A stretch of 64,000 bases of DNA. It comes from Escherichia phage St11Ph5. Numbering within the stretch: position 1 is the first letter of the stretch; every line of letters starts with the position of its first letter. The notes under the pieces are model-generated. The model had not been told where the DNA came from, did no database searches, and worked only from the letters and a program-made list of their open reading frames with translations. The stretch lies in sequence record NC_070873.1, one strand, 5' to 3'. This document shows, in pieces, positions 1 through 64,000 of the stretch. A program made the position numbers and the translations under genes.

Positions 1-83
1 GCTGGGGCTACACCCTTACACTCAACTAGCCCCCCCGGTATGTTGACGGTGTAGCCACTACCCTACCCCACCTTACACGTTAC

Positions 84-103
84 ACATGCTCCGCATGTTA
101 TGG
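84..103 (+). promoter_or_regulatory. Hairpin promoter of N4 vRNAP type (copy 1): stem ACATGC/GCATGT, loop TCC, then TATGG
   Basis: Perfect 6-bp inverted repeat with 3-nt loop; same architecture recurs 4 times upstream of early genes; the template-strand loop would be GGA. Confidence 0.55.
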
Positions 104-140
104 ACATGTCGTCCTATCGTCAACTATTGGAGCTATCATC

Positions 141-464
141 ATGACTACTCAAGCTACTGTACGTATGACCGCAGGAACTTTACTTGGTACTGTTAACTCA
201 GCTGCTACTACTGTTGCAGATACATTCAGTACAGCAACTAAAGCAGTAGGTATGCTTAATTCATATGTAAGTACTATGGCGGAGAAACAAGCCATTCGTA
301 CTAAATTAGAAATGCATACCTTTGTTAATAAACTGGCAGAGGAAACAGCTATGACTGAGACTCTGCGTAAGAAAAGTATCGAGGAATTCTGCAAGGATTC
401 AGAGAACGCTCGAATCTATAACGCAGAATATTCCAAAGTAATTGACATCCTGACTAAAGACTAA
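141..464 (+). CDS. hypothetical early protein (107 aa)
   Basis: ORF follows hairpin promoter, GGAG about 8 nt upstream of ATG, terminator immediately downstream. Confidence 0.6.
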   Translation: MTTQATVRMTAGTLLGTVNSAATTVADTFSTATKAVGMLNSYVSTMAEKQAIRTKLEMHTFVNKLAEETAMTETLRKKSIEEFCKDSENARIYNAEYSKVIDILTKD

Positions 465-471
465 ATCACCT

Positions 472-498
472 AGGAGACTCTTCGGAGTCTCCTGTTTT
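472..498 (+). terminator. intrinsic terminator (AGGAGACTC-TTCG-GAGTCTCCT then GTTTT)
   Basis: 9-bp GC-rich stem, TTCG tetraloop, T-run. Confidence 0.7.
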
Positions 499-554
499 GA
501 ACATTAGATAGATAGTCAAAAGTAGATAACTATCTACTTTAAGGATAGAAAATC

Positions 555-884
555 ATGACTAAATTCCGTTGTATCAAAGGCAATTGTGACATTCCTGTTG
601 GAACAATTATTGAAGGAGAACTTAAGGGTGAATATATAATTCTCACTAAGGATTCTACTATTCTAATGGGAGAAAAGCCTATCTTTGAGAAAGGAGAACC
701 AGTTAAGTTAACTGGTTACGTATGGCAATGGGAAGCCTGTGAAGATAAGGAAGAACTACTGGAACGTTATGAGAAAGCTGTTCGTGCCCATGAAATGCTT
801 GGTGCTCAAGACCCGGAAGATTGGTCTGGAATTGAGGAAGAGTATGAATCTGCTAAGGCAGAATTGCTTAAACGTTTGTCTTAA
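555..884 (+). CDS. hypothetical early protein (109 aa)
   Basis: ORF with AAGGA upstream of ATG. Confidence 0.6.
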   Translation: MTKFRCIKGNCDIPVGTIIEGELKGEYIILTKDSTILMGEKPIFEKGEPVKLTGYVWQWEACEDKEELLERYEKAVRAHEMLGAQDPEDWSGIEEEYESAKAELLKRLS

Positions 885-890
885 AAACCG

Positions 891-909
891 GAAGCTCCGC
901 TTCTATTGG
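891..909 (+). promoter_or_regulatory. Hairpin promoter of N4 vRNAP type (copy 2): GAAGC-TCC-GCTTC then TATTGG
   Basis: Same hairpin, TCC loop and downstream motif as copy 1. Confidence 0.55.
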
Positions 910-937
910 ATACATTTCAACCAATTAAGGAGCATCC

Positions 938-1153
938 ATGAACGTAAAATCTATCCGTATAATTGAGAATTGCTTTAGTGATAAACCAGTAGACCTCAGC
1001 AACTCAAGAAGGTCTACAGATAAAGAATATAAAGAGTTTCTATCCTTACTCGATGAATATCGTATGCAAGGGCATGTTGAATTACATGCCTTTCTGCATA
1101 ACTCAGGCTACTTCATGGACAAACTGGAAGCTAAAACAGGTTGTCCATTCTGA
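938..1153 (+). CDS. hypothetical early protein (71 aa)
   Basis: ORF with AAGGAG upstream of ATG. Confidence 0.6.
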   Translation: MNVKSIRIIENCFSDKPVDLSNSRRSTDKEYKEFLSLLDEYRMQGHVELHAFLHNSGYFMDKLEAKTGCPF

Positions 1154-1159
1154 AAACCA

Positions 1160-1179
1160 AGATGCTCCGCATCTTATGG
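1160..1179 (+). promoter_or_regulatory. Hairpin promoter of N4 vRNAP type (copy 3): AGATGC-TCC-GCATCT then TATGG
   Basis: Same architecture; preceded by AAAACC as in copy 2. Confidence 0.55.
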
Positions 1180-1278
1180 ATGATGTAAATGCATCCACTA
1201 ATCATTGAACTTTTATCCCTTTGTTTGGGTGTTCTCACCGACGAGTTCACCCGTAAATCACATAAATCTGGAGAGTAC

Positions 1279-1662
1279 AAAATGTCTATTCAAAAATTCA
1301 CTTTCGGTCAATCTAACGCTGCTGCTTCTACTGCTAAAGCTGATAAACCAAAAGCTCAGTTCTGGCTGAACATTGGTTATGTAGCCAATGAAGGCTCTGA
1401 TGATGAGAAATTCATCTCACTGCCTACTGGTATTCCACTGGATACTCAGGAACCGCTGCCTACTAATAGCAGCAATGCTGACTTCCGTGCTATGCGTTGT
1501 GCACAAAACGACTTGCTGGAACAGTTAATCCAATATGCTCAGAACCTGGAACCAGGTGAAGAAGGTATCATTAACCTGCAAGTTCAACTTCGTCGTGTGA
1601 AAGCAGAGGCTGCTGACATTCCAGCAGACGAGAATAAATATGCTCGTAAACTGACTTTCTAA
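1279..1662 (+). CDS. hypothetical early protein (127 aa; start moved downstream of the promoter)
   Basis: ATG at 1279 preceded by GGAGAG; the listed ORF start at 1189 would overlap the promoter hairpin. Confidence 0.55.
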
Positions 1663-1671
1663 TCAATTACA

Positions 1672-1700
1672 AGACTCCCTTCGGGGAGTCTTTTATTTTT
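1672..1700 (+). terminator. intrinsic terminator (AGACTCCC-TTCG-GGGAGTCT then T-run)
   Basis: 8-bp stem, TTCG loop, TTTTATTTTT. Confidence 0.75.
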
Positions 1701-1874
1701 AACTAGACGATAAGCTATTTCTACTTTTTGAGTATCTTTAGACGAAGGATACTGAAACAGTAACCAGATAGATATAGATTTATATTAGATGAAGGAGTAA
1801 CCATTATGCGTACATTATGTAACCGTTATAACTCACAGAAGATGATTAATATGTTACAACCTTAGGGCAGTAAG

Positions 1875-2102
1875 ATGTCACTGAATGCTCGTTGGCAGGT
1901 ATCCGTAAAAGATGAAAACGGTCACTGCTATGACCACTTCTTTGTAACTAAACCTACTCGTAAACAAATTCGTAAACTTCACAAAGTACGTAAGCATTAC
2001 TTACTTAGTAAATGCTACGAATGTGGCAAAAGGATAGAACTGGGTAAAGAATTTACCTTAGATGACTTAAACTATGCACACGCTGACTGCCTAAAAGGAT
2101 AA
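1875..2102 (+). CDS. small Cys-containing protein, possible zinc ribbon (75 aa)
   Basis: Paired Cys/His motifs (HCYDH ... CYECG ... HADC). Confidence 0.5.
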   Translation: MSLNARWQVSVKDENGHCYDHFFVTKPTRKQIRKLHKVRKHYLLSKCYECGKRIELGKEFTLDDLNYAHADCLKG

Positions 2103-2106
2103 GACT

Positions 2107-2325
2107 ATGTTGGACTTCATTGCGTTTGTAATACTCTGCTATGTGCTATATCGCCTACGTGGTTACATCCTCAATGGAGCCAAGTGGATAATTACTAAGC
2201 TGGTACTTATCTGTAAGTTACCAGTTGTATTAGTTAAGTGTTTGTTTGCTTCCATCATAGCTAAAGAGGTGCGTAAACAACTATGGGCTAAGGAAGCAGA
2301 AGACTATGTTAAGAGGAACCAGTGA
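2107..2325 (+). CDS. small hydrophobic (membrane) protein (72 aa)
   Basis: ORF with hydrophobic N-terminal segment. Confidence 0.45.
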   Translation: MLDFIAFVILCYVLYRLRGYILNGAKWIITKLVLICKLPVVLVKCLFASIIAKEVRKQLWAKEAEDYVKRNQ

Positions 2326-2471
2326 TGAATTATTCAGAATTGTGGCTTAAGTTTTATGAAGATTGGCTTAGTGCTGTATCTGGTAGACGCACCGAAGGTG
2401 ATATGAACCGGGCAAAGGAATTTGCAGATAATTGTATAAAGTCACTGAAGGAATCGGATGATGTTCACTGA
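2325..2471 (+). CDS. small ORF (48 aa), below the ORF-track cutoff
   Basis: ATG overlaps the upstream stop (TGATG); fills an otherwise empty plus-strand gap. Confidence 0.3.
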   Translation: MNYSELWLKFYEDWLSAVSGRRTEGDMNRAKEFADNCIKSLKESDDVH

Positions 2472-2634
2472 CATAGAATCTGCTATTGAAGAAGCTATGT
2501 ATCGTATGACCAGTGGTCCTCAAATAAGACACTATGGTCTGGTACAGAAAGGACACCTCATTGCTGTACGTATTGTACGTAACAGTAACCCTCAACGTTT
2601 TATGTGGACAACTAAATCATGCGTAAGTCATTAA
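2458..2634 (+). CDS. small ORF (58 aa), below the ORF-track cutoff
   Basis: ATG overlapping the previous ORF end; same strand and packing as neighbours. Confidence 0.3.
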   Translation: MMFTDIESAIEEAMYRMTSGPQIRHYGLVQKGHLIAVRIVRNSNPQRFMWTTKSCVSH

Positions 2635-2636
2635 TT

Positions 2637-2750
2637 ATGGGAACCAAAGAAGACGTACAGAAGATGAAAGAACGTCTAGCTGCTAAGAAACAAACGTCTG
2701 AACCTGTACGTCGTATCATAACCTTCAATCATCCAATCTTAGGAAACTAA
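2637..2750 (+). CDS. small ORF (37 aa)
   Basis: ATG 3 nt after previous stop; weak support. Confidence 0.2.
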   Translation: MGTKEDVQKMKERLAAKKQTSEPVRRIITFNHPILGN

Positions 2751-2752
2751 TC

Positions 2753-2965
2753 ATGTACTTTATAATCTTTATAGTATTGCTGTACCTTAACATTTGGCTA
2801 ACTAATGTAGCTGGTAATATTACTAAAACTTTTACTGCTAATAATGATGTCAGAGGTTTTGCAATATTTGGTTATGTTACTGCATTAACCAAGGGATTGA
2901 GCATAGGCTACGGCTTATGGTTCATATACTATTGTGTAGTCAATTTCCCATATTCATTTATATGA
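2753..2965 (+). CDS. small membrane protein (70 aa)
   Basis: Two hydrophobic segments in translation. Confidence 0.45.
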   Translation: MYFIIFIVLLYLNIWLTNVAGNITKTFTANNDVRGFAIFGYVTALTKGLSIGYGLWFIYYCVVNFPYSFI

Positions 2966-3025
2966 ACTGGCCTATATCAATAGCCATGTTTGTACTATTA
3001 ACATACGGTGCATTAGTAGAACTGG

Positions 3026-3056
3026 GAGTCCTCCATTAGGAGGGCTTCTATTTTTT
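3026..3056 (+). terminator. intrinsic terminator (stem around ATTA loop, then CTATTTTTT)
   Basis: 9-bp stem with G-U pairs plus T-run. Confidence 0.6.
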
Positions 3057-3103
3057 ATTCTTGAATAATTAGATATGTATTTAAATAGGAGAAATAACCT
3101 TGA

Positions 3104-3414
3104 ATGAAATTGTTTGTATACTTCCTCATTCAGCTAAGATAGCTGACCGGAATATACGTATCCATTTACCATTCCCATTAAGCAATCCATTCACTCGTAA
3201 TGAAAGAACCACAGTAGAAGATGTAGAGGTAGCTTATGAAGCTTACCTTCGTAATCGTCTTATTAGTGGTGATAAGCTAATTACAGCAGAGATGGAAAGG
3301 ATTGCATCCTTTGTAACGGATAGTACAGGTAAACCTGTTGGCTTAATTGGTACTGAATCTGACGTTAATGTTATTCGTAAAATATTACTGGAGGCACTCG
3401 GTGAACAATCTTAG
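3104..3414 (+). CDS. hypothetical protein (103 aa)
   Basis: ATG at 3104 preceded by AGGAG. Confidence 0.5.
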
Positions 3415-3646
3415 TGATGTCATCATAGATAAAACAATATTAGTGAATCCCAAAGGGTATGCCTGGTTCATGCTAAAGCATACCCGTAAGGTATATGTTA
3501 GAAAAGTATATATACGTAACTTTGGTAAGTTATCTTACAGAGAAGTACGTATTAATAATGAGATGTACTTTCTAGATGAGTCAGTGATTATCAAATCAAC
3601 CGAAGACAGAAAAGCCCCTTACTTTAACTATTACGGATTCAACTAA
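3401..3646 (+). CDS. hypothetical protein (81 aa), GTG start proposed
   Basis: GGAGG 10 nt upstream of in-frame GTG at 3401; the listed ATG at 3347 would overlap the upstream gene by 68 nt. Confidence 0.4.
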   Translation: MNNLSDVIIDKTILVNPKGYAWFMLKHTRKVYVRKVYIRNFGKLSYREVRINNEMYFLDESVIIKSTEDRKAPYFNYYGFN

Positions 3647-3647
3647 A

Positions 3648-3869
3648 ATGATGTACTCAACTGATTATGGTGTTTGCCCTGTATGTAACAAACGTAAAGG
3701 AGTCGCTAATCATAAGAAGTGTAGTCGTATCCTACAGAAACGACGGAACCAGGAAGAATGGGCTAAGGTATTGGAAAATCAGCATAAAGATGAGTTCAAG
3801 CAGATGGCTGTTAAGGCATCTACTCAGCTTATCCGTCGTACTAACTTCATAGAAGGTTATCAGAGATGA
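3648..3869 (+). CDS. small zinc-ribbon-like protein (73 aa)
   Basis: CPVC ... HKKC motif. Confidence 0.5.
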   Translation: MMYSTDYGVCPVCNKRKGVANHKKCSRILQKRRNQEEWAKVLENQHKDEFKQMAVKASTQLIRRTNFIEGYQR

Positions 3870-4222
3870 AACTAATCGTAGCTGGTGGAAGAGACTTCGT
3901 AGATACCAATCGTATGATTGAGGAACTACAGAAGTTAGTAAATTCAGGGAATATACCTGAATGTCCAGAATTAGTATGTGGCATGGTTCGTGGAGCAGAT
4001 ATATTAGCTTTCTATTTATGGAAATCTGCAAATATGCAGATACATGTATTCCGTGCTGAATGGGATGTCTATGGCAAATCTGCTGGATTCCGCAGAAATA
4101 AAGAGATGGGTGAATTCGCAGATGCTGCTGTATGTTTCTGGGATGGTAATTCCAAAGGAACCAAGCACATGATTGATATCATGCAGAGACTTAATAAACC
4201 CGTATACATCGTAAGGTACTAA
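3866..4222 (+). CDS. SLOG-type (DUF2493/YpsA-like) Rossmann-fold protein (118 aa)
   Basis: MKLIVAGGRDF N-terminal strand-Gly motif, GxVRGAD, conserved Phe-Trp-Asp-Gly-x-Ser-x-Gly-Thr near the C-terminus; by-eye resemblance only. Confidence 0.5.
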   Translation: MKLIVAGGRDFVDTNRMIEELQKLVNSGNIPECPELVCGMVRGADILAFYLWKSANMQIHVFRAEWDVYGKSAGFRRNKEMGEFADAAVCFWDGNSKGTKHMIDIMQRLNKPVYIVRY

Positions 4223-4480
4223 ATGATTATTACATATCCTACCTGTAGACCATTCAATTACATGGGGCAAACAATTGCAATACCTTTATGGGTTAAATAT
4301 GTTGCCCTGTTACCACGTACATATACTAGCAATAACTCTTCTCTTATGGGTTTTGCAAGAAAGCCTAAACTAACTGCCGAAGGTACTTGGGTATCTAAAG
4401 GAAGACAGGAAGAGATTGGTATTTGTAATTATGTGCCTGAAGATGACAAAACTTATTTAACAATGGAGAAGGTGAAGTGA
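4223..4480 (+). CDS. hypothetical protein (85 aa)
   Basis: ORF in operon-like string with start/stop overlap. Confidence 0.45.
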   Translation: MIITYPTCRPFNYMGQTIAIPLWVKYVALLPRTYTSNNSSLMGFARKPKLTAEGTWVSKGRQEEIGICNYVPEDDKTYLTMEKVK

Positions 4481-4791
4481 AAACTATTCTAGTAGTACAT
4501 GATTCTACATTTACTGATGTAGATAAGATGATGCGTAATATTGATTATGTATCTCAGACAAGCCAAGCATTCAATGAAGAGTTTACTCTGTACTGTAATG
4601 CCGAATCTCCACTGGTTCCTATTCTTAAGGAGTCAGGTCTACCCTTCTCTACAGAAAACTTTCCGGAAGAACCAGACTATGTAATCTCATTCATCTATGA
4701 CTTACATGATGGTTCTGAAACTAGTGAATTAGCTATGAACCAGTGGCGTAGTAAACGTCCTGTGTTCGCATTTCAGGTACTTAAACCATGA
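4477..4791 (+). CDS. hypothetical protein (104 aa), GTG start overlapping upstream stop
   Basis: GTGA overlap with previous stop; GGAGAAGG upstream. Confidence 0.45.
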   Translation: MKTILVVHDSTFTDVDKMMRNIDYVSQTSQAFNEEFTLYCNAESPLVPILKESGLPFSTENFPEEPDYVISFIYDLHDGSETSELAMNQWRSKRPVFAFQVLKP

Positions 4792-5168
4792 AGATTATGT
4801 CATTAGGCGATGACACCAATGCTTTACTTGGTGTATCTGCATGTCCAATTATTATTGTTAATAAACATCACGGTAAATCCGGTGAGTATATTGGACGTGG
4901 TTCACCATTAGGTAATCCATTCGTTATTGGTAAAGACGGTTCGAGAGAACAGGTTATAGCCAAGTATCGAGTATGGCTTAATGAGCAAATCATGAGAAAT
5001 AATCCAGTTGTATTGGATGAACTTAATCGTCTTGGTAATAAAGCCATTGACGAGAAAGGCTTAGCCTTACAGTGCTTCTGTTATCCGAAACCATGTCATG
5101 GTGAAGTTATTAAAGAGAAACTAGTGAAGGCTATGTATAACTATTTTGTGGAGAATCCTAATGGATAA
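4788..5168 (+). CDS. DUF4326-like protein (126 aa)
   Basis: YIGRGSPLGNPF and CYPKPCHG motifs resemble the DUF4326 signature; by-eye. Confidence 0.45.
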   Translation: MKIMSLGDDTNALLGVSACPIIIVNKHHGKSGEYIGRGSPLGNPFVIGKDGSREQVIAKYRVWLNEQIMRNNPVVLDELNRLGNKAIDEKGLALQCFCYPKPCHGEVIKEKLVKAMYNYFVENPNG

Positions 5169-5346
5169 ACAATGCAAATGTGGTAAAGGCCATGTATCTC
5201 AATGGGATGGTAAATGTGGTCATTGCCGAACCAAGAAGGAACAACGTGACCTTGAGTATGCTCTTACTTATTTAGAAGTAACCCGTCACTACAACAGTAT
5301 GACCACACACGATGCTTATACTTACAACAGAGAGGCATGTAAATGA
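5146..5346 (+). CDS. small Cys-rich protein (66 aa)
   Basis: CKCGKGH ... CGHC motif. Confidence 0.45.
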   Translation: MWRILMDKQCKCGKGHVSQWDGKCGHCRTKKEQRDLEYALTYLEVTRHYNSMTTHDAYTYNREACK

Positions 5347-5693
5347 AAGAAATCTTAGTATTCACTACTAATACACTTGGGCAACATACCAATGCTGCTG
5401 CCAAATTAGCTTATAAGAAGCATGGTGCTCGTTGGGGTATGGCCTATGGTCATTATGGTAATAGCTTTGCCATTCCAATAAAGGATGGTAATGGTAACCG
5501 AATTAAAGAAGGTGCTATCTATGGCTTCATTGAAGGCTTTATTGCCTATGCATCATCTAATCCACAGTGGGACTTTAAAGTCGTGAGTAATGACTATCTG
5601 GACCCATACCAATTCATTAATGTAACGGGCAATGTACTGTTACCAGAAGCATGGCGTAAACACTTAGGTGATGCTTACAACTACTGGAGCTAA
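5343..5693 (+). CDS. hypothetical protein (116 aa)
   Basis: ORF with ATGA overlap to the previous gene; Gly-rich motifs; no family recognised with confidence. Confidence 0.5.
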   Translation: MKEILVFTTNTLGQHTNAAAKLAYKKHGARWGMAYGHYGNSFAIPIKDGNGNRIKEGAIYGFIEGFIAYASSNPQWDFKVVSNDYLDPYQFINVTGNVLLPEAWRKHLGDAYNYWS

Positions 5694-5695
5694 TA

Positions 5696-5956
5696 ATGAC
5701 GTATGAAGAATTATGGTCTGCTCAAGTCAGAGCCAGAGCACTCACACGACATGACATCTATTGTGCATTACAGAACGAATTAAAGAGTCGTACTAAGCTG
5801 GGTCACATATCTGGCTTAGTTAAGATACCTATGACTAGCCTAGTCTGGCCTTACCAGAAGAAAAGTAATGAGTTTAATGGTAATGGTCTGCATGTACGTA
5901 TCGACTACATTGGTAATGAAAATAATATTCGTATTACCTTTTGGACTAAACGCTAG
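5696..5956 (+). CDS. hypothetical protein (86 aa)
   Basis: ORF 2 nt after previous stop. Confidence 0.5.
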   Translation: MTYEELWSAQVRARALTRHDIYCALQNELKSRTKLGHISGLVKIPMTSLVWPYQKKSNEFNGNGLHVRIDYIGNENNIRITFWTKR

Positions 5957-5961
5957 GTAAT

Positions 5962-5981
5962 AGCTGCTCCGCAGCTTTTGG
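5962..5981 (+). promoter_or_regulatory. Hairpin promoter of N4 vRNAP type (copy 4): AGCTGC-TCC-GCAGCT then TTTGG, upstream of the RNAPII genes
   Basis: Same hairpin/loop/downstream motif as copies 1-3. Confidence 0.55.
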
Positions 5982-6009
5982 TTATTAATCATATTTAGGA
6001 GAATAAGCG

Positions 6010-6828
6010 ATGTACTCATCTATTGAACATCAGAAGCGACTTGAAATCCTTTTCAACAAAAATCAATTACTCCCTCGCATGAGGAAGGAATTCGAGGACT
6101 CCGAAGAAATTGACTTTAAAGCTTTTGCTGCCTATTTAGAAATTGATTATAAGCTGCTCATTGATGCAATGGTGCAGATTGCCCTACATAAACGTGCTGA
6201 CATCCAAACTATGATTGGCTCTCTCATGAGTCACTCAGATGATGCTCAGTACATCGCTGACTGTCTGTATAAGATGGCAGAGAATGACTGCTTCAACTAT
6301 GACCCTACCATCGACAAGTTTGGTGTTATTTATGAGATTAGTGAAGATGTACAGATGGAACTGGAAGCATTCCAGTATCCATTACCTATCGTAAGTGCTC
6401 CTAAACCTGTTAAGTGTAACCGTGATACTGGTTACTACGAGAGCAGAGGTAGCATCATCCTCAAGAAGAACCATCATGAGATGGATGTCTGTCTTGACCA
6501 CATCAACCGCATGAATAACCAACGTCTCTGTATTAACTGGGACGTTGCTAACTATGTAAAAGACTCTCGTCCTAACATGGATAAACCTAAAGAAGGTGAA
6601 ACCCGTCAGGACTATGAGAAACGTGTTAAAGCCTTTGAGAAGTACAGTCGTACAGCTAAGGAAGTAATGGAGTTAGTGACCAAAGAAGGTAATAACTTCT
6701 CTTTGGCTCACAAATACGACAAGCGTGGGCGTACCTATGCCTGTGGCTACCACATCAACTATCAGGGAACCAGTTACAACAAAGCTGTACTGGAGTTCGC
6801 TGATAAGGAGTTAGTAAATGAAGACTAA
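6010..6828 (+). CDS. phage RNA polymerase II, N-terminal-type subunit (T7-like RNAP, split; 272 aa)
   Basis: YDKRGRTYACGYHINYQG resembles the T7 RNAP DWRGRVY...NPQG region; followed by the catalytic subunit. Confidence 0.7.
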   Translation: MYSSIEHQKRLEILFNKNQLLPRMRKEFEDSEEIDFKAFAAYLEIDYKLLIDAMVQIALHKRADIQTMIGSLMSHSDDAQYIADCLYKMAENDCFNYDPTIDKFGVIYEISEDVQMELEAFQYPLPIVSAPKPVKCNRDTGYYESRGSIILKKNHHEMDVCLDHINRMNNQRLCINWDVANYVKDSRPNMDKPKEGETRQDYEKRVKAFEKYSRTAKEVMELVTKEGNNFSLAHKYDKRGRTYACGYHINYQGTSYNKAVLEFADKELVNED

Positions 6829-7036
6829 CATTGGCTCCTATGAACTATGGGTTAATGAAGAGTGTGTCTACTCAGGTACATATGTGAAGTGCTTATACTT
6901 TGAGAAGCTTTACAAGCTTCAAAACCCTAAGAGTAAAACCATTATTTATAAACTATCTGCCGACGTAGTAACTGGCTAATCCATCCAATAAGCAGGCTCT
7001 CCATAGTGGGGAGCCAAGAAGCAAAAGGAACATAAA

Positions 7037-8254
7037 ATGCAACTGTTAACCGCTCGTGAATACCTGAAAGTAGATATCGCTAATAACTATGGCTTAGATA
7101 AGAAGACATGGGATGAGCGTATTGCCTGGTTTGATGAGAACGAAGCTAACCTGCTTAATCTGGTAGATGAAGCTGAAGATTCTGCTCTGTTCTTTGCTGG
7201 TGTAAACGCATGGAAAGACATGAAAGCAGGTAAGCCTATTGGTTATGCCGTAGCTCTTGATGCTACATCATCAGGCTTGCAGTTACTGGCTTGCCTGACT
7301 GGTGACCGCTCTGCTGCTGAATTGTGTAACGTAGTTAACTACATGGGTGAGAATGGTAAGCCATTACGTCGTGATGCTTATACAGTTATCTATCACAAGA
7401 TGCTGGACATCCTTGGTGAAGCATCACGTATTAAACGTAGTGATACTAAGCAGGCAGTTATGACTGCATTCTACGGCTCAGAAGCCAAGCCTAAAGAAGT
7501 ATTCGGTGAAGGTATTCGTCTCAAGACTTTTGAGAATGTAATGGAAACTGTTGCTAGTGGTCCTTGGGCACTTAACAAGTTCTTACTGCAATGTGGTAAT
7601 CCAGATGCTAACCGTTATATATGGGTACTCCCTGACAACTTCCATGCTGTCATTAAAGTCATGATTCCTGAAGTACAGACTGTTAACTTCTTAGGTAAGC
7701 CATTCGACATCACTCGTATGGTTCAGGGTACTGAAGAGAAGACACGTATGCTCTCTGCTAACATCACTCACTCTATTGATGGGATGGTGGTACGTGAGAT
7801 GCTGCGTCGTTGTAACTTCGACCGTGACTTAGTGGAAGCTGTGCGAGAACTCTGCGATGAAGGTCCATCAGAATATGGGGAGATTGCAGGTAATCTGGAG
7901 AAGGTACAGGAATTGTGGAGCCACTATGAGAAATCCGGCTTCTTATCCTTATCCATTCTGGATTATCTTGACCCATGTACTATTGCTTATGTAGACCGTC
8001 AGGTAGTAGCAGATATGATTGACACCATGCCTAAGAAGCCATTCCCTGTAATGACTGTACATGACTGCTTCCGTTGCCATCCTAACTACGGTAATGACCT
8101 ACGTCGTCAATACAATCAGATTCTGTCTGACATTGCTAAGAGTGACTTACTGGGCTTCATCCTGTCTCAGGTACTGGGACAAGAGTTCTCTGCTGGTAAG
8201 CTGGATGACAGCCTCTGGCAGGACATTCTTGAAACAGACTATGCATTAAGTTAA
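7037..8254 (+). CDS. phage RNA polymerase II, catalytic subunit (T7-like single-subunit RNAP palm; 405 aa)
   Basis: Motif A DATSSGLQ, motif B RSDTKQAVMTAFYGS, motif C TVHDCF. Confidence 0.85.
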   Translation: MQLLTAREYLKVDIANNYGLDKKTWDERIAWFDENEANLLNLVDEAEDSALFFAGVNAWKDMKAGKPIGYAVALDATSSGLQLLACLTGDRSAAELCNVVNYMGENGKPLRRDAYTVIYHKMLDILGEASRIKRSDTKQAVMTAFYGSEAKPKEVFGEGIRLKTFENVMETVASGPWALNKFLLQCGNPDANRYIWVLPDNFHAVIKVMIPEVQTVNFLGKPFDITRMVQGTEEKTRMLSANITHSIDGMVVREMLRRCNFDRDLVEAVRELCDEGPSEYGEIAGNLEKVQELWSHYEKSGFLSLSILDYLDPCTIAYVDRQVVADMIDTMPKKPFPVMTVHDCFRCHPNYGNDLRRQYNQILSDIAKSDLLGFILSQVLGQEFSAGKLDDSLWQDILETDYALS

Positions 8255-8270
8255 TAAACTAGCCTCATTC

Positions 8271-8306
8271 CTTCGGGAGTGGGGCTTATTTTTTCTTTGG
8301 AGGTAG
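8271..8306 (+). terminator. intrinsic terminator after the RNAPII genes
   Basis: 11-bp stem with TTCG loop followed by TTATTTTTTCTTT. Confidence 0.7.
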
Positions 8307-8311
8307 CAACT

Positions 8312-8494
8312 ATGCTAATCACTTTTGAAGTAATCTTTCAGCTAATACTGATAGTTTTATCTATACTGGTTCTGTCTACAATAGTTCATTCCCACAAGTC
8401 TAAGTTTGCCTACTGCTACTATGGGGCATACTCACTAGGTTGCTTTGTAATGGCAGGATGGATAGCTTTTACTATCTACTGTGTAAACAACTAA
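8312..8494 (+). CDS. small membrane protein (60 aa)
   Basis: ATG at 8312 after GGAGG; the listed start at 8279 lies inside the terminator hairpin. Confidence 0.4.
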   Translation: MLITFEVIFQLILIVLSILVLSTIVHSHKSKFAYCYYGAYSLGCFVMAGWIAFTIYCVNN

Positions 8495-8511
8495 CCCTCT
8501 TAACGGAGGGT
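8485..8511 (+). terminator. intrinsic terminator (AACCCTC ... GAGGGTT then TATTTTTT)
   Basis: 7-bp stem plus T-run. Confidence 0.6.
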
Positions 8512-8567
8512 TTATTTTTTACATGTCATGTATACTAATCCTGCTATTTACTTATGAGGAAATTGAT

Positions 8568-9401
8568 ATGCCAACTTTGAAAGTAGGTTTTAACAAAACC
8601 ACTAATGTCGCAACTGTACTGGATGCAGGTGGTTCTATCCCGGGTGGTTCCGTAGAAATAGGTACTTTTGTACACCCGGATGCTACCTACCCTGATAGTT
8701 TAGTTATCTTTCATGGTGTTCGTGATCTGCTGTATAAATGCTCTGCTAAAAACCCTGCTGAAGAGGGTTTCTGGCCTAACAACATTGTGGATATGCAGTC
8801 TATCTCTATTGATATGAAAGCTACTCCACGACTGACTATTGCTACCAAACTGCCTCGTGTAGTATCTGCTATCGAAGGTGAAGACATCAACTGGCATGTT
8901 GATGTAGCAGGTGGTAAAGCACCATTTACTTATAAATGGCAATTCAAAGCTAATACTGCTGGTGCAGCATTCGCTGATATTAGCTCCAGCACTAACCCAT
9001 CCGCTGCTACTGCAACATTGACCCTTAATGATGTAACAGCTGCTTCCGCTGGTACTTATAAAGTGATTGCTACTGATGCTAATGGAACCACGGTAGAAGA
9101 TGAGTCGTTGCTGGCTGTAGGCTACTACGAAGCAAGCTCCCTGGTAGCTACTCCTGATTCACTGGCTCTGTCTGTTGCTGCTGATATTGCTGCTGGTAAG
9201 ACCGTAACAATTGTTGCTATGCCTGTTGGTTCTTCTGCTGGTACTTTGTCTATCAAGACCGCTCCAGATTCTGCTCGTGCTACGGCTACCATTGCTGGTA
9301 ATGTACTGACAGTTAAGCCAGTGGCTGCTGGTGATGCTACTTCTGTAGTAGTTACCAACGGTACTGTCGATGTAACTATCTCTGTTACTGTTGCAGAGTA
9401 A
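8568..9401 (+). CDS. Ig-like domain protein, likely capsid decoration protein (N4 gp17-like position; 277 aa)
   Basis: Ala/Thr/Val-rich repeats with Big_2/Ig-like character; sits immediately after the RNAPII genes; ATG at 8568 after GAGGA. Confidence 0.55.
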   Translation: MPTLKVGFNKTTNVATVLDAGGSIPGGSVEIGTFVHPDATYPDSLVIFHGVRDLLYKCSAKNPAEEGFWPNNIVDMQSISIDMKATPRLTIATKLPRVVSAIEGEDINWHVDVAGGKAPFTYKWQFKANTAGAAFADISSSTNPSAATATLTLNDVTAASAGTYKVIATDANGTTVEDESLLAVGYYEASSLVATPDSLALSVAADIAAGKTVTIVAMPVGSSAGTLSIKTAPDSARATATIAGNVLTVKPVAAGDATSVVVTNGTVDVTISVTVAE

Positions 9402-9423
9402 GAGTATTTCTTTTTGTGGTTAT

Positions 9424-9449
9424 AGCCCTCCTTAGCGAGGGCTTTCTTG
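9424..9449 (+). terminator. stem-loop, weak terminator
   Basis: AGCCCTC-CTTAGC-GAGGGCT followed by TTCTTG. Confidence 0.4.
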
Positions 9450-9468
9450 TATCTATAGGAGAGTAAAA

Positions 9469-9783
9469 ATGGCGCAAAAATTGCGTGTATGGCACATTCC
9501 CCAAGTGCCAATGAAGGCATTTCAAGTAGAGACTAATAGTCTTCAGGAAGCTGTTAAGATTAAGAATGCGTTAGCAGATTATGATCTATTCCAATATGAG
9601 AACAATGTCAAAGGCGATTATGCTAATGCTAACGGTATTGAGATGTGGGATGAGACTATCTCCGATCAAGAACTAGTGGAGATGGGTTTAGAAGACCGTT
9701 GGGTAGATTGGTATATTGAAACTGAAGATGGTTTCTTTGATGACCCAGAAGAGTATCTGAATTATCTAATCAAGCAAGTATGA
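9469..9783 (+). CDS. acidic hypothetical protein (104 aa)
   Basis: ORF after AGGAGAG; strongly acidic, Trp-containing. Confidence 0.55.
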   Translation: MAQKLRVWHIPQVPMKAFQVETNSLQEAVKIKNALADYDLFQYENNVKGDYANANGIEMWDETISDQELVEMGLEDRWVDWYIETEDGFFDDPEEYLNYLIKQV

Positions 9784-9832
9784 TTGCTTTATTTGGGGTT
9801 ATAAACCCTGAAATGAAACCCTCAAGTTTGAC

Positions 9833-9862
9833 CTCCCTATTAAAGGGAGGTCTTTTTTTGAC
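9833..9862 (+). terminator. intrinsic terminator (GACCTCCC ... GGGAGGTC then TTTTTTT)
   Basis: 8-bp stem plus 7 T. Confidence 0.7.
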
Positions 9863-9884
9863 TTAAACATTCTGGAGCCAGGAA

Positions 9885-10097
9885 ATGTATAAAGAGATTG
9901 CATTCTTCTCATTCTTGCTAGGTGGTTTAATAGGTGCAGGATTTGTAGCTATTTCTAATACCTACTTTGGTTCTACTCCAAATTCTGTAACACAAACCCT
10001 CAAGCATGAATGTGAATTAAATATCCCTCGTAATCAAAACTGTGTAATGCAGTTCGTACCGGAGAAAAATGAATATCCACAATCTACATTTGGTTGA
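9885..10097 (+). CDS. small membrane protein (70 aa)
   Basis: Hydrophobic N-terminal segment; GGAG upstream. Confidence 0.45.
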   Translation: MYKEIAFFSFLLGGLIGAGFVAISNTYFGSTPNSVTQTLKHECELNIPRNQNCVMQFVPEKNEYPQSTFG

Positions 10098-10329
10098 GAA
10101 ACTGTATGAAGAATACAATGACAACCGACAGCAATTAGCTAGTTTGAAGAAGTCACCACATATGGTGAAAGTATCATTCAATGGTACGGATTTAGGACCG
10201 CAAGCTCGTACAAGAATACTTCCTGAACTGCTGTCATTTTATCAAAAGAGGATTGCTGTCTTAGAAAAACGCTTTGAGCATTTATGTGTAGATTTATCAC
10301 CACTCCCAGATGAAGGGGAAGATGAGTGA
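10069..10329 (+). CDS. hypothetical protein (86 aa)
   Basis: ORF; start uncertain (overlaps upstream by 29 nt). Confidence 0.4.
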   Translation: MNIHNLHLVEKLYEEYNDNRQQLASLKKSPHMVKVSFNGTDLGPQARTRILPELLSFYQKRIAVLEKRFEHLCVDLSPLPDEGEDE

Positions 10330-10511
10330 AATTAACCCAGTCCCAAGCAATCTTCCTTCGTATGGTTCAAGGTGGCTCTGCCACCAGCAACCGTAATAAC
10401 AAAACCGCACAGTCCCTTAAGAAGCTGGGCTTAGTTCAGTTCAATGCTGGTCTTGGGTGGTCATTAACCCTTATCGGTGTACTTAAACTCAATGAAATGA
10501 AAGGTAACTAA
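10326..10511 (+). CDS. hypothetical protein (61 aa), GTG start
   Basis: Weak; GTG start overlapping previous stop. Confidence 0.3.
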   Translation: MKLTQSQAIFLRMVQGGSATSNRNNKTAQSLKKLGLVQFNAGLGWSLTLIGVLKLNEMKGN

Positions 10512-10841
10512 ATGAAAACTTTACTTAAAGGTATTGCAGTAGCTGCACTGATAGCTTTAGCTCCAAATGCACAAGCAGTTAAACCAGAACCAATTCTGGA
10601 AGGTGCTCAGGCTTATCTGGATGACACTCGTGATGCATTCGGACAAGGATTCTTCATGGGCAGTATGATCTCTTACATCGAGAACACTAATAACTGTGTT
10701 CCAGATGGTATGAAGTATTCAGACATTCTGCCTAAGATTGCCAAAGTAGTTATTTATGACTCTGCAATCCTCAAACTGAAGAATACATCTCAAATTGTCG
10801 TGTACTCCGTACACAAGGCATATCCCTGCACTAAATCTTAA
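10512..10841 (+). CDS. secreted/periplasmic protein with N-terminal signal peptide (109 aa)
   Basis: MKTLLKGIAVAALIALAPNAQA signal-peptide-like leader, AQA cleavage motif. Confidence 0.55.
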   Translation: MKTLLKGIAVAALIALAPNAQAVKPEPILEGAQAYLDDTRDAFGQGFFMGSMISYIENTNNCVPDGMKYSDILPKIAKVVIYDSAILKLKNTSQIVVYSVHKAYPCTKS

Positions 10842-10875
10842 TCAGTAATCCCATTAGCTTTAGGAGAGTAAGTAA

Positions 10876-11928
10876 ATGGCAAGCATTGACTCCTTGACTG
10901 TATGTAATTCACGTCAAGCTCGTAACTTTATTATCCGTGCTCTGAAAGCAGGTAACGTACCGTTCCTGACTTCATCACCAGGTATGGGTAAATCTGCAAT
11001 TATTCGTTCTATTGCAGAAGAATTTGGTATGAAGCTGATAGACCATCGTCTGTCTACTTCTGCTCCGGAAGACCTTTCTGGCTTACCATTCCGTAATGGC
11101 GACCGTGCAGAATTTATTCCTTTCGCTGACCTATTCCCTATTGAAGGGGATGAAGTACCGGAAGGTTATAATGGCTGGCTCCTGTTCCTTGATGAGTTCA
11201 ACTCAGCTAAGAAAGAAGTGGTAGCTGCTGCATACAAGCTGATTCTCGACCGTATGACTGGTCAGAAAAAGCTTCATCCTAATGTGATGATTGTCTGTGC
11301 TGGTAACAAAGCCACTGACCGTGCCATTGTTAACCCACTAGGTACTGCAATGCAGTCTCGTGTGGTTCACTTCGAAATGGAACTTAACTTCGACATCTTT
11401 GTTGAAGATGTAATGATTCCTCAGCAATGGGATGAACGTCTGGTTGCATTCTTACATGCTAATCCTGGTTATCTGCATGACTTCGACCCAGCACATAAGA
11501 ATAAAACATTCTGTTGCCCTCGTACCTGGGACTTTGTTAACAAAGACCTCAAGAACCTGCCAGAAGGTGCTCTGCCTGATGAAGATTCTCTTTACTACGC
11601 AGGACACGTTACTGCTGGTAAAGCTACAGAGTTTGTTCAGTTTACTCAGGTATACAATCGTATCATTACGATTGAGAAGGTGGTCAAAGACCCATTGGGC
11701 TGTGCACTACCCGATGATAACAACCTGTGTTGGGCTACCGTTAACCACCTGGCTAACAAAACTACTGAAGAAAACTTCGCTGATGTTCTTCAGTACATTG
11801 AACGCTTTAAAACGTTCACCCATAAGATTCTGTACTTCCGTACAGTAGGCAGAGCATTACCAGAACTACAGGCTACCCCTGAATGGCGTAAGGCTGCTGC
11901 TAATATCTCTCGTTACATTCACGGATAA
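10876..11928 (+). CDS. AAA+ ATPase, MoxR-like (350 aa)
   Basis: Walker A SPGMGKSA, Walker B LLFLDEFN, MoxR-like spacing. Confidence 0.8.
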   Translation: MASIDSLTVCNSRQARNFIIRALKAGNVPFLTSSPGMGKSAIIRSIAEEFGMKLIDHRLSTSAPEDLSGLPFRNGDRAEFIPFADLFPIEGDEVPEGYNGWLLFLDEFNSAKKEVVAAAYKLILDRMTGQKKLHPNVMIVCAGNKATDRAIVNPLGTAMQSRVVHFEMELNFDIFVEDVMIPQQWDERLVAFLHANPGYLHDFDPAHKNKTFCCPRTWDFVNKDLKNLPEGALPDEDSLYYAGHVTAGKATEFVQFTQVYNRIITIEKVVKDPLGCALPDDNNLCWATVNHLANKTTEENFADVLQYIERFKTFTHKILYFRTVGRALPELQATPEWRKAAANISRYIHG

Positions 11929-11935
11929 TCACAAC

Positions 11936-13111
11936 ATGAACCAATTTCCTCAGCACACACTTAGTGATGAACAACTCATGCGTGAGTATGACCGTATTCA
12001 GGCGCAGGCGTTTCTCGGACGCAGTGCTGCGTTCTTTGGTTCATTGCTGTGTAGTCTTAAGTTCTCATGGAAACGTGAGGATTGCCCCACTGCATGTACT
12101 GATGGGATAGAACTCCATTTCAACCCAGACTTCTTTATCTGGATGTGTCCAGATGCAAGAGAAACAGTATTAATGCATGAACTATGGCATGTAGCATATC
12201 TACATGACATCCGTCGTGGAAGCCGTGACCCGGAAATCTGGAACCAGGCTTGTGACCACTTCATTAACCTTCAGTTAGAAGAAGATGGTTACAAGTTCAC
12301 TGGCATTGACAAAGGCATTTGCAAAGACCCTCAATATAAAGGATGGGTCGAAGAAGACATCTACGATGACCTGATGAAGAACCCTCAGAAAAGGCAGAAG
12401 CCCTCGGGGGGTGCTGGAGCAGGTCTTGCTGGCGACATGAAATCCCCCACTTCGGGGCAGTCCCAGGGTGCTGTTGTCAACAACGTAGTACGTGCAATGC
12501 AAAGCCAGAAAATGGCTGGTGGACAGATGCCCGGTAAGGGTGCTGGTCGTATGGAAGAGGTTATTACCCAATTCCTTAAACCAGTGGTTCCCTGGCAGGA
12601 AGTTCTGATGAACTTCTTTACCGACATTGATGACACACACTATACGTGGGCCAGACCTAATCGTCGTTACACTGATATCTATCTACCTTCCCTGGAAGAT
12701 GATGAAGGACGTTTACGTCACTTAGCCTACTTTGAGGATGTGTCTGGTTCTATTAGTAGTGCTGACTCTCTGCGTTTTAACTCAGAGGTTGCCTACGTTA
12801 AGAGCCAATTCAATCCTAAGAAGATGTCCTTAATTACCTTCGACGATATTATCCAGGAAGAGATAGACATCACTGAAGAAGATACTTTTGAAGAGATTAA
12901 GATTACAGGTCGTGGTGGTACAAGCCTTGTGCCTGTACGAGATTGGATTATTAAGAATAAACCAACCGCTGCAATCATATTCTCCGATATGTATGTTCGC
13001 CCAATGGAAGAATTGCCATTTGATATCCCTATCATCTGGTGTGTTCTGAATAATCCTAATGCTACCGTACCTTTTGGGGAGGTAGTTCATATCCCTAAAG
13101 GAATGAAATAA
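11936..13111 (+). CDS. vWA-domain protein with N-terminal zincin-like HExxH domain (391 aa)
   Basis: HELWH motif, DVSGSISS MIDAS-like motif; directly downstream of the MoxR ATPase. Confidence 0.7.
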   Translation: MNQFPQHTLSDEQLMREYDRIQAQAFLGRSAAFFGSLLCSLKFSWKREDCPTACTDGIELHFNPDFFIWMCPDARETVLMHELWHVAYLHDIRRGSRDPEIWNQACDHFINLQLEEDGYKFTGIDKGICKDPQYKGWVEEDIYDDLMKNPQKRQKPSGGAGAGLAGDMKSPTSGQSQGAVVNNVVRAMQSQKMAGGQMPGKGAGRMEEVITQFLKPVVPWQEVLMNFFTDIDDTHYTWARPNRRYTDIYLPSLEDDEGRLRHLAYFEDVSGSISSADSLRFNSEVAYVKSQFNPKKMSLITFDDIIQEEIDITEEDTFEEIKITGRGGTSLVPVRDWIIKNKPTAAIIFSDMYVRPMEELPFDIPIIWCVLNNPNATVPFGEVVHIPKGMK

Positions 13112-13617
13112 TGGTTGTTAATGGTAATTCTCTATATCGTTCTTCTCAGTTGCTAGATGTCCCTGACCGTAAGATATCCGAGCATGGTGTAAGCTACGGA
13201 TTGGGTGAAGCTGGTTATGATATTCGTATCAAACAGGATATTACCTTCTATCGCTTACTTGGGTTGATTCCAATGGTGAAGGTCGTTGATGGAAATCAAG
13301 TATCACGACATTTTGGTAAGTTCACATTGGCTTCAGCAATTGAGAAGTTCAACATGTCTCCGTCCTGTGTAGCTATCGTTCACGATAAGTCTACATGGGC
13401 AAGACGTGCATTATCCGTATTTAATACAGTAATCGAACCAGGGTGGAAAGGTTGGCTTACTTTAGAGCTTGCCTACCATGGTCGTAAGAAATTGCATATC
13501 CCGGCTGGTTCTGGGATAGCTCAAGTATTATTTCATCTGGTTCAGGAACCTGCTAATTACAATGGCAAGTACATGAACCAGGAAAACAAACCAGTAGCTG
13601 CAAGAAGCAGTAAATAA
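13111..13617 (+). CDS. dCTP deaminase/dUTPase-fold protein (168 aa)
   Basis: GVSYGLGEAGYDIRI and EPGWKGWLTLEL motifs resemble dCTP deaminase. Confidence 0.55.
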   Translation: MVVNGNSLYRSSQLLDVPDRKISEHGVSYGLGEAGYDIRIKQDITFYRLLGLIPMVKVVDGNQVSRHFGKFTLASAIEKFNMSPSCVAIVHDKSTWARRALSVFNTVIEPGWKGWLTLELAYHGRKKLHIPAGSGIAQVLFHLVQEPANYNGKYMNQENKPVAARSSK

Positions 13618-13626
13618 GGAAACAAC

Positions 13627-13836
13627 ATGTCAGTATTTCAAGTAACTCATGCAACCTCAGATGTACGCTTAACCATTAATGCTGCAAATGTAATTGCAGT
13701 AGAACAGATTCCACAGTCTGACCATGCACGCGTCATATTTGTAGATAATAACTATATAGAAACCAAAGAAACCTATCGTTCAGTACGTAATTACCTGAAG
13801 AAAGCACTTGCTTCTGCAAGCAAAGACGCTGAGTAA
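13627..13836 (+). CDS. hypothetical protein (69 aa)
   Basis: ORF with start near upstream stop. Confidence 0.45.
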   Translation: MSVFQVTHATSDVRLTINAANVIAVEQIPQSDHARVIFVDNNYIETKETYRSVRNYLKKALASASKDAE

Positions 13837-13909
13837 GTAGCTGCCTAAATAGCCCAGCATTGTTGGGCTATTTGTGAAGAAACTAACTCAACCCCACATA
13901 GGAACCATC

Positions 13910-14161
13910 ATGGAATCTTTAGCAGCAATCCTTGTTATGTTGTTTGTATTAGCTGTATACCTTATCCCTACTATCATTGCTTTTGCACGAGGCCATGCCT
14001 CTAAGTGGGGCATTGGTGTGCTAAACATCGTATTAGGTTGGTCACTGGTATTCTGGGTAGTAGCACTGATTTGGGCACTGTCCAATAAAGGAACTACAAT
14101 CGTTAACGTTGGTAGTGGTAACCAGTACAACGTGTCCCAAACGAGCAGTAAAGCAGAGTAA
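13910..14161 (+). CDS. superinfection-immunity (Imm)-like membrane protein (83 aa)
   Basis: IIAFARGH ... NIVLGWSLVFWVVALIWA matches the Imm family pattern; ATG at 13910 after AGGA. Confidence 0.5.
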   Translation: MESLAAILVMLFVLAVYLIPTIIAFARGHASKWGIGVLNIVLGWSLVFWVVALIWALSNKGTTIVNVGSGNQYNVSQTSSKAE

Positions 14162-14234
14162 CTAACCGAAGTATCCCCAAGAGGGTACTTCTGGAAGTTA
14201 CTTCCAGCTCATTGCTTATCCATCTCCTAACCCA

Positions 14235-14262
14235 AGCCCACCTAACCCGTGGGCTTTTTTAT
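14235..14262 (+). terminator. intrinsic terminator (AGCCCAC ... GTGGGCT then TTTTTTATTT)
   Basis: 7-bp stem plus T-run. Confidence 0.7.
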
Positions 14263-14292
14263 TTAAAGGTACTTCTTGTGACAAGTAGACGA

Positions 14293-14656
14293 ATGGTAAG
14301 TCTATCCTACAAGGACTGGACTTCGGTAAGCTGGAACAAACTGCAATGCTTGCTTTAGGTAAAACTATCCATGACCAAGTGGAAAGTGAAATTGAAGCAG
14401 ATATTTATACAAGAATGCAGGTTCTTATTAAGAAAAATGGGTTACTACCAGATCCCTTCATTCATACATTCCCCCAGAACCTCATCTGAAATCTAAGGTA
14501 GACCGAATCATAGATAAGTTCTGGCTTAACCCATGTAAGGATGACACGCAACTTTATCTGGCTCAAATACAAAAGAATCCTCGTACTAAGGATGTATTCA
14601 AAGGCAAGAGCACTACCCATCACTACCCCTGGTATAGAAGAGGTAGTAAATACTAA
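14293..14656 (+). pseudogene. possible frameshifted gene remnant (three short consecutive reading frames)
   Basis: Three abutting short ORFs in three frames, no convincing RBS; the last ends TAATG-coupled to the next gene. Confidence 0.2.
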
Positions 14657-15099
14657 TGCGTATTCCATTCCTAAGAAAAAGAGAACGAAATCCTGTTCTT
14701 TATAATAAAGGCATAGAGGATGAGTATGAACTCAACCGTAAAGCTCGTTCCTACACAACAAAATTATTCATGGGGACTAAAAACCCTGATAGATTATTGG
14801 ACTTTGTTTTTGAACAAGTCTTTATCATATACAGCTTAGCTATGTCTGCTGGTTCACAAGAAGTGAGTGATAAGGCAAGAGATGCTCTCTGTATGCTCCG
14901 TAAAGAGTATGAAGCCCTCATGTATGAAGACTTATACTCCTTTAAAAAAGAAACCGCTGTAGCGTGTTCTGTGGCTCTTACTGAAGGTGTAGCAGTATTA
15001 CAGGAACTACCTCGTAGTGAGTTTAAGCTGGTATACGTTCAGGTTAAGAAAATCACAGAGACGAGAAGTGGTATCACCAACTATCTAAGGTCATTCTAA
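14656..15099 (+). CDS. hypothetical protein (147 aa)
   Basis: ORF, stop overlaps the ThyX-like start. Confidence 0.5.
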   Translation: MRIPFLRKRERNPVLYNKGIEDEYELNRKARSYTTKLFMGTKNPDRLLDFVFEQVFIIYSLAMSAGSQEVSDKARDALCMLRKEYEALMYEDLYSFKKETAVACSVALTEGVAVLQELPRSEFKLVYVQVKKITETRSGITNYLRSF

Positions 15100-16043
15100 T
15101 GATTAAGGCAACTGTCATTGCAGATTCCGTTCATCCAGAAACAGGAACTCGTATCACAACCTTTGAATTGGTTTACCCCCGATTCATTCACAGTGAGTTT
15201 ATGACTCACCGTGTATTTAACCGTAACGCTTCAAGCAGTCGTGCTATCCCAACTGCTAAGTTAATCGAACAGGTTCGTAATGAACCAGTGATGCCAAGTC
15301 ACTGGGGTAAGAACCAGAAAGGAATGCAGGCAAGTGAAGAACTCACTCCTATGGAGATTAAGGATGCTGAGTTCATTTGGGAAAATGCTGCCTCTGTTGC
15401 TGCTGTGTATGCTGAACAACTTCGTCGCGGACAAGTACATAAGCAGATTGTTAATCGTATTCTGGAACCATTCACGCATATCCGTGTAGTGGTAACTTCA
15501 ACTAGCTGGGCTAACTTCTATGGATTGCGTGACCACAAAGATGCACAACCAGAGATTTGTAAACTGGCTCAAGCAATGCGTAAGGCACATGAGGAAAGTA
15601 CGCCAAGGGCATTACCATATGGGCAATGGCATCTACCTTATATTGCTCATATTGACCGTGTTGGGGCTTACAATTTCTGCAAACGTAATCGAATTACACG
15701 CGATGAACCAAGTGATGCAGAAGTGCATGGACTACTTCTCAAAGTAAGTGCTGCACGTTGTGCTCGTGCCTCATATAACAATTTTGAGGGACGTCCCTCT
15801 ACTATCGAAGAAGACCTTGGCTTATTCGCTAAGTTAGTGGAAAACCAACCTATTCATGCTTCCCCAACAGAACATCAAGCTACGCCTATGAACCTTAGTG
15901 AGAAGTATGTGAATAACATGAACCCAGTTACCTGGGAACAAGGTGTTACATCCATGGATAAAGAAGGTAATCTGTACTCAGGTAACCTGCTCCACTTTAT
16001 CCAATTCCGTAAGTTAATTCCTGGTGAGACTATTACTGAATGA
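15099..16043 (+). CDS. FAD-dependent thymidylate synthase ThyX-like (314 aa)
   Basis: HRVFNRNASSSR resembles the ThyX RHR...S..R motif; WANFYGLRDHKDAQPEI resembles the ThyX W.HF..LR...AQ.EI region. Confidence 0.55.
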   Translation: MIKATVIADSVHPETGTRITTFELVYPRFIHSEFMTHRVFNRNASSSRAIPTAKLIEQVRNEPVMPSHWGKNQKGMQASEELTPMEIKDAEFIWENAASVAAVYAEQLRRGQVHKQIVNRILEPFTHIRVVVTSTSWANFYGLRDHKDAQPEICKLAQAMRKAHEESTPRALPYGQWHLPYIAHIDRVGAYNFCKRNRITRDEPSDAEVHGLLLKVSAARCARASYNNFEGRPSTIEEDLGLFAKLVENQPIHASPTEHQATPMNLSEKYVNNMNPVTWEQGVTSMDKEGNLYSGNLLHFIQFRKLIPGETITE

Positions 16044-16278
16044 AAAACTAGCTCTATATGCAATGCTAACTAGTGGCTTACTCCCATTAATTTTCGCATA
16101 CAAAGTCGCCTTTGTATTAGAAACAGATATGCAGTTCATTCGAGCCAGTATTCTGTTATTAATAAGTGAGATTGGTTTGTGGTGTCTTTATTATATTGCT
16201 CGTGACTATGAAGCAATTCGCGAGCAAGAAGAAGTGAAAAAACAAATGATACGTTTTGTAGAACAAAATCGTAAGTAA
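16024..16278 (+). CDS. small membrane protein (84 aa)
   Basis: Two hydrophobic helices. Confidence 0.45.
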   Translation: MRLLLNEKLALYAMLTSGLLPLIFAYKVAFVLETDMQFIRASILLLISEIGLWCLYYIARDYEAIREQEEVKKQMIRFVEQNRK

Positions 16279-16305
16279 ACCTAAGACCTCCTCCGGGAGG
16301 TCTTT
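16279..16305 (+). terminator. intrinsic terminator (AGACCTCC-TCCG-GGAGGTCT then TTTTTTT)
   Basis: 8-bp stem plus T-run. Confidence 0.75.
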
Positions 16306-16338
16306 TTTTGGTTTCAATTAACTCTTTTAGGAGGGCAT

Positions 16339-16551
16339 ATGCCTGCTAAATACCGTATCAAAGACACACCTGTAATGTGTGAGGGTGAGAAAGGTGACAT
16401 TGTATATGCCTGTATCCAGGATGATTTCAATGCTGCTCAAATGCTAACCCAAATGACCAATACACTGCATGTATCTGTAACACTGGACCCTACCGGTGAC
16501 TATCCATGCTTCCCTATTCCTGCCCATAACCTGGAGCAAATCCATGATTAA
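16339..16551 (+). CDS. hypothetical protein (70 aa)
   Basis: ORF after AGGAGGG. Confidence 0.45.
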   Translation: MPAKYRIKDTPVMCEGEKGDIVYACIQDDFNAAQMLTQMTNTLHVSVTLDPTGDYPCFPIPAHNLEQIHD

Positions 16552-16858
16552 TCCTGAAGTAATTCATAGTAAAACCGGTAAGGCTATCCCACTTAGTGAG
16601 ATTGCAGTTACAGGTGATATTGCTGCTTGCCCGGCAAACATTGCCTCTTTATGTATGTGCATTGCTGCATTGGCAGAGGAACGTAAGTTATGGCTGGAAC
16701 CAAGCAAAGAAATGGTACTGGCTGGTATGGCTGAACTGAATGCACTTCTGAAAGAAATGTATGACGAGAATGGTCAATTAGTTGAACCAACTGATGACCA
16801 AATATCAGACACTGTAGTATTTGTCCTTCAAGCAATGGCAGGTAAACGTAATGGCTAA
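16544..16858 (+). CDS. hypothetical protein (104 aa)
   Basis: ATG at 16544 after GGAG. Confidence 0.45.
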   Translation: MINPEVIHSKTGKAIPLSEIAVTGDIAACPANIASLCMCIAALAEERKLWLEPSKEMVLAGMAELNALLKEMYDENGQLVEPTDDQISDTVVFVLQAMAGKRNG

Positions 16859-17042
16859 TGTAAATATTGCCTCAGAGAAAACGCATAGCATTCAGATTAA
16901 TGGATTAACTGAGTATCAGGTCTTATTCCTAATGAATGCTTTTCAAAATAGTCCAGTGGGCCACCATCCTAATGATGAACCACGAGAAGAAGCTGAACTA
17001 CGTAAAGCTATTTTTGATAAGTGTAAACAAGTTCTAATGTAA
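16849..17042 (+). CDS. hypothetical protein (64 aa)
   Basis: ATG overlapping previous stop. Confidence 0.4.
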
Positions 17043-17069
17043 GCAACATTTAATCTGGAGAGTAAATAA

Positions 17070-19637
17070 ATGTTAGTTGCAGATACCAATGAAGTAGCTA
17101 CCTCAGCGACACTGGGTGGCAAAGAAACAATTGCCTTTGGCATCTCTGATGACCCGGCATTCTTCCATGTATTAAGTACTTCCCTGTATAACAATCCTAC
17201 TCTGGCAGTAGTTCGTGAAACTATCTGTAACAGTTGGGATGCTCATATAGAAGCTGGTAAGACTGATAATCCTATTCGTATCACTATTGATACAGACAAC
17301 TTTATTACCTTCCGTGATTACGGTAGTGGTATTCCAGATGAACTCATTGGTTCCATTTATGGTGTCTATGGTGCATCTACTAAGAAGTCCAACAGTAGTG
17401 TTACCGGTGGCTTTGGTCTGGGATGTAAATCTCCATTCGCTTATACAGATAGCTTCCAGGTTACTTCATGGAACCAAGGAAAGATGTCGGTATATAACAT
17501 AGCTAAGGCTGCAATTGAGAATGATGGTAAGCCTGGTATTGTTCCTATTGTTACTAACATTCCTACTGAGGAATCCGGTTTGGAAGTTAAATTTCAGTTA
17601 GGTAAACATGATGTAAATACCTTCGTACATTACATCACATCAATCGTATTTAATGGTGAGATTAAAGCTGAGCTTAGTATTCCTAAACTAGTTAAAACAG
17701 AAGCAGGAAATAGTATTCAACAAGGTGACTACACTTTACTGAATACGCTGGGAATGTCATTTGAACCTGGTTCATATGATATGTCTGATAGCTGGTATCA
17801 GGGCTATATGGGTAACAGTAACATATTCGTTCGTTACGGCAACGTAATGTACCCAATAGTATCTAGCCCAGCTAGTGAAGAAGCTGTAGGTCTTATCCTC
17901 AACTTTATGAACATCATTGGTGCATCTAATTTAGTAGTTCAGGCTGCACCGGATACTCTAGCTATTGCCCCTAGTCGAGAAACACTGTCTAATCAGAAGT
18001 TAACCGACGATGGTATTACTACTCTATGTGTAGATTTAGTAAACCGTATGGAGAAAGAGATTAAGGCTAAGATTCCTGAAGCTATTAAACAGGTTGAGGA
18101 ATACGCCTCTAAATCCCCTACTTGCTTCTGGACCTATCCATCTTTTATGCTTGCTGTTACAGACAGAATCGTTCAACGTTATATGTCCTCTAGTTTGTGG
18201 GCTAAGCAACGTAAGCATCACATCAAGCATTGGCGTAATCTATCCAATAAAGCATTATTAGCTCGTCCTGAATATGCAGGTCTTAAGAAACTGTATGGTA
18301 AGGCTATGCGTGCTCTTAAGGATACTCGTGAAGAAAGTACATACTCCCCATTCCATGAATTAGTATATCGCCATCTACACTTACCTCAGCTTGCTGCTTT
18401 AAAAGCTACTGGTATTAAGTGGTCTGGTTACATAGTGAACCAGGGTAACAGTATTGACTTGGAGAAGGGTAAACTCGCTGACTACTTTAGGATATTCCAT
18501 AACTCTCATCAGAGTATTGGCATATTCACTACCAAGAACGTTGTAGTTACCCGACGTTTATCTGATTGTGCAGACTCTTTCTCATACTTCCCCGAATACA
18601 ACCGAGGTGACCTGGAGCGTACAGCTTTTGTTCACTTAGTTGGTCCTAAGAAGGGTGCAGCAGAAGAAGCTGTATCTAAGTTCACTGCTATGGGTTATCG
18701 GGTGATTGACCTTACTCAATATAATGAGTGGGACAAACCAACCAACTACCGCAGAGAGCAGGCTAAGATAGCTGCTGAGAAACGGGCTAAGACAATAGCT
18801 GCCAATAAAACCAAAGCAGGAGGTAAAACTAATGCTCTGATTTCATTGAATGCAGTTCTCGGCACTACCCCTGTACGGAATAAAAGTGGGGATTGGGATT
18901 CTAAACCGTACATTGACAAGGATTTTACTGACCCGAGCTTCCATGAGAAATATGGTTTCGTTGAGGTAGAGCAGCCTAAGTACTATGTACTAGCCAATCA
19001 GATTAGTTCTGGTAGTCCAATAACTGCCCGTATTGGAACCATGTGGAAATGGTATGAGTTATCTGATGAGATGAAAGCAGAGACTGTTGTCTGTCGTAAT
19101 CAAATCGAGGCTAACAAAGCCAAACGACGAGGTGCTATCCACATTGATGATGTTCGCTTTAATGAGTTGATGTCAGTTATTACCAGTAAAGGCTTCAAGA
19201 AGTATGTTACTGAACACCGCATCGGTATTCTGGATTACATAGGACTGGATGACAGAGAGTACTGGGAAATCCTCGACATACTGGGTCTAACATTCAAACC
19301 GTTACAGAATCTGATTTTTAAACCAGAGTATGAATGGGCATATGACTTTCTACGGAGTCGACCACATGACAACAAAGAAAAACTTGTTGAAATGGGCTGT
19401 ATTAAATCAGTAGATGACTTAGAGCCATATAGAATGATGGCTAATCCACGTAATCATAAGTACTTTAAAATTCTTAATGATTACAAAGAATTATTCAGTC
19501 ATAGCTGGAATAAAAATGACATCCTACAGACGCTGGACTTAGGTAGTTTGGTAAAACACCTTAAGAAGAATCCAGAGGATATTCCTGGGTTTAAGTCCCT
19601 CTACCGTAACCGTCTAAATAAACTGAAAGGTAACTAA
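17070..19637 (+). CDS. rIIA-like protein with N-terminal GHKL-type ATPase motifs (855 aa)
   Basis: DYGSGIP and GGFGLG motifs (Bergerat/GHKL-like); size and position consistent with rIIA. Confidence 0.65.
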   Translation: MLVADTNEVATSATLGGKETIAFGISDDPAFFHVLSTSLYNNPTLAVVRETICNSWDAHIEAGKTDNPIRITIDTDNFITFRDYGSGIPDELIGSIYGVYGASTKKSNSSVTGGFGLGCKSPFAYTDSFQVTSWNQGKMSVYNIAKAAIENDGKPGIVPIVTNIPTEESGLEVKFQLGKHDVNTFVHYITSIVFNGEIKAELSIPKLVKTEAGNSIQQGDYTLLNTLGMSFEPGSYDMSDSWYQGYMGNSNIFVRYGNVMYPIVSSPASEEAVGLILNFMNIIGASNLVVQAAPDTLAIAPSRETLSNQKLTDDGITTLCVDLVNRMEKEIKAKIPEAIKQVEEYASKSPTCFWTYPSFMLAVTDRIVQRYMSSSLWAKQRKHHIKHWRNLSNKALLARPEYAGLKKLYGKAMRALKDTREESTYSPFHELVYRHLHLPQLAALKATGIKWSGYIVNQGNSIDLEKGKLADYFRIFHNSHQSIGIFTTKNVVVTRRLSDCADSFSYFPEYNRGDLERTAFVHLVGPKKGAAEEAVSKFTAMGYRVIDLTQYNEWDKPTNYRREQAKIAAEKRAKTIAANKTKAGGKTNALISLNAVLGTTPVRNKSGDWDSKPYIDKDFTDPSFHEKYGFVEVEQPKYYVLANQISSGSPITARIGTMWKWYELSDEMKAETVVCRNQIEANKAKRRGAIHIDDVRFNELMSVITSKGFKKYVTEHRIGILDYIGLDDREYWEILDILGLTFKPLQNLIFKPEYEWAYDFLRSRPHDNKEKLVEMGCIKSVDDLEPYRMMANPRNHKYFKILNDYKELFSHSWNKNDILQTLDLGSLVKHLKKNPEDIPGFKSLYRNRLNKLKGN

Positions 19638-19641
19638 TCTG

Positions 19642-21690
19642 ATGAAAATCGAACTGATTTCTATCATCGCACTGGCAGTTGACAGTCGTAATCTTACATT
19701 GTGGAAGCCTGATGGCTCCACGATTGTATATCCTCAGAGCGACCCACGGGTTGCTCGCATTGTATCTGAAGCACAAACCAAAGGTTTGGGAACTACTAAA
19801 GACCAGATAGAAGTAAACATTGCACCAGAAGCAAACCTGCGTACTGAATATCTGGAAGCAGAGAAGAACACTAATGGATTCGTCCGTTTCTTCAAGGTAG
19901 CTAAAGCTAAACTTAAAGAGTTCTTCCAGGATGGTACAGGTATCCAACCTGCACACATAGTCTCAGATATTAAGCTGGGTAATCCTACTAAGACATTAGT
20001 ATCTAAAGCCATGGATACCTTCCTGGCTGTGCAGGCTAATGAACCAGAAGTAACTGTAACAGACGGTTGCTACGACAGACGTGACAATCTGATGTGGGTT
20101 ACTGGCTGGGATAAGGACCATAACCATCCTGCACTGGTTCGCTTTATTAACGATGTATTGTATTGGGGTTATGCCCATACCGACCGTATTCTTGCACAAG
20201 AGTGGCCTATTGCAATCCGTGCAGTATCCGATGATGAAATGAGTGAGTTTGCTAAACAAGCTAAGCACATCAAAGGAGTACACATTGTATTTACCAGTCG
20301 TGATGTAACTCCATTTCCTTACGTAGAAGTAGCTAAAACTACGAACCAGGATAAACTGGCTGCTGCTTCTGAGAAGTTGGCTGCATTGGGGGCTATTAGC
20401 ACCGATGACGCTAACTTCCACACTGAAGTGAAAGAAGACGAAGTGGTTGTTGCTGTTACCAACAATGGGGTTATTCCTGGAGTTGAAAACCTGCATCGTC
20501 ACTTACGTCAGTCTGCCAAGCTGAAAGACTACAAGGGCTTTACTAAGTTCCTTGAGCGTCTGGCTCCGGTTATTAAAGACCGTCTGCACTCAGTAGAAGA
20601 CCTGATGAAGTTCATGGAGACTGCTGAATTACCTATTGCTGATGATGGTTCAATCCTGTTCCTCAAACGTCTTCAGTATAAAGACAAAGAAAATGGTAAA
20701 CGTGTATTCGTTGACTGTCACTCAGGTAACATTCGTCAGTGGGTAGGCTGCAAAGTGCAGGTACGTGAAGACCTGGTAGACCCTGACCGTCGTCAGGACT
20801 GCTCTAATGGTCTACACGTAGCATCCATGAGCTATATCCGTAGCTTCGGTGGTAACGTAACTATCCTTGGTAAAGTAGCACCAGAAGATGTATTTGCTGT
20901 TCCTCAGTACAGCACCAATAAGATGCGTGTATCTGCATATCATATTATTGCTGAACTACCAGAAGAGGAACGTAATAACGTTAACAACGGTATCTATCTG
21001 TCTAAGACAGAAGTAGGTAAGAAATTGCTTAACGATGCTATCGTTGGGAACCATAGTTCACCCACCACACTTATTATGGTTGGTGGTCATCGTGGAACTA
21101 ACCTCAAATACACCAATCTCACATCTGGTTCTGTAGAACAATTCCGTACAATTGCTAGTAAAGAAGCACTGAACATGGAAGAGTCACTGAATGAAGCTGT
21201 AGCTGCTGAACCAGTGAAGGCTACTGACCTTAAACCTGTTATTAAGAAGGCTCCTACTGTGAAAGAACAAATCCAGGAACTGGTCAAAGAGTTCCTTAGT
21301 GCAACAACACCGGAAGATAAGTTAGCTGCTGCTGACCTTCTGGTAGAACTGCGTTCCAAAGCCAGAAAGCCTTGGGGTGCATTCGATGTAGGTAGTGATG
21401 TAGTAGCTAAGATTGCTGATGTACGTGCAACCTATACAGCTAAACCTATTGGTAAACCTAAAGCTGTTAAGCAGGATAAGACAGTTAAACCCACTAAATC
21501 TAAGCCTGCTATTAATGGTACTAATGCCAATATCATCAGAGGTTATCTAGCAGATAGTGGTATGTCCGATTATCAGAAAGCCCACTCCATTCATGACCTG
21601 AAACGTGCAGCTAAGAAGTCATACGCTGCTATGGGTCTTACTGAAGAAGAGTGCAAAGCCATTGATAAACTGAAGCACCATCTTAAGTAA
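19642..21690 (+). CDS. rIIB-like protein (682 aa)
   Basis: Called mainly by synteny directly after the rIIA-like gene. Confidence 0.45.
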   Translation: MKIELISIIALAVDSRNLTLWKPDGSTIVYPQSDPRVARIVSEAQTKGLGTTKDQIEVNIAPEANLRTEYLEAEKNTNGFVRFFKVAKAKLKEFFQDGTGIQPAHIVSDIKLGNPTKTLVSKAMDTFLAVQANEPEVTVTDGCYDRRDNLMWVTGWDKDHNHPALVRFINDVLYWGYAHTDRILAQEWPIAIRAVSDDEMSEFAKQAKHIKGVHIVFTSRDVTPFPYVEVAKTTNQDKLAAASEKLAALGAISTDDANFHTEVKEDEVVVAVTNNGVIPGVENLHRHLRQSAKLKDYKGFTKFLERLAPVIKDRLHSVEDLMKFMETAELPIADDGSILFLKRLQYKDKENGKRVFVDCHSGNIRQWVGCKVQVREDLVDPDRRQDCSNGLHVASMSYIRSFGGNVTILGKVAPEDVFAVPQYSTNKMRVSAYHIIAELPEEERNNVNNGIYLSKTEVGKKLLNDAIVGNHSSPTTLIMVGGHRGTNLKYTNLTSGSVEQFRTIASKEALNMEESLNEAVAAEPVKATDLKPVIKKAPTVKEQIQELVKEFLSATTPEDKLAAADLLVELRSKARKPWGAFDVGSDVVAKIADVRATYTAKPIGKPKAVKQDKTVKPTKSKPAINGTNANIIRGYLADSGMSDYQKAHSIHDLKRAAKKSYAAMGLTEEECKAIDKLKHHLK

Positions 21691-21702
21691 TAGCCTGTTC
21701 AA

Positions 21703-21737
21703 ATAGCCTCACTTATAATAAAGTGAGGCTATCTTTG
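21703..21737 (+). terminator. stem-loop (12-bp stem), possible terminator
   Basis: ATAGCCTCACTT ... AAGTGAGGCTAT followed by CTTTG. Confidence 0.4.
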
Positions 21738-21752
21738 AAGAGGAAATAAGCT

Positions 21753-22148
21753 ATGTCTAAAGTATTCAGAAGTAATCGCAAAGCAACTGATGAAGACATC
21801 ATTCGTATGAATGCTGTTGGTCTGTCCCTCGCAACTATCGCTAAGACGTTGGGGGTTCACCCCACTACGGTTACTTTGCGATTGCGTTCTCTAAACATTG
21901 AACCAGCCGATACACGTCGGACGTTCATGGAAAACGTATTACGACCTTTACCAACCCATGTGGCTGATTGGCTATCAGAACAAGTTGGTCCTGCTTATGA
22001 GATTCGTTCATATGTAAGAGACTTGATTCTGGAGGCATATAACAATCGTCACCTTAACCAAGAGAGTGAGCATGACAAGTTCATCCGTTTGTACGCTGGC
22101 AAATACGGAAGCCTGGTTCCGGAAAGCAGTACCAAATCCGACGAGTAA
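21753..22148 (+). CDS. helix-turn-helix DNA-binding protein (131 aa)
   Basis: HTH-like segment AVGLSLATIAKTLGVHPTTVTLRLR. Confidence 0.5.
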   Translation: MSKVFRSNRKATDEDIIRMNAVGLSLATIAKTLGVHPTTVTLRLRSLNIEPADTRRTFMENVLRPLPTHVADWLSEQVGPAYEIRSYVRDLILEAYNNRHLNQESEHDKFIRLYAGKYGSLVPESSTKSDE

Positions 22149-22527
22149 GAACATTAGTACCCAGATGGGTTGCCATCTGGAAGAAGTAGAAGAAATGCTT
22201 CAGACCATTTATCCAAATGGTAGTTACGATGCAGAATTACTGCAACGTGCACAAGATGCCATTACAAATCTGGCAAACCATATGAAACGTAATGACGATG
22301 CTTATCGCATTGACGCTAGTACCAGTCTGCTGGACTCATTGGCTGACCAGATTGTTACAGCAACTGGCGTCGGTACTTTCCTTGGGATGAATGTCCCTGG
22401 AGCATTGGCTGAGGTCAATCGCTCAAACTATTCTAAGTTTGAAGATGGTGAGCCTGTCTTCAATGAGAATAAGAAAGTTATGAAAGGGAAAGACTACACT
22501 CCCCCGGATTTAACCCCTTACATCTAA
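22066..22527 (+). CDS. MazG-like nucleotide pyrophosphohydrolase (153 aa; start uncertain)
   Basis: LEEVEEML ... EVNRSNYSKF pattern typical of all-alpha NTP-PPase; overlaps the upstream ORF by 83 nt. Confidence 0.5.
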   Translation: MSMTSSSVCTLANTEAWFRKAVPNPTSKNISTQMGCHLEEVEEMLQTIYPNGSYDAELLQRAQDAITNLANHMKRNDDAYRIDASTSLLDSLADQIVTATGVGTFLGMNVPGALAEVNRSNYSKFEDGEPVFNENKKVMKGKDYTPPDLTPYI

Positions 22528-22548
22528 CCCTCTACGGAGGGTTTTTAC
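22526..22548 (+). terminator. intrinsic terminator (AACCCTC-TACG-GAGGGTT then TTTT)
   Basis: 7-bp stem, tetraloop, T-run. Confidence 0.65.
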
Positions 22549-22559
22549 TGGAGATTTTA

Positions 22560-23870
22560 ATGTTTTCCAAACCTACCAAAGCCCCGCTGAACAAGGGGCA
22601 AGAAGCGGTTGCGAAGGAGTTCTTCGACTTCCTGCTCAACCCTAATGCTACCGAATTCAATATTAGTGGCCCAGGGGGAACTGGCAAGACATTCCTGATG
22701 TCGCACCTCATTGATGACACAATGCCTGCATATATGGAAACTTGCTCCCTTATGGGAACCAAGCCTCTGTATAACGAAGTTGTTATGACTGCGACCACGA
22801 ACAAAGCTGCTGAAGTTCTGGCTCAGGCTACTGGACGTCCAACATCTACCTATCATTCCTTTCAGGGGCTGATTGTTAAAAATGACTTTAAGACTGGTGA
22901 GGCTAATGTCGTGCCGTCTAAATCATTCAATATTAAGAAGAACAAAATCATCTTCGTAGACGAAGCATCCATGATTGACCGTCAGTTACTTAAGTATGCT
23001 CGTGAAGGTACTCACCAGTGCAAACTGGTATTCGTAGGAGATGCTTCTCAGCTTCTGCCTGTTAAAGAGAATAAGTCTCCAGTGTATGCAGGTAATATCC
23101 CAACACACTATCTGACTGAACAGATGCGTACCGATGCACCGGAACTTAAAGCATTGCACCAGCAATTGCGTGATACGGTGGAAGGTAAGACAGGCTTCCT
23201 GCCTATTAAATGTATTCCAGGCATCATTGACTGGGTACAGGGAGAAGAGATGGAGAAACTGGTTCTCAGTCACTTCACTCAACCTACCAATAGCCGTATT
23301 GTTGCTTACACAAATGACCAGGTTATTAATTACAATAACTACATTCGTAAAGCCAATGGCTACGTGGGTGAATACTCCATTGGTGAACAGTTAGTTTCTA
23401 ACTCTGCTGTTCGCTTAGGTGTGGAAGACCGTCTGTCTATTGAGCAGGACGTAAAACTCATTGACCAGGATAGTAGTACTCGCATGATTCAGGTTACAGG
23501 TGACCTGGAACTGGAAGTTCGTGATAGTACTCTGGACCTTGGTTATGGTGGTATTGTAAGTGAAGTTCCAGTACCTACTGACCCAGACTACTTCAACCGT
23601 TTGGTTAAGTGGCTTGGTAAAGAGAAGAACTGGGAACCTTACTTCCGTCTTAAAGAAACCATTCCAGACCTGCGTGCTACTCATGCATGTACTGTCCATA
23701 AATCACAAGGCTCTACTTACGACACAATCTTCATTGATGCAGATGACCTCTCAAGCTGTCGCCAACCTGATATGGTTGCCCGTCTGCTTTACGTCGCTGT
23801 GTCCCGTGCACGTAAGCGAGTAGTGTTCTATGGCAATCTTGTCAGTAAGTATGGTGGTCTAACTTTCTAA
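22560..23870 (+). CDS. SF1 DNA helicase, Dda/RecD-like (436 aa)
   Basis: Walker A GPGGTGKT, Walker B FVDEASM, C-terminal TVHKSQGSTYD and VAVSRARK motifs. Confidence 0.8.
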   Translation: MFSKPTKAPLNKGQEAVAKEFFDFLLNPNATEFNISGPGGTGKTFLMSHLIDDTMPAYMETCSLMGTKPLYNEVVMTATTNKAAEVLAQATGRPTSTYHSFQGLIVKNDFKTGEANVVPSKSFNIKKNKIIFVDEASMIDRQLLKYAREGTHQCKLVFVGDASQLLPVKENKSPVYAGNIPTHYLTEQMRTDAPELKALHQQLRDTVEGKTGFLPIKCIPGIIDWVQGEEMEKLVLSHFTQPTNSRIVAYTNDQVINYNNYIRKANGYVGEYSIGEQLVSNSAVRLGVEDRLSIEQDVKLIDQDSSTRMIQVTGDLELEVRDSTLDLGYGGIVSEVPVPTDPDYFNRLVKWLGKEKNWEPYFRLKETIPDLRATHACTVHKSQGSTYDTIFIDADDLSSCRQPDMVARLLYVAVSRARKRVVFYGNLVSKYGGLTF

Positions 23871-23880
23871 GGGAGGATAT

Positions 23881-24411
23881 ATGCCTCAGATTGGTTCAGC
23901 GACTATTGGTCAAGTTGCCAATAGCAGTGAGATAGTCAAACACCTGTTCTTAGCAGAACTGGTTCGTCTTGATAGTGTGTTAAACGGTATCATTGATAAG
24001 AATGACCGTATCAATGGTATTGATGTATCGGCTGGATTCCTTTATCAAGGGGAGTTCTATCAACGTTCTAATGCTGCCAGACCCCCAACCTACGGAGAAC
24101 GATTAACACTTAATCCAGAACTATGGCCTGCAATGGACAAGTATCTGAAAGCCTCCAGCCGTCTGATTATGGAAGTACACCTCGTTAACCAGACTGTATA
24201 TCGCCTGGTTCGTGGTTGTATGTCCTATCAGGATGTACGTGATGCTTTACCTGAATGCCTGGTAGCCCAGGACCAGACTGGTAAGTACAAGGAACTGCCA
24301 CGTACTCGTGAAGCAGCCTGGACACTTGCTGGTGATGCTATGGCAATCAAGCAGTATGAGAAGATTCTGCCATCTATTGAGTACTATGCAGCTTCCCATC
24401 TGATTTTCTAA
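23881..24411 (+). CDS. hypothetical protein (176 aa)
   Basis: ORF after GGGAGG. Confidence 0.5.
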   Translation: MPQIGSATIGQVANSSEIVKHLFLAELVRLDSVLNGIIDKNDRINGIDVSAGFLYQGEFYQRSNAARPPTYGERLTLNPELWPAMDKYLKASSRLIMEVHLVNQTVYRLVRGCMSYQDVRDALPECLVAQDQTGKYKELPRTREAAWTLAGDAMAIKQYEKILPSIEYYAASHLIF

Positions 24412-24420
24412 GGTAAAGCT

Positions 24421-27000
24421 ATGCGTTACATCACCTCTCAAGATACGGGTAAGTATCCTATTGCTATCCTCGGTCATCAAATCCGAAGGGAGGAGATGAT
24501 TAAAACCTACCTGCTGCCTAATGACCTAAGTATGGAAGATTTCATCTTCATTGAACTTCATTCTGCCCCTGGTAAGAAGAAGACTCCTGCAAGGGAGATT
24601 AAGGAGTTCATACAGCAGGAACTGCAACAAGTACTGGATGATGCAGAGACTCAGTACATTATCTGTACCGATTCTGATTACTTTAAAATACTGACTAAAG
24701 AAGCTAAAGCAGAGGCTAACCTCGGCTATGTTTGTGACTCAGTATGGGGTAAGCAGAAGGTTATCTATGCACCTAGCTACAGACAGGTCTTTTATGACCC
24801 TCCTGTAGTGAAATCCAAGATTGCTCAGGGTATGGATGCATTACTTAACCACATTCGTGGACAGTATGCTGAACCAGGTCATGGAATCATTGAGTTTGAA
24901 GCCTACCCAGATACTCCGGAAAAGATTAAAGCCTGGTTAGACCAATTGCTTGAGATGAATAAGCCTCTGGCTATAGATATCGAAGCATTCGGTTTAAAAC
25001 ACTATAACGCCGGTATAGGGACAATTACATTCTGTTGGAGTAAGACACAAGGCATAGCCTTTAATGTGGACTACGAGCCGATTCCTGGAGCTACTGAAGC
25101 ACCTTATGGGCGTATCAACAGAAATGATATTGTTCGAAATCTTCTACGTGAGTTCTTCATTAAGTACACCCAACGGCAGATGTATCACAACATTAGCTAT
25201 GACGTGTATGTGCTTATCTATCAGTTATTCATGGATAATCTGATTGATACAGAAGGCTTACTGCATGGCATGGAAATCATGCTACGTAATTGGGACTGTA
25301 CTAAGTTAATCACCTACTTGGCTACTAACAGTTGTGCTGGTAATCACCTTAGTCTGAAAGACCAGGCTCAAGAGTATGCTGGTAACTATGCTCAGGATGA
25401 TATCAAAGACATCCGTCTTATTCCTAATGAGCAACTGTTACGCTACAACCTCATTGATGGTTTATGTACTTGGTACACCTATGAGAAGCACTGGGATACC
25501 TTGGTAGCTGATGACCAACTGGATGTTTACAACAACATCTTTAAGCCAGCTTGTGAAGACATCATCCAGATGCAATTAACCGGTATGCCTATGAATATGG
25601 ATACCGTTAACCAAGTAGCTAAGGAGATGGAAACTGACAGGAACCAAGCTCTGAAAACTATTCGTGAGTCTAAGCTCATGAAGAATTTCACCCTGATGCT
25701 TCGTCAGGAATGGGTAGATGATAAGAATGCTAAGCTCAAGAAGAAGCAGGTGACGCTTGCTGACTGTGACATCGAGTTTAATCCAAACTCCGGTCCACAA
25801 TTACAGAAGCTGTTATTTGATTATATTGGCTTACCGGTTCTTGGTCTTACTAAGAGCAAGCAACCTGCTACTGACGGTGACACTATTAAAGCACTGCGTA
25901 CACACACGCAGAGTGAAGATGTTAAGGAACTGCTCAATGCACTTATCGACTATAAGCTCGTGGATAAGATTATCACTAGCTTTATACCAGCTTTCAGGAA
26001 TGCCCAACCCGGGCCGGATGGATGGCACTACCTATTCGGCAACCTCAATCTGGGAGGCACAGTCTCCGGTAGGCTATCGGCTTCAGAGCCAAATCTACAA
26101 ACAATTCCATCCGGCTCTAAATATGCCAAGAAGATTAAGAAATGCTTCGAAGCTCCTCCAGGCTGGATATTTTGCGGCTTGGATTTCGCCTCGCTGGAAG
26201 ACAGAATCTCTGCACTAACTACTAAAGACCCACAGAAGCTTAAGGTATATACCGATGGCTATGATGGGCACAGTCTCCGTGCATATGCTTACTTTGGTGA
26301 GCAGATGCCAGACATAGAAGACACAGTAGAATCCATTAACTCCATTCAGCATAAGTACAAATCATTACGTAGTGACTCGAAGGCTCCAACCTTCTTGCTT
26401 ACCTATGGTGGTACGTATATGGGGTTAATGAAAAACTGTGGCTTCTCTGAAGAGAAAGCTAAGACTACAGAGAAGCGTTATCACGACCTCTATGTAGTTA
26501 GCGACCAGTGGGTTCAGGCTAAGCTAGACGAAGCTGCCAAAACTGGTTATGTTACTGCCGCATTCGGTTTGAGAGTGCGTACTCCTTTACTGGCTCAGGT
26601 TTTACGTGGGACATGTAAGACTCCGTATGAAGCAGAAGCAGAAGGCAGAACTGCTGGTAATGCTTTAGGGCAAAGCTGGTGTCTACTGAATAACCGTGCT
26701 GGTTCAGAATTTATGCGTAAAGTCAGAGCCAGTGAGTTCAGGTTAGATATACGTCCTAGTATTCATATTCACGATGCTCAGTACTTCATGATTCGTGACA
26801 ACATGGATACCTTGCAGTTCACGAACAAGCACTTGGTTGAGGCCGTTAACTGGCAAGACCATCCCGATATTGCTCATCCAGAAGTTGGTTTGGGTGGGGA
26901 ACTATCCTTGTTTTACCCAACGTGGGCTAACGAGATTGAAATTCCAAATCACGCTACCCCAGAAGAAGTTCATCAAATAATTCAAAAGGCATTCGCATGA
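24421..27000 (+). CDS. DNA polymerase, family A, with 3'-5' exonuclease domain (859 aa)
   Basis: Exo I LAIDIEAFG; motif A LDFASLEDRI; motif B RSDSKAPTFLLTYGG; motif C HIHDAQ. Confidence 0.85.
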   Translation: MRYITSQDTGKYPIAILGHQIRREEMIKTYLLPNDLSMEDFIFIELHSAPGKKKTPAREIKEFIQQELQQVLDDAETQYIICTDSDYFKILTKEAKAEANLGYVCDSVWGKQKVIYAPSYRQVFYDPPVVKSKIAQGMDALLNHIRGQYAEPGHGIIEFEAYPDTPEKIKAWLDQLLEMNKPLAIDIEAFGLKHYNAGIGTITFCWSKTQGIAFNVDYEPIPGATEAPYGRINRNDIVRNLLREFFIKYTQRQMYHNISYDVYVLIYQLFMDNLIDTEGLLHGMEIMLRNWDCTKLITYLATNSCAGNHLSLKDQAQEYAGNYAQDDIKDIRLIPNEQLLRYNLIDGLCTWYTYEKHWDTLVADDQLDVYNNIFKPACEDIIQMQLTGMPMNMDTVNQVAKEMETDRNQALKTIRESKLMKNFTLMLRQEWVDDKNAKLKKKQVTLADCDIEFNPNSGPQLQKLLFDYIGLPVLGLTKSKQPATDGDTIKALRTHTQSEDVKELLNALIDYKLVDKIITSFIPAFRNAQPGPDGWHYLFGNLNLGGTVSGRLSASEPNLQTIPSGSKYAKKIKKCFEAPPGWIFCGLDFASLEDRISALTTKDPQKLKVYTDGYDGHSLRAYAYFGEQMPDIEDTVESINSIQHKYKSLRSDSKAPTFLLTYGGTYMGLMKNCGFSEEKAKTTEKRYHDLYVVSDQWVQAKLDEAAKTGYVTAAFGLRVRTPLLAQVLRGTCKTPYEAEAEGRTAGNALGQSWCLLNNRAGSEFMRKVRASEFRLDIRPSIHIHDAQYFMIRDNMDTLQFTNKHLVEAVNWQDHPDIAHPEVGLGGELSLFYPTWANEIEIPNHATPEEVHQIIQKAFA

Positions 27001-27302
27001 CCAAAAGTACTAAAGAAACTGTAGTCAGAAAATATCATTGGATGGTAGCAGCACAGGTAGTATTCCAACTTCCTAAAGTGGATGATGGTTCCCTGCTTAC
27101 CATGAATACAATGTTGCTCACTGATGAACCTTATGTGACCTATAAAGATTTGGCCCGTGCCAATCACTCCCTGAAAATTAGTCTGGACCAACGCTTCGAT
27201 ACCTCAGTTGACTTGAAAGACATTGTTTACCTGTCTCTTAGCAACCTGGGTCTGATGTCTGAACCAGAGTTCCAGGCAAACATGATTCCTAAGGAGAAGT
27301 AA
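26997..27302 (+). CDS. hypothetical protein (101 aa)
   Basis: ATGA start/stop overlap with the polymerase gene. Confidence 0.45.
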   Translation: MTKSTKETVVRKYHWMVAAQVVFQLPKVDDGSLLTMNTMLLTDEPYVTYKDLARANHSLKISLDQRFDTSVDLKDIVYLSLSNLGLMSEPEFQANMIPKEK

Positions 27303-27769
27303 TGGCTAAGCTCTCCGGTGGATTGAATAACTGGTATGTAGTACCAGTTAAGCACCCTCAACGGAAAGAGCAAGAGCCATATCAAGCGGAGTGTGAGGAT
27401 ATTATCCAAGCACTGGGCATGACCTTCGATGAAGGTTGTGCCTTTAAAGCTCTATGGCGAAATGCTGCTGCCCGTATGGGTAATGGTAAACCAGGAAACA
27501 CTTCAGTATATGACGCTGAAAAGCTAGTTCATTACGCTAATCGTATTCTTACTAAGGAGAAGTTAGTAGATGAATTGCCTGCCACAGATACCACTGCTAT
27601 TGGGAGATGCTGGCATTACCCAGGAAATGGGAAGCCTTATATAACAACAAACTTTCAGTTCATTGAGGTAGCCTACAAAGGTGAGCTAGATAATATAGTC
27701 AGCTATAACTTCGATGAGGTAGAGGGTATTCGCTGGAACCAGGTGCATAAATACAGGATTACCTACTGA
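27302..27769 (+). CDS. hypothetical protein (155 aa)
   Basis: ORF, start abutting previous stop. Confidence 0.5.
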   Translation: MAKLSGGLNNWYVVPVKHPQRKEQEPYQAECEDIIQALGMTFDEGCAFKALWRNAAARMGNGKPGNTSVYDAEKLVHYANRILTKEKLVDELPATDTTAIGRCWHYPGNGKPYITTNFQFIEVAYKGELDNIVSYNFDEVEGIRWNQVHKYRITY

Positions 27770-28749
27770 TGAAGATAACCAACAACCATGATGTCTCACT
27801 GGCCCTGGCTGTATGGCTATTACATGACGAGTATGATTACGTAGACAATCCTAAGTATTTGTCTGTTACTACATTGCTTAAGCCTATTAAGCAAATCGTC
27901 ATGAAACATCGTGTAGATCTAAGTGACCAGTCAATTGATGTTATGGATTTCGTCTCCACATCAATGGGTACTGGTTTACATGATTCTATCGAGAAAGCCT
28001 GGAAGTTAGGCCATAAGACTGCATTGAAGAAGTTGGGGTATCCTCAACGAGTAATTGATGCAGTAGTTATTAACCCAACCAAAGCAGACTTTGATGCTAA
28101 CCCTGACCTTATCCCAATCTACATTGAACAACGTGGAACCAGGGTAGTTAAGGGTTGGACTATCGGTGGTAAGTTCGACATCGTAACAGAAGGTCTGTTA
28201 CAAGACTTTAAGTCTACCTCAACCTATTCCTGGGTTGCTGGTTCCCGTGATGATGAACATAAGATGCAAGGCAGCTTGTACCGTTGGATTCACAACGACA
28301 TCATCACCGAGGATGTAATTCGTATTAACTACATCTTCACTGACTTCATGAAACACATGGCTAATAGCAATCCGAACTATCCTGCTAATCGTATTATGCA
28401 TAAGGATATTCCGTTGCTATCTGTCGATAAGACTGAACGTTGGGTAGAAGAGAAGATTCACCTCATTGAGAAATACTGGAATGCACCTGAAGAGGAAATT
28501 CCTGAATGTACTGACGAGGAGTTGTGGCGAACAGAGCCACAGTTCAAGTACTTCTCTGATGCTTCTAAGGTAGATGTACCTGGAGCCAGAAGTACCAAAA
28601 ACTTTGATGATATGGCATCTGCTCGTATCTTCATGGCTGAAAAAGGTGGCAAGGGTGCTATCAAGGTCGTGGAGGGGCAGGTTAAGCGTTGTCTATACTG
28701 CCCTGTCGCATCCATTTGCAAACAAAGAGAGAGATATTTTCCATCATGA
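27769..28749 (+). CDS. PD-(D/E)xK nuclease, Cas4/RecB-like with C-terminal Cys cluster (326 aa)
   Basis: GKFDIV ... LLQDFK (D ... DxK), QGSLY (QhxxY-like), C-terminal CLYCPVASIC (C-x2-C-x5-C). Confidence 0.55.
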   Translation: MKITNNHDVSLALAVWLLHDEYDYVDNPKYLSVTTLLKPIKQIVMKHRVDLSDQSIDVMDFVSTSMGTGLHDSIEKAWKLGHKTALKKLGYPQRVIDAVVINPTKADFDANPDLIPIYIEQRGTRVVKGWTIGGKFDIVTEGLLQDFKSTSTYSWVAGSRDDEHKMQGSLYRWIHNDIITEDVIRINYIFTDFMKHMANSNPNYPANRIMHKDIPLLSVDKTERWVEEKIHLIEKYWNAPEEEIPECTDEELWRTEPQFKYFSDASKVDVPGARSTKNFDDMASARIFMAEKGGKGAIKVVEGQVKRCLYCPVASICKQRERYFPS

Positions 28750-30899
28750 GTATTGACCTTACCGGAGTAGTGCATCATCCGGCGATTGAAGAAATCGTAG
28801 ATGTGCTCTGCAATAAAACCCAGAATAATGACCGGGGATTCTTCCGTGTCGAAGTAGCCTACTTCTTGGCTAAAATGGCATCCTGCATGGGTGCAACCAT
28901 TGTAACTAAAGACCGTGGTGACCTGCCGGTAAACATCTACGCTATTGCGTTGGCTACATCTGGTTTCGGTAAAGGTCACTCAATAAATATCATTGAAGAC
29001 GGGTTCATGACTGGCTTCCGTAAACGCTTTATGGAAGACACCATGCCCGTCATTGCAAATGACCGTTTATGGAAGATTGCTAACGAACGTTCTGCACGGC
29101 AGGGTACTGACCAGCAGGAAGAGTTTGATAAAGTTGAGGCAGAGTATAAACGTGCAGGAGCATATCCGTTTACGTTTGACTCTGGTACTCCACCGGCAGT
29201 TAAACAACTACGTCATAAACTGTTAATGGCTGGGTGTGGTTCAATCAACCTTCAGATTGATGAAATTGGTTCAAACCTGCTGGCTAATACGGACGTGTTA
29301 ACACTATTCCTGGAGCTATATGACCAGGGTAAGGTTAAGCAGAAGCTAACCAAGAACACTGCTGAAAGCGTTCGTGGTGAAGAACTGGATGGTAAGACCC
29401 CAGCTAACCTGTTGCTATTTGGTACACCAAGTAAGCTACTGAATGGTGGTCAGACCGAAGACCAGTTCTATGATTTCCTTGATACAGGGTATGCACGTCG
29501 TTGTCTGTTTGCCATTGGGCATTTAGACAAACGAGCACATGCAACAATGTCTCCAGAAGAAATCTACCGTAACCTGATTAAGCAGGATAACGTACAGTCT
29601 CTAGGTAAGTGGGCCAATCACTTCCATAGTCTGGCTGACCCAAACTTGTTCGGCTTTAAGATGGTCGTGGAAGATGCAGTGGGTATTGCACTGATTACTT
29701 ACAAAATTGATTGTGAGAAACAAGCAGAAGCTATGGCTGACCACGAAGAAATTCGTAAAGCTGAAATTTCCCACCGTTACTTCAAAGCACTTAAACTGGC
29801 TGGTGCATTGGCGTTTGTTGACCAGAGTTCATTCATTGAGATGTCCCACCTTAAACAAGCAATTCTGCTTGTAGAAGAATCCGGGGCAGCATTCCAGGGT
29901 ATTCTCAATCGTGAGAAAGCCTATGTGAAGCTGGCTAAGTATATTGCCTCTGTAGGTAAAGAGGTAACTCATGCTGACTTGCTGGAGTCGTTACCATTCT
30001 ATAAGAGTGGCAATGCAGCTCGTAATGAAATGATGACCCTTGCTACAGCATGGGGCTACAAACAGCACATCATCATTAAGAAAACCTTCAATGAAGGCAT
30101 TGAGTTCTTCCGTGGTGAAACTCTGAAAGAAACTGACATCAATGAGATGATAGTGGCTTATAGTGATAGCTTTGCTTATGACTACATTGGTGAACGTGTA
30201 CCGTTCGACCAGTTGCATGTATTAACCCAAGCTCCCGGTATGCACTGGGTAAACCATCACATGAAGAATGGACATCGTTCTGAAGAGAACGTTATTCCAG
30301 GATTTAACATGATTGTTATTGACTGTGATGGTGGAGTACCACTGCATACGTGCCATGAACTGATGAAGGAATATAAGTTCATGACCTATACCACTAAGCG
30401 GCATTCTGATGAAGAGAACCGATTCCGACTGATTATTCCAATGAACTATGAGTTACACCTCGACACCGAGGAATACAAAGAGTTCATGAATAACGTCATG
30501 TCTTGGCTACCGTTTGAAACGGATGAATCTGCTAACCAACGAGCCAAGAAGTGGATGTCCTGCGAGACTGGTTCCTATCATTACAATCTTGAAGCAAATC
30601 TGTTGGATGTGCGTGATTTTATTCCTCGTACTAGTAAGAACGAGCAGTTCCAGATCCAGATGAAGGAAGTACAGTCGTTGGATAATCTGGAGCGTTGGTT
30701 CGCTAGTCGTATTGCTACCGGTAACCGTAATAATCAAATGATTAAGTACGCACTGGCATTGGTTGACAGTGGTTGGGATTTTGCCCAAGTACAGCAAGCC
30801 GTCCACTCATTCAATAAGAAACTGGCTAATCCATTGCCAGATGATGAGTTGAATGCAACCGTAATGGTCACCGTGGCTAAACGCTTCGCTGGCAAGTAA
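28746..30899 (+). CDS. DNA primase, archaeo-eukaryotic-primase type with PriCT-like C-terminus (717 aa)
   Basis: MIVIDCDGG (hhhDhD AEP motif I), RFRLIIP, C-terminal GNRNNQMIKYALAL; start moved to ATG 28746. Confidence 0.6.
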   Translation: MSIDLTGVVHHPAIEEIVDVLCNKTQNNDRGFFRVEVAYFLAKMASCMGATIVTKDRGDLPVNIYAIALATSGFGKGHSINIIEDGFMTGFRKRFMEDTMPVIANDRLWKIANERSARQGTDQQEEFDKVEAEYKRAGAYPFTFDSGTPPAVKQLRHKLLMAGCGSINLQIDEIGSNLLANTDVLTLFLELYDQGKVKQKLTKNTAESVRGEELDGKTPANLLLFGTPSKLLNGGQTEDQFYDFLDTGYARRCLFAIGHLDKRAHATMSPEEIYRNLIKQDNVQSLGKWANHFHSLADPNLFGFKMVVEDAVGIALITYKIDCEKQAEAMADHEEIRKAEISHRYFKALKLAGALAFVDQSSFIEMSHLKQAILLVEESGAAFQGILNREKAYVKLAKYIASVGKEVTHADLLESLPFYKSGNAARNEMMTLATAWGYKQHIIIKKTFNEGIEFFRGETLKETDINEMIVAYSDSFAYDYIGERVPFDQLHVLTQAPGMHWVNHHMKNGHRSEENVIPGFNMIVIDCDGGVPLHTCHELMKEYKFMTYTTKRHSDEENRFRLIIPMNYELHLDTEEYKEFMNNVMSWLPFETDESANQRAKKWMSCETGSYHYNLEANLLDVRDFIPRTSKNEQFQIQMKEVQSLDNLERWFASRIATGNRNNQMIKYALALVDSGWDFAQVQQAVHSFNKKLANPLPDDELNATVMVTVAKRFAGK

Positions 30900-30955
30900 G
30901 CAAACAGGAGTCTTTCTTTGGTTTGAAGGACTCCTAAATTAAATGAGGAAAAATA

Positions 30956-31708
30956 ATGTCCGAAGTAATTCCCAATGATATGAACACTCAGCTAATCCTG
31001 ATTGCAGGATTCTCAGCGAGTGGTAAATCAGCATCACTGCGTAACATCCGGAACCAGGAACGCTGGCTCTATCTGAATACTGAAGCAGGTAAACGTCTGC
31101 CTTTTCGTAACAAGTTCAATACCTATAACATTGAAGACCCTTACCAAATCTGGGAAGCATTTGATGTTGCATCTCCTGGTGGAGAAATGGCAGATGATGT
31201 TGATGGTATCATCATTGACTCAGCAACCTTTATGATGGATATGCTGGAATCCCAGTACGTATTGCCTTCTGCAAATACGCAAAAGGCATGGGGTGACTTT
31301 GCACAGTTCTTTAAGATACTGCTGCAACAAAAAGTCGTTAAGTTTGGTAAGCCAGTAATCATTACTGCCCATGCTAAAGACGAACTTGATGAAGCTGCTG
31401 GTGTAATGAAAACATTCATCCCAGTGAAAGGTTCTCTGAAGAATAACGGGCTTGAAGCCTACTTCTCTACAGTGGTTTACGCAGAACGTGTAGACATTAA
31501 AGAACTGGAGAAGTACGGAAACAAGATGCTTGAAATTACGGAAGAAGAACGTGACTTAGGGTATAAGCACGTATTCCAGACCCGTCCAACTAAGAAGTCG
31601 GTCGGTAAACGACTTCGTTCTCCAATGGGTATGTTCGATAAGTCCGAGACTTACATTGATAACGATGCCCAAAAACTCTTAGACCATCTGGCTGAATACT
31701 ACGCTTAA
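30956..31708 (+). CDS. P-loop ATPase, RecA-fold (AAA_24/Sak4-like) (250 aa)
   Basis: Walker A GFSASGKS, Walker B IIIDSATF. Confidence 0.5.
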   Translation: MSEVIPNDMNTQLILIAGFSASGKSASLRNIRNQERWLYLNTEAGKRLPFRNKFNTYNIEDPYQIWEAFDVASPGGEMADDVDGIIIDSATFMMDMLESQYVLPSANTQKAWGDFAQFFKILLQQKVVKFGKPVIITAHAKDELDEAAGVMKTFIPVKGSLKNNGLEAYFSTVVYAERVDIKELEKYGNKMLEITEEERDLGYKHVFQTRPTKKSVGKRLRSPMGMFDKSETYIDNDAQKLLDHLAEYYA

Positions 31709-31747
31709 GCGTTTGCCTGGTTGTTAATCACTTATTAGGAAAATCAT

Positions 31748-32551
31748 ATGTCATTGTTCAGTAATCTGAAAGAAAAAACCAAAAACGTTGAAGCTGTTAA
31801 AGACTCCCTTGGTGGTGGTGGCTTCGGTGCAAAAGAAACCGATATCTACACTGGTACTGTAAAAGTAGCTTACGTAGGCAAAGCTGACTCTGGTGCAGAT
31901 TGGATGCAGTTAATCATTGAAGACCTGAAGAACTCTGATGGCGTACCTGCTGGTGAGTTCCGTGCTCAGGTGTACTTCACTTCTGGTAATGCTAAAGGCA
32001 ACAAGCCGACTTACGAGAAGAACGGTAAAGAGTACTTCTTGCCTGGCTACACTGTCATTAACGACATGATGCTGATGGCTACCGGTACTGAACTGCCTGA
32101 AGCTGACTTCGAAGAGAAGATTGTTAAAGTCTATGACTTCGATGCTAAAGCAGAAGTTAATAAATCCGTCATGGTTCCGGTTGACCTGGTAGGTCAGACT
32201 GTTACCTTCGCTCTGGAAAAGGTTCTGGAATCCAAGCAGGTTAAAGGTGACAACGGTTACGTTGACTCCGGTGAAACTCGTGAAGTAAACGAGATTCAGA
32301 AAGTGTTTCATCCGGAACTGTTGGTCACAGTCGTCGAAGGTCAGGAAGCAGAGAAGGCTGAGAAAGAACTGACCCCAGAACTGGCTGTATTCTATGCAGC
32401 ATGGCTGGAAAAGAACAAAGGCAAGACTCGTGACAAGACTAAGAGTTCTGCTGGTGGTAATGGTAAAGGTGGCTTACCTCCTAAACCAGGTGCAGGTGCT
32501 GGCACAGGTACTGCTCCTGCTGGTGGTAAATCACTGTTCGGTAAACGTTAA
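31748..32551 (+). CDS. single-stranded DNA-binding protein candidate (N4 SSB-like size/position; 267 aa)
   Basis: Position in replication module, about 265 aa, Gly/Pro/Ala-rich flexible C-terminal tail; no canonical OB motif recognised by eye. Confidence 0.4.
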   Translation: MSLFSNLKEKTKNVEAVKDSLGGGGFGAKETDIYTGTVKVAYVGKADSGADWMQLIIEDLKNSDGVPAGEFRAQVYFTSGNAKGNKPTYEKNGKEYFLPGYTVINDMMLMATGTELPEADFEEKIVKVYDFDAKAEVNKSVMVPVDLVGQTVTFALEKVLESKQVKGDNGYVDSGETREVNEIQKVFHPELLVTVVEGQEAEKAEKELTPELAVFYAAWLEKNKGKTRDKTKSSAGGNGKGGLPPKPGAGAGTGTAPAGGKSLFGKR

Positions 32552-33105
32552 TGAAAATCCCAATTGTCGGTGCAGACATTAGTCTCCGCAATTGGGGTTT
32601 AGCTCGTGGGATGCTGGACATTGAGTCCGGTGTCTTCGAGCAGGTCGAACTTAAACTGGTTCAAACTGAAGTTGACCACAACAAACAAGTTCGAACCAAC
32701 TCCAAAGATATACAAGCCGCTCACGATTTGTTTCTTGGTTGTGAGGAATGGTTACGGTCTGCTAAAGCAGTATTCGTAGAAGTACCAGTAGGCTCTCAGT
32801 CTGCTAACGGTATGAAATCCTATGGAGTATGCGTAGGATTAATCGGTGCATTCCGTGCATTGGGTTGTCCAATCTTTGAAGTATCCCCAATTGAAAACAA
32901 ACTTGCACTGGTCGGTGATAAAACTGCATCCAAAGACACGATGATTCGTGCTGCTCATGCCATTTATCCTGAAGCCAACTGGCTCACTGATAAGAAAGGT
33001 AAACTTCTAAATAAGAATGAGCACTTAGCAGATGCAATCGGTGCAATCCATGCTGGTGTAAATCTCCCAGCTTTCCAGAACCTCATTAAGTTATTAAAGG
33101 CGTAA
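32551..33105 (+). CDS. RuvC-like Holliday junction resolvase (184 aa)
   Basis: N-terminal MKIPIVGADIS and C-terminal LADAIGAIHAG resemble RuvC-fold catalytic segments. Confidence 0.55.
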   Translation: MKIPIVGADISLRNWGLARGMLDIESGVFEQVELKLVQTEVDHNKQVRTNSKDIQAAHDLFLGCEEWLRSAKAVFVEVPVGSQSANGMKSYGVCVGLIGAFRALGCPIFEVSPIENKLALVGDKTASKDTMIRAAHAIYPEANWLTDKKGKLLNKNEHLADAIGAIHAGVNLPAFQNLIKLLKA

Positions 33106-33106
33106 T

Positions 33107-33550
33107 ATGCAAATCATTTTGAACCAGTCCGAAGTAGAAGCTGCTGTACAGGCTTATGTCGATGATCAAATCAATCTTGCTGGTGACATCAATATTGTCA
33201 TCAATGCAGATGGTACTGCCTCCGTTGGTATTAATGAAGAGGTAAGTCATGATGATGACACCCCACCCGTGGTAGAGAAGAAGACTCGTCGTTCTCGTAA
33301 GAACCCACAAGAAGCTAAACATCGTCCGGTAGAACCAGAACCGGAAGAAGTAGCTGAAGAGGTAAAGGTAGAAGAAACCCAGACCTCTACTGGTGGTCAG
33401 AACGAGAGTTCTACGCCGGAACCTGAAGAAGAAGCAGTAACTGAACCAGAAGCACAAGAAGAAGTTGTGCAGGAAGAAGTTAAGGCTGAAGAACCAGCAG
33501 AAAAACCTGCTACTAAGCCTTCACTGTTCGCTGGCCTTAAACGTAGTTAA
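33107..33550 (+). CDS. highly acidic Glu/Pro-rich protein (147 aa)
   Basis: Low-complexity PEPEEE/EEV repeats in the C-terminal two thirds. Confidence 0.5.
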   Translation: MQIILNQSEVEAAVQAYVDDQINLAGDINIVINADGTASVGINEEVSHDDDTPPVVEKKTRRSRKNPQEAKHRPVEPEPEEVAEEVKVEETQTSTGGQNESSTPEPEEEAVTEPEAQEEVVQEEVKAEEPAEKPATKPSLFAGLKRS

Positions 33551-33781
33551 TCTGGTAGGTGGCTCAGAAGCTGCTGCTAGGTGTGGTAGTGTTTATAGTC
33601 CTGATGCTACTACTGGTCAGGATTATAGACGTGTCGGCTCCATACATAGCTTTTATCATCACTGTCATTATCCTGTGGAAATGCAGTGGTAAACACGGTG
33701 GTGACAAGCCGCCAGAGTAACAACAACCGAACCAGTGTGCAGGAATACTCTCCCCTGTGCATTGGTTCAACTGAGGCCAAT

Positions 33782-33952
33782 ATGAACAAATTTACTATTC
33801 ACTGGTTTAATGGAAAGGTTAGTTCTTTCATGGGTGGAGAACCTGCTGAAGGAAAGAAAGCATTTCACATTGAATCAGAAGGCTGCAAAATCTTAGTACC
33901 GTATGTTTGGTATAAAGATGGTGAAGTAGAAGCATTAAAAAAGAGTAGTTAA
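33782..33952 (+). CDS. small hypothetical protein (56 aa; start moved to internal ATG)
   Basis: GAGG upstream of ATG 33782; the N-terminal part of the listed ORF lies in a likely non-coding stretch. Confidence 0.3.
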   Translation: MNKFTIHWFNGKVSSFMGGEPAEGKKAFHIESEGCKILVPYVWYKDGEVEALKKSS

Positions 33953-34352
33953 TATCGTGAAGGGTTCTGTTAGAATCCTTTGAGATAGGAACTCCTATCA
34001 TAACCTTTCTTAACTTAATCTTTGCCGTATGGCACTGACGCTAGGGTTTATGCCCATCCGTCAGGTAGACTATTTTAAGAATGGGTTATCACAGCAAATG
34101 TAAAGCAACATTCGGGTTAATCAATGGCCTCTCCCTATAGGGGCCATTTCTGAATCTTAGGCTATATCCCAAAGGTTAGCATCTTTGGGATAAGGCTTCA
34201 GATCCCTTATCAACTAACGCTCATGCTGAGCACAACATTAACCAATAATGTCGGATAGTTCATTACGCTATTCATCCAGCATCGAGATGTTAGGTCTTAC
34301 ATGTAACATAGGGTATAAAGGGAGGACTCGTCCCCTCCCTCCTATTATAATG

Positions 34353-34422
34353 GTCGGGGTAGCACGTAGGCATGTGCAGAAGGTCGCTACTTCTCTCGCT
34401 GGTTCGAATCCAGCCCCTGACC
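34353..34422 (+). tRNA. candidate tRNA (70 nt; anticodon loop reads gt-CGC-ta), no encoded CCA
   Basis: Hand fold: acceptor 34353-59/34415-21 (7 bp, one G-U), D-stem GCAC/GTGC, anticodon stem AGAAG/CTTCT, T-stem GCTGG/CCAGC with TTCGAAT loop; short variable region is atypical. Confidence 0.4.
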
Positions 34423-34878
34423 TACTGACATCCTATCAATGAGTACATTAGGCTAACGTGCGGAGGTTTACACTGTAGCCGGTGTAGGTGGAGAAGACGG
34501 CAGGGTAGCTACCTGTGCTTAGTGTACTCTTTGATAGTTTTCGTAAGCGATTATGCGGTTTTTTAGAAATGAACCAATAACATAAATGCAAACGATGATG
34601 TTGTTCTGATGGCGGCGTAATAGCCTGTAAGTCAGCAAGGTCTTCCTATTCCTTGTAAATAAATTCGGCGCAGTGGCCCGCTGTAATTAATAATGGGCAC
34701 ACAACAGGTAAGAGCATTGGGTAATGTCAGCCTTGGTTCGAAGTCGAAAGACATGCGGTAATACCCAGCCAAAGTTCCAGTGCTCTTTCCGTTGTGGAAA
34801 TGCAAGCACAACAAGTCCAGACGATATCTGAGTGACTATAAAAACAGATGGAGCCAGGTGGAATCCCTGGCAATCAAT

Positions 34879-35270
34879 TCCGGTGTAGGTACTAGTGTCG
34901 TGCACGGCATGAGTGTTCTGGTTCGAGTCCAGACGCCGGAACCAATTACCAGTTGCACGAGATGGCTTGACATGTTCAAGTTTGGACTAAGTGTGACACC
35001 GCTAGATTGGAGGGCTGCTGCGGTAAGCTATAGACTCCAACCGGGGGTTCGAATCCCTCACTGGTAACCAATTCAAAGTAGCATTGCACTAATCCATCCC
35101 GGAGTTCAAAGACCAAACATGGAGCAGTGCTACTTTGAATTAGAAGAATTAAGGTGGGTCTGGTGAAGTAGATAGGGTTCGATTCCCTCCGGTAGAGTAA
35201 TCTACTAGCGTGCTTGGTGCATGAATAAGACTTAATACTGGTGGTTCGATTCCATCCCCCACTACCTATT
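34879..35270 (+). ncRNA. cluster of tRNA-like elements (GGTTCGAnTCC T-arms with acceptor-like 3' ends, two ending A-CCA at 34944 and 35070)
   Basis: Four T-arm motifs at 34917-33, 35043-59, 35173-89, 35240-56; acceptor partners sit 63-124 nt upstream, so canonical cloverleaves could not be completed by hand. Confidence 0.3.
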
Positions 35271-35794
35271 TGAGGTGTAACAGTTAAATCCAGTTGCCGG
35301 AAGTGCTATTCTAGATACGCTGCCAATGTGTGAACGGTAAGGCTGTACAGGACTCGGACTCCCACCTCAAACCAAAGTCGCCAGGTACTTATGGCAAACG
35401 GGTAGTAACGAACTAGTCATTCGTCAAACGCCCAACCTATTATGAGTCAGCAAGAACGCCTTCACTTAAACTTAAACAATATGAAAAGTTTCCGTAGATA
35501 CTATATAGGGGTATGTAGGGGCTACGAAGAAGGAGCCAGTTAAAGTCTGGCATGGCTCGCCTATTAATAGAGAACATAGTCCTGATTGCATTGCACTCTA
35601 AAGACAATGCCGGTGAGACAGTCCGGCACTCTAGTTATTGTAAACATACCCACTGACGAGTGGGTATGAGTATGAGCAGACTATAATGCTCAAATACAGT
35701 TATCTATTATCGGACTATCAATCCTGTTTGCTGGTACAAGCACCGGTGGTAATAGTTAACTGGCCTAACCTCGTTAGCTGCGTTAAAGCTACTA

Positions 35795-35820
35795 AGTCCC
35801 TCTTCGGAGGGACTTTTTTA
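35795..35820 (+). terminator. intrinsic terminator (AGTCCCTC-TTCG-GAGGGACT then TTTTTTA)
   Basis: 8-bp stem, TTCG loop, T-run. Confidence 0.75.
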
Positions 35821-35841
35821 TTTGAAAGTAGGAGAAATACT

Positions 35842-36117
35842 ATGGCTAAATATCGTAAAAAACCTGTTGAGATTGAAGCTTTTCAATGGGACGGTAGTCT
35901 TAATCTGAACAAAGAACCAACTTGGATAGTAGATGCTCTTCATAATGGGGTAGTCTGGTTCTCTGGGAAGGATAATAAATTATGTATCAGAACTCTGGAG
36001 GGTATCTTAACTGCTTCCCCCAATGACTATATTATCCAAGGTATACATGGGGAGCTATATCCGTGTAAACCAGATATATTCCTGGAAACCTATATCAAAT
36101 CAACAACCGTAAGCTGA
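35842..36117 (+). CDS. hypothetical protein (91 aa)
   Basis: ATG after GTAGGAG. Confidence 0.5.
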   Translation: MAKYRKKPVEIEAFQWDGSLNLNKEPTWIVDALHNGVVWFSGKDNKLCIRTLEGILTASPNDYIIQGIHGELYPCKPDIFLETYIKSTTVS

Positions 36118-36263
36118 AACTATGATTGACCTAATTTCTACTCCGTATGCCTATGAGGTAACGGATAACCGAGGACATAAGTACTTGGTATTTGCAGGTA
36201 GCGTAGCCTATAACAACGCAGTCATGTTTAAGTACAAACTCAAACCACTCTATGAGGCTAATA

Positions 36264-36644
36264 ATGGCAACAGTAAGTAAAGAAGCAATCGAAGCTAAGA
36301 TTAAGAGCGTTTACTATTTTAATGGTGCTGACGCAGTGAAATCTGCATTCGTTGACCCATTTGCACTTCCAGTAGACGATTTGGCTAACCTGGGTCTGAC
36401 AACCCATTGTGTAATCATTCTGGAAAATGGATTCAAAGTTGAAGGCAAATCCGCCTGTGTAGACCCGGCTATCTATGATGAGCAAAAAGGTCGTCAGTAT
36501 GCATATGAAAATGCATTCAATAAGATTTGGGAATTAGAGGGTTACCTGCTACGCCAGGCACTGCATGAGAAAGAAGAGACTGCTAAAGCTCTGGCTTCCT
36601 TTGCAGAAAACAACACTTGTGATGGTGGTGGTTGTACAATCTGA
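36264..36644 (+). CDS. hypothetical protein (126 aa)
   Basis: ATG at 36264 after GAGG. Confidence 0.5.
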   Translation: MATVSKEAIEAKIKSVYYFNGADAVKSAFVDPFALPVDDLANLGLTTHCVIILENGFKVEGKSACVDPAIYDEQKGRQYAYENAFNKIWELEGYLLRQALHEKEETAKALASFAENNTCDGGGCTI

Positions 36645-36726
36645 TTCAAAGGTGTAAGGTAGTTTTTACCGAAAGGTACTGAACTACCCGACAAAGTAGT
36701 AAGGCTCATGAAGCCAAAACAAAACA

Positions 36727-36754
36727 AGCCCTCCTAGTGAGGGCTTTCTCATTT
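36727..36754 (+). terminator. stem-loop, probable terminator
   Basis: AGCCCTC-CTAGT-GAGGGCT followed by TTCTCATTT. Confidence 0.5.
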
Positions 36755-36777
36755 AATGGAAAGACTCTAGGAGCACT

Positions 36778-37071
36778 ATGGAACTCTTTAAGAAGGGTCA
36801 GCTTATACCAAAGCGTATTGGTGGATTACATGTCCATCGTAAAGCCCGACACCGTTTAACCTTTGGTTGTGATGTACAAATTGATGGTAATAGCTGGATT
36901 GCTGTACCGGATACAGGAATTGCAATGGTTCTCTGTAAGAAGTTAGGTATTCGCAGAAACAACGGTACTTACCAAAACGTAGATGCAGATTTTGTAGATA
37001 TTTACTTTGAAGCTAACAAGATTGATTATGTAATCAAGACTGGCAAAAAGATTCTTGTAGTTAAGAAATAA
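36778..37071 (+). CDS. hypothetical protein (97 aa)
   Basis: ATG after AGGAG. Confidence 0.5.
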   Translation: MELFKKGQLIPKRIGGLHVHRKARHRLTFGCDVQIDGNSWIAVPDTGIAMVLCKKLGIRRNNGTYQNVDADFVDIYFEANKIDYVIKTGKKILVVKK

Positions 37072-37077
37072 AATAGA

Positions 37078-37102
37078 AGCCCCTCATTAGAGGGGCTTTT
37101 TC
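37078..37102. terminator. bidirectional terminator between convergent plus-strand genes and the minus-strand vRNAP gene
   Basis: AGCCCCTC-ATTA-GAGGGGCT flanked by T-runs on both strands. Confidence 0.7.
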
Positions 37103-37104
37103 AT

Positions 37105-40100
37105 TTAGTTAGTTAGGTTGAGCCATGGGTTCAGGGTATGGGCACGTAAGCCTTGTCCTAAACCGAAGGAGTAACCGAGATTACCCTGTGCAGCAATGCT
37201 AAAGATGTTGTCCTGAATAGGAAGACCGACGTTACCAAACATGGTAGGAGTTGGAGCCAGCATAGCCATAGCAGCATGTACTGGGTTATTACGAATCATG
37301 GACACTGCAACTTTTGCAGAACGAATCTTAAAGTTGTAGAACCACATTAAACCAACACTTTCCATATATCCACGGAAGCGTCCTGGTAAACGGTCATAGT
37401 TAATGAACTCTTCCGTTACACGTCCTAGTGCTTCTTCACGAGTCTTGCCTTTACGCTGGGTCAGTTCATCATAGATGATTGCTTTAGCGATAAAGTCAGA
37501 GTACTCAACTGTCTTCTGGATACCCTGGAAGAGGGCAGTATCCTTAGTGATAAGTGCATAACGCCCTGCGTTACGTACAGACTTAGGCAGCTTATCAGCC
37601 AGCTTATCCATGTATTCGTGAATCTTACCTTCAGTAATCAGGATGTCATCACGCCCAATACCAGCATCTGCAATTGAAGAGAACTCACCAGCTTCTAACA
37701 GAGGCCAGATACTCAAACGTTTATGGCTATCCGTGATGGACTGAATCTCAGCCTTAAGTTTACGAATCTGGTTCGGGTTGGTAGCTGCACGTAATTCTGC
37801 TTCTGCATCTACCTGGCGCAGACGAGATTTTAGGTACTGATTAATCTCAGCAGTTTTCTGTGGAATGCTCTTAGCAATGTTCTTAACAGGTACACCACGA
37901 GCAACCATCTGGTAAAGGTTAGCCAGGAAGTTAACAGCAGGTACAACTACTGACTTAACTACAATCAGAGTCTTAGCTTCTTTAACTAAGTTCTGAACCA
38001 GATTCTCACCACCCATTACATACTTATAAGCACGGTTGCCAAATACACCCAGCATAGCTTTCTTGAAGGTATCCAGTGTTTCTGGGGACCAACGAGAATT
38101 ACCAGACCAGGCATCACCAACAGAAGCTGCACGATAACCAAGAGCATCATTGAGCATGTCACGACGTACCCATAACTCACCCGGACCAAACAGACTTTCT
38201 GCTTTCTGACGAGTTTCACTGTTCATCAGCTTAAGTGCATCAGCAGTTACTGGGTCCAGTTTAGAACCAAGAAGGTTAACGTACTGGGACTTATTAGAGG
38301 CAGACATCTTAATATCGTTCTCATACATGCTATGCAGATTCTCAATAAGCATGTCGTTGAAACGCTGAGCCTTAGCCTCTTCCACCTGACGTCCACGCCA
38401 TACACCAATCGCACGAGCAAGATGGTTCTCACCTTCGATGTGCTTCAGCATATTAGGGTCAATGGATTGCTCGTAAGCAACCACATTACCATTGGCATCA
38501 TATACAGGCAGCAATGGTTCATTACCACGTTCACCGCGAGCCAGTGCTTTAGTAACACGGTCCACGGAAGGCTTGTCAGTGATACGACCAGCTACCATGG
38601 TTCCCATAGTAAAGCCTGTACCAAGGTCTACGCCACCAGCAGTATTGCGAACGTTCTGCAGGATACCCTGTGAGAATGGAGCCTGTGCCTGTACTGGTGC
38701 AAAGTAGTAGCTACGTGCTGGCCCACGATTAGCAGAGCTACCCTGATAAGTGCCCAGTCGTACATAGGATTTCTCAATCAAATCAGCAAACTGACTATCT
38801 TCAGCAACAATCAGGTTAACACCCTGTTTAGTCTCACCAGGGATATATCCTTTGTACTGGTTCAAGGTTGCACGACTATCAGACTTAGCTTTAGCCATTT
38901 CGTCTTTACGCTGACCAACCAGGTAAGAAGTAGCAAAGTCCATACCTTCAATTTCTGTCTGAGCCAGTGAAGATAACATCTCACGGTCAGTCTTATTCAT
39001 TGCTTCCAGTGCATACAGAGTAATCAGTTTATCCAGCTGAGCTACATCTACAACAGAACGTGTAGTCTTACGTTCGCCCAGCAATCGAGAAATTGCAGTA
39101 GCATTACGCAGCAGGTTATTACCAACAGTACCATTAATCATGTACTGAGCCAGTTGCTTAGATTTACGGTTAATCAAAGACCAGTTACGTCCGGCTTGTT
39201 TCTGCAAATCTGCTTCCAGTTTATTAACCTCACGGTCAACAATCTTCTGGTCAGTTAGCAAGTCACGGATTTCAGCCAAAGACATAGTGTCACGCAGAAC
39301 AGCTAAGTCAGTTTTACCCATACCGGTATGCATTGCTTTCCACTCCTCATTAGTCAGCTTACGGCTGAACTTAGATGCGATAGTGGTAGGTAAATGTTCA
39401 CGGAACTGTTGACGGTCAGCCTGTACCTGTGCACGTACTGCTTTAATCAAATCATACACAGAAGCATTGCTCTTAGTACGTCCGATTATGTCATTAACCA
39501 GGTCATGGAAAGGTTGCCATACTTTACCCTGGTTCATTGCAGCCATAACACCTTCAGCTACGATTGAACCATTCTTCTCTGTAGCAATAGCAGCTATCAG
39601 TTGTGCAGCATGAGCAGCACCTTTGACCAATGGGTTCTTGGTATTAGCCGCAACTTCACGAGCACCTTCCAAAGCACGGGTAGACAGCACATCAATAGAA
39701 TCCACCAGATACTGGTTAGCACGGTCGATAGCATTACCAGTAGGAGTAGCAACGGAATCATAGAAGGATTCTGCATTAAGACTGGTCTGCATGATTGTCT
39801 GAGCCAGTGCATCCATACCTTCCTGTACGTTAGTGGCTTTAGTATCACCTGCAACACGAGCATTCAGACTAGCCATTGCAGCAGTACCGATGTTAGTCAG
39901 CATTGCGTCAACAGTATTGCCAGATTTCTTATCTGCTTTCATAACAGGAATATCAGCCAGCACCTTACGTACTTCTTCACTTACCATTGCCAGACCAACA
40001 AAGGTAGGCAGTAAGGAAGAACGACCATGTGCATCAAACTCAATGTTGTTAGCACCCATGATGGTATCGAACTTCTGCTGTGCATAGTAACGGTCAGCAG

Positions 40101-43100
40101 GGTTAGTACTATCTGGGTCAGCCATGAATACTTCGACGGTCAGGTTCTTAGTAACATGTGTGTAGTATTCCTGTGCACGAGCCAGGGCAGCTGGGTTAAT
40201 AGCAGCCTCAGTAGCTAGTGCAGCAACAATGTTAGTGAAGAGACGCTGTTCCTGCATATTCATGGTGAAGCCATGGGCCTGAACATCACGGGTTACTTTG
40301 GTTGCATTCACTACTGCATCAGAGAACTTACCTTTGCGAATTACTTGCTGTACTGGTTCTGAACCAATGTAGTTAGTAATTAGCTTATCGAAGGTTTTCC
40401 CTAATTCTTCCAGACGGGTATTGTTACCATATGCTTTGTTATGGAACAGGGTAGTGTCTTTGGCTACAGTAGCAGTAGGAGCTTGTCCACGCATTACTAC
40501 AGCAGAGTTAAACAGTAAGCCAGAGAACATATCATCTGCATTAGCCGGAGCTTTCTTACGTCCGAATACCAGACGCTTGATTGCTTCATATACAGCCTGA
40601 ACCATCGTTTTAAGTGCAGTGGTTTTCTTCTGCTTATTAATAAGTTCACGGTTAGTTAATCCCCAAGCCATGTACTCATTCAGTGCAGCAGCTTTAGCCA
40701 TTGCTGGTTCAATGAAGCCATTAGACAAGTGACCATTAATGGTATTCAGTGCATCAGCATATGCTTCACGTACTGCCGGAGATTCATCATAAACATCCAG
40801 AGCACGGAACTGGTTCATCAGGTCTTCAATATTCTGGACAGCTTCATTAGGAGTACCTTCGTAGTGAGCCAGTACAGATTCAAAAGTAGAAGCATGTACC
40901 AATTCATGAACCAGAGTCTCTAATGAAGGAGTAACTAAGTAGATGGTCTTATCTTCAAAGTTAGTCCAGCCATATGCATTACCTGCTTCAGCAGCCTCAA
41001 TATCTTCTGGTGCTGGGCGAGTAATATTCTTCTCAATAGCATAGGCATCCAGTTGAGAAGGTGTACCATAAACAACCTTATAGTCTTTAGCAGCAAGGGA
41101 TTTCTGTATTTCTTTCAATACTTCTTGCTGTTCAGGAGACATCTCTTTAGCCAATTTAGTAATAGCAGTATTAGACAGCAGACGTACACCAGATTTCAGT
41201 ACACGACCAACTTGTTCCATTGCTGGTACTTCTTTCACTGGTTCTGCTTTAGCAGCACGTACTGCATCACGACGCTTGTTTAATTCAGCATCAAACAGTT
41301 CGTTCAGCTTAGCTACTTGCTGGTCTACAGTTAAACCTTCCAGAGAGATTTTACCGTTGTTCACATAAGGAGCACCAACAGCAGCCATCTGGTCAACAGT
41401 GACCTGTACCTGGTCCATTACCTTGTGACGAATATCTACACCCAGGGCAATGTTACGCAGATTACGCTCAATTAATGCAATACCAGAATCTTTAATCATA
41501 GAAATTTTATAATCTCTATCACCATCTACTCTGGTAATCTGAGCACGTTGATCAAAGTCTAAAGCAGACTTCGCAATAGCATCTATTGCTGCATCGGACA
41601 GCTTATTTAAATCAACATTCTTAGCAAACTTAGAGAAAGACTCATAAACATTCTTGATAGGGTTACCCTGCCAGGAAGTATATACAGCCTCGTTAGCTTT
41701 ACGGCTTGCATCAGTAATGTCATTGATACCAATGTTCATACCATCAAAGATTTTCAGGGTATTCTTTGGAGCACCTTTCATAGTAGAAAGAGTCTGCATC
41801 ATCATGCCATCACCAGTACCGATGGTCATAAATGGAATACCTGCTACACCTGCCTGCGAAGGAGCATAGATGCTCATTGGCACACGCATACGGTCATCTA
41901 AGTTAGTAGCCAGTACTTGGTTAGCAACATCAGTATTTTCACTACCTGCAATGTAGAAAGTCTGGGAACCAGTCTCAATCATTGGAGCCAGTGGTGCTAA
42001 GCTATTCTGAATTTCATTCAGTTCTTTCTGTGTTAAGAAATCACCTTTCTTCCATGTTGGGTCTTTTTCTTTTTCTGCCAGTTTAGCCTGTACTGCCTGT
42101 TGGAACATATCCTGCAATACCAGAGATTGAATCTGGGTAGCCTTCTGTAAGTTCTCCGTAGATTGCATCAACCCTTCACCAACAGTGAATCGGATACTTT
42201 GTCTCATAGGCTCAACAAAGAAGTGCAGCATATTCTCTTGTAAGTTCTTAAGAGCATCCCCGGATACGGTAAACTCCCGGGGATCTAACTTACCAGTCAG
42301 AACACCATCTACTTCTTTAATGAATAACTTACCTTTACGCTTAGCTGGAATATTTCCAGTCAATGCTTTCATAGAAGTAAGGAAGGTATCCAGCATAGCC
42401 TGAGCATCGGCTTCAGATGCAGCCTCCTTACCAAACATCGCCATAGCTGGGGAAATGTTAGGGTCAACAGCACGGGCTTTTAGAACGTCGCTTAAGCGTT
42501 CATAGATGGTATCAGTAATTGCACTTACCATCTTGCCAGCAATACCACGTGCGCCAGAACCATAGATGGTAATGGTTAGTGGGTTTTTAGCGATACCACG
42601 TTTCAAGTCCAGAGTACCGTCTTCCTTAAGATTGAAGTCTTTAATGAACAAATCCATTAGCTTCTGGAGATGGTCCATCTGGTTTATAACAGGAATATTT
42701 TTACTATAAGCATTGCGTAATTCATTTAGATAGAATTGCAGACTATTAGTAGATGCTTCATACAGGTCAACACTGTCTTCCTGAGTATGATGCTCATTCA
42801 TGGTCTTACCGGCTTTACCGAAGAACAAACCACCTTTGGCAGTATTCTTAATCCAGTTTGGAGTGAACTTACCACCGGTCATTAATACCATTGCGTTGAT
42901 TGGACCGTTGGTTACACCATCGGCTTCAACGTACAGTGGGGTATTAAAGTTGGCACGGTCATCACTGTTAAGATAACGGGCATATTCCATAAGAGCCATA
43001 AGAGCTACAAAGGATTTATCATTACCAAGAGATGTTCTCAGAATATCCACTGCATCAGTAGGTAAGTATCCAGACTTATCAAACTCAACCATCATATCTA

Positions 43101-46100
43101 CAGCAGGTTTCAGCTTACCTTCCAGAGCTTTGGTAAGTTCTTCTGACATAGTTTCACGAGTCATTTTATGAACTTTGATACCTAATGCCTGAGCCAGTCC
43201 AAGCTGGAAGCCTGAGAAGTCTTCATTGTTCTGATTCGATAAATCCAGAGTAGCTTTAGTAGGTAAGATAGCCTCACGAACCAACTTAGCTGATTGAGGA
43301 TTATATTTACCTAACATCTGCATACGACCAACACGGGTCATATTGTAAGCATAGTGAATAGGCACAGTGGAAATGTCTTCACTCTGTGCTCTCACCTGTT
43401 CAATAACAGAGAACAATTGGTTGTAAGAATCCTCTACTGAACGGTTTTTACCTTCCAGAGATTTAGCATGGTTCTTATTAAGTAAATCCTTATCCAGAGT
43501 ACCAGCACCCATCAATTCGAGGATACGGTCTTTACCTAAAGCCTCATAGAACTGAACCATTGGGGTATGCACAAAGAACTCTGTAGCCTGCTCTGCTTTA
43601 AGGGCAGCTTTCTGTTCCGGAGTATTACGGACAGCAGGGTTACGTAACTGAGTATGAGCCACGGGAGGAATGTCATCACCGAAATACAGTTTCTCTACTG
43701 GTTCTACGAGGACAGCTTCCTCGATAGCAGTAGGGAATTTGTTAATAGCGTCGGTATCATCCAGCTTCTCAATGGTATACAGACCAATAGTCTTATTGGA
43801 TTCTGGGTCAATTTCAGACACATCCAGCATGGACTCTTTAACTTCACCCATTTCAATAAGGGAAGATAGAATCTCTGTAGCCATTGCCATCGGGATACCT
43901 TTGGTATAACCCAGTGGTGCATCAGCATTACGATTAAGTCCCCAGTAAGATTCAATCTTTTGAGCCAGTGAGTTAGTAGCTTCTACTAAGGTTTGTGCAT
44001 TCTCAAATTCTGCGAGGATACCTTCTGGTAACAAGGAAGCATTTACACCAGTAATTGCAGCCACATCCTGCATGTCTTTAATAGCAGCATTCTGTGTAGC
44101 AGTAAGTCGCCATTGCAGACCAGCAAGTACAGCAGTCTCTAACAATTGGTCATTGAACTTAAAGGTGTCTCCGTCTTTCTCTACGATATTAAGTAACTTA
44201 CCACCTACCCAACGGTTAGCTTCAGTACCTTCTGCAAAACGTTTACCAACGTTCTTGTTAGCAAGGAATTTAGTCAGACGGTCAGACAAAGTAGTCTTCA
44301 GAGTTTCACCAAACTCAAATAAGTCCTGGTAACGCTTAATCACATCACTTGTGAGAGCGTTATTTTCTTTTTGAGTAAATGCTTCAAAACGAGCAGCAGA
44401 AGACAGTGCTTTATTAACATCAGTTAAAGGAGATTCAGAACCAATGGTACGGGACTTAGGTTCTTCTGGCAGACTAAATGCTTTAAGGAACTGGTTCGGT
44501 GTCTTTTCATTGTTATAGACAGGGAACACTGCTTCCATTCCCGATAGAGGTTTACCACCAACAGTATAGTCTGCTTTCAGTTGAGCCAGTGATACTTCTT
44601 CTTTCTCAACGTTATTGGTATTAAGCCCAGATGTATCTACACCAATCTGAATCAGTGCATTGTTTGCTTCTACGAATGATTGAACAGTATTGAATTGTTC
44701 AGCAGTTAGCTTCTGATTATCAAACAATTGCAGAGATACGAACGGTTGCTCACTACCTTTATAGAAAGTAGAACGTACAGCACCAGTATCCAGAGACATG
44801 TCACGATAACCATCATGACCAAATACGTCAGACAGACTGATATGGTCGCCATTGGAACCAACAACAGTACCATCAGCGAATAGCCATGGACTATCTCTAC
44901 GGTCACCATACTTATTAAGAGTATCTTGTGAAATAGTATTCTCTTTCACATAAGAATCTCTTTCAGATTCAGTAGGCTGTTCAACGATATCCTGTTTTTC
45001 AGACTGGTTCTCAGGTTCTTTTACGGTTTGTGGTTTAGACTCTTTAATAGTAGGTTCTGTTTTAACAGCTTCACTAACAGAGGGTTTAGTCTGTACAGTA
45101 GGGGTAACTGGTTCCTGTTTTGTAACAGGAGCTTCATCAACCTGATTCACTGGTTCATTAGTCTGTTGGGATTGAGCAGCATCAAGATTGCCCTGACGGA
45201 ACTCTTTAACTACCTGGGCAGCAGGCTTGTTCAGACGTGAATCCAATGGGGTAACTTTCACATGAGAAACATTAAGCTCCGGGTAAGCCGTAGCAAGTGC
45301 GTTAGCAATATCAGCTACGGTCTTGGCTTCCAGTCCTACTTGCTGGGCAAACTTAACAGACTTGGTATCATACGGATTGACACCGAGGCCAGTACGACTA
45401 CGTACCCATTCACGCGAGGGAGTAAGAGCCTGATAATGGACAGACTTATTCTTATCCGCATTCCCAGAAATCAGATGCTCATTCAACGCTCCGACCTTAT
45501 TCTGCATGTGCTGGGCGAACTTCATAAAGTCGTCGAGATAAGCGGAAGCCAAATCGAAGTTACCAGAGTTGTACGCAGAACGAATGCGTTTAGCATGTTG
45601 CAACGCAGAGTACTGGCCTTCATTAGAACGAGACTCGTCGGTTTTAATCTGTTTACTAACAATGTCTTGAGGACGTAAGCCTAGTTCTTCTGCTTTAGCA
45701 TCAAATTCTCGTGCTCCTTGTAATAGAGCAGCAGCAGATTGCAGGGCAGCACGCTGACGATTCCCCAGTGTAATCTTACCTTCACTTGCATGTTTCAGAA
45801 CCATGTTCACTGAATCTGCATCCAGCACTTCTGGAGACATATCAGCAGCCATAGCAATGTTGTTTGCCTGAGCTTGGTTAGCTTCTTCAGTAGCTTTCAG
45901 TTTACCTGCTTCAGCCTGTTCCTGAATCATAGAATGGATGGCACGGAATGCACGGAGTACCTTCGGTGTATTCTGAACATTAGCCATCAGGCCAGAGAAT
46001 TGGTCAACAATATTAGCAGCAGGAGAACCCTGTTCCAGATTAGCCAGAGCACCAGGGTCACGGTTAATGAAGCTATCCATAGACATGATGTTGTCATACA

Positions 46101-47910
46101 TCTGGATTGCAGCTTCCATTTGAACGTTAGGGTCTTCGGCAGTATTAACCAGGTCAGCCATCTTCTGAATAGCTTCAACACGGTTAGTGGAACCAGAAAC
46201 AGCTTCACGGATTGCCGGGCTAGCTTGTTCCAGTTCTACTGGGTCAAACTTCATTGCCTGAGTTAAGTCAGCAGCATACTGAGTAGCAGCAGCTTTCTCT
46301 TCAGGAGAAATATCCATTGCATCTACTGCTTCCTGAACAGTTGCTTGAGCCTGTTCTGCCTGAGCAGTAGCTTCTTGTGCAGCAGCATTAACTGTAGCGT
46401 CTGATACAGGGGATGCTTGTTCATTTCGCTTAGCAACTTCTTCGCCACGCTGAACCAGGATGTTAGTAATAGGAGAAGCAGCTTTTGCTAATGCATTACC
46501 AGCCAGAGAAGCAGCAGCCATGGTAGTACGTACAGCAGGACCAACGGCAGCACCAGCAGCTTTAACAGTTGCACCAGGAGCTTGAGCAACTCCAGCAGAA
46601 CCGAAGCCATACAATGCACCAAGCCCGGTTTGTTCACCAACACCTTTAAGCAAATCACGCTTAGCATCTACATTACCTTGAATTGCCTTGTTCTGTGCAA
46701 GCTGACTTGTACCAGACTGGATACCTTCTTCTACAGTCTCACGCAGCATGTTAGAACCAGCACCAGCCAGTGAACCTACCTTAAGTGGATTAAGTTCAAA
46801 CTTGGATACCAGTGGACCAGTAAGAGCAGCAACCGGAGCAGTTAAGCCAGCAGCAGTAATACCTGTTTCAGATGCAGTTTGACGACGTGCTTCTTCAGGA
46901 GATAAACCATCTTTAATATGCTGTTGGTATACAGGGGATTTAGCAGCCAGTTCACTAAACGGCATTTCCATAATTTCATTAGCAGTTTGTTGGTATGCAC
47001 CACCAGCTTCCATACCACCAATTGCTATAGCAGGTGCAGCAACACGACCAGTAGCCAATGCAACCTGTGCAGGACGTGAACCTAATTCAGCAGCTAAGGT
47101 AATACCCTTAACAGCTTTATCCCCACCTACCATTACTTTACCGAGTGCGGATACACCACGAATCAATGGACCACCGGTAAAGAGAGAACCAACACCCTCA
47201 GCCAGACCATCAGTAGCAGCCATGCCATTGGACAAAGTGTTAACAACAGAATCGTAAGCATCACGTCCAATGCGAGACAGGGAAGCAACGAGTTCGCTTT
47301 CTCCTTTAGCAATATCCTGCTTATAGAGTTTCTCATTCTCCTGTGCAGATATTACGTTCTGGTTCTGTACTACATTACGACGAGCATTCAATGCATCAGA
47401 CTGTAGGTTATGTACACCTTTATTCAACCAGTCAAGACCGGAAGCAATGGATGCCCCGGCATTATCATTGACCAAGCCTGTGCCAAGAGCAGCAATGCCC
47501 CCAAGGGTATTAGCAACACCAAGACCAACACCAGAAAGGGTATCACCAAGTGCTTCACCATATGTACGACTCTTAGTTAAATCACGACGAACAGCATTAG
47601 CTGCATTGACACGAGCATTGAGAATGTCCATTCCTTGCTCATTGCCGTACTTGTTTATGATTTCAAGAGGAGAGGCGTTAGTAAAATCTGCCTGAATAGA
47701 ACCTGGGTCAAATGCACCAGCACCTAAGTTACCAGTACGACCTGCCTGCAATTGGTAGGCATTCTGAGGAGTTAATTGGAAAGGGTTTTGCCCTTGTTCA
47801 GCTTGTTTCCGAGAGGTTGCAGTAGAGACATCGACTTGCTTAGCAGTAGTGATGCTGTCTGCGAAACCTGCCAGACGGTCAAATGTTGACATAGCATGAT
47901 TCCTGTTCAA
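37105..47910 (-). CDS. giant virion-encapsidated RNA polymerase (N4 gp50-like vRNAP), 3601 aa
   Basis: Single uninterrupted 10.8-kb ORF; size and position (first gene of the minus-strand late block, convergent with the replication block) are hallmarks of N4-like phages. Confidence 0.8.
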   Translation of the reverse strand: MNRNHAMSTFDRLAGFADSITTAKQVDVSTATSRKQAEQGQNPFQLTPQNAYQLQAGRTGNLGAGAFDPGSIQADFTNASPLEIINKYGNEQGMDILNARVNAANAVRRDLTKSRTYGEALGDTLSGVGLGVANTLGGIAALGTGLVNDNAGASIASGLDWLNKGVHNLQSDALNARRNVVQNQNVISAQENEKLYKQDIAKGESELVASLSRIGRDAYDSVVNTLSNGMAATDGLAEGVGSLFTGGPLIRGVSALGKVMVGGDKAVKGITLAAELGSRPAQVALATGRVAAPAIAIGGMEAGGAYQQTANEIMEMPFSELAAKSPVYQQHIKDGLSPEEARRQTASETGITAAGLTAPVAALTGPLVSKFELNPLKVGSLAGAGSNMLRETVEEGIQSGTSQLAQNKAIQGNVDAKRDLLKGVGEQTGLGALYGFGSAGVAQAPGATVKAAGAAVGPAVRTTMAAASLAGNALAKAASPITNILVQRGEEVAKRNEQASPVSDATVNAAAQEATAQAEQAQATVQEAVDAMDISPEEKAAATQYAADLTQAMKFDPVELEQASPAIREAVSGSTNRVEAIQKMADLVNTAEDPNVQMEAAIQMYDNIMSMDSFINRDPGALANLEQGSPAANIVDQFSGLMANVQNTPKVLRAFRAIHSMIQEQAEAGKLKATEEANQAQANNIAMAADMSPEVLDADSVNMVLKHASEGKITLGNRQRAALQSAAALLQGAREFDAKAEELGLRPQDIVSKQIKTDESRSNEGQYSALQHAKRIRSAYNSGNFDLASAYLDDFMKFAQHMQNKVGALNEHLISGNADKNKSVHYQALTPSREWVRSRTGLGVNPYDTKSVKFAQQVGLEAKTVADIANALATAYPELNVSHVKVTPLDSRLNKPAAQVVKEFRQGNLDAAQSQQTNEPVNQVDEAPVTKQEPVTPTVQTKPSVSEAVKTEPTIKESKPQTVKEPENQSEKQDIVEQPTESERDSYVKENTISQDTLNKYGDRRDSPWLFADGTVVGSNGDHISLSDVFGHDGYRDMSLDTGAVRSTFYKGSEQPFVSLQLFDNQKLTAEQFNTVQSFVEANNALIQIGVDTSGLNTNNVEKEEVSLAQLKADYTVGGKPLSGMEAVFPVYNNEKTPNQFLKAFSLPEEPKSRTIGSESPLTDVNKALSSAARFEAFTQKENNALTSDVIKRYQDLFEFGETLKTTLSDRLTKFLANKNVGKRFAEGTEANRWVGGKLLNIVEKDGDTFKFNDQLLETAVLAGLQWRLTATQNAAIKDMQDVAAITGVNASLLPEGILAEFENAQTLVEATNSLAQKIESYWGLNRNADAPLGYTKGIPMAMATEILSSLIEMGEVKESMLDVSEIDPESNKTIGLYTIEKLDDTDAINKFPTAIEEAVLVEPVEKLYFGDDIPPVAHTQLRNPAVRNTPEQKAALKAEQATEFFVHTPMVQFYEALGKDRILELMGAGTLDKDLLNKNHAKSLEGKNRSVEDSYNQLFSVIEQVRAQSEDISTVPIHYAYNMTRVGRMQMLGKYNPQSAKLVREAILPTKATLDLSNQNNEDFSGFQLGLAQALGIKVHKMTRETMSEELTKALEGKLKPAVDMMVEFDKSGYLPTDAVDILRTSLGNDKSFVALMALMEYARYLNSDDRANFNTPLYVEADGVTNGPINAMVLMTGGKFTPNWIKNTAKGGLFFGKAGKTMNEHHTQEDSVDLYEASTNSLQFYLNELRNAYSKNIPVINQMDHLQKLMDLFIKDFNLKEDGTLDLKRGIAKNPLTITIYGSGARGIAGKMVSAITDTIYERLSDVLKARAVDPNISPAMAMFGKEAASEADAQAMLDTFLTSMKALTGNIPAKRKGKLFIKEVDGVLTGKLDPREFTVSGDALKNLQENMLHFFVEPMRQSIRFTVGEGLMQSTENLQKATQIQSLVLQDMFQQAVQAKLAEKEKDPTWKKGDFLTQKELNEIQNSLAPLAPMIETGSQTFYIAGSENTDVANQVLATNLDDRMRVPMSIYAPSQAGVAGIPFMTIGTGDGMMMQTLSTMKGAPKNTLKIFDGMNIGINDITDASRKANEAVYTSWQGNPIKNVYESFSKFAKNVDLNKLSDAAIDAIAKSALDFDQRAQITRVDGDRDYKISMIKDSGIALIERNLRNIALGVDIRHKVMDQVQVTVDQMAAVGAPYVNNGKISLEGLTVDQQVAKLNELFDAELNKRRDAVRAAKAEPVKEVPAMEQVGRVLKSGVRLLSNTAITKLAKEMSPEQQEVLKEIQKSLAAKDYKVVYGTPSQLDAYAIEKNITRPAPEDIEAAEAGNAYGWTNFEDKTIYLVTPSLETLVHELVHASTFESVLAHYEGTPNEAVQNIEDLMNQFRALDVYDESPAVREAYADALNTINGHLSNGFIEPAMAKAAALNEYMAWGLTNRELINKQKKTTALKTMVQAVYEAIKRLVFGRKKAPANADDMFSGLLFNSAVVMRGQAPTATVAKDTTLFHNKAYGNNTRLEELGKTFDKLITNYIGSEPVQQVIRKGKFSDAVVNATKVTRDVQAHGFTMNMQEQRLFTNIVAALATEAAINPAALARAQEYYTHVTKNLTVEVFMADPDSTNPADRYYAQQKFDTIMGANNIEFDAHGRSSLLPTFVGLAMVSEEVRKVLADIPVMKADKKSGNTVDAMLTNIGTAAMASLNARVAGDTKATNVQEGMDALAQTIMQTSLNAESFYDSVATPTGNAIDRANQYLVDSIDVLSTRALEGAREVAANTKNPLVKGAAHAAQLIAAIATEKNGSIVAEGVMAAMNQGKVWQPFHDLVNDIIGRTKSNASVYDLIKAVRAQVQADRQQFREHLPTTIASKFSRKLTNEEWKAMHTGMGKTDLAVLRDTMSLAEIRDLLTDQKIVDREVNKLEADLQKQAGRNWSLINRKSKQLAQYMINGTVGNNLLRNATAISRLLGERKTTRSVVDVAQLDKLITLYALEAMNKTDREMLSSLAQTEIEGMDFATSYLVGQRKDEMAKAKSDSRATLNQYKGYIPGETKQGVNLIVAEDSQFADLIEKSYVRLGTYQGSSANRGPARSYYFAPVQAQAPFSQGILQNVRNTAGGVDLGTGFTMGTMVAGRITDKPSVDRVTKALARGERGNEPLLPVYDANGNVVAYEQSIDPNMLKHIEGENHLARAIGVWRGRQVEEAKAQRFNDMLIENLHSMYENDIKMSASNKSQYVNLLGSKLDPVTADALKLMNSETRQKAESLFGPGELWVRRDMLNDALGYRAASVGDAWSGNSRWSPETLDTFKKAMLGVFGNRAYKYVMGGENLVQNLVKEAKTLIVVKSVVVPAVNFLANLYQMVARGVPVKNIAKSIPQKTAEINQYLKSRLRQVDAEAELRAATNPNQIRKLKAEIQSITDSHKRLSIWPLLEAGEFSSIADAGIGRDDILITEGKIHEYMDKLADKLPKSVRNAGRYALITKDTALFQGIQKTVEYSDFIAKAIIYDELTQRKGKTREEALGRVTEEFINYDRLPGRFRGYMESVGLMWFYNFKIRSAKVAVSMIRNNPVHAAMAMLAPTPTMFGNVGLPIQDNIFSIAAQGNLGYSFGLGQGLRAHTLNPWLNLTN

Positions 47911-47959
47911 ACTTATATCGTATAAGAAGTTTCACTGTACAGTAAGTGAATGTAAGAGA

Positions 47960-47979
47960 AAAGCCCCGGATGGGGCTTT
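47960..47979 (-). other. stem-loop in the intergenic region upstream of the vRNAP gene
   Basis: AAAGCCCC-GGAT-GGGGCTTT; weak U-run on the minus strand. Confidence 0.35.
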
Positions 47980-47995
47980 ATTAGTATGTAAGATT

Positions 47996-49942
47996 TTATC
48001 GAGGTTGCATATAGGGAGGTAAACCCTCTGCTAATTTTCGATAACGTTTAGCTCGTTCTTCATCTTCACGACTACGCTCACGTTCTACTGAAGCATTAGA
48101 ACGGAAGTTCTGTGGAACCAGGTTTCCTTGGTCAGCTACCACAGTATTGACAGCAGCATCTAGTGCAGCTCGTGCTCTTGCTAACTCAGCCTCACGAGCA
48201 GGAATAGTAGCAGCAAGTCCACTTTGCCCAGCAGCTACACGACGACGGGTATCAGCAAGCAAGGCTTCTGCTTGTGTTACCTGGTTCTGAGCATTTTCAA
48301 TATTACCCTGTACCTGAGTAAGAACATTATCACGAGCAGTAGCTTCAATACCTTCCCCACGTCGTACCGAACGTGCTAGTTCTCTGGCAACGGTATCATC
48401 AATACGAATACCACCACCACCCTCATTGGAGATGAATGGATTAAGTGCATCAAGTGCTCGACTAATCATACCTTCCGGTACGTTGGTAGTAGACTGCTTA
48501 AGAATCTCAGCAGCTACAGCAGGAGACTGACCGGATTCCTGCATAACATCATTCAGTCGAGCTATCATCCATCCTTTCTCAGAACCTTTAAAAGCATCCT
48601 TAAGAAGACGGTCTGCTACTTCACCAATGGTAGAGTTGTCACGTAATGCACGAGCATAGTTAGCAGTAATAGTTCCAGTATTATCTTCAGACTGGCGAGC
48701 AGCAACTGTATTGCCTGCCATGTTTGAGACTACTTGCTGGGTCTGTAACTGTTCAAGAGGTGCACCTACTTCTGCCTGTGCAATTAACTGACGTGCTTCA
48801 CTCCATGGCATATCCTTATAACCACCAACACCCAAGTCAGGCAATGCAGCCCAAGTCTTGGAAAGGTTACCACTCTTACGGTCATTGAAGATTGCTTCAG
48901 CTATTTTGTCCTGTACTTCAGGAGTCATTTGCTGATTACGCCAATCTGAACCAAGCACCTTAGGTGCATAGTCTTCCAGAGTAGCTTTATTAATCTGAAA
49001 TGCTCCTACAGGGGAATGACCTTGTGACGGGTTATTAATCATAGTTTGTTGATGATTAGTAACCTCACCCAGTGTCATTTCAGTAATAGGCTTATCAGTA
49101 GCAGCAAAGGTATATGTTGCATCATAAGGAGAACCAGAACGAGTACCAGCAGTTCCCGGAGCAGGGCCAGAAGGAGACACAGCATAAGTACCCGGGAATC
49201 TCTGGTTCACACCTCGCATGATTGCAGCACGTACACCAGGAGAAGCATTCTGCATAGCAGACTCTGCCAGTGTAAGAGCATCCATAGGTGTAGAAGCACT
49301 ACGGAAAATGTCTGTCAATATACCGGATGCAGCTTGTGAATCAGCATCATTACGTTGAGCCACACCCAAATCAAAACGGTTCTGTGCTTGGTTAATAGCC
49401 TGACCACCTTGCCCTTGAAGACGACTCAGCATATCCAGTTGTTGATCAGCAGGGAGTGTAGACAGTGCCTCTCGGGTTTGTCCCAATGCAGAATTAATAC
49501 GGTTCTGGTCACCGGACTGATAAGCCTCAGACAGCAGTCGAATAGCTGGAGAAGCATTATCCAGTGCAGAGTTAACATCCTTTAAGCGACCAAAGTTATA
49601 AGCATTGAAGTCATTGATTCCCTGTTGACCTTGCTGAGTCAGAAGTGTACCTGCTCGCTCATCCAGATTCTGAAGGGTATGTTGGTTTACCAATGAAGGG
49701 TCAACCCCCTGAAACAGTGCACCAGATGCCAGAGCATTACGATACTCAGTAGGGTCTTGATACTGCATAGCATTCATCATGACGGCATTGCCAGCCTCCT
49801 GCTTGGCAGCGTTCTGGAAGTTACCCAGTGCATCACTTAAGCCGGAGGTGGCGCTACCAATCATGCTTCCAAATGTGCGAATGCTGTCACCAACTCCGGA
49901 GAAGTTAGGTGCATCAACATTACGCCATGTAATTTGAGCCAT
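47996..49942 (-). CDS. virion-associated protein (648 aa), possible cell-wall-acting domain
   Basis: Large late ORF beside vRNAP; GAFQINKATLEDYAP loosely resembles the lytic transglycosylase GLMQ region (weak). Confidence 0.55.
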   Translation of the reverse strand: MAQITWRNVDAPNFSGVGDSIRTFGSMIGSATSGLSDALGNFQNAAKQEAGNAVMMNAMQYQDPTEYRNALASGALFQGVDPSLVNQHTLQNLDERAGTLLTQQGQQGINDFNAYNFGRLKDVNSALDNASPAIRLLSEAYQSGDQNRINSALGQTREALSTLPADQQLDMLSRLQGQGGQAINQAQNRFDLGVAQRNDADSQAASGILTDIFRSASTPMDALTLAESAMQNASPGVRAAIMRGVNQRFPGTYAVSPSGPAPGTAGTRSGSPYDATYTFAATDKPITEMTLGEVTNHQQTMINNPSQGHSPVGAFQINKATLEDYAPKVLGSDWRNQQMTPEVQDKIAEAIFNDRKSGNLSKTWAALPDLGVGGYKDMPWSEARQLIAQAEVGAPLEQLQTQQVVSNMAGNTVAARQSEDNTGTITANYARALRDNSTIGEVADRLLKDAFKGSEKGWMIARLNDVMQESGQSPAVAAEILKQSTTNVPEGMISRALDALNPFISNEGGGGIRIDDTVARELARSVRRGEGIEATARDNVLTQVQGNIENAQNQVTQAEALLADTRRRVAAGQSGLAATIPAREAELARARAALDAAVNTVVADQGNLVPQNFRSNASVERERSREDEERAKRYRKLAEGLPPYMQPR

Positions 49943-49954
49943 GATGGTTTCCTA

Positions 49955-50398
49955 TTAACGAGTTAGCTTATTAGCTGCAATGTAAGCATCAGCTGAAGAC
50001 TGGTCACGGTTCTCTGCTGTAGCACGACTACGAGCACGGTCTTCTAGTGCAGTGTTATAAGACTTAATCTGGTTATTCAGGTTAGTGTTAGTAACACTCT
50101 TAGCAAAGTTCAACTGGTCTTTGGCTAACTTATTAGCCTGGAAACCACTGTAGATATTAGCTAATGAACCAAGTGCACCAAGCCCTAACTGAAAGGTAGG
50201 TACGTTCATGCCCAACTGATTAGCTGAACCAGACATGAGCGAAGTAGGGGTAGATGCACCCAAATTAGTACCCATACCAATAGCTGCACCTGGGTTATAG
50301 TTCATAGCCGAGGTATTAAAGTTCTGATTGTTATTAGACATCCAAGACATAGCAGCTGGCTGTGGGGTTTGGTTGCCTGTTAAGAATGACAAATCCAT
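49955..50398 (-). CDS. hypothetical virion protein (147 aa)
   Basis: Late-module ORF, Asn/Ser/Gly-rich. Confidence 0.5.
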   Translation of the reverse strand: MDLSFLTGNQTPQPAAMSWMSNNNQNFNTSAMNYNPGAAIGMGTNLGASTPTSLMSGSANQLGMNVPTFQLGLGALGSLANIYSGFQANKLAKDQLNFAKSVTNTNLNNQIKSYNTALEDRARSRATAENRDQSSADAYIAANKLTR

Positions 50399-50411
50399 GG
50401 GGATTCTCCTG

Positions 50412-53066
50412 TTAAACTAGGTCAGTATTAAGGGTCATGTCAGAGTAGTTGCCAATCATGTCTAGAGACAAGTCAGCTATATCTGAACCAGTCATAAGAG
50501 TACGTGATAAGAATGAATCCAGTGACTCCATTGACACGAATTGCATTGGGTCAATTACACCCTGCCCAGCAGTACCAAACATTTCTTCATACTGCTTATT
50601 GATTGCCATCATATCAGTATTGTACTGCTGCATTACTTTCTCTGCTTTCTGAATAGTAGCAGCCGTAGATGCATTAATATACTGACTAATACCATTACCT
50701 ACCGAACTGGTAAGCTGCATGATGTTTTGGGCATTCATCATCTCACCTGCTAGGGTGGATAAGGATGTACCAGTAGACAAAGCAGTACCAACATTCATAG
50801 CTACCAATGAAGCAATAGCAGCAATGATAAAACCTAGCTTATCTCCGAACAGTGCAGTGGATACTTTTGTAGTAATGGATATCAGAATCATTGCAGCAAT
50901 AGCATTTGCTACAGCACCAACTATTACAGCAGCTAATCCAACAAAACCAAGAGAAGCACCAACTGCACCATATGCTCCAAGTATACCTGCACCACCAGCA
51001 CCCATAGTGAATACGGATACAACGACAGCAACTACAACAACCACAATCTTAAAAGCAGATGTTTGGTACCACTTCTGCTTAACCTTCTTATATGAGTTCA
51101 TCACTAAGTAGGAACAGGCAGTGGATAACTGAGTACTTCGAACCAGTGACATTGAACGGTAGATGTTAGTATGTAGTGGAATAATGAATCCACTCTCCTC
51201 TGCATCACCCATTGCTTCGGCAACATCAATGTGCACTGACTTATTCTTATATACCCTGTTATTGTGGTTTAGACCCAGTACCCTGAGTTTACGGTAAGTG
51301 TTATTACCATCCTGCCAAAGCAACTCATACTCCTGCATCGAATAGAATGTATATGTTACTTCAAGTTTCTTAGCAGAACCGGAGTTAGAAGCTGTCCTTA
51401 TGTTCTTGCGAGTAAGAGTTATATCTCCTGCATACCTGGCTCGAAGTTGTCCTTGCTTAGCACCAGACCATGCTTGTCCTGAGTGAGTAGTTTCGGATAC
51501 ATAGTTCCAGCCAATAGTCATGTCATATTTGTAATGCTTATTACTATGTACCCTAAACTCTCGCTTAGGTATGACTGGATATTCTGGAAGTGGCGGGGGA
51601 GTTCCAATAGTATGCCCCTCAGTTCTGTTCCACCATTCTACATATACATCAACTGCATCATTAGCTGCCTGATACCCTGCAATCACTGCCTCCAAAGTTG
51701 GGTAGGTTGGGTCAGGAGGGAATGCTTCAGTAGCCATCTGAAAGAAGCGATAGATGTATTCCTTGGCAGTATCTTCAGGAGTATTAAGAGATACACCGAA
51801 TGTTCCATAAATGTACTGAATATCACCTATATCATCATTCTTCTTAAGCTCTGTCACTACCTTATCAATTTTCCCACCAGTAGCTTTATAAAGGGCTTTC
51901 TTACAGTGTGGGTAGATTGGGTCATTCTCTACCCATTGTTTATCATTCCTGATTGGAATGAATGGATAGAACCGGTTATCAGTAGCCTCAGTTTCAAACA
52001 GTGAATCTAGTGCAACGTTACCAGAGTTCTGCTTATAGATAAGCATCTTAGGCGTACCAACAGCAGTCATCTCAGTATCAGTACGAGTAGTCTGAGATGA
52101 GTACTTACGAACCAGTGTCTCTGTGGTTGTAGTAATTGTATCGGTACGAGTAACACCACCACCTATATCAACTACATTGGTAGTCACAACAGTACTGGAC
52201 TGAATCTCACCAAACTTTTTATGAGTCATTACTCTGTCAGATACAACTACAGTCACATCATCAGGTTTCTCAGTGAATCCTCTACGGTAAACCTTAACGT
52301 AAGAGTTCCAGTTATCCACACTTGGCTCAGTGACAGTACTATCTTCATCTGGTCTGCCATCAGAGTAAACAGAATGAGTATGTATAGTCTTAATAAGGTT
52401 GGTTGTATTAGCCGTCGTATCGCTTGAAATGGTAGTCCATAACAAAGTGGAGGGTAAGTCATCCTCATCATCATAGACAGTAGTCGGTCCTACTACAGGT
52501 GGATTAATAGAAGGGGATTTGTAAAAAGAGTAATCAGCATAGAGATACAAAGCACCTGGTTCAAAGTTAGTAGGTGTGAATTTAATAGTAGAACCTCCAT
52601 CCAAGGAGGTCATAGTAATTTCATTGATATCTTCATCAATGTCGATGTCGAATCGTTCCATGATTCGACTTGGAGCATTCTCATAAAGATACTGGTCACA
52701 CCATTGTTCAAAGTCAGCAAAGCCAATCTCTGCTGCCTGAACGTAGACAGACTCTCCAGCAGGTGGTGTAATTTGACCCTCTATAACAGTAGGGTCAATC
52801 TTAGCCAGTACACCTAATGAAGAACCAGCCATGCCAACTTCTGAATCATAGTGATTCTTACTCCAGCTGGAGAACAGTCGCATACGAATACCCGGCCCAT
52901 TCAGATAACTATCAGAGATAGTGTCTGCCATAGTGAATCCTGTATTTGAAACGATATTGCCTATGACTACAGTCTTCATATAGTTAGGGCGTTTATGTAT
53001 ATCCCCTGCCATGTTATAGACAGAGGATGCTACGTATACTTTGGTCTTCCCACTGAATAAGCCCAT
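50412..53066 (-). CDS. virion internal/ejection-type protein with C-terminal multi-helix hydrophobic region (884 aa)
   Basis: About 130 aa of consecutive Gly/Ala/Val-rich hydrophobic helices near the C-terminus. Confidence 0.55.
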   Translation of the reverse strand: MGLFSGKTKVYVASSVYNMAGDIHKRPNYMKTVVIGNIVSNTGFTMADTISDSYLNGPGIRMRLFSSWSKNHYDSEVGMAGSSLGVLAKIDPTVIEGQITPPAGESVYVQAAEIGFADFEQWCDQYLYENAPSRIMERFDIDIDEDINEITMTSLDGGSTIKFTPTNFEPGALYLYADYSFYKSPSINPPVVGPTTVYDDEDDLPSTLLWTTISSDTTANTTNLIKTIHTHSVYSDGRPDEDSTVTEPSVDNWNSYVKVYRRGFTEKPDDVTVVVSDRVMTHKKFGEIQSSTVVTTNVVDIGGGVTRTDTITTTTETLVRKYSSQTTRTDTEMTAVGTPKMLIYKQNSGNVALDSLFETEATDNRFYPFIPIRNDKQWVENDPIYPHCKKALYKATGGKIDKVVTELKKNDDIGDIQYIYGTFGVSLNTPEDTAKEYIYRFFQMATEAFPPDPTYPTLEAVIAGYQAANDAVDVYVEWWNRTEGHTIGTPPPLPEYPVIPKREFRVHSNKHYKYDMTIGWNYVSETTHSGQAWSGAKQGQLRARYAGDITLTRKNIRTASNSGSAKKLEVTYTFYSMQEYELLWQDGNNTYRKLRVLGLNHNNRVYKNKSVHIDVAEAMGDAEESGFIIPLHTNIYRSMSLVRSTQLSTACSYLVMNSYKKVKQKWYQTSAFKIVVVVVAVVVSVFTMGAGGAGILGAYGAVGASLGFVGLAAVIVGAVANAIAAMILISITTKVSTALFGDKLGFIIAAIASLVAMNVGTALSTGTSLSTLAGEMMNAQNIMQLTSSVGNGISQYINASTAATIQKAEKVMQQYNTDMMAINKQYEEMFGTAGQGVIDPMQFVSMESLDSFLSRTLMTGSDIADLSLDMIGNYSDMTLNTDLV

Positions 53067-53067
53067 A

Positions 53068-53910
53068 TTAGTTCAGCCCGTTGTTAGACTTCAGCTTGGT
53101 CAGAATGGTATCAATACTTGCGTTAGTGAAGCCATTCGGTGGGTTCAAGCCTTCGTCAATAGTCTTCTGAGTAATCCATGCATCAGTAAACAACTTAGAT
53201 GCTTTAACCTCTGCATCACGTTGGTAAGAAGTAATCTGTTGAGAGTACAACTCTTTCTGTTTACCTACAGAACCCTTAACTACTGCACCATCAGTACGAG
53301 TGTCCAGCGTCTGTGCACGTTGTGCTTCTGTCTGCTCAGTAAGCAATTTAAGCTGTTGGGGTAACATCTGACTAGCATTAAACAATGCAGCACAGTATGT
53401 CTCAGACTCAGTAGCAATCTTTAACTTAGTAAGTGCATATTCACTCTTAGCAGACAATGCCTGAATCTTAGCTAGTACATACTGAGCTTTAGAGGTAGCC
53501 AATGTGACACGAGCAGTAACTGCTTGAATCTGTGCCAGTGCAGCAGCCCAGTATGCCTGGTCACGACCAAGTAAGAACTGAACAGCATTACTCATGCAAG
53601 ATTCCATCATAGCAATGTATGCTTTGGTATATTCACCACCTGTAATGCGGTTAGCCTTAAACTCAGCTTTAAGGTGATTGTGAGCAGATTCCATTAATGC
53701 ATCAAACGTACCACTACCACCTACTTCACGGGTAGTAAGGGATTCATTGGTTATTTTGGTAATGGCTCCAAAGATTGGAGAATCATCCCCACCTGGGATA
53801 TCCCATTCGGGACCGGACATATCAATATCAGGGAGGGTAAAGTCATCACCCTTAGTCAACTCTTCAAGGAGTCGGTTAGCTTCTACCTCAGCAGAACAAG
53901 ACATAATCAT
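53068..53910 (-). CDS. virion structural protein (280 aa)
   Basis: Late-module ORF with coiled-coil-like Ala/Gln-rich segment. Confidence 0.5.
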
Positions 53911-53980
53911 TCCTCTTGGTTCAAAAAGAAACGGCCCACGGAGTTACCCCAGTGAGCCGTGTTGAACTGTAGCTTATACG

Positions 53981-54622
53981 TTAATCGTTAAGGCTACCAG
54001 CAGCAATCTGTGCTTGAGCCAGCTGAGCCAGTTCAGCTTCAGTCAACGGAGGCAGTACTTCAATGGAGAACTCACGTGCTTCTGTTGCACGGATGTCCGG
54101 TAAGCCATTCTTACCTTTACGAGTCGTAATGTTGATAAACTTACGCTCTTTAAGGAACTCGTAGATACAATACGGAATATGATAACCATTGTCGGTTACT
54201 TCACCGAACGGAACAAACTTACGTACAGTACCCATATATTCGTTAGCTACGGTGATAATCTCACCCGGCAGGTCTTTCTTCTTAGGATCGAGGTTCTGGA
54301 TACGTACACGAATCAGTCGAGTCTGCTCTGCACGAATCTTCTGACCCAGGGTCATCTTCTTAACACCAGCTTCCTGTTTTTCACCAAGGGGGTTAACAGC
54401 AGCTTCCTCTACTACTGGTTCATCTTTTACTTGTGCAGCTTCAATCTTCTCACGAAGCTTCTCAACGGAAATGTTGTTAGAGAACTTAATATTCATCAAC
54501 GTTGCACGTTGCTTAAGAACTTCAAGTTCGCTAGGCATTGCAATATCGTTAACGGTATCTTCGTTGCCCTGTACGTTTACTTCTACGTCAGTGGTCGGTT
54601 TATCGTTAATGCTCATGTTCAT
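53981..54622 (-). CDS. hypothetical structural protein (213 aa)
   Basis: ORF immediately downstream of the capsid gene. Confidence 0.5.
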   Translation of the reverse strand: MNMSINDKPTTDVEVNVQGNEDTVNDIAMPSELEVLKQRATLMNIKFSNNISVEKLREKIEAAQVKDEPVVEEAAVNPLGEKQEAGVKKMTLGQKIRAEQTRLIRVRIQNLDPKKKDLPGEIITVANEYMGTVRKFVPFGEVTDNGYHIPYCIYEFLKERKFINITTRKGKNGLPDIRATEAREFSIEVLPPLTEAELAQLAQAQIAAGSLND

Positions 54623-54652
54623 ATTTCCTGCGGTTCATTTAGTTTTATTAAG

Positions 54653-54683
54653 AGGGGGACATAAGTCCCCCTTGTTTTATTTC
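54653..54683. terminator. GC-rich hairpin directly downstream of the major capsid gene
   Basis: AGGGGGAC-ATAA-GTCCCCCT; T-run strong on plus, weak on minus. Confidence 0.45.
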
Positions 54684-54689
54684 GGACTA

Positions 54690-55892
54690 TTACAGAGGAG
54701 CAACAGTCTTAATCAGAGCCAGACGTTCTGGGCGTTTAACCAGGATACCATAGTACCACTTGATAGAACTGAAGCCAGTTTCACCATACGGGTCATTACG
54801 GTCAGCAGTTTCTTTACCAGGCATCTTAGTCATGATGGTGAACTTAACAGACTTACCATCAGTCTGGAAGCCAATGGTAGAGAAGGAATCATCACCAACT
54901 ACCAGCATCGGGAACACGTCGTAGTGCTCCTGACCAGATACCATAGAGCTACGATAACCTGGGTTATTGCTAACCTGTGCACCAGCACCTGCCCAATGCA
55001 GCATCTCAGGAACCTGGATAATACGGAACTTATCAATACAACCGATTTCACCATTCATCAGTGTACCAGCATCAGCATAGTGCTGAACTTCGATGAATGC
55101 TTTATTACCAAACAGGTCTTTCATCGCTTTCAGTTCTGGAACTAGTTCAGAACCAACGTACATCACACGAGTACCACCAAGTACTTTGGTATCTGTCAGT
55201 TTAGAACCAGTGATGATAGTAGTCTGGGTCGGGGTACGGTTCTCAGTAAGAATCTGGTCAAGACGCATCAGGTTCTTATAAGAAACTACAGACGGAGTAG
55301 CACCTTCACCAGTGATGGTAGCATCAGAGACAGCAGCACCTGCATACAGTACAGTACCGGCAGCAGCCAGCAGGTCTTTCTGGAGAACAGCTTCAGTCAA
55401 CTGTACAGCACCATTCATCAGTTCACGAGACAGGTGTTCTTTCAGTTGGTCATCAGAATCAAAGTCCAGAGACTCTTGAGTAAATTCGTAGAAGAAACCG
55501 AACTTATGAATAGAGCCTTCACGAGCCAGACGAGTAAAGCCTACACGGTTAACACGACCACCGTTCTCTGACAGCAGAGGCAGTTTAGAAGTGATGTTAC
55601 CAACGTCTTTGGAAGAACCATACAGGTTACCGTTAACGATGGTAGCACCATTAGCATCAATACCCTGGTCGTTAATGTTCTTATCGTCGAGCAGAGGAAC
55701 GTACTCATACACCTTAACAGTCTTACCGTAGTTCTTCGGCATGTTAACGGTGTTAGCCAGAGGCATAAAATACTGATCTTTACGGGACTGAATAATAGCT
55801 TTCTTCAGCCAGTAATAGGTATTCATCTGGTCGGAACCAGCACCATCAATGCTAGATTTCTGACCGTCAATTGGAGCGTTATAGTTTAACAT
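54690..55892 (-). CDS. major capsid protein (N4 gp56-like size/position; 400 aa)
   Basis: 400-aa late ORF between scaffold-like and downstream structural genes; hairpin immediately after. Confidence 0.6.
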
Positions 55893-55908
55893 ATCATCTC
55901 ATTCCTGT

Positions 55909-57129
55909 TTAAAGACTACCCGGTACTGGGAGTTTAGCGAAATCTTCATCACTCATAGCGAGTGGGTTTACAATAGGTGTTGCTTTACGTGTAGCAGCCC
56001 GATTAAGGGAAGCTGCTTTAGCTTGCTCGTTGTTAGCCAGAGTTTGCTTAGGTTGTGCTACACGCACTACCGGCTGAACTGCTGGTTTAACTGCTTGTAC
56101 CGGTTCAGGCTTAGCCACTTGGTTAAATGCTCCTTGTTGTGCAAGGAGGTTACCAACGTAGTTATAAGCCTGAATGAACGGAGTACCTACCGGAATCTGA
56201 CCTAACACCTGAAGACGATTCACTTCATTAGCAATGGTGTCATAAATACCATTCTCACGTTGTTCGTGAATAGTGTGGAGTAGACCACGATTCTGATAAA
56301 GAGCATCTTTACTGGCAGCATCCCATGTCGAGCTAATAACACCTAATGTAGCTTGTCCTTCTTGAGTAGACTTTAAGTCGTCAATTTCGGTTGCAAAATC
56401 TGCTTCGGTGTCTGTAACACGGTGTTTGCCACCCTGGTAGTTAATTTCCTCTTCTGGATTAAAGTCCAGAGGATCTGTACCAGAGTCCTTCAACAACTTT
56501 TTAATGGCTTCAGGATTCTTCTTATCCAGGTCAATCAGGAAAGAAAGTTTTTCCTCATCCATTAAACCGTTGTTTTGTAGCATCAGCATTACCTTACGGT
56601 ACGGCTGAAGTTCTTGCATCTTACGAGTATAGTTAGCACCCATCTGCATCAGGCTAATGGCCTCCTCCGGTGAACGGGGAGTAATCATTTTGCCGTTAGC
56701 TTTAAAAGGAGCCATCAACTTCTCATAACCTTCCTTATAGTTGAAGTCAGCAGGCAGACCTTCAGACTGTTTGCCTTCTTCTTTCTGTTCCTGGCCTGGT
56801 TCAGCAGTAGAAGGTTCAGCTTTAGTAATCGGCTTACCGTTACTATCAACTTCTGTGTCAACAACTTTATCATCAACTTTATCAGAAGTTAAAGAATTTG
56901 CTGAATCATCTTCATCTGGGTCAGGTTCAGTGGAGGTTTCTTCGGTTGGTAGGTCTTCAACAGCAGGGGTGTCAACTTCTTCATCAGGAGTCTGTACGCC
57001 GTTGGTTTCTGGGTTGTTCTGAGTGGAAGTGTCTTCCTCAGTGATAATAGCTGGGGCTTCCATATTCAGAATCTCATCATCCGACATTGCGAGAATGTCG
57101 GAAGCTGTGGTTGCAGCTTCCGTAGTCAT
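55909..57129 (-). CDS. scaffolding-like protein (acidic, 406 aa)
   Basis: Acidic low-complexity N-terminus (D/E/T/P-rich); lies between the portal and capsid genes. Confidence 0.45.
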   Translation of the reverse strand: MTTEAATTASDILAMSDDEILNMEAPAIITEEDTSTQNNPETNGVQTPDEEVDTPAVEDLPTEETSTEPDPDEDDSANSLTSDKVDDKVVDTEVDSNGKPITKAEPSTAEPGQEQKEEGKQSEGLPADFNYKEGYEKLMAPFKANGKMITPRSPEEAISLMQMGANYTRKMQELQPYRKVMLMLQNNGLMDEEKLSFLIDLDKKNPEAIKKLLKDSGTDPLDFNPEEEINYQGGKHRVTDTEADFATEIDDLKSTQEGQATLGVISSTWDAASKDALYQNRGLLHTIHEQRENGIYDTIANEVNRLQVLGQIPVGTPFIQAYNYVGNLLAQQGAFNQVAKPEPVQAVKPAVQPVVRVAQPKQTLANNEQAKAASLNRAATRKATPIVNPLAMSDEDFAKLPVPGSL

Positions 57130-57148
57130 AGGAAATATCTCCGGTTAA

Positions 57149-57493
57149 TTATTCGTCTTCAGGTTCAGCACGAACTGCATCGAGTTCTTCTTCTACCTGA
57201 AGAATAACGTCAGCTTCGTTTTCGCCCATACGAATGGCAAGGTCGAGCCAACGACGTAAGTGACCAGCAGCTTGAGCCATGTTCAATGCATCTGCACGGT
57301 TATTAGGTTCAAGCAGTGGGTCACCAGACTCCTGCACGTAACGTGCACAATCTTCCACACAGAACTGGCGAAGGATTACTTTACGGAACAGTGGATTCTC
57401 CAGAAGTTTACGTACATCTTCTGCATGTGCAACTGCACCTTTAGCAGCTTCCAGTCGATGTTCCAGTCCTGCGATTGTTGATTCTTTACTCAT
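57149..57493 (-). CDS. hypothetical protein (114 aa)
   Basis: ORF between the portal and scaffold-like genes. Confidence 0.5.
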   Translation of the reverse strand: MSKESTIAGLEHRLEAAKGAVAHAEDVRKLLENPLFRKVILRQFCVEDCARYVQESGDPLLEPNNRADALNMAQAAGHLRRWLDLAIRMGENEADVILQVEEELDAVRAEPEDE

Positions 57494-57506
57494 GTGAAGG
57501 TCTGCC

Positions 57507-59777
57507 TTATAAGTTCATACCAAGAGCCGATGCTGGGTCTTGGCTAGGGTCATAAAACTGGGAACTAAGTGAATAAGTCGGGTCTTGCTGTGCAGCTAAG
57601 TCACGTTCCTGTAAAGAGTTCCCGTTAGTCAAAGTGTTATATCCGACAGCAGCAGATATATTGGGGGTAGTTTCACCTTCTTTAGTAGGTGTTGTCAACG
57701 CCTTAGTTATTTGAAGGTTCTGGTTTCCTTGAGACTGTGCTTTTTGTTTCTCCATATCACGAGCATGTTTAGTACCAGATTCCTGTTCCAGATAATCCAG
57801 GTCTTTAAGATCACCACTAGAAATAGCTTCTTTAGCTTTAGCATTATTGAGTGCAATCTTACTTTTCAACTCTTCATTCTCAAGCTGTGCTTTCTGAATT
57901 GCCAATTGCTTAAGCTGTTCTTCCATAGGGTCTGGCTGTGGTTTCCATGTACGTAATTCATGAGCAAGGTCCGGCATACGTTTAAGTTCTGCAATCTTAG
58001 CTACAAGAGATAACGTAATAGTCTGGTCAACTGTATTACCTAATGTTTGAACCATGAAGCTTAAATCCTGAGACTTCTGGTTATCAATTTCAGCAGTATT
58101 AATATCAACCTCAATATCGAAGTTACCTTTAAGGTCTTCACGATTAATTTCTACATACTGCTCATTAGTAATACGTACCACTTCCTTCTCAGATAAGAAC
58201 ACAGCATTCATTGCACAAATCTTAGTACCAATGTCTGCCATACCCTTAGCTAATCGACGAAGGATTGCCATCTCACGTTTGGATGCTGCATCAAGTGCAC
58301 CACGAATACCAGCAGCCACATCTCCATACGCTGCACCAGTTACGCCACCAGAAAATGCTTTAACACCTGTTAGTGCTTCTGCTTCCTGATTCTGCATCTG
58401 AGTCATTACTATTGCCGACTGAGGTAGTTCCGGGAACTTATGCTCCATAATGGCCTGACTAGGGTTACCCTGCATTGGGTTGTATTCATAGTCTTGCCCG
58501 TCATCATATCGACGACGGTTCAGGGTATCTAACATCCCCTTGGGGTAACCACGCTGTCCATTTGCACTTCGACCTAACAGGTCAATCATCCCACGCATAG
58601 TTGCACCAAGAATTGCTTGGTTATCTCCTAACAGTTCAGCATCAGCCTCACCATAGAGTTCACGTTTACGAGGCATATAGGGAACAACTACCAAGGGCAA
58701 CTTACCATCCGGGAATGGGTTCTTCTCCATACGAATAAGAGTAGAGCCAATCCAGGTAGCGACAATTGGTTCCAGTGAACCATCATCGTTGATGTCATAG
58801 AATCCCCAGTATTCATAAGCGACTACTTTCTTACGAAGTGCATCCTTAAACTGGAAGTCACCAGGAGTTTTACTTTCATGGTCTGGGTCAGTCATAGGAC
58901 TGGAACTTTCCCAGTCAATCTTATCCAGGTTATGGTAACGGTCTTTGTTCTTCATAAGGTCTGCTTTGCACGTCTCAAATGAGATAACTGCATAAAGAGC
59001 CTTATCCAAATCACCATTACAGCTTGGGTCAATAACTACGTTATTTGGGTTAAGCATTTCAACAGTAGGTCTGTTAACCAGTGCTTTCTCTACTTCTACA
59101 TCAGTAACACCAGTCTGAATTGCATAGGTAGCTTCTCCAGTTTCATTGAAGTAGTTAACAGCTTCCTTGATATCTTCCGGCATTGTTTCATCATACTCAC
59201 GGGGATTCTCTGCCTGAAGCTGTAGAGCCTGCTGAAGAATATCTGCTTGTTCCTGGTTCTCAATTGGATACAACTGGAAGACTGGAGTTTCTGTTTTAAT
59301 CTTAACAGTCTTACGTTCCCAACCGATACGAGCAATACCAGTACCATCATCTACGACACTGTGTACGTAATCATCCACCAATTTTACTTTATTAAGCTGG
59401 GTACGGAATTGGTAGTTAAGAACTAGCTCATTCTGACGTGCAGCTAACTCATCTTCAAAAGTTACAGGGGTTACCTTAAAGAGTTTATTGGATGAGAGGA
59501 ATGGTTCAGACAATGGTGCATAACGCCATTCTGCCTGACGGCGAACCAGTCTAGGTTGGACTTGTGAACGACCTTTAACCTTTGGGGGTTTAGCCTTACC
59601 CTTAACTTCCATCAGGTCATTCCACTCACGAATCTGTGCCATGATTGCATCGTGGGCAGGTTTAGCTGATTCCAAATCGCCTTTCAGTAATTGGATACTT
59701 GGTTCCTTCTTCCAGTCCGTTAACTTCTCTGATTGAGCCGGGTCTGGTAAAGGCTTAAAAGTGTCTTGGTGTTCCAT
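57507..59777 (-). CDS. portal protein (N4 gp59-like size/position; 756 aa)
   Basis: About 750-aa ORF upstream of the scaffold/capsid genes on the late strand. Confidence 0.6.
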
Positions 59778-59779
59778 AG

Positions 59780-60286
59780 TTATTCCTGTTCAAAAAGTTT
59801 ACGGTCAGCCTGAATCTGTTTACCCAACTCAATTAGTTGGCTGTCACGGAGTCTAACAGTTGCCCGGAGTTCTTCAACCAAACGTCTGCCTTCTTCAAGA
59901 CTGTTGTCGAGTCTGGCTGCATGGCTTGCAAGACTTCTGCACTCAAAGGTTCCGGATTCGGCTTGACGTTTATATACCGATGCTCGTCTTTCAGACTGTT
60001 GCATCCGGCTGTCGTAATCACTGCTAACGCGAGCAAGCTCGCTTGCGTAATTACTCTCAGCCGTCTGCAACCGGGAAGTGAGTAACCCGACTTCATAACT
60101 ATGGTTTCTTTGGAGAGCATTGTATTTGTCCTGTAATTTTTGTGTTGCCTTTTGGTCTTCGACCTTTTGGGCATCCCACTTCTTTTGAACAGTAGACTGT
60201 CCATTGGAGTTACCCCAAAAGTAAATGGTGGCCCCAAGGACCACCACCAGAAGATAAGGCCAACCTTTAGAGATTAGCATCTTCAT
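59780..60286 (-). CDS. i-spanin (Rz-like): N-terminal TM helix plus periplasmic coiled coil
   Basis: [26 protein letters not shown] then charged coiled-coil region; GGAGG 6 nt upstream of the ATG at 60286; directly downstream of the endolysin. Confidence 0.55.
59833..60096 (-). CDS. o-spanin (Rz1-like) lipoprotein embedded in the +1 frame of the i-spanin gene
   Basis: Signal peptide with lipobox-like ITTAGC and a Pro-rich mature region, entirely inside the Rz-like gene. Confidence 0.45.
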   Translation of the reverse strand: MKSGYSLPGCRRLRVITQASLLALAVITTAGCNSLKDEHRYINVKPNPEPLSAEVLQAMQPDSTTVLKKADVWLKNSGQLLDSVTAN

Positions 60287-60902
60287 TACATGCCTCCAGT
60301 GGCACATTGCCTATTCGGTTAGCTACCCAACCATACGTAAAGTCTGGCATGTTTAATGAGGTGTAGTGGTTCAGTTGTTTGGCATCAAGTAACTTAATCA
60401 TTACCTGACATGCTGCAACTTTGCCTCGTTTTTTCTGTAATGCTTTATATGCATTAACAGTACTTGTACCGACTTTACCATCAACCTGTATTTTAGGGTA
60501 GTCTTTGCCGTCACGGGACATTTCATTAAGAGATAACTGCAACCACTTAGCAGGACGGGTTACACCAGTGTTAACACCAGCATCAACCAGCTTGTGTGTT
60601 ACAGCAGGAGATATATCAGCAAAGGCTACGAAGTTAGGCTTAAGTACGTAGTCATCAATGTATATCTCAGCAGCCATCTCTTTAGACAAACCTTTCATAG
60701 AACCATCCCAACCATACTCAGTAGCCAGAACTTCTTTATGAGATTTAGCTACCGATTGGGTAATTCCATGGTTAGTTTCCCCACCTGGGTCACGAGGATT
60801 GTTTACGTAACCCCCTTCCATATAGAACACTGCCCCCAGGATAGCAGCGACAACTCCTCCCACTGCACCACCTTTCGCAGCAAGTTTTTGTTTAGCTTTC
60901 AT
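60267..60902 (-). CDS. endolysin, GH108-type N-acetylmuramidase with N-terminal SAR-like segment and PG-binding-like C-terminus (211 aa)
   Basis: EGGYVNNPRDPGGETNHGIT (GH108 EGGY motif); Gly/Ala-rich weakly hydrophobic N-terminus. Confidence 0.75.
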   Translation of the reverse strand: MKAKQKLAAKGGAVGGVVAAILGAVFYMEGGYVNNPRDPGGETNHGITQSVAKSHKEVLATEYGWDGSMKGLSKEMAAEIYIDDYVLKPNFVAFADISPAVTHKLVDAGVNTGVTRPAKWLQLSLNEMSRDGKDYPKIQVDGKVGTSTVNAYKALQKKRGKVAACQVMIKLLDAKQLNHYTSLNMPDFTYGWVANRIGNVPLEACNEDANL

Positions 60903-61152
60903 GTGAATCTTCCTTTGGTCGGAAACGTATTAATCTGCCTATGATATTTAAGGCAAACAGTGCGATTGCAATATTGGAACCATGAGGAATGTCTTCCAGG
61001 ATGTGTCGAGGTAATCCTGTCAGCATTGGTTGGATAATATCTATGGCAGAAAACATAATTAACCCAAGCGTACTAATCTGAATGGATGCCCACTTCCAGC
61101 ATCTTTTCCAGTTAGGTACTAACTCTACCTTTCTATTTAACCTGCGAACCAT
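60892..61152 (-). CDS. holin-like small membrane protein (2 TM; 86 aa; start moved to internal ATG)
   Basis: Two hydrophobic helices; GGGAG 8 nt upstream of the ATG at 61152; immediately upstream of the SAR endolysin. Confidence 0.4.
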   Translation of the reverse strand: MVRRLNRKVELVPNWKRCWKWASIQISTLGLIMFSAIDIIQPMLTGLPRHILEDIPHGSNIAIALFALNIIGRLIRFRPKEDSHES

Positions 61153-61466
61153 GCGAATATCTCCCGTCTTGCAGCAGCCAATACACCAATAATTGCACCT
61201 GCCCCAGCCCATACCCACTTACCGAAAATCCCTGCACCAACAACTTTATGCTTAATGGTGATGAACTCTTCAATAGTAGGTTCATTCTTAGCTAAGCTAT
61301 CCTCCACATTCTTTAGTCTATTGCCTATGTCATTGATTGAATCTCGTAGTTCTACTAGAGTCTCCTCTAGTTTCTCACGGTCCTGCCTTTCCCTTGTCTG
61401 GTTCTCAAACAGAGTCTTCAATCGTTCCTCCAACCTGACTAGGAGTAGTTCACCCGATTCATTCAT
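61137..61466 (-). CDS. coiled-coil protein with C-terminal TM anchor (109 aa)
   Basis: Charged helical N-terminus, GAGIFGKWVWAGAGAIIGVLAA C-terminal hydrophobic segment. Confidence 0.45.
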   Translation of the reverse strand: MNESGELLLVRLEERLKTLFENQTRERQDREKLEETLVELRDSINDIGNRLKNVEDSLAKNEPTIEEFITIKHKVVGAGIFGKWVWAGAGAIIGVLAAARREIFAWFAG

Positions 61467-61639
61467 AATATTACCGTAGTTGTGTAGTTAGAATCCCCAA
61501 TAGGGTCATATCATAAGATGACTCATAGATAATACTTAGTATGATGGAGTACATCCAGACATAGTGTCTGCCTTAGACATTATTGTAAGAAGTGCAGGTA
61601 CAGTGAGAGAATGGGGAATGCAAACAGTAAACTCTATAT

Positions 61640-61668
61640 AGGAAAAGCCCCCTTAATTGGGGGCTTTT
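61640..61668 (-). terminator. terminator-like hairpin downstream of the tailspike gene
   Basis: AAAGCCCCC-TTAATT-GGGGGCTTT then U-rich on the minus strand. Confidence 0.5.
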
Positions 61669-61682
61669 AGTAATGTCACATG

Positions 61683-63590
61683 TTATACAAAGTAAACCAA
61701 TGTACCTATGATACGTGAATTATTCCCCAGTGCTGCAACAGAACCAGAAATACCCACTGCTGAGGCTGTAGATGCAGAGATCATGATATTGGAGTTCAGT
61801 GCTTCTGCTCGGATATACAAGCCATAAACAGGTAAGGCAAGTTCAGCATAGTAGCCTACACTACCTGTACCTGTGGTATCACCACACGCAAAAGGCAGAC
61901 CTAAAATTGCTGACTGATTCCCTGTACCAATAGTATTGATATGAATATCAAACTCTACTGTTACCTTACGACCTTCTTTACGGTACTTACCCTTCTGAAT
62001 GTTATAAGTAGCATTACCACCTACAGAAGGGGTCCATGTACCTTCTATAACATCAGAGGATGTCCATGCATTTGGTGATAATGGTGGGTTATTGACAACA
62101 GTGAATTTAGCACCAGCACCTGAGTTGTAGGGGATGAATACAGGATTAATACGAGCAAAGGTGTTATTAACCTGTTCATCAAGGTTGTTCATATCAATCA
62201 GAACCTGTCCATTAGCAAATGTACTAACAGCAATATCCTCTACTACCCAATCACGTAGCTTAACGTTACCATCCATCATTCCGATGATGCGACCATTATT
62301 CCCTATCTTCTCACTATGCATGTTGATGTAACAGTTACGGATTCGTACACTCTGTGGGAAAAGGTAGTTTGCAGGATTAGTCTTGTCACTAAGTACTGAA
62401 ACCATCCAAGGTCGTACAGCTGTACTCACCTCTGTGTAGTATCCATCAATAATAGCACCGTGAGCATTTGGCCCAAGAAGAATACCTCCAGTACAGTGGT
62501 GTGCGTTACCTCCAATTACACGGCACATTGTAGAGTTGATATATGCAAAGTAACCTAAGTCTTGGTTATCGTATGCACCCATTGAGCAATCACGTATGGT
62601 AAATCGTGAGTTACCGCCATCATAGGCACTACCATCAGTCTTCTTGCCAAGGAGAGCTATGAAACTACCAGTTGCTACTGTACTGAAGTAGGTATGTTTC
62701 TCACAACACTCAATGATCCCATCCCAGTTCTCATACTGAGAATAGATGTCATAGGTTGCAGAGTTACCATAGTCCATAAAGATGCAGTATCTGATTCTAG
62801 GTGTGAATACGAAGGACTTAATGAAAATACCGAAACCTGCTTGCACACCACCAGTGAATCGCAGACCCTCTATAGTGTATTCAGACTGATAGAAGTTATC
62901 AGCAGTAGGTGCATCTTCTGGAGTTGGGTCACCTAAGTACATTGCTGCACCAGTACCTGAGTAGTCCAGAGTAGCTGACTGAAAACCATATACTGCTACA
63001 GGGCGTGTAAAGTTTATACCAGTAGTATACTTATAATGACCAGCAGGAAAGATAACAGAAATGGGTGCAGAGTATTTGGCTCGGGAGTTTACCCAAGCAA
63101 CCATAGCCTGAATAGCAGCAGTGTCATCGGTAATCCCATCACCTACTGCACCAAAGTCCTTCAGACTTACCCAATCACCTAATGCAGCCTGTACAGTGCG
63201 AGCAACTTCACCAACACGTCCGGTAATGTGACCAACCTTACTAGAGCCAGTGTTAGAAGCCAGTTCGTCATATACTGCTGTAATGGCTTCATTGACTCGT
63301 ACAGCAATGTCATTTGGTGCAGGAAGTAGACTAACGGTAATACCCCCTGGGTTATAGGTTAATTGGTCACCATTTACATTAGCAATGGTTGCCCCGGAGG
63401 GGAGAGTAGGTAAAGTCCATATCTTCTTAGCATTACGATCGAAGAGTATAGTCTTATCATCTAGCAATGTATTAGTATTCGTACTGAGAATAACTTTACC
63501 TTCTGCTACGTTACATGCACGAGCAATGGCTTGTATATTGGTAAGAATACCCGTAGAGCCTTTACCACCTTGAGAGAACATCTCGTTCAT
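61683..63590 (-). CDS. tailspike/tail fibre with pectate-lyase-like right-handed beta-helix domain (635 aa)
   Basis: LKDFGAVGDGITDDTAAIQAMV is the characteristic N-terminal motif of pectate-lyase-3/beta-helix depolymerase domains. Confidence 0.7.
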   Translation of the reverse strand: MNEMFSQGGKGSTGILTNIQAIARACNVAEGKVILSTNTNTLLDDKTILFDRNAKKIWTLPTLPSGATIANVNGDQLTYNPGGITVSLLPAPNDIAVRVNEAITAVYDELASNTGSSKVGHITGRVGEVARTVQAALGDWVSLKDFGAVGDGITDDTAAIQAMVAWVNSRAKYSAPISVIFPAGHYKYTTGINFTRPVAVYGFQSATLDYSGTGAAMYLGDPTPEDAPTADNFYQSEYTIEGLRFTGGVQAGFGIFIKSFVFTPRIRYCIFMDYGNSATYDIYSQYENWDGIIECCEKHTYFSTVATGSFIALLGKKTDGSAYDGGNSRFTIRDCSMGAYDNQDLGYFAYINSTMCRVIGGNAHHCTGGILLGPNAHGAIIDGYYTEVSTAVRPWMVSVLSDKTNPANYLFPQSVRIRNCYINMHSEKIGNNGRIIGMMDGNVKLRDWVVEDIAVSTFANGQVLIDMNNLDEQVNNTFARINPVFIPYNSGAGAKFTVVNNPPLSPNAWTSSDVIEGTWTPSVGGNATYNIQKGKYRKEGRKVTVEFDIHINTIGTGNQSAILGLPFACGDTTGTGSVGYYAELALPVYGLYIRAEALNSNIMISASTASAVGISGSVAALGNNSRIIGTLVYFV

Positions 63591-63885
63591 AGCAACCTCT
63601 TTGTTTTTCTAGAAGACCTCGCTTCAGCGGGGTCTTATAACTAGGTAAGTACACGGTAGCGTAGGCCAGTATGCATTATCTTATCTAGACTTTTCCTCTT
63701 ACTAGATACAATAACCATCCATTCCCTCCTACAATGTTACACCAACCTTTCATATTAATACTTGGAATACACTAAGAGCAAACCTAGATAGTCAGGGAAC
63801 AAGTCATAGACTCCAGAGCGGCACTCATAGGTGTGCTGTGAGCTATCATAGGTCTGCCCTTGTGTACACTAAGATATTAACCTGC

Positions 63886-64000
63886 TTACGCAGAAGATAC
63901 AGAAGGTTTCTTCATTGCACGACGTTGTACATCCTTAGCAATGGCGTAAGCCTGCTTAGGGTCACACTCTTCCTTGATGAGTTCTTCTGTGTTCCGGCGT
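63886..64000 (-). CDS. 3' end of a minus-strand gene continuing beyond the window (partial)
   Basis: Open minus-strand frame from the window edge to the stop at 63886-63888. Confidence 0.3.
   Translation of the reverse strand, partial: RRNTEELIKEECDPKQAYAIAKDVQRRAMKKPSVSSA

Follow-up and report, generated by a model that had tools for sequence, protein, structure and literature searches.

The three early promoters of phage N4, P1, P2 and P3, have been mapped in vivo and in vitro, and the complex at P2 has been solved by both crystallography and cryo-EM. The promoter determinants used here were taken from a review of this system (PMC4496689). The promoter of the N4 virion RNA polymerase (vRNAP) is a GC-rich heptamer centred at -11 with flanking inverted repeats, and its template strand determinants are A or G at -11, G at -10, G at -8 and C at +1, together with a G:C loop-closing pair and a loop with a 5' G and a 3' A (PMC4496689). 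The polymerase makes base-specific contacts at -11, -10, -8 and +1 in addition to recognizing the shape of the hairpin, and extrusion requires the G:C closing pair (PMC4496689). The early promoters depend on supercoiling by host DNA gyrase and on E. coli SSB, a requirement known for N4 only (PMC4496689). The GCGNAGC / GCGNNAGC DNA mini-hairpins (Hirao; PMC13037366) are a physical motif, not a promoter class; a GCGNAGC mini-hairpin is bound by mini-vRNAP, and the isolated N = G heptamer of this family has a Tm of 73 C (PMC13037366).

Two other phages are relevant. Klebsiella phage KP8 (MG922974, PMC6950046) has four annotated early promoters, P1-P4, predicted by similarity to N4. Pseudomonas phage LUZ7, the sole N4-like phage found with genome-wide start-site mapping, has nine early start sites mapped by ONT-cappable-seq (PMC9163698).

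The window, which is the whole 64,000-nucleotide stretch of Escherichia phage St11Ph5 that was analyzed, comes from a G7C-like (Gamaleyavirus) N4-like coliphage. It is the left genome end, and positions 1-6100 align with 1-6100 of phage ShWW44. The ShWW44 record, the closest one deposited, carries no regulatory features. Four sites in the window are very probably N4-type early promoters read by the virion-packaged vRNAP:

84-103, + strand: hairpin copy 1, predicted P1-like early promoter; ACATGC-TCC-GCATGT at 84-98, then TATGG; 6 bp stem, loop centre 91
891-909, + strand: hairpin copy 2, predicted additional early promoter; GAAGC-TCC-GCTTC at 891-903, then TATTGG; 5 bp stem, loop centre 897
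1159-1179, + strand: hairpin copy 3, predicted P2-like early promoter; AAGATGC-TCC-GCATCTT at 1159-1175, then ATGG; 7 bp stem, loop centre 1167
5962-5981, + strand: hairpin copy 4, predicted P3-like early promoter; AGCTGC-TCC-GCAGCT at 5962-5976, then TTTGG; 6 bp stem, loop centre 5969

All four hairpins lie on the + strand within short intergenic gaps, and their stems (6, 5, 7 and 6 bp) are perfect and enclose a 3-nt TCC loop. The initial annotation had described these four hairpins and was confirmed, with the addition that the stem of copy 3 extends to 7 bp from 1159. The AAAACC that it placed ahead of two copies was found upstream of copies 2 and 3, at 884-889 and 1153-1158. Its other descriptions of the motif needed adjustment. 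The TCC loop is fixed as claimed, but the invariant part is larger and comprises the heptamer GCTCCGC, that is, the loop and two stem pairs, which occurs exactly four times in the 64 kb with both strands counted. As for the proposed T(A/T)TGG flank, its GG keeps the same register at every site, but the flank is better described as a GG at a fixed 11-12 nt past the loop centre.

The number of such hairpins (stem of at least 5 bp, TCC loop, GG in register) was evaluated against 1000 dinucleotide-preserving shuffles, which gave a mean of 0.076 and a maximum of 2, compared with 4 in the window. An unbiased repeat search returned the four hairpins as the top family. Copies 1 to 4 scored 35.8, 34.8, 43.2 and 39.8 bits with a covariance model and the next best site in the whole window scored 10.9 bits; only this gap is informative, because the model was built from 33 sequences that include the four window sites. 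A pattern search tolerating up to 2 mismatches gave 11 matches against 7.6 expected, the exact ones being the four known sites only, and neither this nor the covariance-model search of the window yielded a further promoter candidate beyond chance. A fifth TCC-loop hairpin at 10800-10814 (GTGTAC TCC GTACAC) was rejected because its position is within a coding region, template -8 is A rather than G, the GG in register is missing and relatives have a TCA loop.

With -11 placed at the loop centre, the non-template strand of all four sites has C at -11, -10 and -8 and G at +1, and the template (-) strand reads -12A, -11G, -10G, -9C, -8G and +1C, so that every published determinant is present. The same six template bases are found in N4, which also shares the 5-7 bp stem, the 3-nt loop and the GG at +1/+2. 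The template loop 5'-GGA-3' is closed by a C:G pair in all four, and the template heptamer 5'-GCGGAGC-3' is the N = G member of the GCGNAGC mini-hairpin family, here embedded in a longer stem that is predicted to be read by a polymerase. The initial annotation had argued that recognition is based on structure and not on sequence. The stems do vary while pairing is kept; however, the heptamer and +1/+2 are invariant and the N4 contacts are base-specific (PMC4496689). Recognition by vRNAP is a matter of structure together with specific bases.

On sequence comparison, copies 1, 3 and 4 are the positional orthologues of N4 P1, P2 and P3. N4 P1 is GTTGC TTC GCAAC TTATGG at about 90-108, with the loop TTC where the P1-like site of the window has TCC; its heptamer is GCTTCGC, whereas N4 otherwise shares GCTCCGC with the window. 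N4 P2 (AAGAAGC TCC GCTTCTT ttGG, 557-573) lies upstream of gp2 and corresponds to copy 3, and N4 P3 (AAGCTGC TCC GCAGCTT ttGG, 4546-4562) lies 41 nt upstream of gp15 and corresponds to copy 4. The stem sequences differ between N4 and the window, whose promoters are predicted from sequence, and the genes downstream, gp1, gp2 and gp15/16, are common to both. The features around the hairpins are as follows:

141-464, + strand: gp1 homologue (tblastn, 66% identity to N4 gp1; phrog_5020)
472-499, + strand: terminator-like hairpin and T-run 3' of the gp1 homologue, read from the sequence; the T-run is short and thus outside the matches of the terminator scan
938-1153, + strand: 71-aa ORF between the tandem promoters (phrog_20790; 87% identical to Moo19 gp10)
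1189-1662, + strand: gp2 homologue (BLASTP, 66% identity to N4 gp2 over the full length, E = 7e-84; phrog_4099), with an alternative internal start at 1282
1671-1700, + strand: terminator-like hairpin and T-run 3' of the gp2 homologue, from the terminator scan
6010-8254, + strand: RNAPII genes, a gp15 homologue (6010-6828; 65% identity to N4 gp15; phrog_2166) and a gp16 homologue (7037-8254; 67% identity to N4 gp16; phrog_2051), with a small ORF between them
37105-47910, - strand: vRNAP, 3601 aa, by homology to N4 gp50; predicted reader of the four hairpins

N4 gp1 serves as an RNAPII cofactor, and N4 gp2 is an RNAPII cofactor that binds ssDNA. By analogy, copy 1 is predicted to drive the gp1 homologue, copy 2 the 71-aa ORF at 938-1153, copy 3 the gp2 homologue and copy 4 the RNAPII subunit genes, the gp15-like ORF (6010) beginning 34 nt from the end of copy 4. 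The predicted start sites are G102, G908, G1178 and G5980, each RNA beginning with GG. The proposal that RNAPII is itself launched by the injected vRNAP fits the N4-like hairpin upstream of gp15, but it is not new, as this is the established N4 cascade (PMC4496689, PMC13434306).

Stem-loops between genes could instead be intrinsic terminators or RNA-level structures that end or stabilize upstream transcripts. Each hairpin does lie 6-7 nt past a stop codon, and the terminator scan picks out two of them, 5962-5976 on the + strand with TTTTGGTTATT after it and 891-903 read on the reverse strand, where GGTTTTT comes next. However, a T-rich tail is found only at 5962-5976, with no T-run after the stem in the other three (TATGGACA, TATTGGAT, ATGGATGA), and hairpins with 5-7 bp around a 3-nt loop are weak beside the genuine terminators at 472-493, 1671-1692 and 3023-3050, whose stems have 9-12 bp. 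Termination would require neither an invariant TCC loop and heptamer nor a GG at fixed distance, and copy 1 has no upstream gene to terminate. Furthermore, no Rfam family was matched, the hairpins giving only sub-threshold chance matches, and this explanation is very improbable. Against the promoter reading, nearest-neighbour DNA folding, with parameters that omit the GNA mini-hairpin, gave modest energies of -4.7 to -5.7 kcal/mol (z-scores -1.6 to -3.8). Single-strand DNA folding recovered the hairpin for all four non-template strands and for three of the four template strands; for the template strand of copy 2, nearest-neighbour folding prefers a shifted pairing.

The presence of the motif at equivalent positions in close relatives, which had been put forward as a test of the promoter reading, was looked for and found. 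Among 12 Enquatrovirinae genomes, every one of the 39 GCTCCGC heptamers sits in a perfect hairpin with a stem of 5 bp or more and on the strand of the early genes, with 3-4 per genome and GG at +1/+2 in 38. All 12 related genomes scanned have a P3-like site, and five relatives share the 31-nt sequence of the P1-like site without change. The scan extended to schitoviruses at greater distance, Rexella, Meara and Pylas, and detected no GCTCCGC hairpin in them. A possible duplication of P1 in the right terminal repeat has indirect support from the way repeats are annotated in Mimir124 and Axy12; the ShWW44 and N4 records hold one terminal repeat copy each, and the window stops at 64 kb.

Covariation was evaluated in 33 distinct sites from the 12 genomes plus Axy12. 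Stem cells were paired in 96.5% of cases, compared with 14-47% when the partner was slid, and the covariation score was reached by 0 of 500 shuffles. Double substitutions occur at the stem pairs -15/-7, -16/-6 and -17/-5, with 3-4 pair types each. These data bear on the possibility that the hairpins serve as palindromic operators in double-stranded DNA, bound by a dimeric regulator from phage or host, as might be suspected from inverted repeats that are intergenic and upstream of genes. The conserved centre is asymmetric, the + strand loop being TCC in 39/39 GCTCCGC sites of the 12 genomes and never GGA. Moreover, it is the complementarity of the half-sites that is conserved and not their sequence, indicating that a nucleic-acid structure is recognized rather than a protein half-site. 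An operator function is therefore extremely improbable.

The vRNAP-promoter reading is also consistent with the polymerase. As the initial annotation stated, a 3601-aa vRNAP is encoded. Its identity to N4 gp50 is 68% over the whole protein and 73% within the mini-vRNAP domain, and all five promoter-contact residues, K114, R119, W129, D901 and R904, are identical in the two proteins. The local sequence at the contact residues is conserved, and around D901 and R904 it is identical. The assignment of the hairpins as vRNAP early promoters is thus supported by the sequence determinants, positional orthology with N4 P1-P3, stem covariation and the retained contact residues.

The picture of actual transcription in Escherichia phage St11Ph5, including start sites, promoter strengths and the need for gyrase and SSB, is carried over from N4. 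The left genome end and the vRNAP would enter the cell first, and supercoiling by host gyrase would extrude each inverted repeat as a cruciform. Host SSB would then melt the non-template (TCC) hairpin and spare the template 5'-GCGGAGC-3' hairpin, which should survive because its heptamer forms a GCGNAGC mini-hairpin, a fold that contains a sheared G:A pair and is unusually stable. The vRNAP would bind the template hairpin, with W129 stacked on -11G, R119 and K114 bonded to -11G and -10G, and D901 and R904 of the specificity loop reading -9C/-10G and -8G. GTP opposite +1C would begin the RNA 11 nt from the loop centre, giving 5' ends at 102, 908, 1178 and 5980. The products of the four units, gp1, the 71-aa protein, gp2 and both RNAPII subunits, would together make up the middle-transcription machinery.

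N4 has three promoters (PMC4496689) and the window four predicted ones, the extra site preceding a 71-aa ORF that is absent from N4. The possibility that only three are functional was considered; in that case 891-909 would be a P2 duplicate with little or no activity, and the 71-aa ORF would be expressed by read-through. Besides the precedent of N4 (PMC4496689), ECBP1 (L002), IME11 (L003), L004 and L009 have only three heptamer hairpins, and the stem of copy 2, at 5 bp, is the shortest of the four; its model score is the lowest, and its template strand has the competing fold. However, the 13 nt of its hairpin exactly match the N4 P2 hairpin of the structural work (the oligo in PMC13492108), which is bound by mini-vRNAP in the solved structures. 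Copy 2 has GG at +1/+2 and is followed by a ribosome-binding site and ATG 30 nt downstream. Furthermore, an orthologous site is kept in ShWW44, L008, pSb-1, L005 and Moo19; in the last three, 4/5 stem pairs differ and pairing is still perfect, as expected of compensatory change. KP8 also has an annotated early promoter in this slot. It is unlikely that copy 2 is inactive, and four functional promoters remain the preferred reading.

In biological terms the hairpins add little, because the N4 paradigm carries over unchanged to the genus. The gain is one of annotation, namely four predicted early start sites (102, 908, 1178 and 5980) and a definition of early transcription units in a G7C-like coliphage. 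What goes beyond N4 is modest. One point is the fourth promoter, which is conserved and precedes a small ORF that varies; the other is that in some relatives the loop-closing pair, supposed to be essential, has undergone compensatory change. The extra promoter of pSb-1, L005 and Moo19 has T:A instead of C:G at this position (heptamer GTTCCAC), and activity of this variant would mean that the N4 model puts the closing-pair rule too strictly.

Comparison with LUZ7 (PMC9163698) shows a common plan, with stems of 4 bp or more, a conserved 3-nt loop, transcripts that start with G and tandem strong promoters ahead of the gene for an ssDNA-binding transcription cofactor. The sequence core is different, and LUZ7 transcripts begin 13-14 nt from the centre of the hairpin, compared with the 11 nt predicted for the window, indicating that hairpin-to-start spacing is not universal in the family. 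The match to KP8 is nearly coordinate for coordinate, its GCTCCGC hairpins lying at 89-110, 962-983, 1225-1246 and 5963-5984. In both phages one hairpin precedes gp1, a tandem pair about 265 nt apart precedes gp2 and one precedes the RNAPII genes; KP8, unlike the window, has an extra small ORF between the fourth promoter and the gp15 homologue. The slot between the tandem promoters holds a 71-aa ORF in each of the two phages, but these ORFs show no similarity and are unrelated. It is a tentative and rather doubtful suggestion that G7C-, Moo19- and KP8-like phages run a four-promoter early programme in which the extra promoter and P2 bracket a small-gene slot with contents swapped between lineages, and the hairpin promoters act as module boundaries, perhaps as recombination points. 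As hairpin promoters, the sites are correctly identified but ordinary, matching the well-studied P1, P2 and P3 of N4.

The window was read directly and scanned for perfect hairpins with 3-nt loops. All four hairpin motifs that the initial annotation had placed between 84 and 5981 were found, the third with a stem one pair longer than described (7 bp, from 1159). The hairpins and the genes downstream of them are as follows.

84-98, + strand: copy 1, ACATGC-TCC-GCATGT, 6-bp stem, then TATGG
141-464, + strand: gp1 homologue, downstream of copy 1
891-903, + strand: copy 2, GAAGC-TCC-GCTTC, 5-bp stem, then TATTGG
938-1153, + strand: 71-aa ORF, downstream of copy 2
1159-1175, + strand: copy 3, AAGATGC-TCC-GCATCTT, 7-bp stem, then ATGG
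1189-1662, + strand: gp2 homologue, downstream of copy 3, 66% identical to N4 gp2
5962-5976, + strand: copy 4, AGCTGC-TCC-GCAGCT, 6-bp stem, then TTTGG
6010-6828, + strand: gp15 homologue, downstream of copy 4
7037-8254, + strand: gp16 homologue, downstream of copy 4

All four copies are on the + strand, in short gaps between + strand ORFs. Two shared features had been missed previously. The heptamer GCTCCGC, comprising the loop and the two innermost stem pairs, is common to all four and is found at no other place on either strand of the 64 kb. Furthermore, the GG of the 3' flank always lies 11 and 12 nt past the central loop base, so the four copies align without gaps. The word AAAACC was seen at 884-889 and 1153-1158, directly 3' of the upstream stop codon and 5' of the hairpin. 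It also precedes P2-class promoters in pSb-1, Moo19, KP8 and the relatives' sequences L004, L007, L008 and L009, with the register moving by one base; on the - strand it gives a hairpin followed by GGTTTT, which a terminator scan flagged as terminator-like.

The four-hairpin observation holds and is far from random. When the window was shuffled 1000 times with dinucleotides preserved, TCC-loop hairpins with GG in register and a stem of 5 bp or more numbered 0.076 on average and 2 at most, compared with the 4 observed, and a repeat finder run without prior information returned the same four copies as the top direct-repeat family. A covariance model built from related sites scored them at 35-43 bits, values that are partly by construction because the training set included them; the informative result of that search is that no fifth site was found in the window, the next best scoring 10.9 bits. 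A perfect hairpin at 10800-10814 (GTGTAC-TCC-GTACAC) was judged not to be a promoter: it lies within a coding region, has neither -8G nor a GG in register, and in relatives carries a TCA loop.

The same scan of N4 (NC_008720) gave three sites, which correspond to the mapped vRNAP promoters P1, P2 and P3.

~90-108: P1, GTTGC-TTC-GCAAC-TTATGG, upstream of gp1
557-573: P2, AAGAAGC-TCC-GCTTCTT-ttGG, upstream of gp2
4546-4562: P3, AAGCTGC-TCC-GCAGCTT-ttGG, 41 nt upstream of gp15

The site at 557-573 was identified as P2 from the oligonucleotide hairpin used for N4 P2 in a 2026 cryo-EM study, GAAGC-GGA-GCTTC (PMC13492108), of which window 891-903 is the reverse complement. Since the downstream genes gp1, gp2 and gp15/gp16 match those of N4, copies 1, 3 and 4 are positional orthologues of P1, P2 and P3, whereas copy 2 is extra. 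The first 6100 positions align over their whole length with the first 6100 of Escherichia phage vB_EcoP_ShWW44 (Gamaleyavirus), at 93.6% identity, and about 80 G7C-like phages give partial matches, which indicates that the window is the left end of the genome of an N4-like coliphage.

The motif search in related phages that had been proposed was run on 12 Enquatrovirinae early regions (the window, N4, eight G7C-like IMG/VR contigs, Moo19 and KP8). Every GCTCCGC (39/39) lay on the early-gene strand and within a perfect hairpin of 5 bp or more, with 3-4 per genome, and GG occupied +1/+2 in 38 of them, the exception being CG at position 509 of the G7C-like contig L005. Moreover, Mimir124, which was outside the training set of the covariance model, gave three matches at 36-38 bits. 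An ungapped alignment was made of 33 distinct sites, including N4 P1, with its GCTTCGC heptamer, and one site of Achromobacter phage Axy12. The two innermost stem pairs are invariant in it, and pairs -15/-7, -16/-6 and -17/-5 each take three or four Watson-Crick types through double substitutions. Paired cells amounted to 96.5%, as against 14-47% when the partner was slid by 1-3 columns, and the observed covariation score was reached by none of 500 shuffles. Selection bias is small, because the sites were gathered by heptamer and every + strand heptamer proved to be in a hairpin. In Erwinia phage Rexella, 526-557 (ACTTGC-TTCC-GCAAGT-TATGG, upstream of gp2), which the covariance model picked up at 25 bits, has the same design with a 4-nt loop. 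The template strand there, GCGGAAGC, matches the other mini-hairpin class, GCGNNAGC.

The possibility that the hairpins are double-stranded DNA operators fails on this alignment, since the conserved centre is asymmetric and strand-specific and the half-sites covary instead of being conserved. A role as transcription terminators fails as well: three of the four copies have no T-run, a terminator would not need the invariant loop, heptamer and GG, and genuine terminators with 9-12 bp stems are found elsewhere, at 472-493, 1671-1692 and 3023-3050. An Rfam search returned no family matching the hairpins.

Stem covariation is most telling at the orthologues of window 891. The sequence there is G(G)CTGT-TCC-ACAGC(C) in pSb-1, L005 and Moo19: four of five pairs differ, the loop-closing one among them, yet pairing is still perfect and the GG is in register. 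The GGATACATTT leader and the ORF that follow are also those of the window. These orthologues, upstream of the 71-aa ORF, lie at ~796-808 in L005, ~5850-5868 in L006 and ~3230-3242 in Moo19; the heptamer is GTTCCAC (stem GCTGT/ACAGC), with a loop-closing T:A as opposed to the C:G that the N4 work calls essential for extrusion, and the TCC loop, GG at +1/+2 and downstream leader match those of the window. Of the rival readings, only a weak or inactive copy 2 carries real weight, in keeping with its absence from N4 and with relatives that have only three sites; against this, its hairpin is identical to that of N4 P2 and the site is kept across lineages with compensatory change. The 71-aa ORFs between the tandem promoters of the window (938-1153) and KP8 (1004-1219) gave no BLASTP alignment with each other, and the slot is missing from N4 and several G7C-like genomes; it resembles a cassette, flanked by promoters, that can be exchanged.

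Conservation in N4 promoters spans -17 to +1 and includes a GC-rich heptamer, centred at -11, between inverted repeats; conserved stem bases are needed, while the others are free if the hairpin is kept (PMC4496689). Extrusion requires that a G:C pair closes the loop and that the template loop has its 5'G and 3'A, the early promoters depend on host gyrase and SSB, and vRNAP recognises template -11A/G, -10G, -8G and +1C, with W129, R119 and K114 contacting -11 and -10, and D901 and R904 contacting -9/-10 and -8 (PMC4496689). With the loop centre at -11, all four window copies have -12A, -11G, -10G, -9C, -8G and +1C on the template strand, and transcripts beginning GG would start at 102, 908, 1178 and 5980. 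The 3601-aa vRNAP that had been reported was located (ORF 37105..47910, - strand); it shares 68% identity with the N4 virion RNA polymerase, gp50, and 73% over the catalytic mini-vRNAP domain. Its polymerase domain covers residues about 1106-2211. All five contact residues are identical and the local sequence is conserved, identically so around D901 and R904. The template heptamer 5'-GCGGAGC-3' is a GCGNAGC mini-hairpin, a class that is exceptionally stable and noted as an element that mini-vRNAP binds (PMC13037366), which accounts for the strand asymmetry. Nearest-neighbour folding gave -4.7 to -5.7 kcal/mol, with copy 2 preferring an alternative fold, and underestimates the stability because of this exceptional class. 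Recognition had been proposed to depend on structure rather than sequence; structure does count, but the fixed heptamer and the base-specific vRNAP contacts (PMC4496689) indicate that bases count too.

Several other features of the early region were recorded. Within 1178-1284, the long form of the gp2 homologue begins at ATG 1189, only 11 nt past the predicted start site at 1178, without a Shine-Dalgarno sequence; despite this, its N-terminal extension of 31 aa is also conserved in N4 gp2. A second, shorter product could arise from an internal GGAGAG with ATG at 1282. ORF 555-884, 3' of the gp1 terminator, lacks a hairpin promoter. Within the gap at 497-554 are a perfect 8-bp inverted repeat at 521-538, AGTAGATA-AC-TATCTACT, and several TAGAT-like words, the latter also seen in the gaps 1693-1874 and 3051-3099; repeat and words may serve another polymerase or control read-through. 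Sigma-70-like promoter matches are strongly depleted in 1-9000 (7 vs 27.6 +/- 5.4 expected) and 9001-29000 (22 vs 44.7 +/- 7.3), which fits early and middle genes not using host RNA polymerase. In Mimir124 (1-403) and Axy12 (1-433) the annotated direct terminal repeat encloses the P1 hairpin. The packaged genome probably holds a second P1 copy at its right end, directed off the end; the window ends at 64 kb, and only one terminal-repeat copy is present in the records of ShWW44 and N4.

Judged from sequence, the interpretation of the four hairpins as predicted vRNAP early promoters is right, except for structure-only recognition. The suggestion that the injected vRNAP launches RNAPII agrees with the gp15 and gp16 homologues downstream of copy 4, and is already the textbook cascade of N4, whose vRNAP transcribes gp1, gp2, gp15 and gp16 (PMC13434306). 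Many other N4-like phages have predicted hairpin promoters (PMC3715699, PMC6027278), and those of LUZ7 were mapped by ONT-cappable-seq (PMC9163698). For KP8, four putative early promoters are listed at 89-110, 962-983, 1225-1246 and 5963-5984 (PMC6950046 and the GenBank record), all with GCTCCGC and arranged as in the window. The four sites add a further example to a promoter class that is already characterised in depth, and their layout is one that the annotation of a related phage already shows.

Follow-up and report, generated by a model that had tools for sequence, protein, structure and literature searches.

The window, i.e. the whole stretch of 64,000 nucleotides from Escherichia phage St11Ph5 (NC_070873.1) that was analysed, is the DNA of a Gamaleyavirus (G7C-like, N4-like) coliphage. 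Between its early promoters and its RNA polymerase II genes lies a block of accessory genes, whose features are listed in Table 1. A first-pass annotation of the letters had described eight tightly coupled plus-strand genes at 3648-5956, and all eight open reading frames were recovered at exactly these positions. In the closest relative, vB_EcoP_ShWW44 (93% DNA identity), the eight genes are annotated with identical coordinates. The extent of the string had to be corrected: it starts at 3100 and not at 3648, since it also includes two further genes at 3100-3414 and 3401-3646. The true unit comprises ten genes, bounded by a terminator-like hairpin and by the fourth hairpin promoter. SD-like motifs precede most of the starts, and pairwise dN/dS values against seven relatives ranged from 0.02 to 0.29, with a single value of 0.41. 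Tight coupling and purifying selection across all ten genes indicate that these are genuine genes and not chance open reading frames. Searches for Rfam families gave no match anywhere in the window.

Table 1. Features of the string and its surroundings; spacing is the distance in nucleotides to the preceding gene.
Feature	Position	Strand	Spacing	Characteristics
First hairpin promoter	86-104	+		GCTCCGC, flanking stems, T(T/A)TGG downstream
Second hairpin promoter	892-910	+		As above
Third hairpin promoter (N4-type vRNAP)	1162-1180	+		As above; ATGC-TCC-GCAT; predicted +1 G near 1178
Terminator-like hairpin	1671-1692			
Terminator-like hairpin	3023-3050	+		12-bp stem, 6 G-C pairs, then T6; directly upstream of the string
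104-aa N4 gp9 orthologue	3100-3414	+		Degenerate DUF4326 paralogue; PHROG 464, E=8.5e-17
81-aa protein	3401-3646	+		PHROG 10124; absent from N4, 24-32N and Mimir124
73-aa protein	3648-3869	+	+1	Candidate zinc knuckle, CxxC-x8-HxxC, then basic helical tail; PHROG 6887
118-aa SLOG protein	3866-4222	+	-4	Stand-alone domain, YAcAr/DUF2493; motifs GGRDF, GMxRGAD, W..GK.AG.RRN and WDGxSKGT intact
85-aa protein	4223-4480	+	0	PHROG 1972; only in enterobacterial N4-like phages
104-aa N4 gp11 orthologue	4477-4791	+	-4	Narrow family; predicted small Rossmann-like beta-alpha-beta sandwich
126-aa N4 gp12 orthologue	4788-5168	+	-4	DUF4326, Pfam PF14216
61-aa N4 gp13 orthologue	5161-5346	+	-8	Candidate zinc ribbon, CxC-x11-CxxC; PHROG 13804
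116-aa N4 gp14 orthologue	5343-5693	+	-4	A1S_2505 family, macrodomain fold; NCBIfam NF049995
86-aa protein	5696-5956	+	+2	PHROG 14487; absent from N4; dN/dS 0.03-0.17
Fourth hairpin promoter	5962-5982	+		As first; AGCTGC-TCC-GCAGCT, then TTTGG; matches N4 hairpin upstream of gp15

Promoters and hairpins around the string

Early promoters of N4 carry a GC-rich heptamer at -11 between inverted repeats (PMC4496689). Four copies of the heptamer GCTCCGC, each between inverted repeats, are present in the window, always on the plus strand and within the first 6 kb; these are its sole copies in 64 kb, and all four agree with the N4-type vRNAP promoter definition (PMC4496689). The string lies between the third and the fourth hairpin promoter, as the first-pass annotation had placed it. 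The string ends at the fourth promoter, which is predicted to drive the RNAP1/RNAPII subunit genes from 6010 onwards.

The third promoter is the early promoter nearest upstream of the string. It is separated from the string by the hairpin at 3023-3050, at whose matching place a terminator is annotated in the SP5M record, and a second terminator-like hairpin is found at 1671-1692. Early expression from the third promoter would thus need read-through of both hairpins. In the N4-like phage LUZ7, terminator read-through is common (PMC9163698). Alternatively, a promoter might be present in the AT-rich spacer at 3051-3099. Sigma-70-like sites are depleted in the region (7 found compared with 25.6 expected). 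An early timing of the string is uncertain. The strong terminator-like hairpin in front of it counts against an early counter-defence role.

Families and motifs of the string proteins

The protein that had been called SLOG/DUF2493-like by eye matched Pfam PF10686 YAcAr, formerly DUF2493 (E=2.8e-6, 27.5 bits, just under the gathering score of 28.2), and PF10686 is on record for every homologue listed (62-92% identity). Judged on a 45-sequence alignment of diverse members, all family residues are kept (G7, R9, G39, A41, G43, D45, W66, G70, A73, G74, R77 and N78, and further W92, D93, G94, S96 and G98). A phmmer search with this protein reached 13,018 representative clusters, and hhalign revealed profile-level homology to a clear YAcAr member, Seurat gp80 (probability 98.5%, E=3e-15, 110 columns). 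No solved structure was significant by sequence; the top PDB profile match was DprA 3uqz (E=0.043, N-terminal half only). Identification as DprA or 'DNA processing protein' was rejected, as the protein is a single 118-aa domain without the DprA flanking domains, and the resemblance appears to be at SLOG superfamily level only.

The DUF4326-like call likewise held for the gp12 orthologue, which matched PF14216 with E=1.2e-22 and 80.8 bits (cutoff 25). Ten of ten invariant residues are present, including R37, N43, P44, R53, C96, C98, P100, C103 and H104, and the family motifs GRG...GNPF and CxCxPxxCH are intact. DUF4326 has been described, on computational grounds, as a phosphatase of the rhodanese-phosphatase fold (PMC9503650); our profile search against the PDB gave no match. 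This gene and the 61-aa gene are missing from the relatives E20 and EC1-UPM. The gp9 orthologue at the start of the string is related to the gp12 orthologue (BLASTP E=3e-7). In the alignment it keeps PLSNPF, and GRG as well as all Cys/His residues of CxCxPxxCH are gone, so that it is best described as a degenerate, homologous DUF4326 member without the family invariants. By these losses it looks catalytically dead, and its gene is under purifying selection (dN/dS 0.02-0.11).

The 116-aa protein, for which no family could be named in the first pass, does have one: it matched NF049995 with 83.5 bits (cutoff 45, E=1.1e-23). A Macro fold is present in this family, with DarG and TARG1 as closest folds. 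Attempts to prove the macrodomain at the level of sequence were negative throughout. Pfam Macro PF01661 matched neither the 116-aa protein nor N4 gp14 nor any of 35 family members, phmmer and profile searches of the family against the PDB returned no macrodomain, and hhalign against T4 AdfM/Tk.4 was negative. The macro assignment of the family is therefore one of fold and motif only. The family consensus contains HGAGAA and RIGCGLAG. In the 116-aa protein HTNAAA stands in place of the former, and eight residues of the RIGCGLAG loop are deleted, changes common to all six Gamaleyavirus relatives examined. Consequently, the two loops that border the ADP-ribose cleft, the GxG-containing loop 1 and the Gly-rich loop 2, are both lacking. 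The protein is thus probably a pseudoenzyme, and binding of ADP-ribose cannot be assumed. In the family member of P0008 loop 1 is kept and loop 2 is absent, which suggests a stepwise loss of ligand binding.

The two proteins proposed as zinc-ribbon-like are those of 73 and 61 aa. Their four paired Cys/His ligands are invariant in relatives, C10, C13, H22 and C25 in seven of seven aligned sequences of the former and C5, C7, C19 and C22 of the latter in relatives including N4 gp13, but no described zinc-ribbon family was matched in Pfam or NCBIfam below E=0.07. The gp11-like protein gave a confident AF2 model (pLDDT 94.4), with which Foldseek against the PDB was unspecific (TM at most 0.54). A role as second SLOG protein was discarded, since hhalign against the SLOG alignment had a probability of 4% and Foldseek pointed to generic Rossmann-like folds only. 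Judged by its predicted structure, it remains an orphan Rossmannoid. The 85-aa gene is highly mosaic, with 57-96% identity among relatives and 67 records found by tblastn.

Mosaicism extends to the string as a whole. Close relatives differ in presence and absence of genes and show mosaic identities of 57-100%, and the distribution of the five genes that N4 lacks varies among Gamaleyavirus relatives. Such variable content and mosaic identities are typical of accessory loci. By these comparisons the block is a recombination-prone mosaic, in which variable inserts are mixed with genes of the conserved N4 backbone. Of the proposal that the genes form a host-takeover or anti-defence module rather than a housekeeping one, the second half stood, as none of the ten string proteins was assigned to a housekeeping family by profile searches; the idea of one module gave way to that of a mosaic.

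Counter-defence and rival readings

The literature does connect the SLOG and DUF4326 families, as the first-pass annotation had stated. Iyer, Burroughs, Anantharaman and Aravind (Iyer et al., 2022) placed viral SLOG, Macro, NADAR and DUF4326 proteins in an ADP-ribose-processing network, which they predicted, by computation, to be deployed early, to process ADP-ribose derivatives and to act in counter-defence (PMC9503650). The macrodomain fold of the gp14 family is a third member of this network in the string, beside SLOG and DUF4326. When 32 multidomain proteins closely related to the SLOG protein were compared, fusions to DUF4326 (8/32), NADAR (4/32) and Macro (3/32) were observed, and these Rosetta-stone fusions argue for a functional link. 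Furthermore, in an unrelated Casjensviridae phage a gp14-like gene occurs in the same string as a DprA-like SLOG gene. Experimental precedents exist as well: deletion of ORF83, a SLOG protein of DruSM1, sensitises the phage to AVAST type III in a preprint deletion screen (10.1101/2024.04.14.589459), and in T4 DarTG2 is countered by the macrodomain AdfM (10.1101/2025.11.20.689424) and DarTG1 by the NADAR protein AdfN (PMC11825919). Because several of the string proteins come from families that handle ADP-ribose or nucleotides, they probably blunt host immunity. We put the probability that the string would act in an ADP-ribose/NAD-centred counter-defence soon after infection at roughly 0.55.

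Two of the four proteins of ADP-ribose families, the macro-like and the gp9-like one, look catalytically dead from their motifs, and yet are under strong purifying selection (dN/dS 0.02-0.15). This speaks for a takeover of the host by stoichiometric inhibitors, whereby most of the small proteins would bind host replication, transcription or division proteins and the enzymatic folds would be scaffolds only. The stepwise loss of ligand binding suggested by the P0008 protein fits such a view, as does N4 gp8, which is encoded just upstream of gp9 and inhibits the host clamp loader. Both zinc-binding proteins and the gp11-like Rossmannoid would be candidate inhibitors, as would the macrodomain without its loops and the decayed DUF4326 copy. 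However, every invariant residue is kept in the SLOG protein and in the gp12-like DUF4326, which argues for catalysis or ligand binding, and we consider takeover by inhibitors unlikely as an account of the string. Somewhat less probable still is a service to the nucleotide or NAD metabolism of the phage, with SLOG as LOG-like nucleotide N-glycosidase/phosphoribohydrolase and DUF4326 as sugar-phosphate phosphatase, by which pools would be salvaged or reshaped for replication. In Proteus phage Privateer, the SLOG homologue does lie among genes for PnuC-like/nicotinate ribosyltransferase, deoxyribosyltransferase-superfamily and anaerobic ribonucleotide reductase (NrdD) proteins; DUF4326 is found at the nrdA.1 position in T4-like phages, and LOG-clade SLOG enzymes hydrolyse AMP, as cited in 10.1101/2025.06.06.658234. 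On the other hand, the St11Ph5 protein belongs to the YAcAr and not to the LOG family, and the recurrent SLOG fusion partners Macro and NADAR are ADP-ribose hydrolases. The string is also variable among close relatives, of which E20 and EC1-UPM do without DUF4326, and the dCTP deaminase (13111-13617) and thymidylate synthase (15099-16043) genes of the phage are middle-region genes, well away from the string.

The block immediately precedes the RNAPII genes, and N4 and St11Ph5 have the order gp12-gp13-gp14-gp15 in common; this would also be compatible with processing of RNA ends, the targets being NAD caps or the ADP-ribose-1''-phosphate or 2'-phosphate by-products of the phage single-subunit RNA polymerases or of RNA repair. 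It has indeed been suggested that viral Macro, NADAR, SLOG and DUF4326 proteins may act on the RNA-repair by-product ADPr-1''P and on molecules derived from NAD caps (PMC9503650). Genes for RNA ligase, KptA/Tpt1, 2H or Nudix proteins were seen neither in the string nor in the ten middle-region ORFs scanned, and DUF4326 is dispensable in some relatives, which makes this explanation very improbable.

If the string acts in counter-defence, N-glycosidic bonds would be cut by the intact SLOG protein and a ribose-linked phosphate would be removed by the intact DUF4326 protein. As substrates we infer immune signals derived from NAD+/ADP-ribose, toxic metabolites or ADP-ribose adducts, produced in the host by systems of the TIR/Thoeris, DarT or AVAST-linked type. 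The degenerate macrodomain and the degenerate DUF4326 would have been retained for non-catalytic roles, be it as partners, as binders or as decoys, whereas a separate part in host takeover would fall to the small zinc-binding proteins. A bolder version, which we hold to be rather doubtful, is that the gp14-like protein is a macrodomain-derived pseudoenzyme, having lost the phosphate-binding loop first and the GxG loop later, that acts non-catalytically, for instance by decoying or inhibiting an ADP-ribosyltransferase or TIR enzyme of the host or as partner of the newly acquired SLOG protein; together with the active/inactive DUF4326 pair it would form a multi-protein counter-defence device against NAD/ADP-ribose-based immunity that has not been described before in N4-like phages. 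PADLOC gave no matches for the string proteins and thus no sign that they mimic a defence component. An ADP-ribosyltransferase of the phage itself, which the string might counterbalance, was found neither by Pfam in ten unassigned middle-region ORFs nor among the annotations of the closest relative. The labels 'DprA', 'GTP-binding domain', 'antirepressor', 'NrdA-like ribonucleotide reductase' and 'ADP-ribosyltransferase' in related records had no support from our searches; they seem to have been transferred transitively or at superfamily level.

N4-like phages have long served as a classic model and are common therapy candidates. If SLOG, DUF4326 and macro-like proteins neutralise NAD/ADP-ribose-based immunity, a function would be at hand for N4 gp9 and gp11-14, as would a first biochemical handle on two very widespread phage families, DUF4326 with about 1,300 phage records and the SLOG proteins of YAcAr type with about 1,000. 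It would also help to predict host range on strains with DarTG, Thoeris or AVAST.

Comparison with known systems

N4 gp9, gp11, gp12, gp13 and gp14 have orthologues in St11Ph5 with 74%, 82%, 88%, 67% and 46% amino-acid identity, respectively; both their order and their place with respect to the RNAPII genes are as in N4. An N4 hairpin promoter and a terminator-like hairpin (after gp7) are at places equivalent to those of the window. The window's hairpin copies match the N4 hairpins at 90, 557 and 4546, which agree with the published form of the N4 early promoters (PMC4496689); there are four promoters in the window compared with three in N4. In contrast to St11Ph5, N4 lacks the genes for the 81-aa, 73-aa CCHC, SLOG, 85-aa and 86-aa proteins. 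The RIGCGLAG loop and the GxG motif are kept in N4 gp14 and lost in its St11Ph5 homologue, so that nature itself provides a seemingly active form to set against a loop-less, probably inactive one. Lacking both loop motifs, the latter is unlikely to be a hydrolase, in contrast to DarG, TARG1 and AdfM (T4 Tk.4, anti-DarTG2), and macrodomains of these types showed no significant profile match to it. A Pfam Macro match was obtained for T4 Tk.4 itself but not for N4 gp14.

Seurat gp80 served here as a stand-in for DruSM1 ORF83, their orthology being inferred from genus and residue numbering; it carries exactly the residues reported for ORF83 (R89, N90, T112 and D114). Like the St11Ph5 SLOG protein, gp80 is a stand-alone YAcAr protein (PF10686 E=4.9e-18) of about 120-130 aa, and R77, N78 and T99 of the former align with R89, N90 and T112. 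Their similarity is distant, with 27% identity, and they differ by an 18-residue insert in gp80 and in the fourth predicted ligand residue, D114 in gp80 and H101 in St11Ph5; this counts against a transfer of the ORF83 role.

Compared with the network of Iyer et al. (2022), St11Ph5 has the same domain families, the same fusion pattern, which was found again independently in our comparison, and the same location among early host-manipulation genes (PMC9503650). It differs in that the proteins are separate and small, NADAR and Nudix genes are missing and two of four members are degenerate. As both the families and the counter-defence prediction have already been published, St11Ph5 is mainly one more genome confirming them.

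Gene content and conservation of the early-region string

Window positions 3000-7000 matched 71 phage records in a megablast search, all from N4-like enterobacterial phages. The best match, Escherichia phage vB_EcoP_ShWW44 (Schitoviridae, Enquatrovirinae, Gamaleyavirus), aligned with 100% of the query at 93% identity, and its coordinates are the same. Together with the gp15 homologue following the string, this shows that the region is where the genome of a G7C-like phage has its left end. The eight coupled open reading frames between 3648 and 5956 described in the first-pass annotation are present, with junction gaps of +1, -4, 0, -4, -4, -8, -4 and +2 nt, and an SD-like motif precedes most of their starts. 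The 81-aa gene stops one base short of 3648 and shares a 14-nt overlap with the gp9-like gene (3100-3414). Coupling thus continues upstream of 3648 and the unit comprises ten genes. Pairwise dN/dS values (Nei-Gojobori) against seven relatives (24-32N, ShWW44, Mimir124, N4, E20, EC1-UPM and SP5M) were 0.02-0.29 for all ten genes, with a single value of 0.41, indicating that all are genuine protein-coding genes. Short minus-strand ORFs within the ten genes received no support as genes.

Features of the window, with positions and strand
Feature	Position	Strand	Remark
N4-type hairpin promoter motif	86-104	+	intergenic
N4-type hairpin promoter motif	892-910	+	intergenic
71-aa ORF	938-1153		
N4-type hairpin promoter motif	1162-1180	+	intergenic
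Terminator-like hairpin	1671-1692	+	
Terminator-like hairpin	3023-3050	+	12-bp stem, then T6
Spacer	3051-3099		49 nt, AT-rich
gp9-like gene	3100-3414	+	TTG start
81-aa gene	3401-3646	+	
73-aa gene	3648-3869	+	
SLOG gene	3866-4222	+	118 aa
85-aa gene	4223-4480	+	
gp11-like gene	4477-4791	+	
DUF4326 (gp12-like) gene	4788-5168	+	
61-aa gene	5161-5346	+	
116-aa (gp14-like) gene	5343-5693	+	
86-aa gene	5696-5956	+	
N4-type hairpin promoter motif	5964-5982	+	intergenic
RNAP1 subunit B / N4 gp15 homologue	6010-6828		follows the string
391-aa ORF	11936-13111		
tRNA-Ala (anticodon CGC)	34352-34423		single copy

Gene content varies between relatives. N4 has orthologues only of the gp9-, gp11-, gp12-, gp13- and gp14-like genes and lacks the 81-aa, 73-aa, SLOG, 85-aa and 86-aa genes. 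The Gamaleyavirus phages E20 and EC1-UPM are without the DUF4326 and 61-aa genes, and 24-32N and Mimir124 without the 81-aa gene. Amino acid identity among Gamaleyavirus relatives is 68-93% for SLOG, 57-96% for the 85-aa protein and 85-100% for the gp11-like protein. These gene-by-gene differences in presence and identity point to a recombination-prone accessory region instead of one fixed module. In the close relative 24-32N (3032-4016), the string contains two extra genes, a 74-aa 'endonuclease' before DUF4326 and a 127-aa hypothetical protein after it, which illustrate indel turnover at the locus.

Elsewhere in the window, the 391-aa ORF, annotated as HNH endonuclease in the closest relative, lies between the ATPase and dCTP deaminase genes of the middle region and is probably a mobile insertion. 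The tRNA-Ala gene is located where genes are sparse, with the middle genes on one side and the gene for vRNAP on the other. An Rfam search of the whole window gave no matches.

Promoters, terminators and timing

The 64 kb contain four copies of GCTCCGC, each with inverted repeats on its flanks (stem of 4-7 bp, TCC loop) and T(T/A)TGG downstream, whereas N4, with equivalent hairpin structures at 90, 557 and 4546, is described with three such promoters. The four positions bear out the placement of the string, which lies after the third hairpin promoter and before the fourth. A distance of 270 nt separates the motifs at 892 and 1162, which stand on either side of the 71-aa ORF and ahead of the gp2-like gene.

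It had also been expected that the string proteins are among the first made, a claim that is complicated by the terminator-like hairpin at 3023-3050. The equivalent hairpin of N4 sits after gp7, and a terminator is annotated for the matching hairpin of SP5M. As the hairpins at 1671-1692 and 3023-3050 both intervene, transcripts from the 1162 promoter need read-through of both to reach 3100. In the N4-like phage LUZ7 read-through is common, with substantial transcript extension at >60% of termination sites (PMC9163698). The AT-rich spacer (TTTTTTATTCTTGAATAATTAGATATGTATTTAAATAGGAG...) between the second hairpin and the start at 3100 could be the site of an RNAPII middle promoter. Within 1-8500, sigma-70-like sites are much rarer than expected from shuffles (7 vs 25.6 +/- 5.0) and terminator-like hairpins are commoner (14 vs 4.8), which fits a region that is not read by the host RNA polymerase.

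Protein families of the string

The SLOG/DUF2493 assignment held: YAcAr (PF10686, formerly DUF2493) matched with E=2.8e-6 and 27.5 bits, just below the gathering score of 28.2, PHROG 289 matched at 3e-28, and PF10686 is on record in all 120 SLOG homologues among the matches listed. The family is large (13,018 representative clusters by exhaustive phmmer; 1,029 phage records by tblastn), and the window protein retains every invariant and near-invariant residue of a 45-sequence alignment. Its best PDB profile match is DprA (E=0.043, half the domain covered); the labels 'DprA' and 'GTP-binding domain' in related records were rejected as reflecting superfamily-level likeness only. Among the best 150 of the 13,018 representatives, all 32 multidomain proteins contain YAcAr, fused to DUF4326 (8), NADAR (4), Macro (3), DUF488 (3) and a few others. 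These counts independently reproduce the architecture network of Iyer et al. (PMC9503650).

The DUF4326 call for 4788-5168 was likewise supported (PF14216, 1.2e-22). The product is 88% identical to N4 gp12, and none of the ten invariant residues, those of GRG..GNPF and CxCxPxxCH among them, is missing. The family occurs in 1,291 phage records, among them at the T4-like nrdA.1 position. From there the misleading 'NrdA-like ribonucleotide reductase' label of the ShWW44 protein (PQ900156 XOL08100) appears to have arisen, by transitive annotation from the ORF name; no real reductase relationship was apparent. The 3100-3414 product (74% identical to N4 gp9), likewise a member of PHROG 464 (8.5e-17), aligns with the 126-aa DUF4326 protein encoded at 4788-5168 (E=3e-7). 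The GRG motif and every signature Cys and His are gone from the 3100-3414 product, and N4 gp9 shows the same degeneration.

The 116-aa protein, previously left without a family, belongs to NCBIfam NF049995, 'A1S_2505 family phage non-structural protein' (1.1e-23, 83.5 bits vs a cutoff of 45). It is 46% identical to N4 gp14, whose family is found in 457 phage records, for the most part N4-like; in a few of these records the label is already 'macro domain' or 'ADP-ribosylglycohydrolase' (PMC6950046). Foldseek searches of the PDB with an AlphaFold2 model (pLDDT 89.8, 35-sequence alignment input) found TARG1 (probability 0.98, TM 0.60) and DarG macrodomains (0.97, TM 0.62), in both cases with weak E-values. 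Sequence-profile searches with the protein or the gp14 family did not reach Macro, so that macrodomain membership rests on fold and motifs. The family consensus, FVFGSNxxGxHGAGAA ... GNSFAIPTK ... VTRIGCGLAG, resembles the GxG loop that forms part of the ADP-ribose cleft (PMC9503650), as well as MPRIGAGIGKG of T4 Tk.4 (AdfM). N4 gp14 retains both HGAGAA and RIGCGLAG, whereas in the window protein and 6/6 Gamaleyavirus relatives an 8-residue deletion has taken out RIGCGLAG. In the window protein HGAGAA is also replaced by HTNAAA. A metagenomic family member has HGAGAA together with the deletion, which suggests that the loss of loop 2 preceded the decay of loop 1. The 116-aa protein is most likely a non-catalytic derivative; its within-genus dN/dS of 0.04-0.15 indicates that it is still functional.

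The gp11-like protein, 82% identical to N4 gp11, belongs to a narrow family (nearly all 23 clusters at least 64% identical) and is confidently predicted to form a beta-alpha-beta sandwich (pLDDT 94.4). A structure search found no specific relative, and comparison with SLOG no significant similarity. The 73-aa and 61-aa proteins remain zinc-ribbon-like in their invariant CCHC and CCCC ligand sets and matched no family. Only PHROGs of unknown function matched the 81-, 85- and 86-aa proteins, the 85-aa protein being limited to 67 enterobacterial N4-like records.

Possible role of the string and comparison with other phages

We favour, with a probability of about 0.55, an accessory early/pre-middle block whose recognisable members, two of them probably reduced to non-catalytic forms, would act on NAD/ADP-ribose-derived molecules in counter-defence. 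The first-pass observation stands and its anti-defence proposal has partial support; the string is a mosaic accessory region rather than one module. PADLOC gave no match for any of the ten proteins. The degenerate gp9-like and 116-aa proteins also bear on host takeover by protein inhibitors built on decayed enzyme folds, which we consider unlikely; the DUF4326 and SLOG proteins retain their invariant residues. A role in nucleotide/NAD metabolism is kept alive by phage Privateer, where a SLOG gene lies among PnuC-like, deoxyribosyltransferase and NrdD genes, and appears somewhat less probable still. RNA-end or NAD-cap processing seems very improbable.

The families, labels and functional prediction had all been published before, and dozens of sequenced relatives have these genes too, so there is little new here. 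Modestly new are the loop-less Gamaleyavirus macrodomain, the degenerate DUF4326 paralogue that N4 shares as gp9 and the terminator-like hairpin complicating early timing.

Experimental precedents for the counter-defence reading come from other phages. Seuratvirus DruSM1 plated less well on AVAST type III once ORF83 (annotated Smf/DprA-like) had been deleted (10.1101/2024.04.14.589459). ORF83 was subsequently modelled as LOG-like, with AMP bound by R89, N90, T112 and D114, in a preprint (10.1101/2025.06.06.658234) that also notes homologues in giant viruses with a DUF4326 fusion. Seurat gp80, taken here as a stand-in for ORF83 from genus and residue numbering, is a YAcAr protein (E=4.9e-18) with R, N, T and D exactly at the ORF83 positions, as counted on the translation. 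It aligns with the SLOG family at an hhalign probability of 98.5% and 27% identity, its four residues corresponding to R77, N78, T99 and H101 of the window protein. In the unrelated Rhodobacter phage RcMcLean, one of the Casjensviridae, gp14-like and DprA-like SLOG genes lie within one gene string. The macro-like gene there (3001-3390), 2.5 kb downstream of the SLOG gene, is labelled 'ADP-ribosyltransferase', probably a mislabel of an ADP-ribose hydrolase-type fold. In T4, the DarG-like macrodomain protein Tk.4 (AdfM) is needed on DarTG2 hosts (10.1101/2025.11.20.689424) and the NADAR protein AdfN counters DarTG1 (PMC11825919). The ORF83, AdfM and AdfN results, which do not bear directly on the present phage, show that stand-alone phage proteins of the SLOG, macro and NADAR superfamilies can serve in counter-defence.

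Follow-up and report, generated by a model that had tools for sequence, protein, structure and literature searches.

We analysed a stretch of 64,000 nt from Escherichia phage St11Ph5 (NC_070873.1), here called the window. It comes from an N4-like coliphage of the genus Gamaleyavirus and is 93–95% identical to dozens of deposited phages. The original prediction placed an AAA+ ATPase gene and a gene for a vWA protein with a zincin-like domain at 10876–13111, and both open reading frames, ORF A and ORF B, lie exactly there on the plus strand, separated by 7 nt. The Walker A and B, HELWH and DVSGSISS motifs it had named were all located within them. The features of the locus are listed in Table 1.

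Table 1. Features of the ATPase–vWA gene pair and the adjoining gene (positions are those of the window).
Feature	Position	Strand	Length	Remarks
ORF A	10876–11928	+	350 aa	AAA+ ATPase, midasin/MoxR (AAA_5-like) branch; N4 gp24 orthologue
Walker A / P-loop SSPGMGKS	10972–10995	+		ORF A aa 33–40
Helix-2 insert region, DHRLSTSAPEDLSGLP...FIPFADLFP	11041–11139	+		ORF A aa 56–88
Walker B LFLDEF, then N-S-A (DEFNSA)	11182–11199	+		ORF A aa 103–108; D106, E107
Sensor 1 (CAGN, N144) to arginine finger (MQSR, R162)	11296–11361	+		
CPRTW motif	11515–11529	+		Helical lid; R216, W218; candidate sensor 2
ORF B	11936–13111	+	391 aa	Zincin-like domain, linker and vWA/MIDAS domain; N4 gp25 orthologue
HELWHVAYLH (HExxHxxxxH)	12176–12205	+		HELWH aa 81–85, nt 12176–12190; predicted active-site helix aa 72–87
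WNQACD	12239–12256	+		Helix after the HExxH helix; N103, A105, D107 invariant (N4-likes and diverse set)
RPNRRY	12653–12670	+		Conserved linker just before the vWA domain
vWA domain	12713–13093	+		Complete MIDAS
MIDAS D268-x-S270-x-S272 (DVSGSISS, aa 268–275)	12737–12751	+		
MIDAS T329 in GGTS	12914–12925	+		
MIDAS D351 in FSDM	12980–12991	+		
dCTP deaminase gene	13111–13617	+		Context gene 3′ of ORF B

The stop codon of ORF B and the start codon of the dCTP deaminase gene share the sequence TAATG. By this overlap the deaminase gene is translationally coupled to ORF B, and a functional link is at most putative; the gene follows the pair in six of eight N4-like loci. The two strongest terminator-like sites of the plus strand (9830–9852 and 14234–14256, with 9 and 8 stem pairs, respectively) flank the unit. 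A weaker terminator consensus match is seen within ORF B at 12017–12034. A scan for sigma-70 promoters was uninformative, with 6 sites found and 21.5 expected. Middle genes of N4 are transcribed by the phage RNAP II. The syntenic block around the pair includes RNAP II and nucleotide-metabolism genes. ThyX is found near the pair in the window, in other N4-like phages and in S-TIM5, and a Hoc-like decoration gene lies 1.5 kb upstream of the pair in the window.

The N4 orthologues are gp24 for ORF A (62% identity) and gp25 for ORF B (61%), in both cases over more than 96% of the length. The gene order RNAP II – gp24 – gp25 – dCTP deaminase – ThyX – rIIA/B is common to the window and N4, and nothing of substance differs beyond the genus, which is Enquatrovirus for N4. 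Between N4-like phages whose hosts are alpha-, beta- or gammaproteobacteria the pair keeps ∼50% identity. Both genes belong to the core set listed for these phages (PMC4193335; PMC7650795), the N4 homologues are given as transcripts of the middle class (PMC4193335), and neither product is among the N4 virion proteins in Table 4 of that paper. Our literature search found no functional study of the gp24/gp25 family. DUF2201, PF13203 and COG3864 are mentioned in genome notes only, and the pair genes go unmentioned in the main text of the PA5oct omics paper. The core-gene listings and the lack of a functional study bear out the original view of a conserved, uncharacterised pair in N4-like phages.

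The elements that define an AAA+ ATPase (Walker A, Walker B, sensor 1 and arginine finger) are all present in ORF A, and the protein matches the Pfam AAA family at E = 5.6e-6 (27.3 bits, cut-off 21.2). We followed the motifs through an alignment of 34 N4-like homologues and through a set of diverse relatives at 21–36% identity. P35, G38, K39 and S40 of Walker A are invariant among the 34 homologues, as are D106 and E107 of Walker B; G38, K39, S40 and D106 are also kept in the diverse set. N144 of sensor 1, R162 of the arginine finger and R216 in the CPRTW motif are invariant in both alignments. W218 of the latter motif is fully conserved among the diverse relatives and almost so among the N4-likes, and we regard CPRTW as a candidate sensor 2.

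Both features of the MoxR/midasin/dynein branch, the helix-2 insert and the pre-sensor-1 beta-hairpin, were found in ORF A. The hairpin lies at aa 131–139 (model strands 131–133 and 137–144), and the model has a conserved insert of 40 residues between strand 52–58 and the Walker B strand 100–106. In the helix-2 insert D56, H57, R58, T61, S62, P64, D66, G69, P71, F80, P82, F83, F87 and P88 are invariant among the 34 homologues, and D66, G69 and P71 are still invariant in the diverse set. This insert aligns with the equivalent region of midasin AAA modules. It is predicted to be flexible, with a pLDDT below 50 at aa 64–80, though it is highly conserved, and it is likely to be a docking or pore element.

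It took profiles built on diverse relatives (A3, A5) to place ORF A within the branch, because those built from N4-like sequences only were too narrow (A1 matched nothing in the PDB even at E = 10, and A2 matched midasin only, at 6.7e-4). The family profile matches midasin at 9.4e-35 and NorQ at 5e-7, and the nearest structures to ORF A are dynein, midasin, CbbQ and NorQ. Its nearest structural and sequence neighbours thus belong to the MoxR/midasin/dynein branch. The Pfam AAA_5 (PF07728) score of ORF A is 17.4 against a cut-off of 22, which five ORF A-family relatives pass (23.6–26.9). ORF A has no match to AAA_3 (PF07726, MoxR proper), for which all scores across the family relatives are below 27, and none in NCBIfam. 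The earlier description as a MoxR-like AAA+ ATPase is supported, with the caveat that ORF A is nearer to midasin than to classical MoxR.

In Pfam, ORF B matches DUF2201_N (E = 2.1e-56, aa 17–253) and DUF2201 (E = 2e-34, aa 263–386); Pfam's own name for DUF2201_N is “putative metallopeptidase”. The AF2 model of ORF B has a pLDDT of 79.5. Its C-terminus has a Rossmann-like vWA fold, as had been predicted from the DVSGSISS motif, and the MIDAS is complete: D268, S270, S272, T329 and D351 show no variation across 34 N4-like homologues. Among 10 diverse relatives from other phage families and plasmids (23–30% identity) the first four residues are again invariant and D351 is nearly so. Given the composition of ORF B, the chance expectation of a DxSxS motif is 0.097 per protein. 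Some members of the ORF B family also match VWA_CoxE.

The HExxH motif has a chance expectation of 0.014 per protein on the same basis. H81, E82 and H85 are invariant among the 34 homologues, and H81, H85 and H90 are invariant among the 10 diverse relatives, of which rV5 alone is missing the catalytic glutamate E82. The model gives the order strands 42–45, 53–55 and 59–62, helix 72–87 with HExxH, and helix 99–116 with N103 and D107, and this predicted topology of three strands, HExxH helix and next helix fits a minimal zincin. The profile search that had been proposed as a check on the zincin-like fold, run with a profile of the N-terminal domain, matched M48/minigluzincin zincins, weakly: the M48 peptidase 3c37 at 4.3e-4, the minigluzincin MJ1213 at 5.6e-3 and an HtpX homologue at 6.9e-3. 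The alignment to 3c37 covers ∼55 residues of weak similarity and spans the beta-strands and the HExxH helix, beyond the motif alone. Peptidase_M48 is matched by four of the 10 members (best 1.1e-3) and SprT-like by two, all weakly. By these profile matches the N-terminal domain of ORF B is related to M48/minigluzincin zincins, and we predict it to be an M48-like zinc peptidase. The original order of a zincin-like domain N-terminal to the vWA domain was thus correct, and the peptidase relationship was recovered, if weakly.

The WNQACD motif is a candidate for the third metal ligand or for catalytic support, and the candidates for the third zinc ligand are H90 and D107. Between the two domains, W238, R243 and R244 of the linker are invariant in N4-likes, with R240, P241 and N242 nearly so, and of these R243 and R244 stay nearly invariant among the diverse relatives. 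The linker is modelled at low confidence (pLDDT below 50 at aa 235–258).

A different identity for ORF B is found in the databases. PHROG 1314, “HNH endonuclease”, matches ORF B at 9.5e-144, and this product name stands on many related GenBank records, including the RefSeq record of N4 gp25. The fold, however, is a vWA domain joined to a helical/strand zincin-like domain, and we consider the label almost certainly wrong. In a search of ORF B and 43 relatives at E up to 10, Pfam gave DUF2201_N and DUF2201, and no HNH domain in any of these proteins. In some phages true HNH genes occur as separate insertions beside or inside the pair genes, which probably seeded the label.

Such insertions by selfish elements fall precisely within conserved motifs. 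The ORF B relatives P0244 and P0248 carry inteins between A105 and C106 (WNxA^CD), and the ORF A homologues of pSb-1 and PW8 carry an HNH-bearing insert, probably a group I intron, at PEDL^SGLP in the helix-2 insert region. The choice of these sites indicates that they are under strong constraint. ORF B of pSb-1 looks split, through two single-base deletions in C-runs that are most probably errors of sequencing, and we did not read the split as a sign of a natural two-chain form.

The family is a very large one, with 21,513 cluster representatives. Four plasmids carry the pair, of which one is conjugative, as do phage genomes of the N4-like, jumbo, rV5-like, Thermus and cyanophage kinds; the jumbo phages PA5oct, PBECO4-type, K64-1 and CBB are among the relatives of both ORFs. 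The gene pairing is obligate: an ORF A-family ATPase lies within ∼4 kb in all 15 loci of ORF B relatives with an intact upstream flank, and in eight of them it adjoins or overlaps the ORF B relative. Pairing spans N4-like phages, PA5oct, rV5, phiFa, S-TIM5 and the four plasmids, and the ORF A profile aligns to a plasmid ATPase with an hhalign probability of 99.85. No third gene between or around the pair is conserved across the 15 loci. Two Burkholderiaceae plasmids, and only these, share an intervening ORF of 309 aa with no Pfam match. The non-phage contexts came from a tblastn search of plasmids; a scan of GTDB genomes with A1 returned N4-like sequences only, because the back-translated patterns were too specific.

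Precedents for a MoxR- or midasin-type ATPase acting with a vWA domain are midasin, RavA-ViaA, CoxD-CoxE and the tail system of ATV (PMC7159879), the last with p618 and p892 (PMC4124505). Midasin/Rea1 is a eukaryotic ribosome-assembly AAA+ protein with a C-terminal MIDAS, a single giant polypeptide that strings together six AAA modules and lacks a peptidase. The pair in the window, by contrast, has one AAA module per chain, presumably in a homo-oligomer, carries its MIDAS on a second protein and has a zincin domain added. NorQ/NorD, CbbQ/CbbO, RavA/ViaA, CoxD/CoxE and BchI/BchD are of the same AAA+ branch and, like our pair, have an adjoining vWA/MIDAS partner; the structural-neighbour figures are 12.8 for CbbQ and 12.4 for NorQ with ORF A, and 10.8 for the NorD vWA domain and 10.2 for BchD with ORF B. 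These bacterial vWA partners have no zincin domain, however, and ORF A differs from the bacterial MoxR ATPases in its C-terminal helical domain, which is distinct, larger and conserved within the ORF A family.

The known roles of these bacterial pairs are cofactor insertion or enzyme reactivation. The pair could activate a metalloenzyme, for example of nucleotide metabolism, in the manner of NorQ/NorD, CoxD/CoxE, BchI/BchD or CobS/CobT, with HExxH holding or delivering the metal instead of cleaving peptides. Several characterised MoxR-vWA pairs have this role (PMC7159879), NorQ, NorD and BchD are structural neighbours, VWA_CoxE is matched, and ORF B is coupled to the dCTP deaminase gene near ThyX in the window, other N4-likes and S-TIM5. 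Yet the HExxH glutamate is kept along with the histidine ligands, the N-terminal domain aligns to true M48 peptidases beyond the motif, and the plasmid copies have no dCTP deaminase or ThyX neighbours. No need of dCTP deaminase or ThyX for an inserted metal centre is known, and we consider this role very improbable. The M48/minigluzincin enzymes (HtpX, Ste24, BepA, MJ1213) share the HExxHxxxxH spacing with ORF B in the alignment, and differ in that ORF B is soluble rather than membrane-bound and is fused to a vWA domain. The position of the M48 glutamate ligand may be Asn in ORF B.

Iyer et al. (2021; PMC7824862) had described the same two-gene architecture, with the same Pfam families, for group 2.2 of the jumbo phages, so the architecture itself is not new. 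The jumbo-phage proteins are ∼23–30% identical to those of the window, and their genes are often several ORFs or homing endonucleases apart. These authors proposed a role in virion assembly, in which the pair would act as chaperone/co-chaperone and processing protease for virions or other large export structures. ATV offers a parallel, as its MoxR protein p618 binds the vWA protein p892 and virion proteins and serves tail development (PMC4124505), and the fold search with ORF B recovered ATV ORF892 (E = 7.5e-5). The ATV proteins differ from ours in having no peptidase domain and in being much larger, and p618 is a major virion component acting outside the cell. A role in morphogenesis also agrees with the “ESI-MS/MS” note on the PA5oct ATPase record, which is like those of PA5oct structural proteins, with a second block of virion-protein genes near the gp24/gp25 homologues of roseophages (PMC4193335), with the Hoc-like gene upstream and with a Burkholderia plasmid on which the pair lies directly upstream of type IV secretion genes. 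However, the N4 pair belongs to the middle-gene transcripts, the pair of the window sits in the RNAP II/nucleotide-metabolism block, gp24 and gp25 are not listed in the N4 virion, the phages that carry the pair differ widely in virion type, and it is found on virion-less plasmids. Some of the latter, namely Synechocystis pSYSA and a Rhodococcus linear plasmid, are not even conjugative. The plasmid copies weaken a purely virion-specific role and make the proposal for jumbo phages less general, and we hold morphogenesis to be an unlikely function.

That unrelated phages share one module with plasmids, including a conjugative one, points to a function at the interface of element and host. A host protein, whether a factor of defence, of the nucleoid or of some other conserved host complex, might be recognised and cleaved so that the element establishes itself. 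The pSYSA pair lies among toxin-antitoxin and DUF262 genes, and the Rhodococcus pair near a SOS-response-associated peptidase, an RNA ligase and a toxin-antitoxin gene. Expression earlier than the late genes (PMC4193335) would suit such a role, and vWA-MoxR modules with N-terminal effectors, rarely metallopeptidases, have been described as conflict systems (Kaur et al., 2020; PMC7159879). These ternary systems depend on a further partner of the VMAP, beta-propeller or FtsH-like type, however, and none is conserved in the 15 pair loci; bpMoxR scored 13.7 against a cut-off of 27, and PADLOC gave no significant match. Genes of counter-defence are, moreover, usually variable and accessory, whereas the pair is in the core set at ∼50% identity across N4-likes. 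Host takeover or counter-defence thus appears doubtful to us.

Our preferred reading, which we give a probability of about 0.55, is that the two proteins make up a midasin-like remodelling machine equipped with its own protease, serving a core step of infection. It builds on the domain identities, the intact catalytic and MIDAS motifs, the obligate pairing of the genes and their core status. The two proteins would be made in the cytoplasm in the middle phase, probably co-transcribed with the nucleotide-metabolism genes. ORF A would assemble into an AAA+ ring of the midasin/MoxR type, on which the vWA domain of ORF B would dock, probably via the helix-2 inserts. The MIDAS metal site may then capture an acidic residue of a putative target protein, ATP hydrolysis by ORF A would pull on or remodel the captured target, and the M48-like zincin domain on the same polypeptide as the MIDAS would cut it. 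The step served would be a core rather than an accessory one of the infection cycle. The original prediction had likewise suggested ATP-driven processing of a target, in defence or virion maturation, and such processing may be what the pair does. Against a protease machine we count that known MoxR-vWA pairs mostly remodel or insert cofactors and do not feed a protease, that rV5 has no catalytic glutamate, and that ORF A falls below the AAA_5 cut-off with no NCBIfam match.

A bolder and distinctly less probable version of the protease machine is that the pair represents an unrecognised class of ATP-dependent protease, in which a midasin/MoxR ring works in trans to a MIDAS-guided M48-like zincin. 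Diverse large mobile elements, phages and plasmids alike, would use it to extract and cut one conserved protein of host or element, a step that would be essential for establishment or replication. This would fit the core-gene status, the distribution across elements and the insertions of selfish elements in both catalytic motifs.

As a sequence finding the pair is ordinary, since its domains are in Pfam, its architecture has been described and dozens of deposited phages are 93–95% identical to the window; it is already catalogued as the conserved N4 genes gp24 and gp25. What is new here is that an ORF A-family ATPase stands beside ORF B relatives across phage types and on four plasmids. The two genes are among the ∼14 common to N4-like phages, together with those for the RNA polymerases, DNA polymerase, capsid, portal and terminase, and they are core genes still listed without a function. 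Finding the target would fill a real gap in N4 biology and put to the test the idea that motors of the MoxR/midasin type are able to feed a protease. The target might also reveal a general step by which large mobile elements take hold in the cell.

The interval 10876–13111, for which the original prediction had proposed a MoxR-type ATPase and a partner carrying HExxH and vWA motifs, is filled by two open reading frames separated by 7 nt, and all of the named motifs were found at their expected places. ORF A encodes an AAA+ ATPase and ORF B a zincin-like protein with a vWA domain and its metal site (MIDAS), which supports the interpretation at the domain level. ORF B ends in a stop codon that overlaps the start of the dCTP deaminase gene. 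Of the terminator-like hairpins on this strand, the strongest lie at 9830–9852 and 14234–14256, on either side of a unit in which five small ORFs accompany the pair and the deaminase gene. Gamaleyavirus genomes (N4-like coliphages, family Schitoviridae) are collinear with the window, and the 2,236-bp stretch is 93–95% identical to 53 deposited phages, e.g., PD205, ECBP1, IME11 and Bp4; in ShWW44 it has the same coordinates. Across 8200–17200 there are far fewer sigma-70-like promoter matches than in shuffled sequence (6 vs. 21.5 ± 4.5), as would fit transcription by RNA polymerase II of the phage; terminator-like hairpins are in excess (17 vs. 6.1).

Coordinates of the two ORFs (window, nt) and of the Pfam domains in ORF B (aa)
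Feature	Position	Strand	Length	Pfam E-value
ORF A	10876-11928	+	350 aa	
ORF B	11936-13111	+	391 aa	
DUF2201_N ("putative metallopeptidase domain")	ORF B aa 17-253			2.1e-56
DUF2201 ("VWA-like")	ORF B aa 263-386			2e-34

The two proteins correspond to gp24 (62% identity to ORF A) and gp25 (61% to ORF B) of N4, and the neighbors gp26 (dCTP deaminase), gp30 (a ThyX homolog) and rIIA/B are common to both genomes. The finding is correct yet already known, as the "AAA ATPase" gp24 and the "vWFA" gp25 have been listed since 2009 (PMC2784036) and belong to the 14-gene core of N4-like phages; the N4 homologs are described as middle-gene transcripts (PMC4193335). Both reappear in a family-wide analysis from 2020 (PMC7650795). 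For group 2.2 jumbo phages, Iyer et al. (2021, PMC7824862) described the same pairing of a MoxR ATPase with a metallopeptidase-vWA protein and proposed that it acts in virion assembly. The prior knowledge is at the level of annotation, comprising N4 gp24/gp25, Pfam DUF2201_N/DUF2201 and the architecture of Iyer et al.; a literature search returned no experimental work on the family.

In Pfam, only the generic AAA family matches ORF A above cut-off, with AAA_5 (17.4 bits vs. 22) and bpMoxR falling below theirs. An alignment with 33 N4-like homologs shows invariant Walker A (G38, K39, S40) and Walker B residues (D106 and E107 in DEFNSA), as well as sensor 1 N144, arginine finger R162 and lid R216. 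In the AlphaFold model (pLDDT 86.9), a beta-hairpin precedes the sensor-1 strand and the C-terminal domain is large and all-helical. An insert of 40 residues, modeled with low confidence and highly conserved in sequence, separates strand 2 from the Walker B strand.

For a protein of ORF B-like composition, HExxH and DxSxS are expected by chance only 0.014 and 0.097 times, respectively; thus, chance does not account for both being present and conserved. In 34 N4-like sequences H81, E82, H85, N103, A105 and D107 are invariant, as is the entire MIDAS set (D268, S270, S272, T329 and D351). Ten diverse relatives with 23–30% identity, from plasmids, PA5oct, Thermus phage phiFa, cyanophage S-TIM5 and rV5, still share H81, H85, H90, R93, N103, A105, D107, D268, S270, S272 and T329, and the predicted catalytic E82 is missing in rV5 only. 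The model (pLDDT 79.5) places three short strands, the HExxH helix and a helix with N103 and D107 in the N-domain, an arrangement that matches the minimal zincin layout, followed by a poorly predicted linker with a conserved WxRPNRRY..YLPS motif and the vWA domain. The profile check of the zincin suggested along with the original prediction was run by sequence. A profile of the diverse relatives matches the M48 peptidase 3c37 (E 4.3e-4) across the strands and the HExxH helix, and also minigluzincin MJ1213 and an HtpX homolog. Single members gave weak matches to Peptidase_M48 (4/10), SprT-like (2/10) and other zinc peptidases, and Pfam searches with these 10 members gave no recurring non-peptidase alternative. 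On these profile matches, the HExxH segment is best read as an M48-like zincin.

Many GenBank/RefSeq records, including RefSeq N4 gp25, name ORF B homologs "HNH endonuclease" (e.g., L001 11936–13111 and L023 2165–3307). The label stems from PHROG 1314. It is wrong: no HNH domain is detectable in ORF B, and we therefore regard it as a propagated mis-annotation.

Selfish elements interrupt both genes. In the Gamaleyaviruses PW8 (L022 501–1369) and pSb-1 (L021, same positions), an 868-nt insert splits the ATPase gene inside the invariant PEDL/SGLP motif (window ∼11076/11077, ORF A codon 67/68). Within it lie an HNH ORF and a match to the Rfam group I intron family that stays below threshold (RF00028, 26.8 bits, E 0.001). 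Boundaries can be chosen that leave a U as the last base of the 5′ exon and a G as the last base of the insert, the flanking codons are synonymously recoded, and removal of the insert yields a 350-aa ORF 98% identical to ORF A. Proteins P0141, P0145 and P0180 and PHROGs 21479 and 16335 match ORF A over partial length and may be pieces of interrupted ATPase genes. The matches of Bp4 and PD38 also fall into two parts, and the extra stretch there is shorter (∼470–480 nt). Two metagenomic ORF B relatives (P0244, P0248) carry inteins (Pfam Vint/Intein_splicing) between A105 and C106 of WNxACD (window nt 12250/12251), C106 being the +1 residue. Elements of this kind tend to lodge where important genes are most constrained, and their presence in both motifs thus supports, by inference, a functional importance of PEDL/SGLP and WNxACD. 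The ORF B homolog of pSb-1 (L021 2226–3402) falls into two ORFs, of 153 aa and 204 aa, because two C-runs lying 62 nt apart have each lost one base; sequencing error at homopolymers is the most likely cause.

Relatives of ORF B and ORF A were found in 739 and 827 phage records, respectively, with the same host spread. The ORF B family comprises 21,513 representatives (50% clustering), and 101 plasmids carry a member, 30 of them typed conjugative. The pairing is obligate: wherever the upstream flank of a fetched locus was intact, an ORF A-family ATPase lies within about 4 kb, adjacent to or overlapping the ORF B relative at 8 of 15 loci. These loci include phages (N4-likes, PA5oct, rV5, phiFa, S-TIM5) and plasmids (a Burkholderia conjugative plasmid, Cupriavidus pBB2, a Rhodococcus linear plasmid, Synechocystis pSYSA). 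On the Burkholderia plasmid the pair is flanked by a PRTRC cassette and type IV secretion genes, and hhalign aligned its ATPase to the N4-like profile across 309 columns that take in the C-terminal helical domain (probability 99.85). Across the fetched loci, the pair has no conserved third companion gene.

The Burkholderia (L012 7013–7939) and Cupriavidus (L020 7115–8002) plasmids encode a ∼300-aa protein between the two genes, 56% identical to each other and without a Pfam match, which could be a lineage-specific adaptor or substrate. S-TIM5 (L017 3490–8304) has an Hsp20 gene before the pair and ThyX within 1.5 kb after it, resembling the ThyX neighborhood of N4-like phages. The Acinetobacter baumannii "plasmid" pRBH2-3 (NZ_CP110465.1, 75,126 bp, deposited as circular) resembles an N4-like phage in size and gene content, with phage RNA polymerase and gp24- and gp25-like genes. 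N4-like blocks also occur inside very large bacterial contigs, one from an isolate genome. A Roseococcus MAG contig (297 kb) carries RNAP II, gp24, gp25, dCTP deaminase and ThyX; Mesorhizobium yinganensis CN2-181 contig2 (435974–447110 of 727 kb) carries the latter four, with no RNAP II homolog seen within that stretch; and a 153-kb Mesorhizobium contig encodes an ORF A homolog (P0152). These could be integrated or otherwise resident elements, or mis-assemblies.

By analogy with midasin, NorQ/NorD, CbbQ/CbbO (PMC7159879) and ATV p618/p892 (PMC4124505), the best-supported model, to which we assign a probability of about 0.55, is that ORF A would build a ring on which the vWA domain of ORF B would dock. 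The MIDAS site would then bind an acidic residue of a target, which would be remodeled by ATP hydrolysis and cleaved by the attached zincin. A role in morphogenesis appears unlikely. Plasmids that make no virions carry the pair, which argues against a strictly virion-specific function; a more general part in the assembly of large machines would still fit. Host takeover or counter-defense is similarly doubtful, and metal-cofactor insertion highly improbable.

Taken together, the distribution, the pairing and the absence of a third partner lead us to conclude that the pair is a self-contained two-gene module of large mobile elements, a core and widespread combination of an ATPase and a predicted protease.

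Follow-up and report, generated by a model that had tools for sequence, protein, structure and literature searches.

Does the compact row of five genes that Escherichia phage St11Ph5 carries at 27769-33105 encode the means for replication tied to recombination, and what are the parts of such a machinery? The initial annotation, made from the sequence letters, had read there, in order, a Cas4/RecB-like nuclease, an archaeo-eukaryotic-type (AEP) primase whose first 450 or so residues matched nothing recognised, a Sak4-like ATPase, an SSB-like and a RuvC-like protein, and had entertained an additional role for the nuclease against host CRISPR adaptation. We consider it highly probable that the best overall explanation is an N4-like replication/recombination block working as set out in the last section, while the CRISPR idea fares poorly and the primase region proves to have a published identity.

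An N4-like gene block

The window, by which is meant the whole 64,000-nt stretch of record NC_070873.1 that was analysed, comes from an N4-like podophage of the genus Gamaleyavirus (Schitoviridae), the closest record being that of Escherichia phage nithesis (PV252060) at 95.7% nucleotide identity. Gene calls within 27769-33105 give five close-packed genes on one strand (+; all features described below lie on it unless otherwise stated), in the order nuclease, primase, ATPase, SSB and resolvase that had been proposed, and all five boundaries are annotated CDS boundaries of nithesis. Since the boundaries agree with deposited records and the homologues of each product number in the thousands, chance ORFs or mis-called frames were rejected. 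A PHROG family matches each of the five proteins with E 1.9e-42 or better. Searches of PDB with the five single sequences gave no meaningful match, NCBIfam gave no usable match and a scan for promoters and terminators within the block gave nothing notable.

The five proteins are orthologues of N4 gp42-gp46, and it is on that orthology together with the fold and catalytic motifs of each that their identity stands. Gene order, strand, sizes and overlaps are all those of N4 (NC_008720), with BLASTP identities over approximately the full length of 71% for gp42, 82% for gp43, 79% for gp44, 59% for gp45 and 69% for gp46; the difference is at the species/genus level only (Gamaleyavirus versus Enquatrovirus). 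Synteny extends over N4 gp37-gp50, and the flanks are alike, with a Dda-like helicase gene (22560-23870) and a family-A DNA polymerase (Pfam DNA_pol_A, 24421-27000) upstream, and downstream on the opposite strand a giant virion RNA polymerase gene (a 3601-aa ORF, 37105-47910, minus strand, annotated vRNAP in the closest record). One departure is the small upstream gene, the counterpart of gp41, where similarity to N4 is confined to the first ~86 aa. The replication module is conserved among N4-like phages (PMC2784036; PMC4496689), and in N4-like roseophages the annotation of gp42-gp45, conserved there too, reads exonuclease, primase, Sak4 and SSB (PMC11934525). The region makes up the downstream half of a conserved N4-like replication/recombination block, standard and already known, and all five of the functional labels first given to it are upheld by profile, structure or orthology evidence.

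The exonuclease and its cysteines

The first gene (27769..28749) encodes a PD-(D/E)xK exonuclease of Cas4/RecB-like type, 326 aa long, orthologous to N4 gp42 (71% identity) and matching phrog_2139 'exonuclease' with E 8e-152. Its motifs, D137, D146-F-K148 and Q167-G-S-L-Y171, are invariant in 25 of 25 homologues, and across the same set, which reaches down to 53% identity, so are H71, D72, E75 and E120. With the AF2 model (pLDDT 88), Foldseek puts Cas4 SSO0001 (4ic1) first at E 2.8e-7, followed by RecE, the RecB nuclease, Exo5, MGME1 and lambda Exo, which bears out the Cas4/RecB-like assignment. Sequence profiles are less forthcoming: Pfam PDDEXK_1 gives 17.5 bits, below its gathering score of 22, with the protein itself, though it matches 13 of the 25 relatives at E <= 0.01 (best 9.3e-5), and the profile of the family had no match in PDB.

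The C-terminal C-x2-C-x5-C cluster that had been pointed out is present as C308-x2-C311-x5-C317, and is invariant in the 25 homologues together with a fourth cysteine, C247. These are the only four cysteines in the protein, spaced C247-x60-C308-x2-C311-x5-C317, and they are probably the ligands of a metal (Fe-S) cluster. Like Cas4 SSO0001, AddB, Exo5 and Dna2, the protein has D...D-x-K and Q-x3-Y motifs and, at the C-terminus, the C-x2-C-x5-C triad, and its fold is that of Cas4/RecB-family PD-(D/E)xK nucleases (4ic1 by Foldseek, with Exo5 and the RecB nuclease also listed). In Cas4 and AddB, however, the first cysteine ligand lies at the N-terminus, upstream of the nuclease core, with the C-x2-C-x5-C following, and in Cas4, AddB, Dna2 and Exo5 the cluster staples the N-terminus to the C-terminus. 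The St11Ph5 protein has no cysteine N-terminal of the core; its C247 comes after the core and 60 residues before the triad. Between the cysteine ligands the AF2 model places an alpha/beta element of ~55 aa, which is extra with respect to Cas4, AddB, Exo5 and Dna2. Read as a gp42-type arrangement, the pattern may put all four ligands on the C-terminal side of the catalytic core, where they would clamp the ~55-residue insert.

Is a Cas4-like nuclease in a phage a counter-defence factor that perturbs the acquisition of spacers by host CRISPR? What prompts the thought is that the closest solved fold is a Cas4 and that the protein also matches phrog_1706 'CRISPR/Cas system associated' at E 2.6e-10. 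Against it stand the departure of the cysteine pattern from that of Cas4, and the type I-E systems of E. coli, which are not known to have a Cas4 partner. Further, a PADLOC search at E <= 0.01 gave the nuclease no match to any model, and so none to the Cas4 models in that library; membership of a defence system, or of Cas4 proper, was rejected on this result. Nor is the setting suggestive, as the neighbours are replication genes with no CRISPR-cas neighbourhood, and N4-like phages of very different hosts keep the gene in their replication block. Interference with host CRISPR adaptation is thus without support and we consider it extremely improbable.

An exonuclease is known in N4 from genetics, and Guinta et al. 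are said to have described in 1986 that it acts 5'-3'. That gp42 is the product of the N4 exo gene is something we infer, and it stays at that level because no open literature linking the genetically defined exo to gp42 was found.

A helicase-primase with its domains in inverted order

The second gene opens with an ATG that, as read from the sequence, overlaps the stop codon of the nuclease gene as ATGA. That ATG start (28746) is used here, giving 28746..30899 and 717 aa, while the program-made ORF list begins at a TTG upstream, at 28689. The protein is the orthologue of N4 gp43 (dns), at 82% identity, matches phrog_2135 'DNA primase' with E 0, and has an AF2 model of pLDDT 92.

Its N-terminal portion, which had been set down as resembling nothing recognised, consists of a DUF3987/MCM-like AAA+ helicase domain and a winged helix, an identity that has been published for N4 dns (PMC4889955). 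The first of these, an SF6 helicase domain, occupies residues ~1-390 (28746..29915, the boundary being approximate). Walker A (S72-G73-x-G-K76) and Walker B (D172-E173) are both invariant among 40 homologues, and a candidate arginine finger, R251/R252, is followed by the lid. Then comes a winged-helix domain of three helices and a beta-hairpin at residues ~391-460 (29916..30125, approximate). The N-terminal domain displayed the MCM-like AAA+ fold for which it was tested, as the C-terminal part did the AEP catalytic fold. Profiles give a patchier picture: the protein of the window does not match Pfam PF13148 (DUF3987) at E 0.01, though 15 of the 40 homologous family members do (best E 8.9e-12), and the primase profile drew from PDB only a weak match to the MCM7 lid, at E 0.06.

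The AEP catalytic domain spans residues ~465-625 (30138..30620, boundaries approximate). The hhhDhD motif claimed for it, MIVIDCDGG, is AEP motif I and sits at residues 522-530, with D526 and D528 retained in at least 90% of the 40 homologues, down to 28% identity. T550/K551, R559/R561 and D593 are also conserved, and on the strength of that conservation T550-K551-x-H553 and D593 are candidates for AEP motifs II (sxH) and III (hD). The tail that had been called PriCT-like is a PriCT-1 helical domain at residues 654-706 (30705..30863), matched by Pfam PF08708 at E 9.9e-7 with 28.7 bits against a gathering score of 21.1; PriCT_1 is matched in 34 of the 40 family members.

N4 dns, which is essential for replication, has been described as a helicase of the DUF3987 kind that carries an AEP at its C-terminus, and the inverted order of its domains was already remarked upon there (PMC4889955). 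With the DUF3987 (SF6, MCM-related) helicases that AEP primases accompany, by fusion or as partners, such as AgaPH/AgaPP and that of mycobacteriophage Corndog, the St11Ph5 protein has in common the AAA+ core with its Walker A and B motifs and MCM-like fold, as well as the winged helix after the core and the association with AEP and PriCT (PMC4889955). Among DUF3987 proteins AgaPH unwinds DNA as a 5'-3' helicase (PMC11724360), and by analogy ATP-dependent unwinding is a putative activity of the St11Ph5 protein. Its order, helicase first and then AEP and PriCT-1, is the inverse of the usual AEP-PriCT-helicase-wH, and the resulting helicase-wH-AEP-PriCT arrangement might couple unwinding and priming in a way geometrically unlike that of classical primase-helicases. 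To see in the two proteins jointly both a distinct gp42-type metal-cluster arrangement within the Cas4/RecB branch and a gp43 order with an unusual unwinding-priming geometry is a tentative reading, and we incline somewhat against it.

Which helicase drives the fork? There is more than one candidate, since a second, Dda-like helicase is encoded upstream (22560-23870). Were that SF1 enzyme to drive the fork, the N-terminal AAA+ of the gp43-like protein could instead be an initiator or loader of the ORC/Cdc6/DnaA kind that recognises and opens the origin. We hold the initiator assignment to be improbable and proceed with the AAA+ as a predicted fork helicase.

The Sak4-like, SSB and RuvC-like proteins

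The third gene (30956..31708) encodes a Sak4-like, core-only RecA-fold ATPase of 250 aa, a predicted ssDNA-annealing protein orthologous to N4 gp44 (79% identity). Its Walker A is GFSASGKS (residues 18-25), and the Sak4-like label is sustained by Pfam AAA_24 (PF13479; E 5.1e-11; score 43.2 bits, cut-off 27), by phrog_124 'Sak4-like' (E 1.2e-49) and by local matches in collinear order (E 1e-6 and 6e-6) to HK620 Sak4, which has been characterised. The SSB gene begins 40 nt further on, and in N4-like phages Sak4 adjoins an N4-type SSB (PMC5928155). The arrangement resembles the HK620 pair of Sak4 and SSB (DUF669), where a core-only RecA-fold ATPase likewise stands beside an atypical SSB in the same gene order; St11Ph5 differs in being virulent and in encoding a nuclease itself, not an Abc2 hijacker of RecBCD. 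As HK620 Sak4 anneals ssDNA (SSA activity) and is stimulated by its cognate SSB (PMC5928155), single-strand annealing is the predicted activity of the gp44-like protein.

That neighbour (31748..32551, 267 aa) is an N4-type single-stranded DNA-binding protein, with phrog_743 at E 3.6e-88 and 59% identity over the full length (E 3e-102) to the biochemically characterised N4 gp45 (N4SSB), of which it is the orthologue. Its C-terminal tail, KSLFGKR, aligns with the KSLFGKK of N4, where S260, K264 and K265 are residues for activation of late transcription (PMC2784036). The N4 protein is essential for N4 replication (PMC2784036) and takes part in recombination and late transcription as well (PMC2784036; PMC4496689). 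No Pfam family matched the St11Ph5 protein, and hhalign of a shallow profile of 7 sequences against HK620 SSB (DUF669) returned a probability of 1.2% (E 0.043); a link between SSB and DUF669 has been published at 98% HHsearch probability (PMC4889955), and the N4-type SSB has been tied to HK620 SSB elsewhere too (PMC5928155).

The last gene (32551..33105), whose start codon shares one base with the SSB stop codon, encodes a protein of 184 aa with 69% identity to its orthologue, N4 gp46. It is matched by phrog_159 'RuvC-like Holliday junction resolvase' at E 1.9e-42, and D9, E77, H158 and D161 together with an NKNEHLAD block are invariant among 19 homologues, down to 36% identity. All six of the PDB matches obtained with the family profile are RuvC and in register, though weak (best E 0.01), and no Pfam family, RuvC included, matched any of the 19 family members. 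Sequence similarity to bacterial RuvC is very low; the acidic/His catalytic set is at equivalent positions, and the alignment to RuvC takes in the motifs 'G-x-D-P' at the N-terminal end and 'H-L-A-D-A' at the C-terminal end. The RuvC-like label stands, and the RNase H-fold protein is a candidate Holliday junction resolvase.

How might the five work together? As we envisage it, translation of the genes would be coupled where the start codon of one overlaps the stop codon of the gene before it. The gp43/dns-like protein would be a self-contained helicase-primase, with its N-terminal DUF3987/MCM-like AAA+ ring unwinding the fork, the winged helix aiding DNA binding, and the C-terminal AEP and PriCT-1 making primers for the phage polymerase, while the N4-type SSB would coat the exposed single strand. 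In N4 the C-terminal tail of the SSB later switches the host RNA polymerase to late promoters (PMC2784036). The Cas4/RecB-like nuclease, as a 5'-3' exonuclease, would resect ends, for instance at the terminal repeats, to leave 3' single-stranded tails, which the Sak4-like ATPase with its cognate SSB would anneal to complementary DNA, giving rise to concatemers and recombination-primed forks; the RuvC-like nuclease would clear branches ahead of packaging. This division of labour among the five proteins, and the extent to which replication would depend on recombination, are what we infer.

The same genes could be cast as a replisome and nothing else, with replication started at an origin independently of recombination, the nuclease removing primers or processing Okazaki fragments, Sak4 and SSB aiding fork restart and the RuvC-like protein only debranching for packaging. 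An exonuclease, an annealase, an SSB and a resolvase are, however, the classic phage recombination kit, as in lambda Red or T7 gp6/gp2.5/gp3. The location of the genes, directly after the DNA polymerase gene in one coupled block, would suit a plain replisome, as would the lack of a 5'-3' exonuclease domain in the N4-like polymerase (PMC2784036) and the stress that the N4 literature places on origin and vRNAP involvement, with the functions termed 'replication' (PMC2784036; PMC4496689). What tells against such independence is that Sak4 proteins are annealing recombinases, and that staphylococcal phages make hardly any genome multimers without Sak/Sak4 (PMC5928155). N4 SSB too is reported to be needed for recombination, going by the title of Choi et al. 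1995 (via PMC2784036 and PMC4496689). We regard replication free of recombination as rather unlikely here, and the recombination-linked reading agrees with the literature.

As a discovery the block counts for little: the module is conserved within a much-studied phage family and had been annotated before. The helicase-AEP fusion in gp43/dns is published already, and the 'unknown' part of the primase was explained in print in 2016. As a check on what can be read from the letters of a genome the locus is a clean one, five of five functions having been right, with the MCM-like helicase a gap that tools filled. The cysteine pattern of the nuclease is only a mildly unusual detail, posing a small structural question for specialists. 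Of specialist interest also is N4-type dns, where, in a bacterial virus, a predicted MCM-like helicase precedes the AEP primase within one fused protein.

A known module of N4-like phages

The five plus-strand genes at 27769-33105 in Escherichia phage St11Ph5 are an already known block, the gp42-gp46 module of phage N4. With boundaries taken from a six-frame ORF list of the window, they encode a 326-aa nuclease (27769-28749), a 717-aa helicase-primase (28746-30899), a 250-aa Sak4-like protein (30956-31708), a 267-aa SSB (31748-32551) and a 184-aa RuvC-like protein (32551-33105), and the limits drawn in the initial annotation coincide exactly with these five. On the same strand, the family-A DNA polymerase gene (24421-27000) and two small ORFs (26997-27302 and 27302-27769, the latter of 155 aa) precede the block, and a gene for a 147-aa protein (33107-33550) follows it. 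Since several adjacent genes overlap by 1-4 bases in the ORF list, the block looks translationally coupled; the ATG of the helicase-primase overlaps the nuclease stop codon in an ATGA, as read from the sequence, while the mechanical ORF list puts that start at a TTG further upstream.

Megablast of the block against deposited phage genomes gave 90 records, 62 of which span 80% or more of its length, the best being Escherichia phage nithesis (95.7% identity, 100% of the query). Also among the best matches are ECBP1, IME11, pSb-1, Bp4 and EC1-UPM, members of Gamaleyavirus (Schitoviridae). The nithesis record labels the five CDS exonuclease, DNA primase, Sak4-like ssDNA annealing protein, single-strand DNA binding protein and RuvC-like Holliday junction resolvase, with a Dda-like helicase and DNA polymerase annotated upstream and, downstream on the opposite strand, the virion RNA polymerase, whose counterpart here is a 3601-aa ORF (37105-47910). 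N4 carries at the equivalent positions gp42 exonuclease, gp43 DNA primase, gp44 Sak4-like, gp45 SSB and gp46, to which the proteins of the window are respectively 71%, 82%, 79%, 59% and 69% identical in pairwise alignments of essentially full length.

Several close relatives (megablast matches H9, H14, H15, H17, H22 and H25) have HNH or homing endonuclease genes annotated inside the block, which is matched there in two or three pieces; the window and nithesis are free of such insertions. The 155-aa ORF (27302-27769, plus strand) shares only its first ~86 residues with N4 gp41 (82% identity), and this ~88-aa module, which recurs terminally in several PHROG families that otherwise differ, one of them labelled 3'-phosphatase/5'-polynucleotide kinase, seems to be a small, shuffled domain. 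The stretch that separates the block from the virion RNA polymerase gene (33550-37100) contains few long ORFs, one tRNA-Ala(CGC) (34352-34423) and several strong hairpins with T-runs (e.g. 35794-35815, 36726-36746 and 37075-37100); the nithesis equivalent is annotated with two tRNAs and many tiny ORFs.

A predicted helicase ahead of its primase

The helicase-primase (28746-30899) has more than 4000 close relatives in a word-index search, and an exhaustive search with residues 1-450 gave 502 cluster representatives, nearly all of ~700-750 aa and the same architecture. Across 40 diverse full-length members (28-65% identity), S72, G73 and K76 (Walker A), D172 and E173 (Walker B), R251 and R252 are invariant, and D526, D528, T550, K551, R559, R561 and D593 nearly so. 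Pfam DUF3987 is matched by 15 of the 40 (best E 8.9e-12) and PriCT_1 by 34; an AEP motif and a PriCT-like tail at the C-terminus had been recognised initially. The family profile matches the MCM7 lid weakly in the PDB (E 0.06), and the very confident AlphaFold2 model (pLDDT 92) has MCM subunits as all of its top 50 Foldseek matches (best E 1e-5). In PHROG alignments, residues 182-384 pair with the C-terminal portions of other primase-helicase families and residues 502-708 with their N-terminal AEP portions, so the domain order is inverted relative to theirs. Family matches, modelled structure and this order together yield a four-domain map: a predicted MCM-like AAA+ helicase (residues ~1-390), a winged helix (~391-460), an AEP domain (~465-625) and PriCT-1 (654-706). 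The first ~450 aa, initially described as a large unassigned domain, now have an assignment, to the predicted helicase and winged helix.

This inverted order is shared with N4 dns, a DUF3987 (SF6, MCM-related) helicase with its AEP unusually C-terminal, which is essential for replication (Kazlauskas, Krupovic and Venclovas 2016, PMC4889955); the architecture is therefore not new, and is mildly unusual though published. A 5'-3' helicase activity was later demonstrated for a DUF3987 protein, AgaPH (PMC11724360). Less probably, the AAA+ domain would instead have an initiator-type role, with the upstream Dda-like helicase acting at the fork.

Some distant gp43/dns-family members (P0242, P0274 and P0316) reach ~1000-1035 aa because an extra ~280-320 aa interrupt the helicase domain, either at Walker B (query residues ~173-190) or at Walker A (~70). 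Given their sub-threshold matches to Intein_splicing/Hint and LAGLIDADG, these proteins probably have an intein within the ATPase active site; the protein of the window is free of such an interruption.

The nuclease and its putative recombination partners

The nuclease (27769-28749) matches the PHROGs 'exonuclease' family (E 8e-152) and a Cas4-type family (E 2.6e-10); its Pfam PDDEXK_1 match is sub-threshold (E 0.004; 17.5 bits, where 22 are required), and 13 out of 25 homologues have a PDDEXK_1 match with E <= 0.01. In these 25, down to 53% identity, H71, D72, E75, E120, D137, D146, K148, Q167 and Y171 are invariant, as are its four cysteines, C247, C308, C311 and C317. A confident AlphaFold2 model from their alignment (pLDDT 88) finds Cas4 SSO0001 (4ic1) as closest solved structure (E 2.8e-7, TM 0.62 on target), followed by RecE, RecB nuclease, Exo5, MGME1 and lambda exonuclease. 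PHROG match, invariant residues and modelled fold together uphold the initial PD-(D/E)xK, Cas4/RecB-like reading. The cysteine spacing, C-x60-C-x2-C-x5-C, puts the first putative ligand of an Fe-S or zinc centre downstream of the catalytic core, whereas in Cas4/AddB it is at the N-terminus; this is the other of the only two mildly unusual points of the system. Membership of Cas4 proper is unsupported, given this spacing, the lack of CRISPR context, and the failure of any PADLOC model, hence of any Cas4 model in that library, to match. The early suggestion that the nuclease could interfere with CRISPR adaptation finds essentially no support.

The remaining initial labels are supported. The Sak4-like protein (30956-31708) matches Pfam AAA_24 above threshold and the Sak4 PHROG (E 1.2e-49), with collinear local similarity to the characterised Sak4 of phage HK620. 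N4-like phages are among Sak4 carriers, sak4 usually adjoins the gene for an atypical SSB, a relative of N4 gp45, and annealing by HK620 Sak4, stimulated by its cognate SSB, has been demonstrated (Hutinet et al., PMC5928155). The SSB of the window (31748-32551) is, judged by full-length alignment, the N4SSB orthologue, and keeps the C-terminal KSLFGK(K/R), in which N4 residues S260, K264 and K265 are reported as necessary for late-transcription activation (PMC2784036); replication, recombination and late transcription are all reported to require N4SSB (PMC2784036, PMC4496689), and a link to DUF669 is published (PMC4889955); hhalign of a shallow, 7-sequence profile with the HK620 SSB scored a probability of 1.2% (E 0.043). 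The RuvC-like protein (32551-33105) and its relatives have no Pfam match; it matches the RuvC-like PHROG (E 1.9e-42), D9, E77, H158, D161 and an NKNEHLAD block are invariant among 19 homologues, and the family profile meets only RuvC chains in the PDB, in register and weakly (best E 0.01). Many viral contigs of ~100-110 kb (L028-L079), far larger than N4-like genomes, encode homologues of ~40% identity, so another group of phages has this RuvC-like family too.

A proposed division of labour

Identity, folds and motifs of the five proteins are established here; essentiality and activities are carried over from studies of N4, HK620 and AgaPH, and how the five share the work and how far replication depends on recombination is inferred. 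A pure-replisome reading of the block is possible, though less likely. The initial observation is confirmed and its interpretation supported, and the most likely scheme is one in which the helicase-primase would unwind and prime for the family-A polymerase; the SSB would coat single strands and, as in N4, later recruit host RNA polymerase to late promoters; the exonuclease would resect ends; Sak4 and SSB would anneal the resected tails, giving concatemers and recombination-primed forks; and the RuvC-like nuclease would debranch the DNA ahead of packaging.
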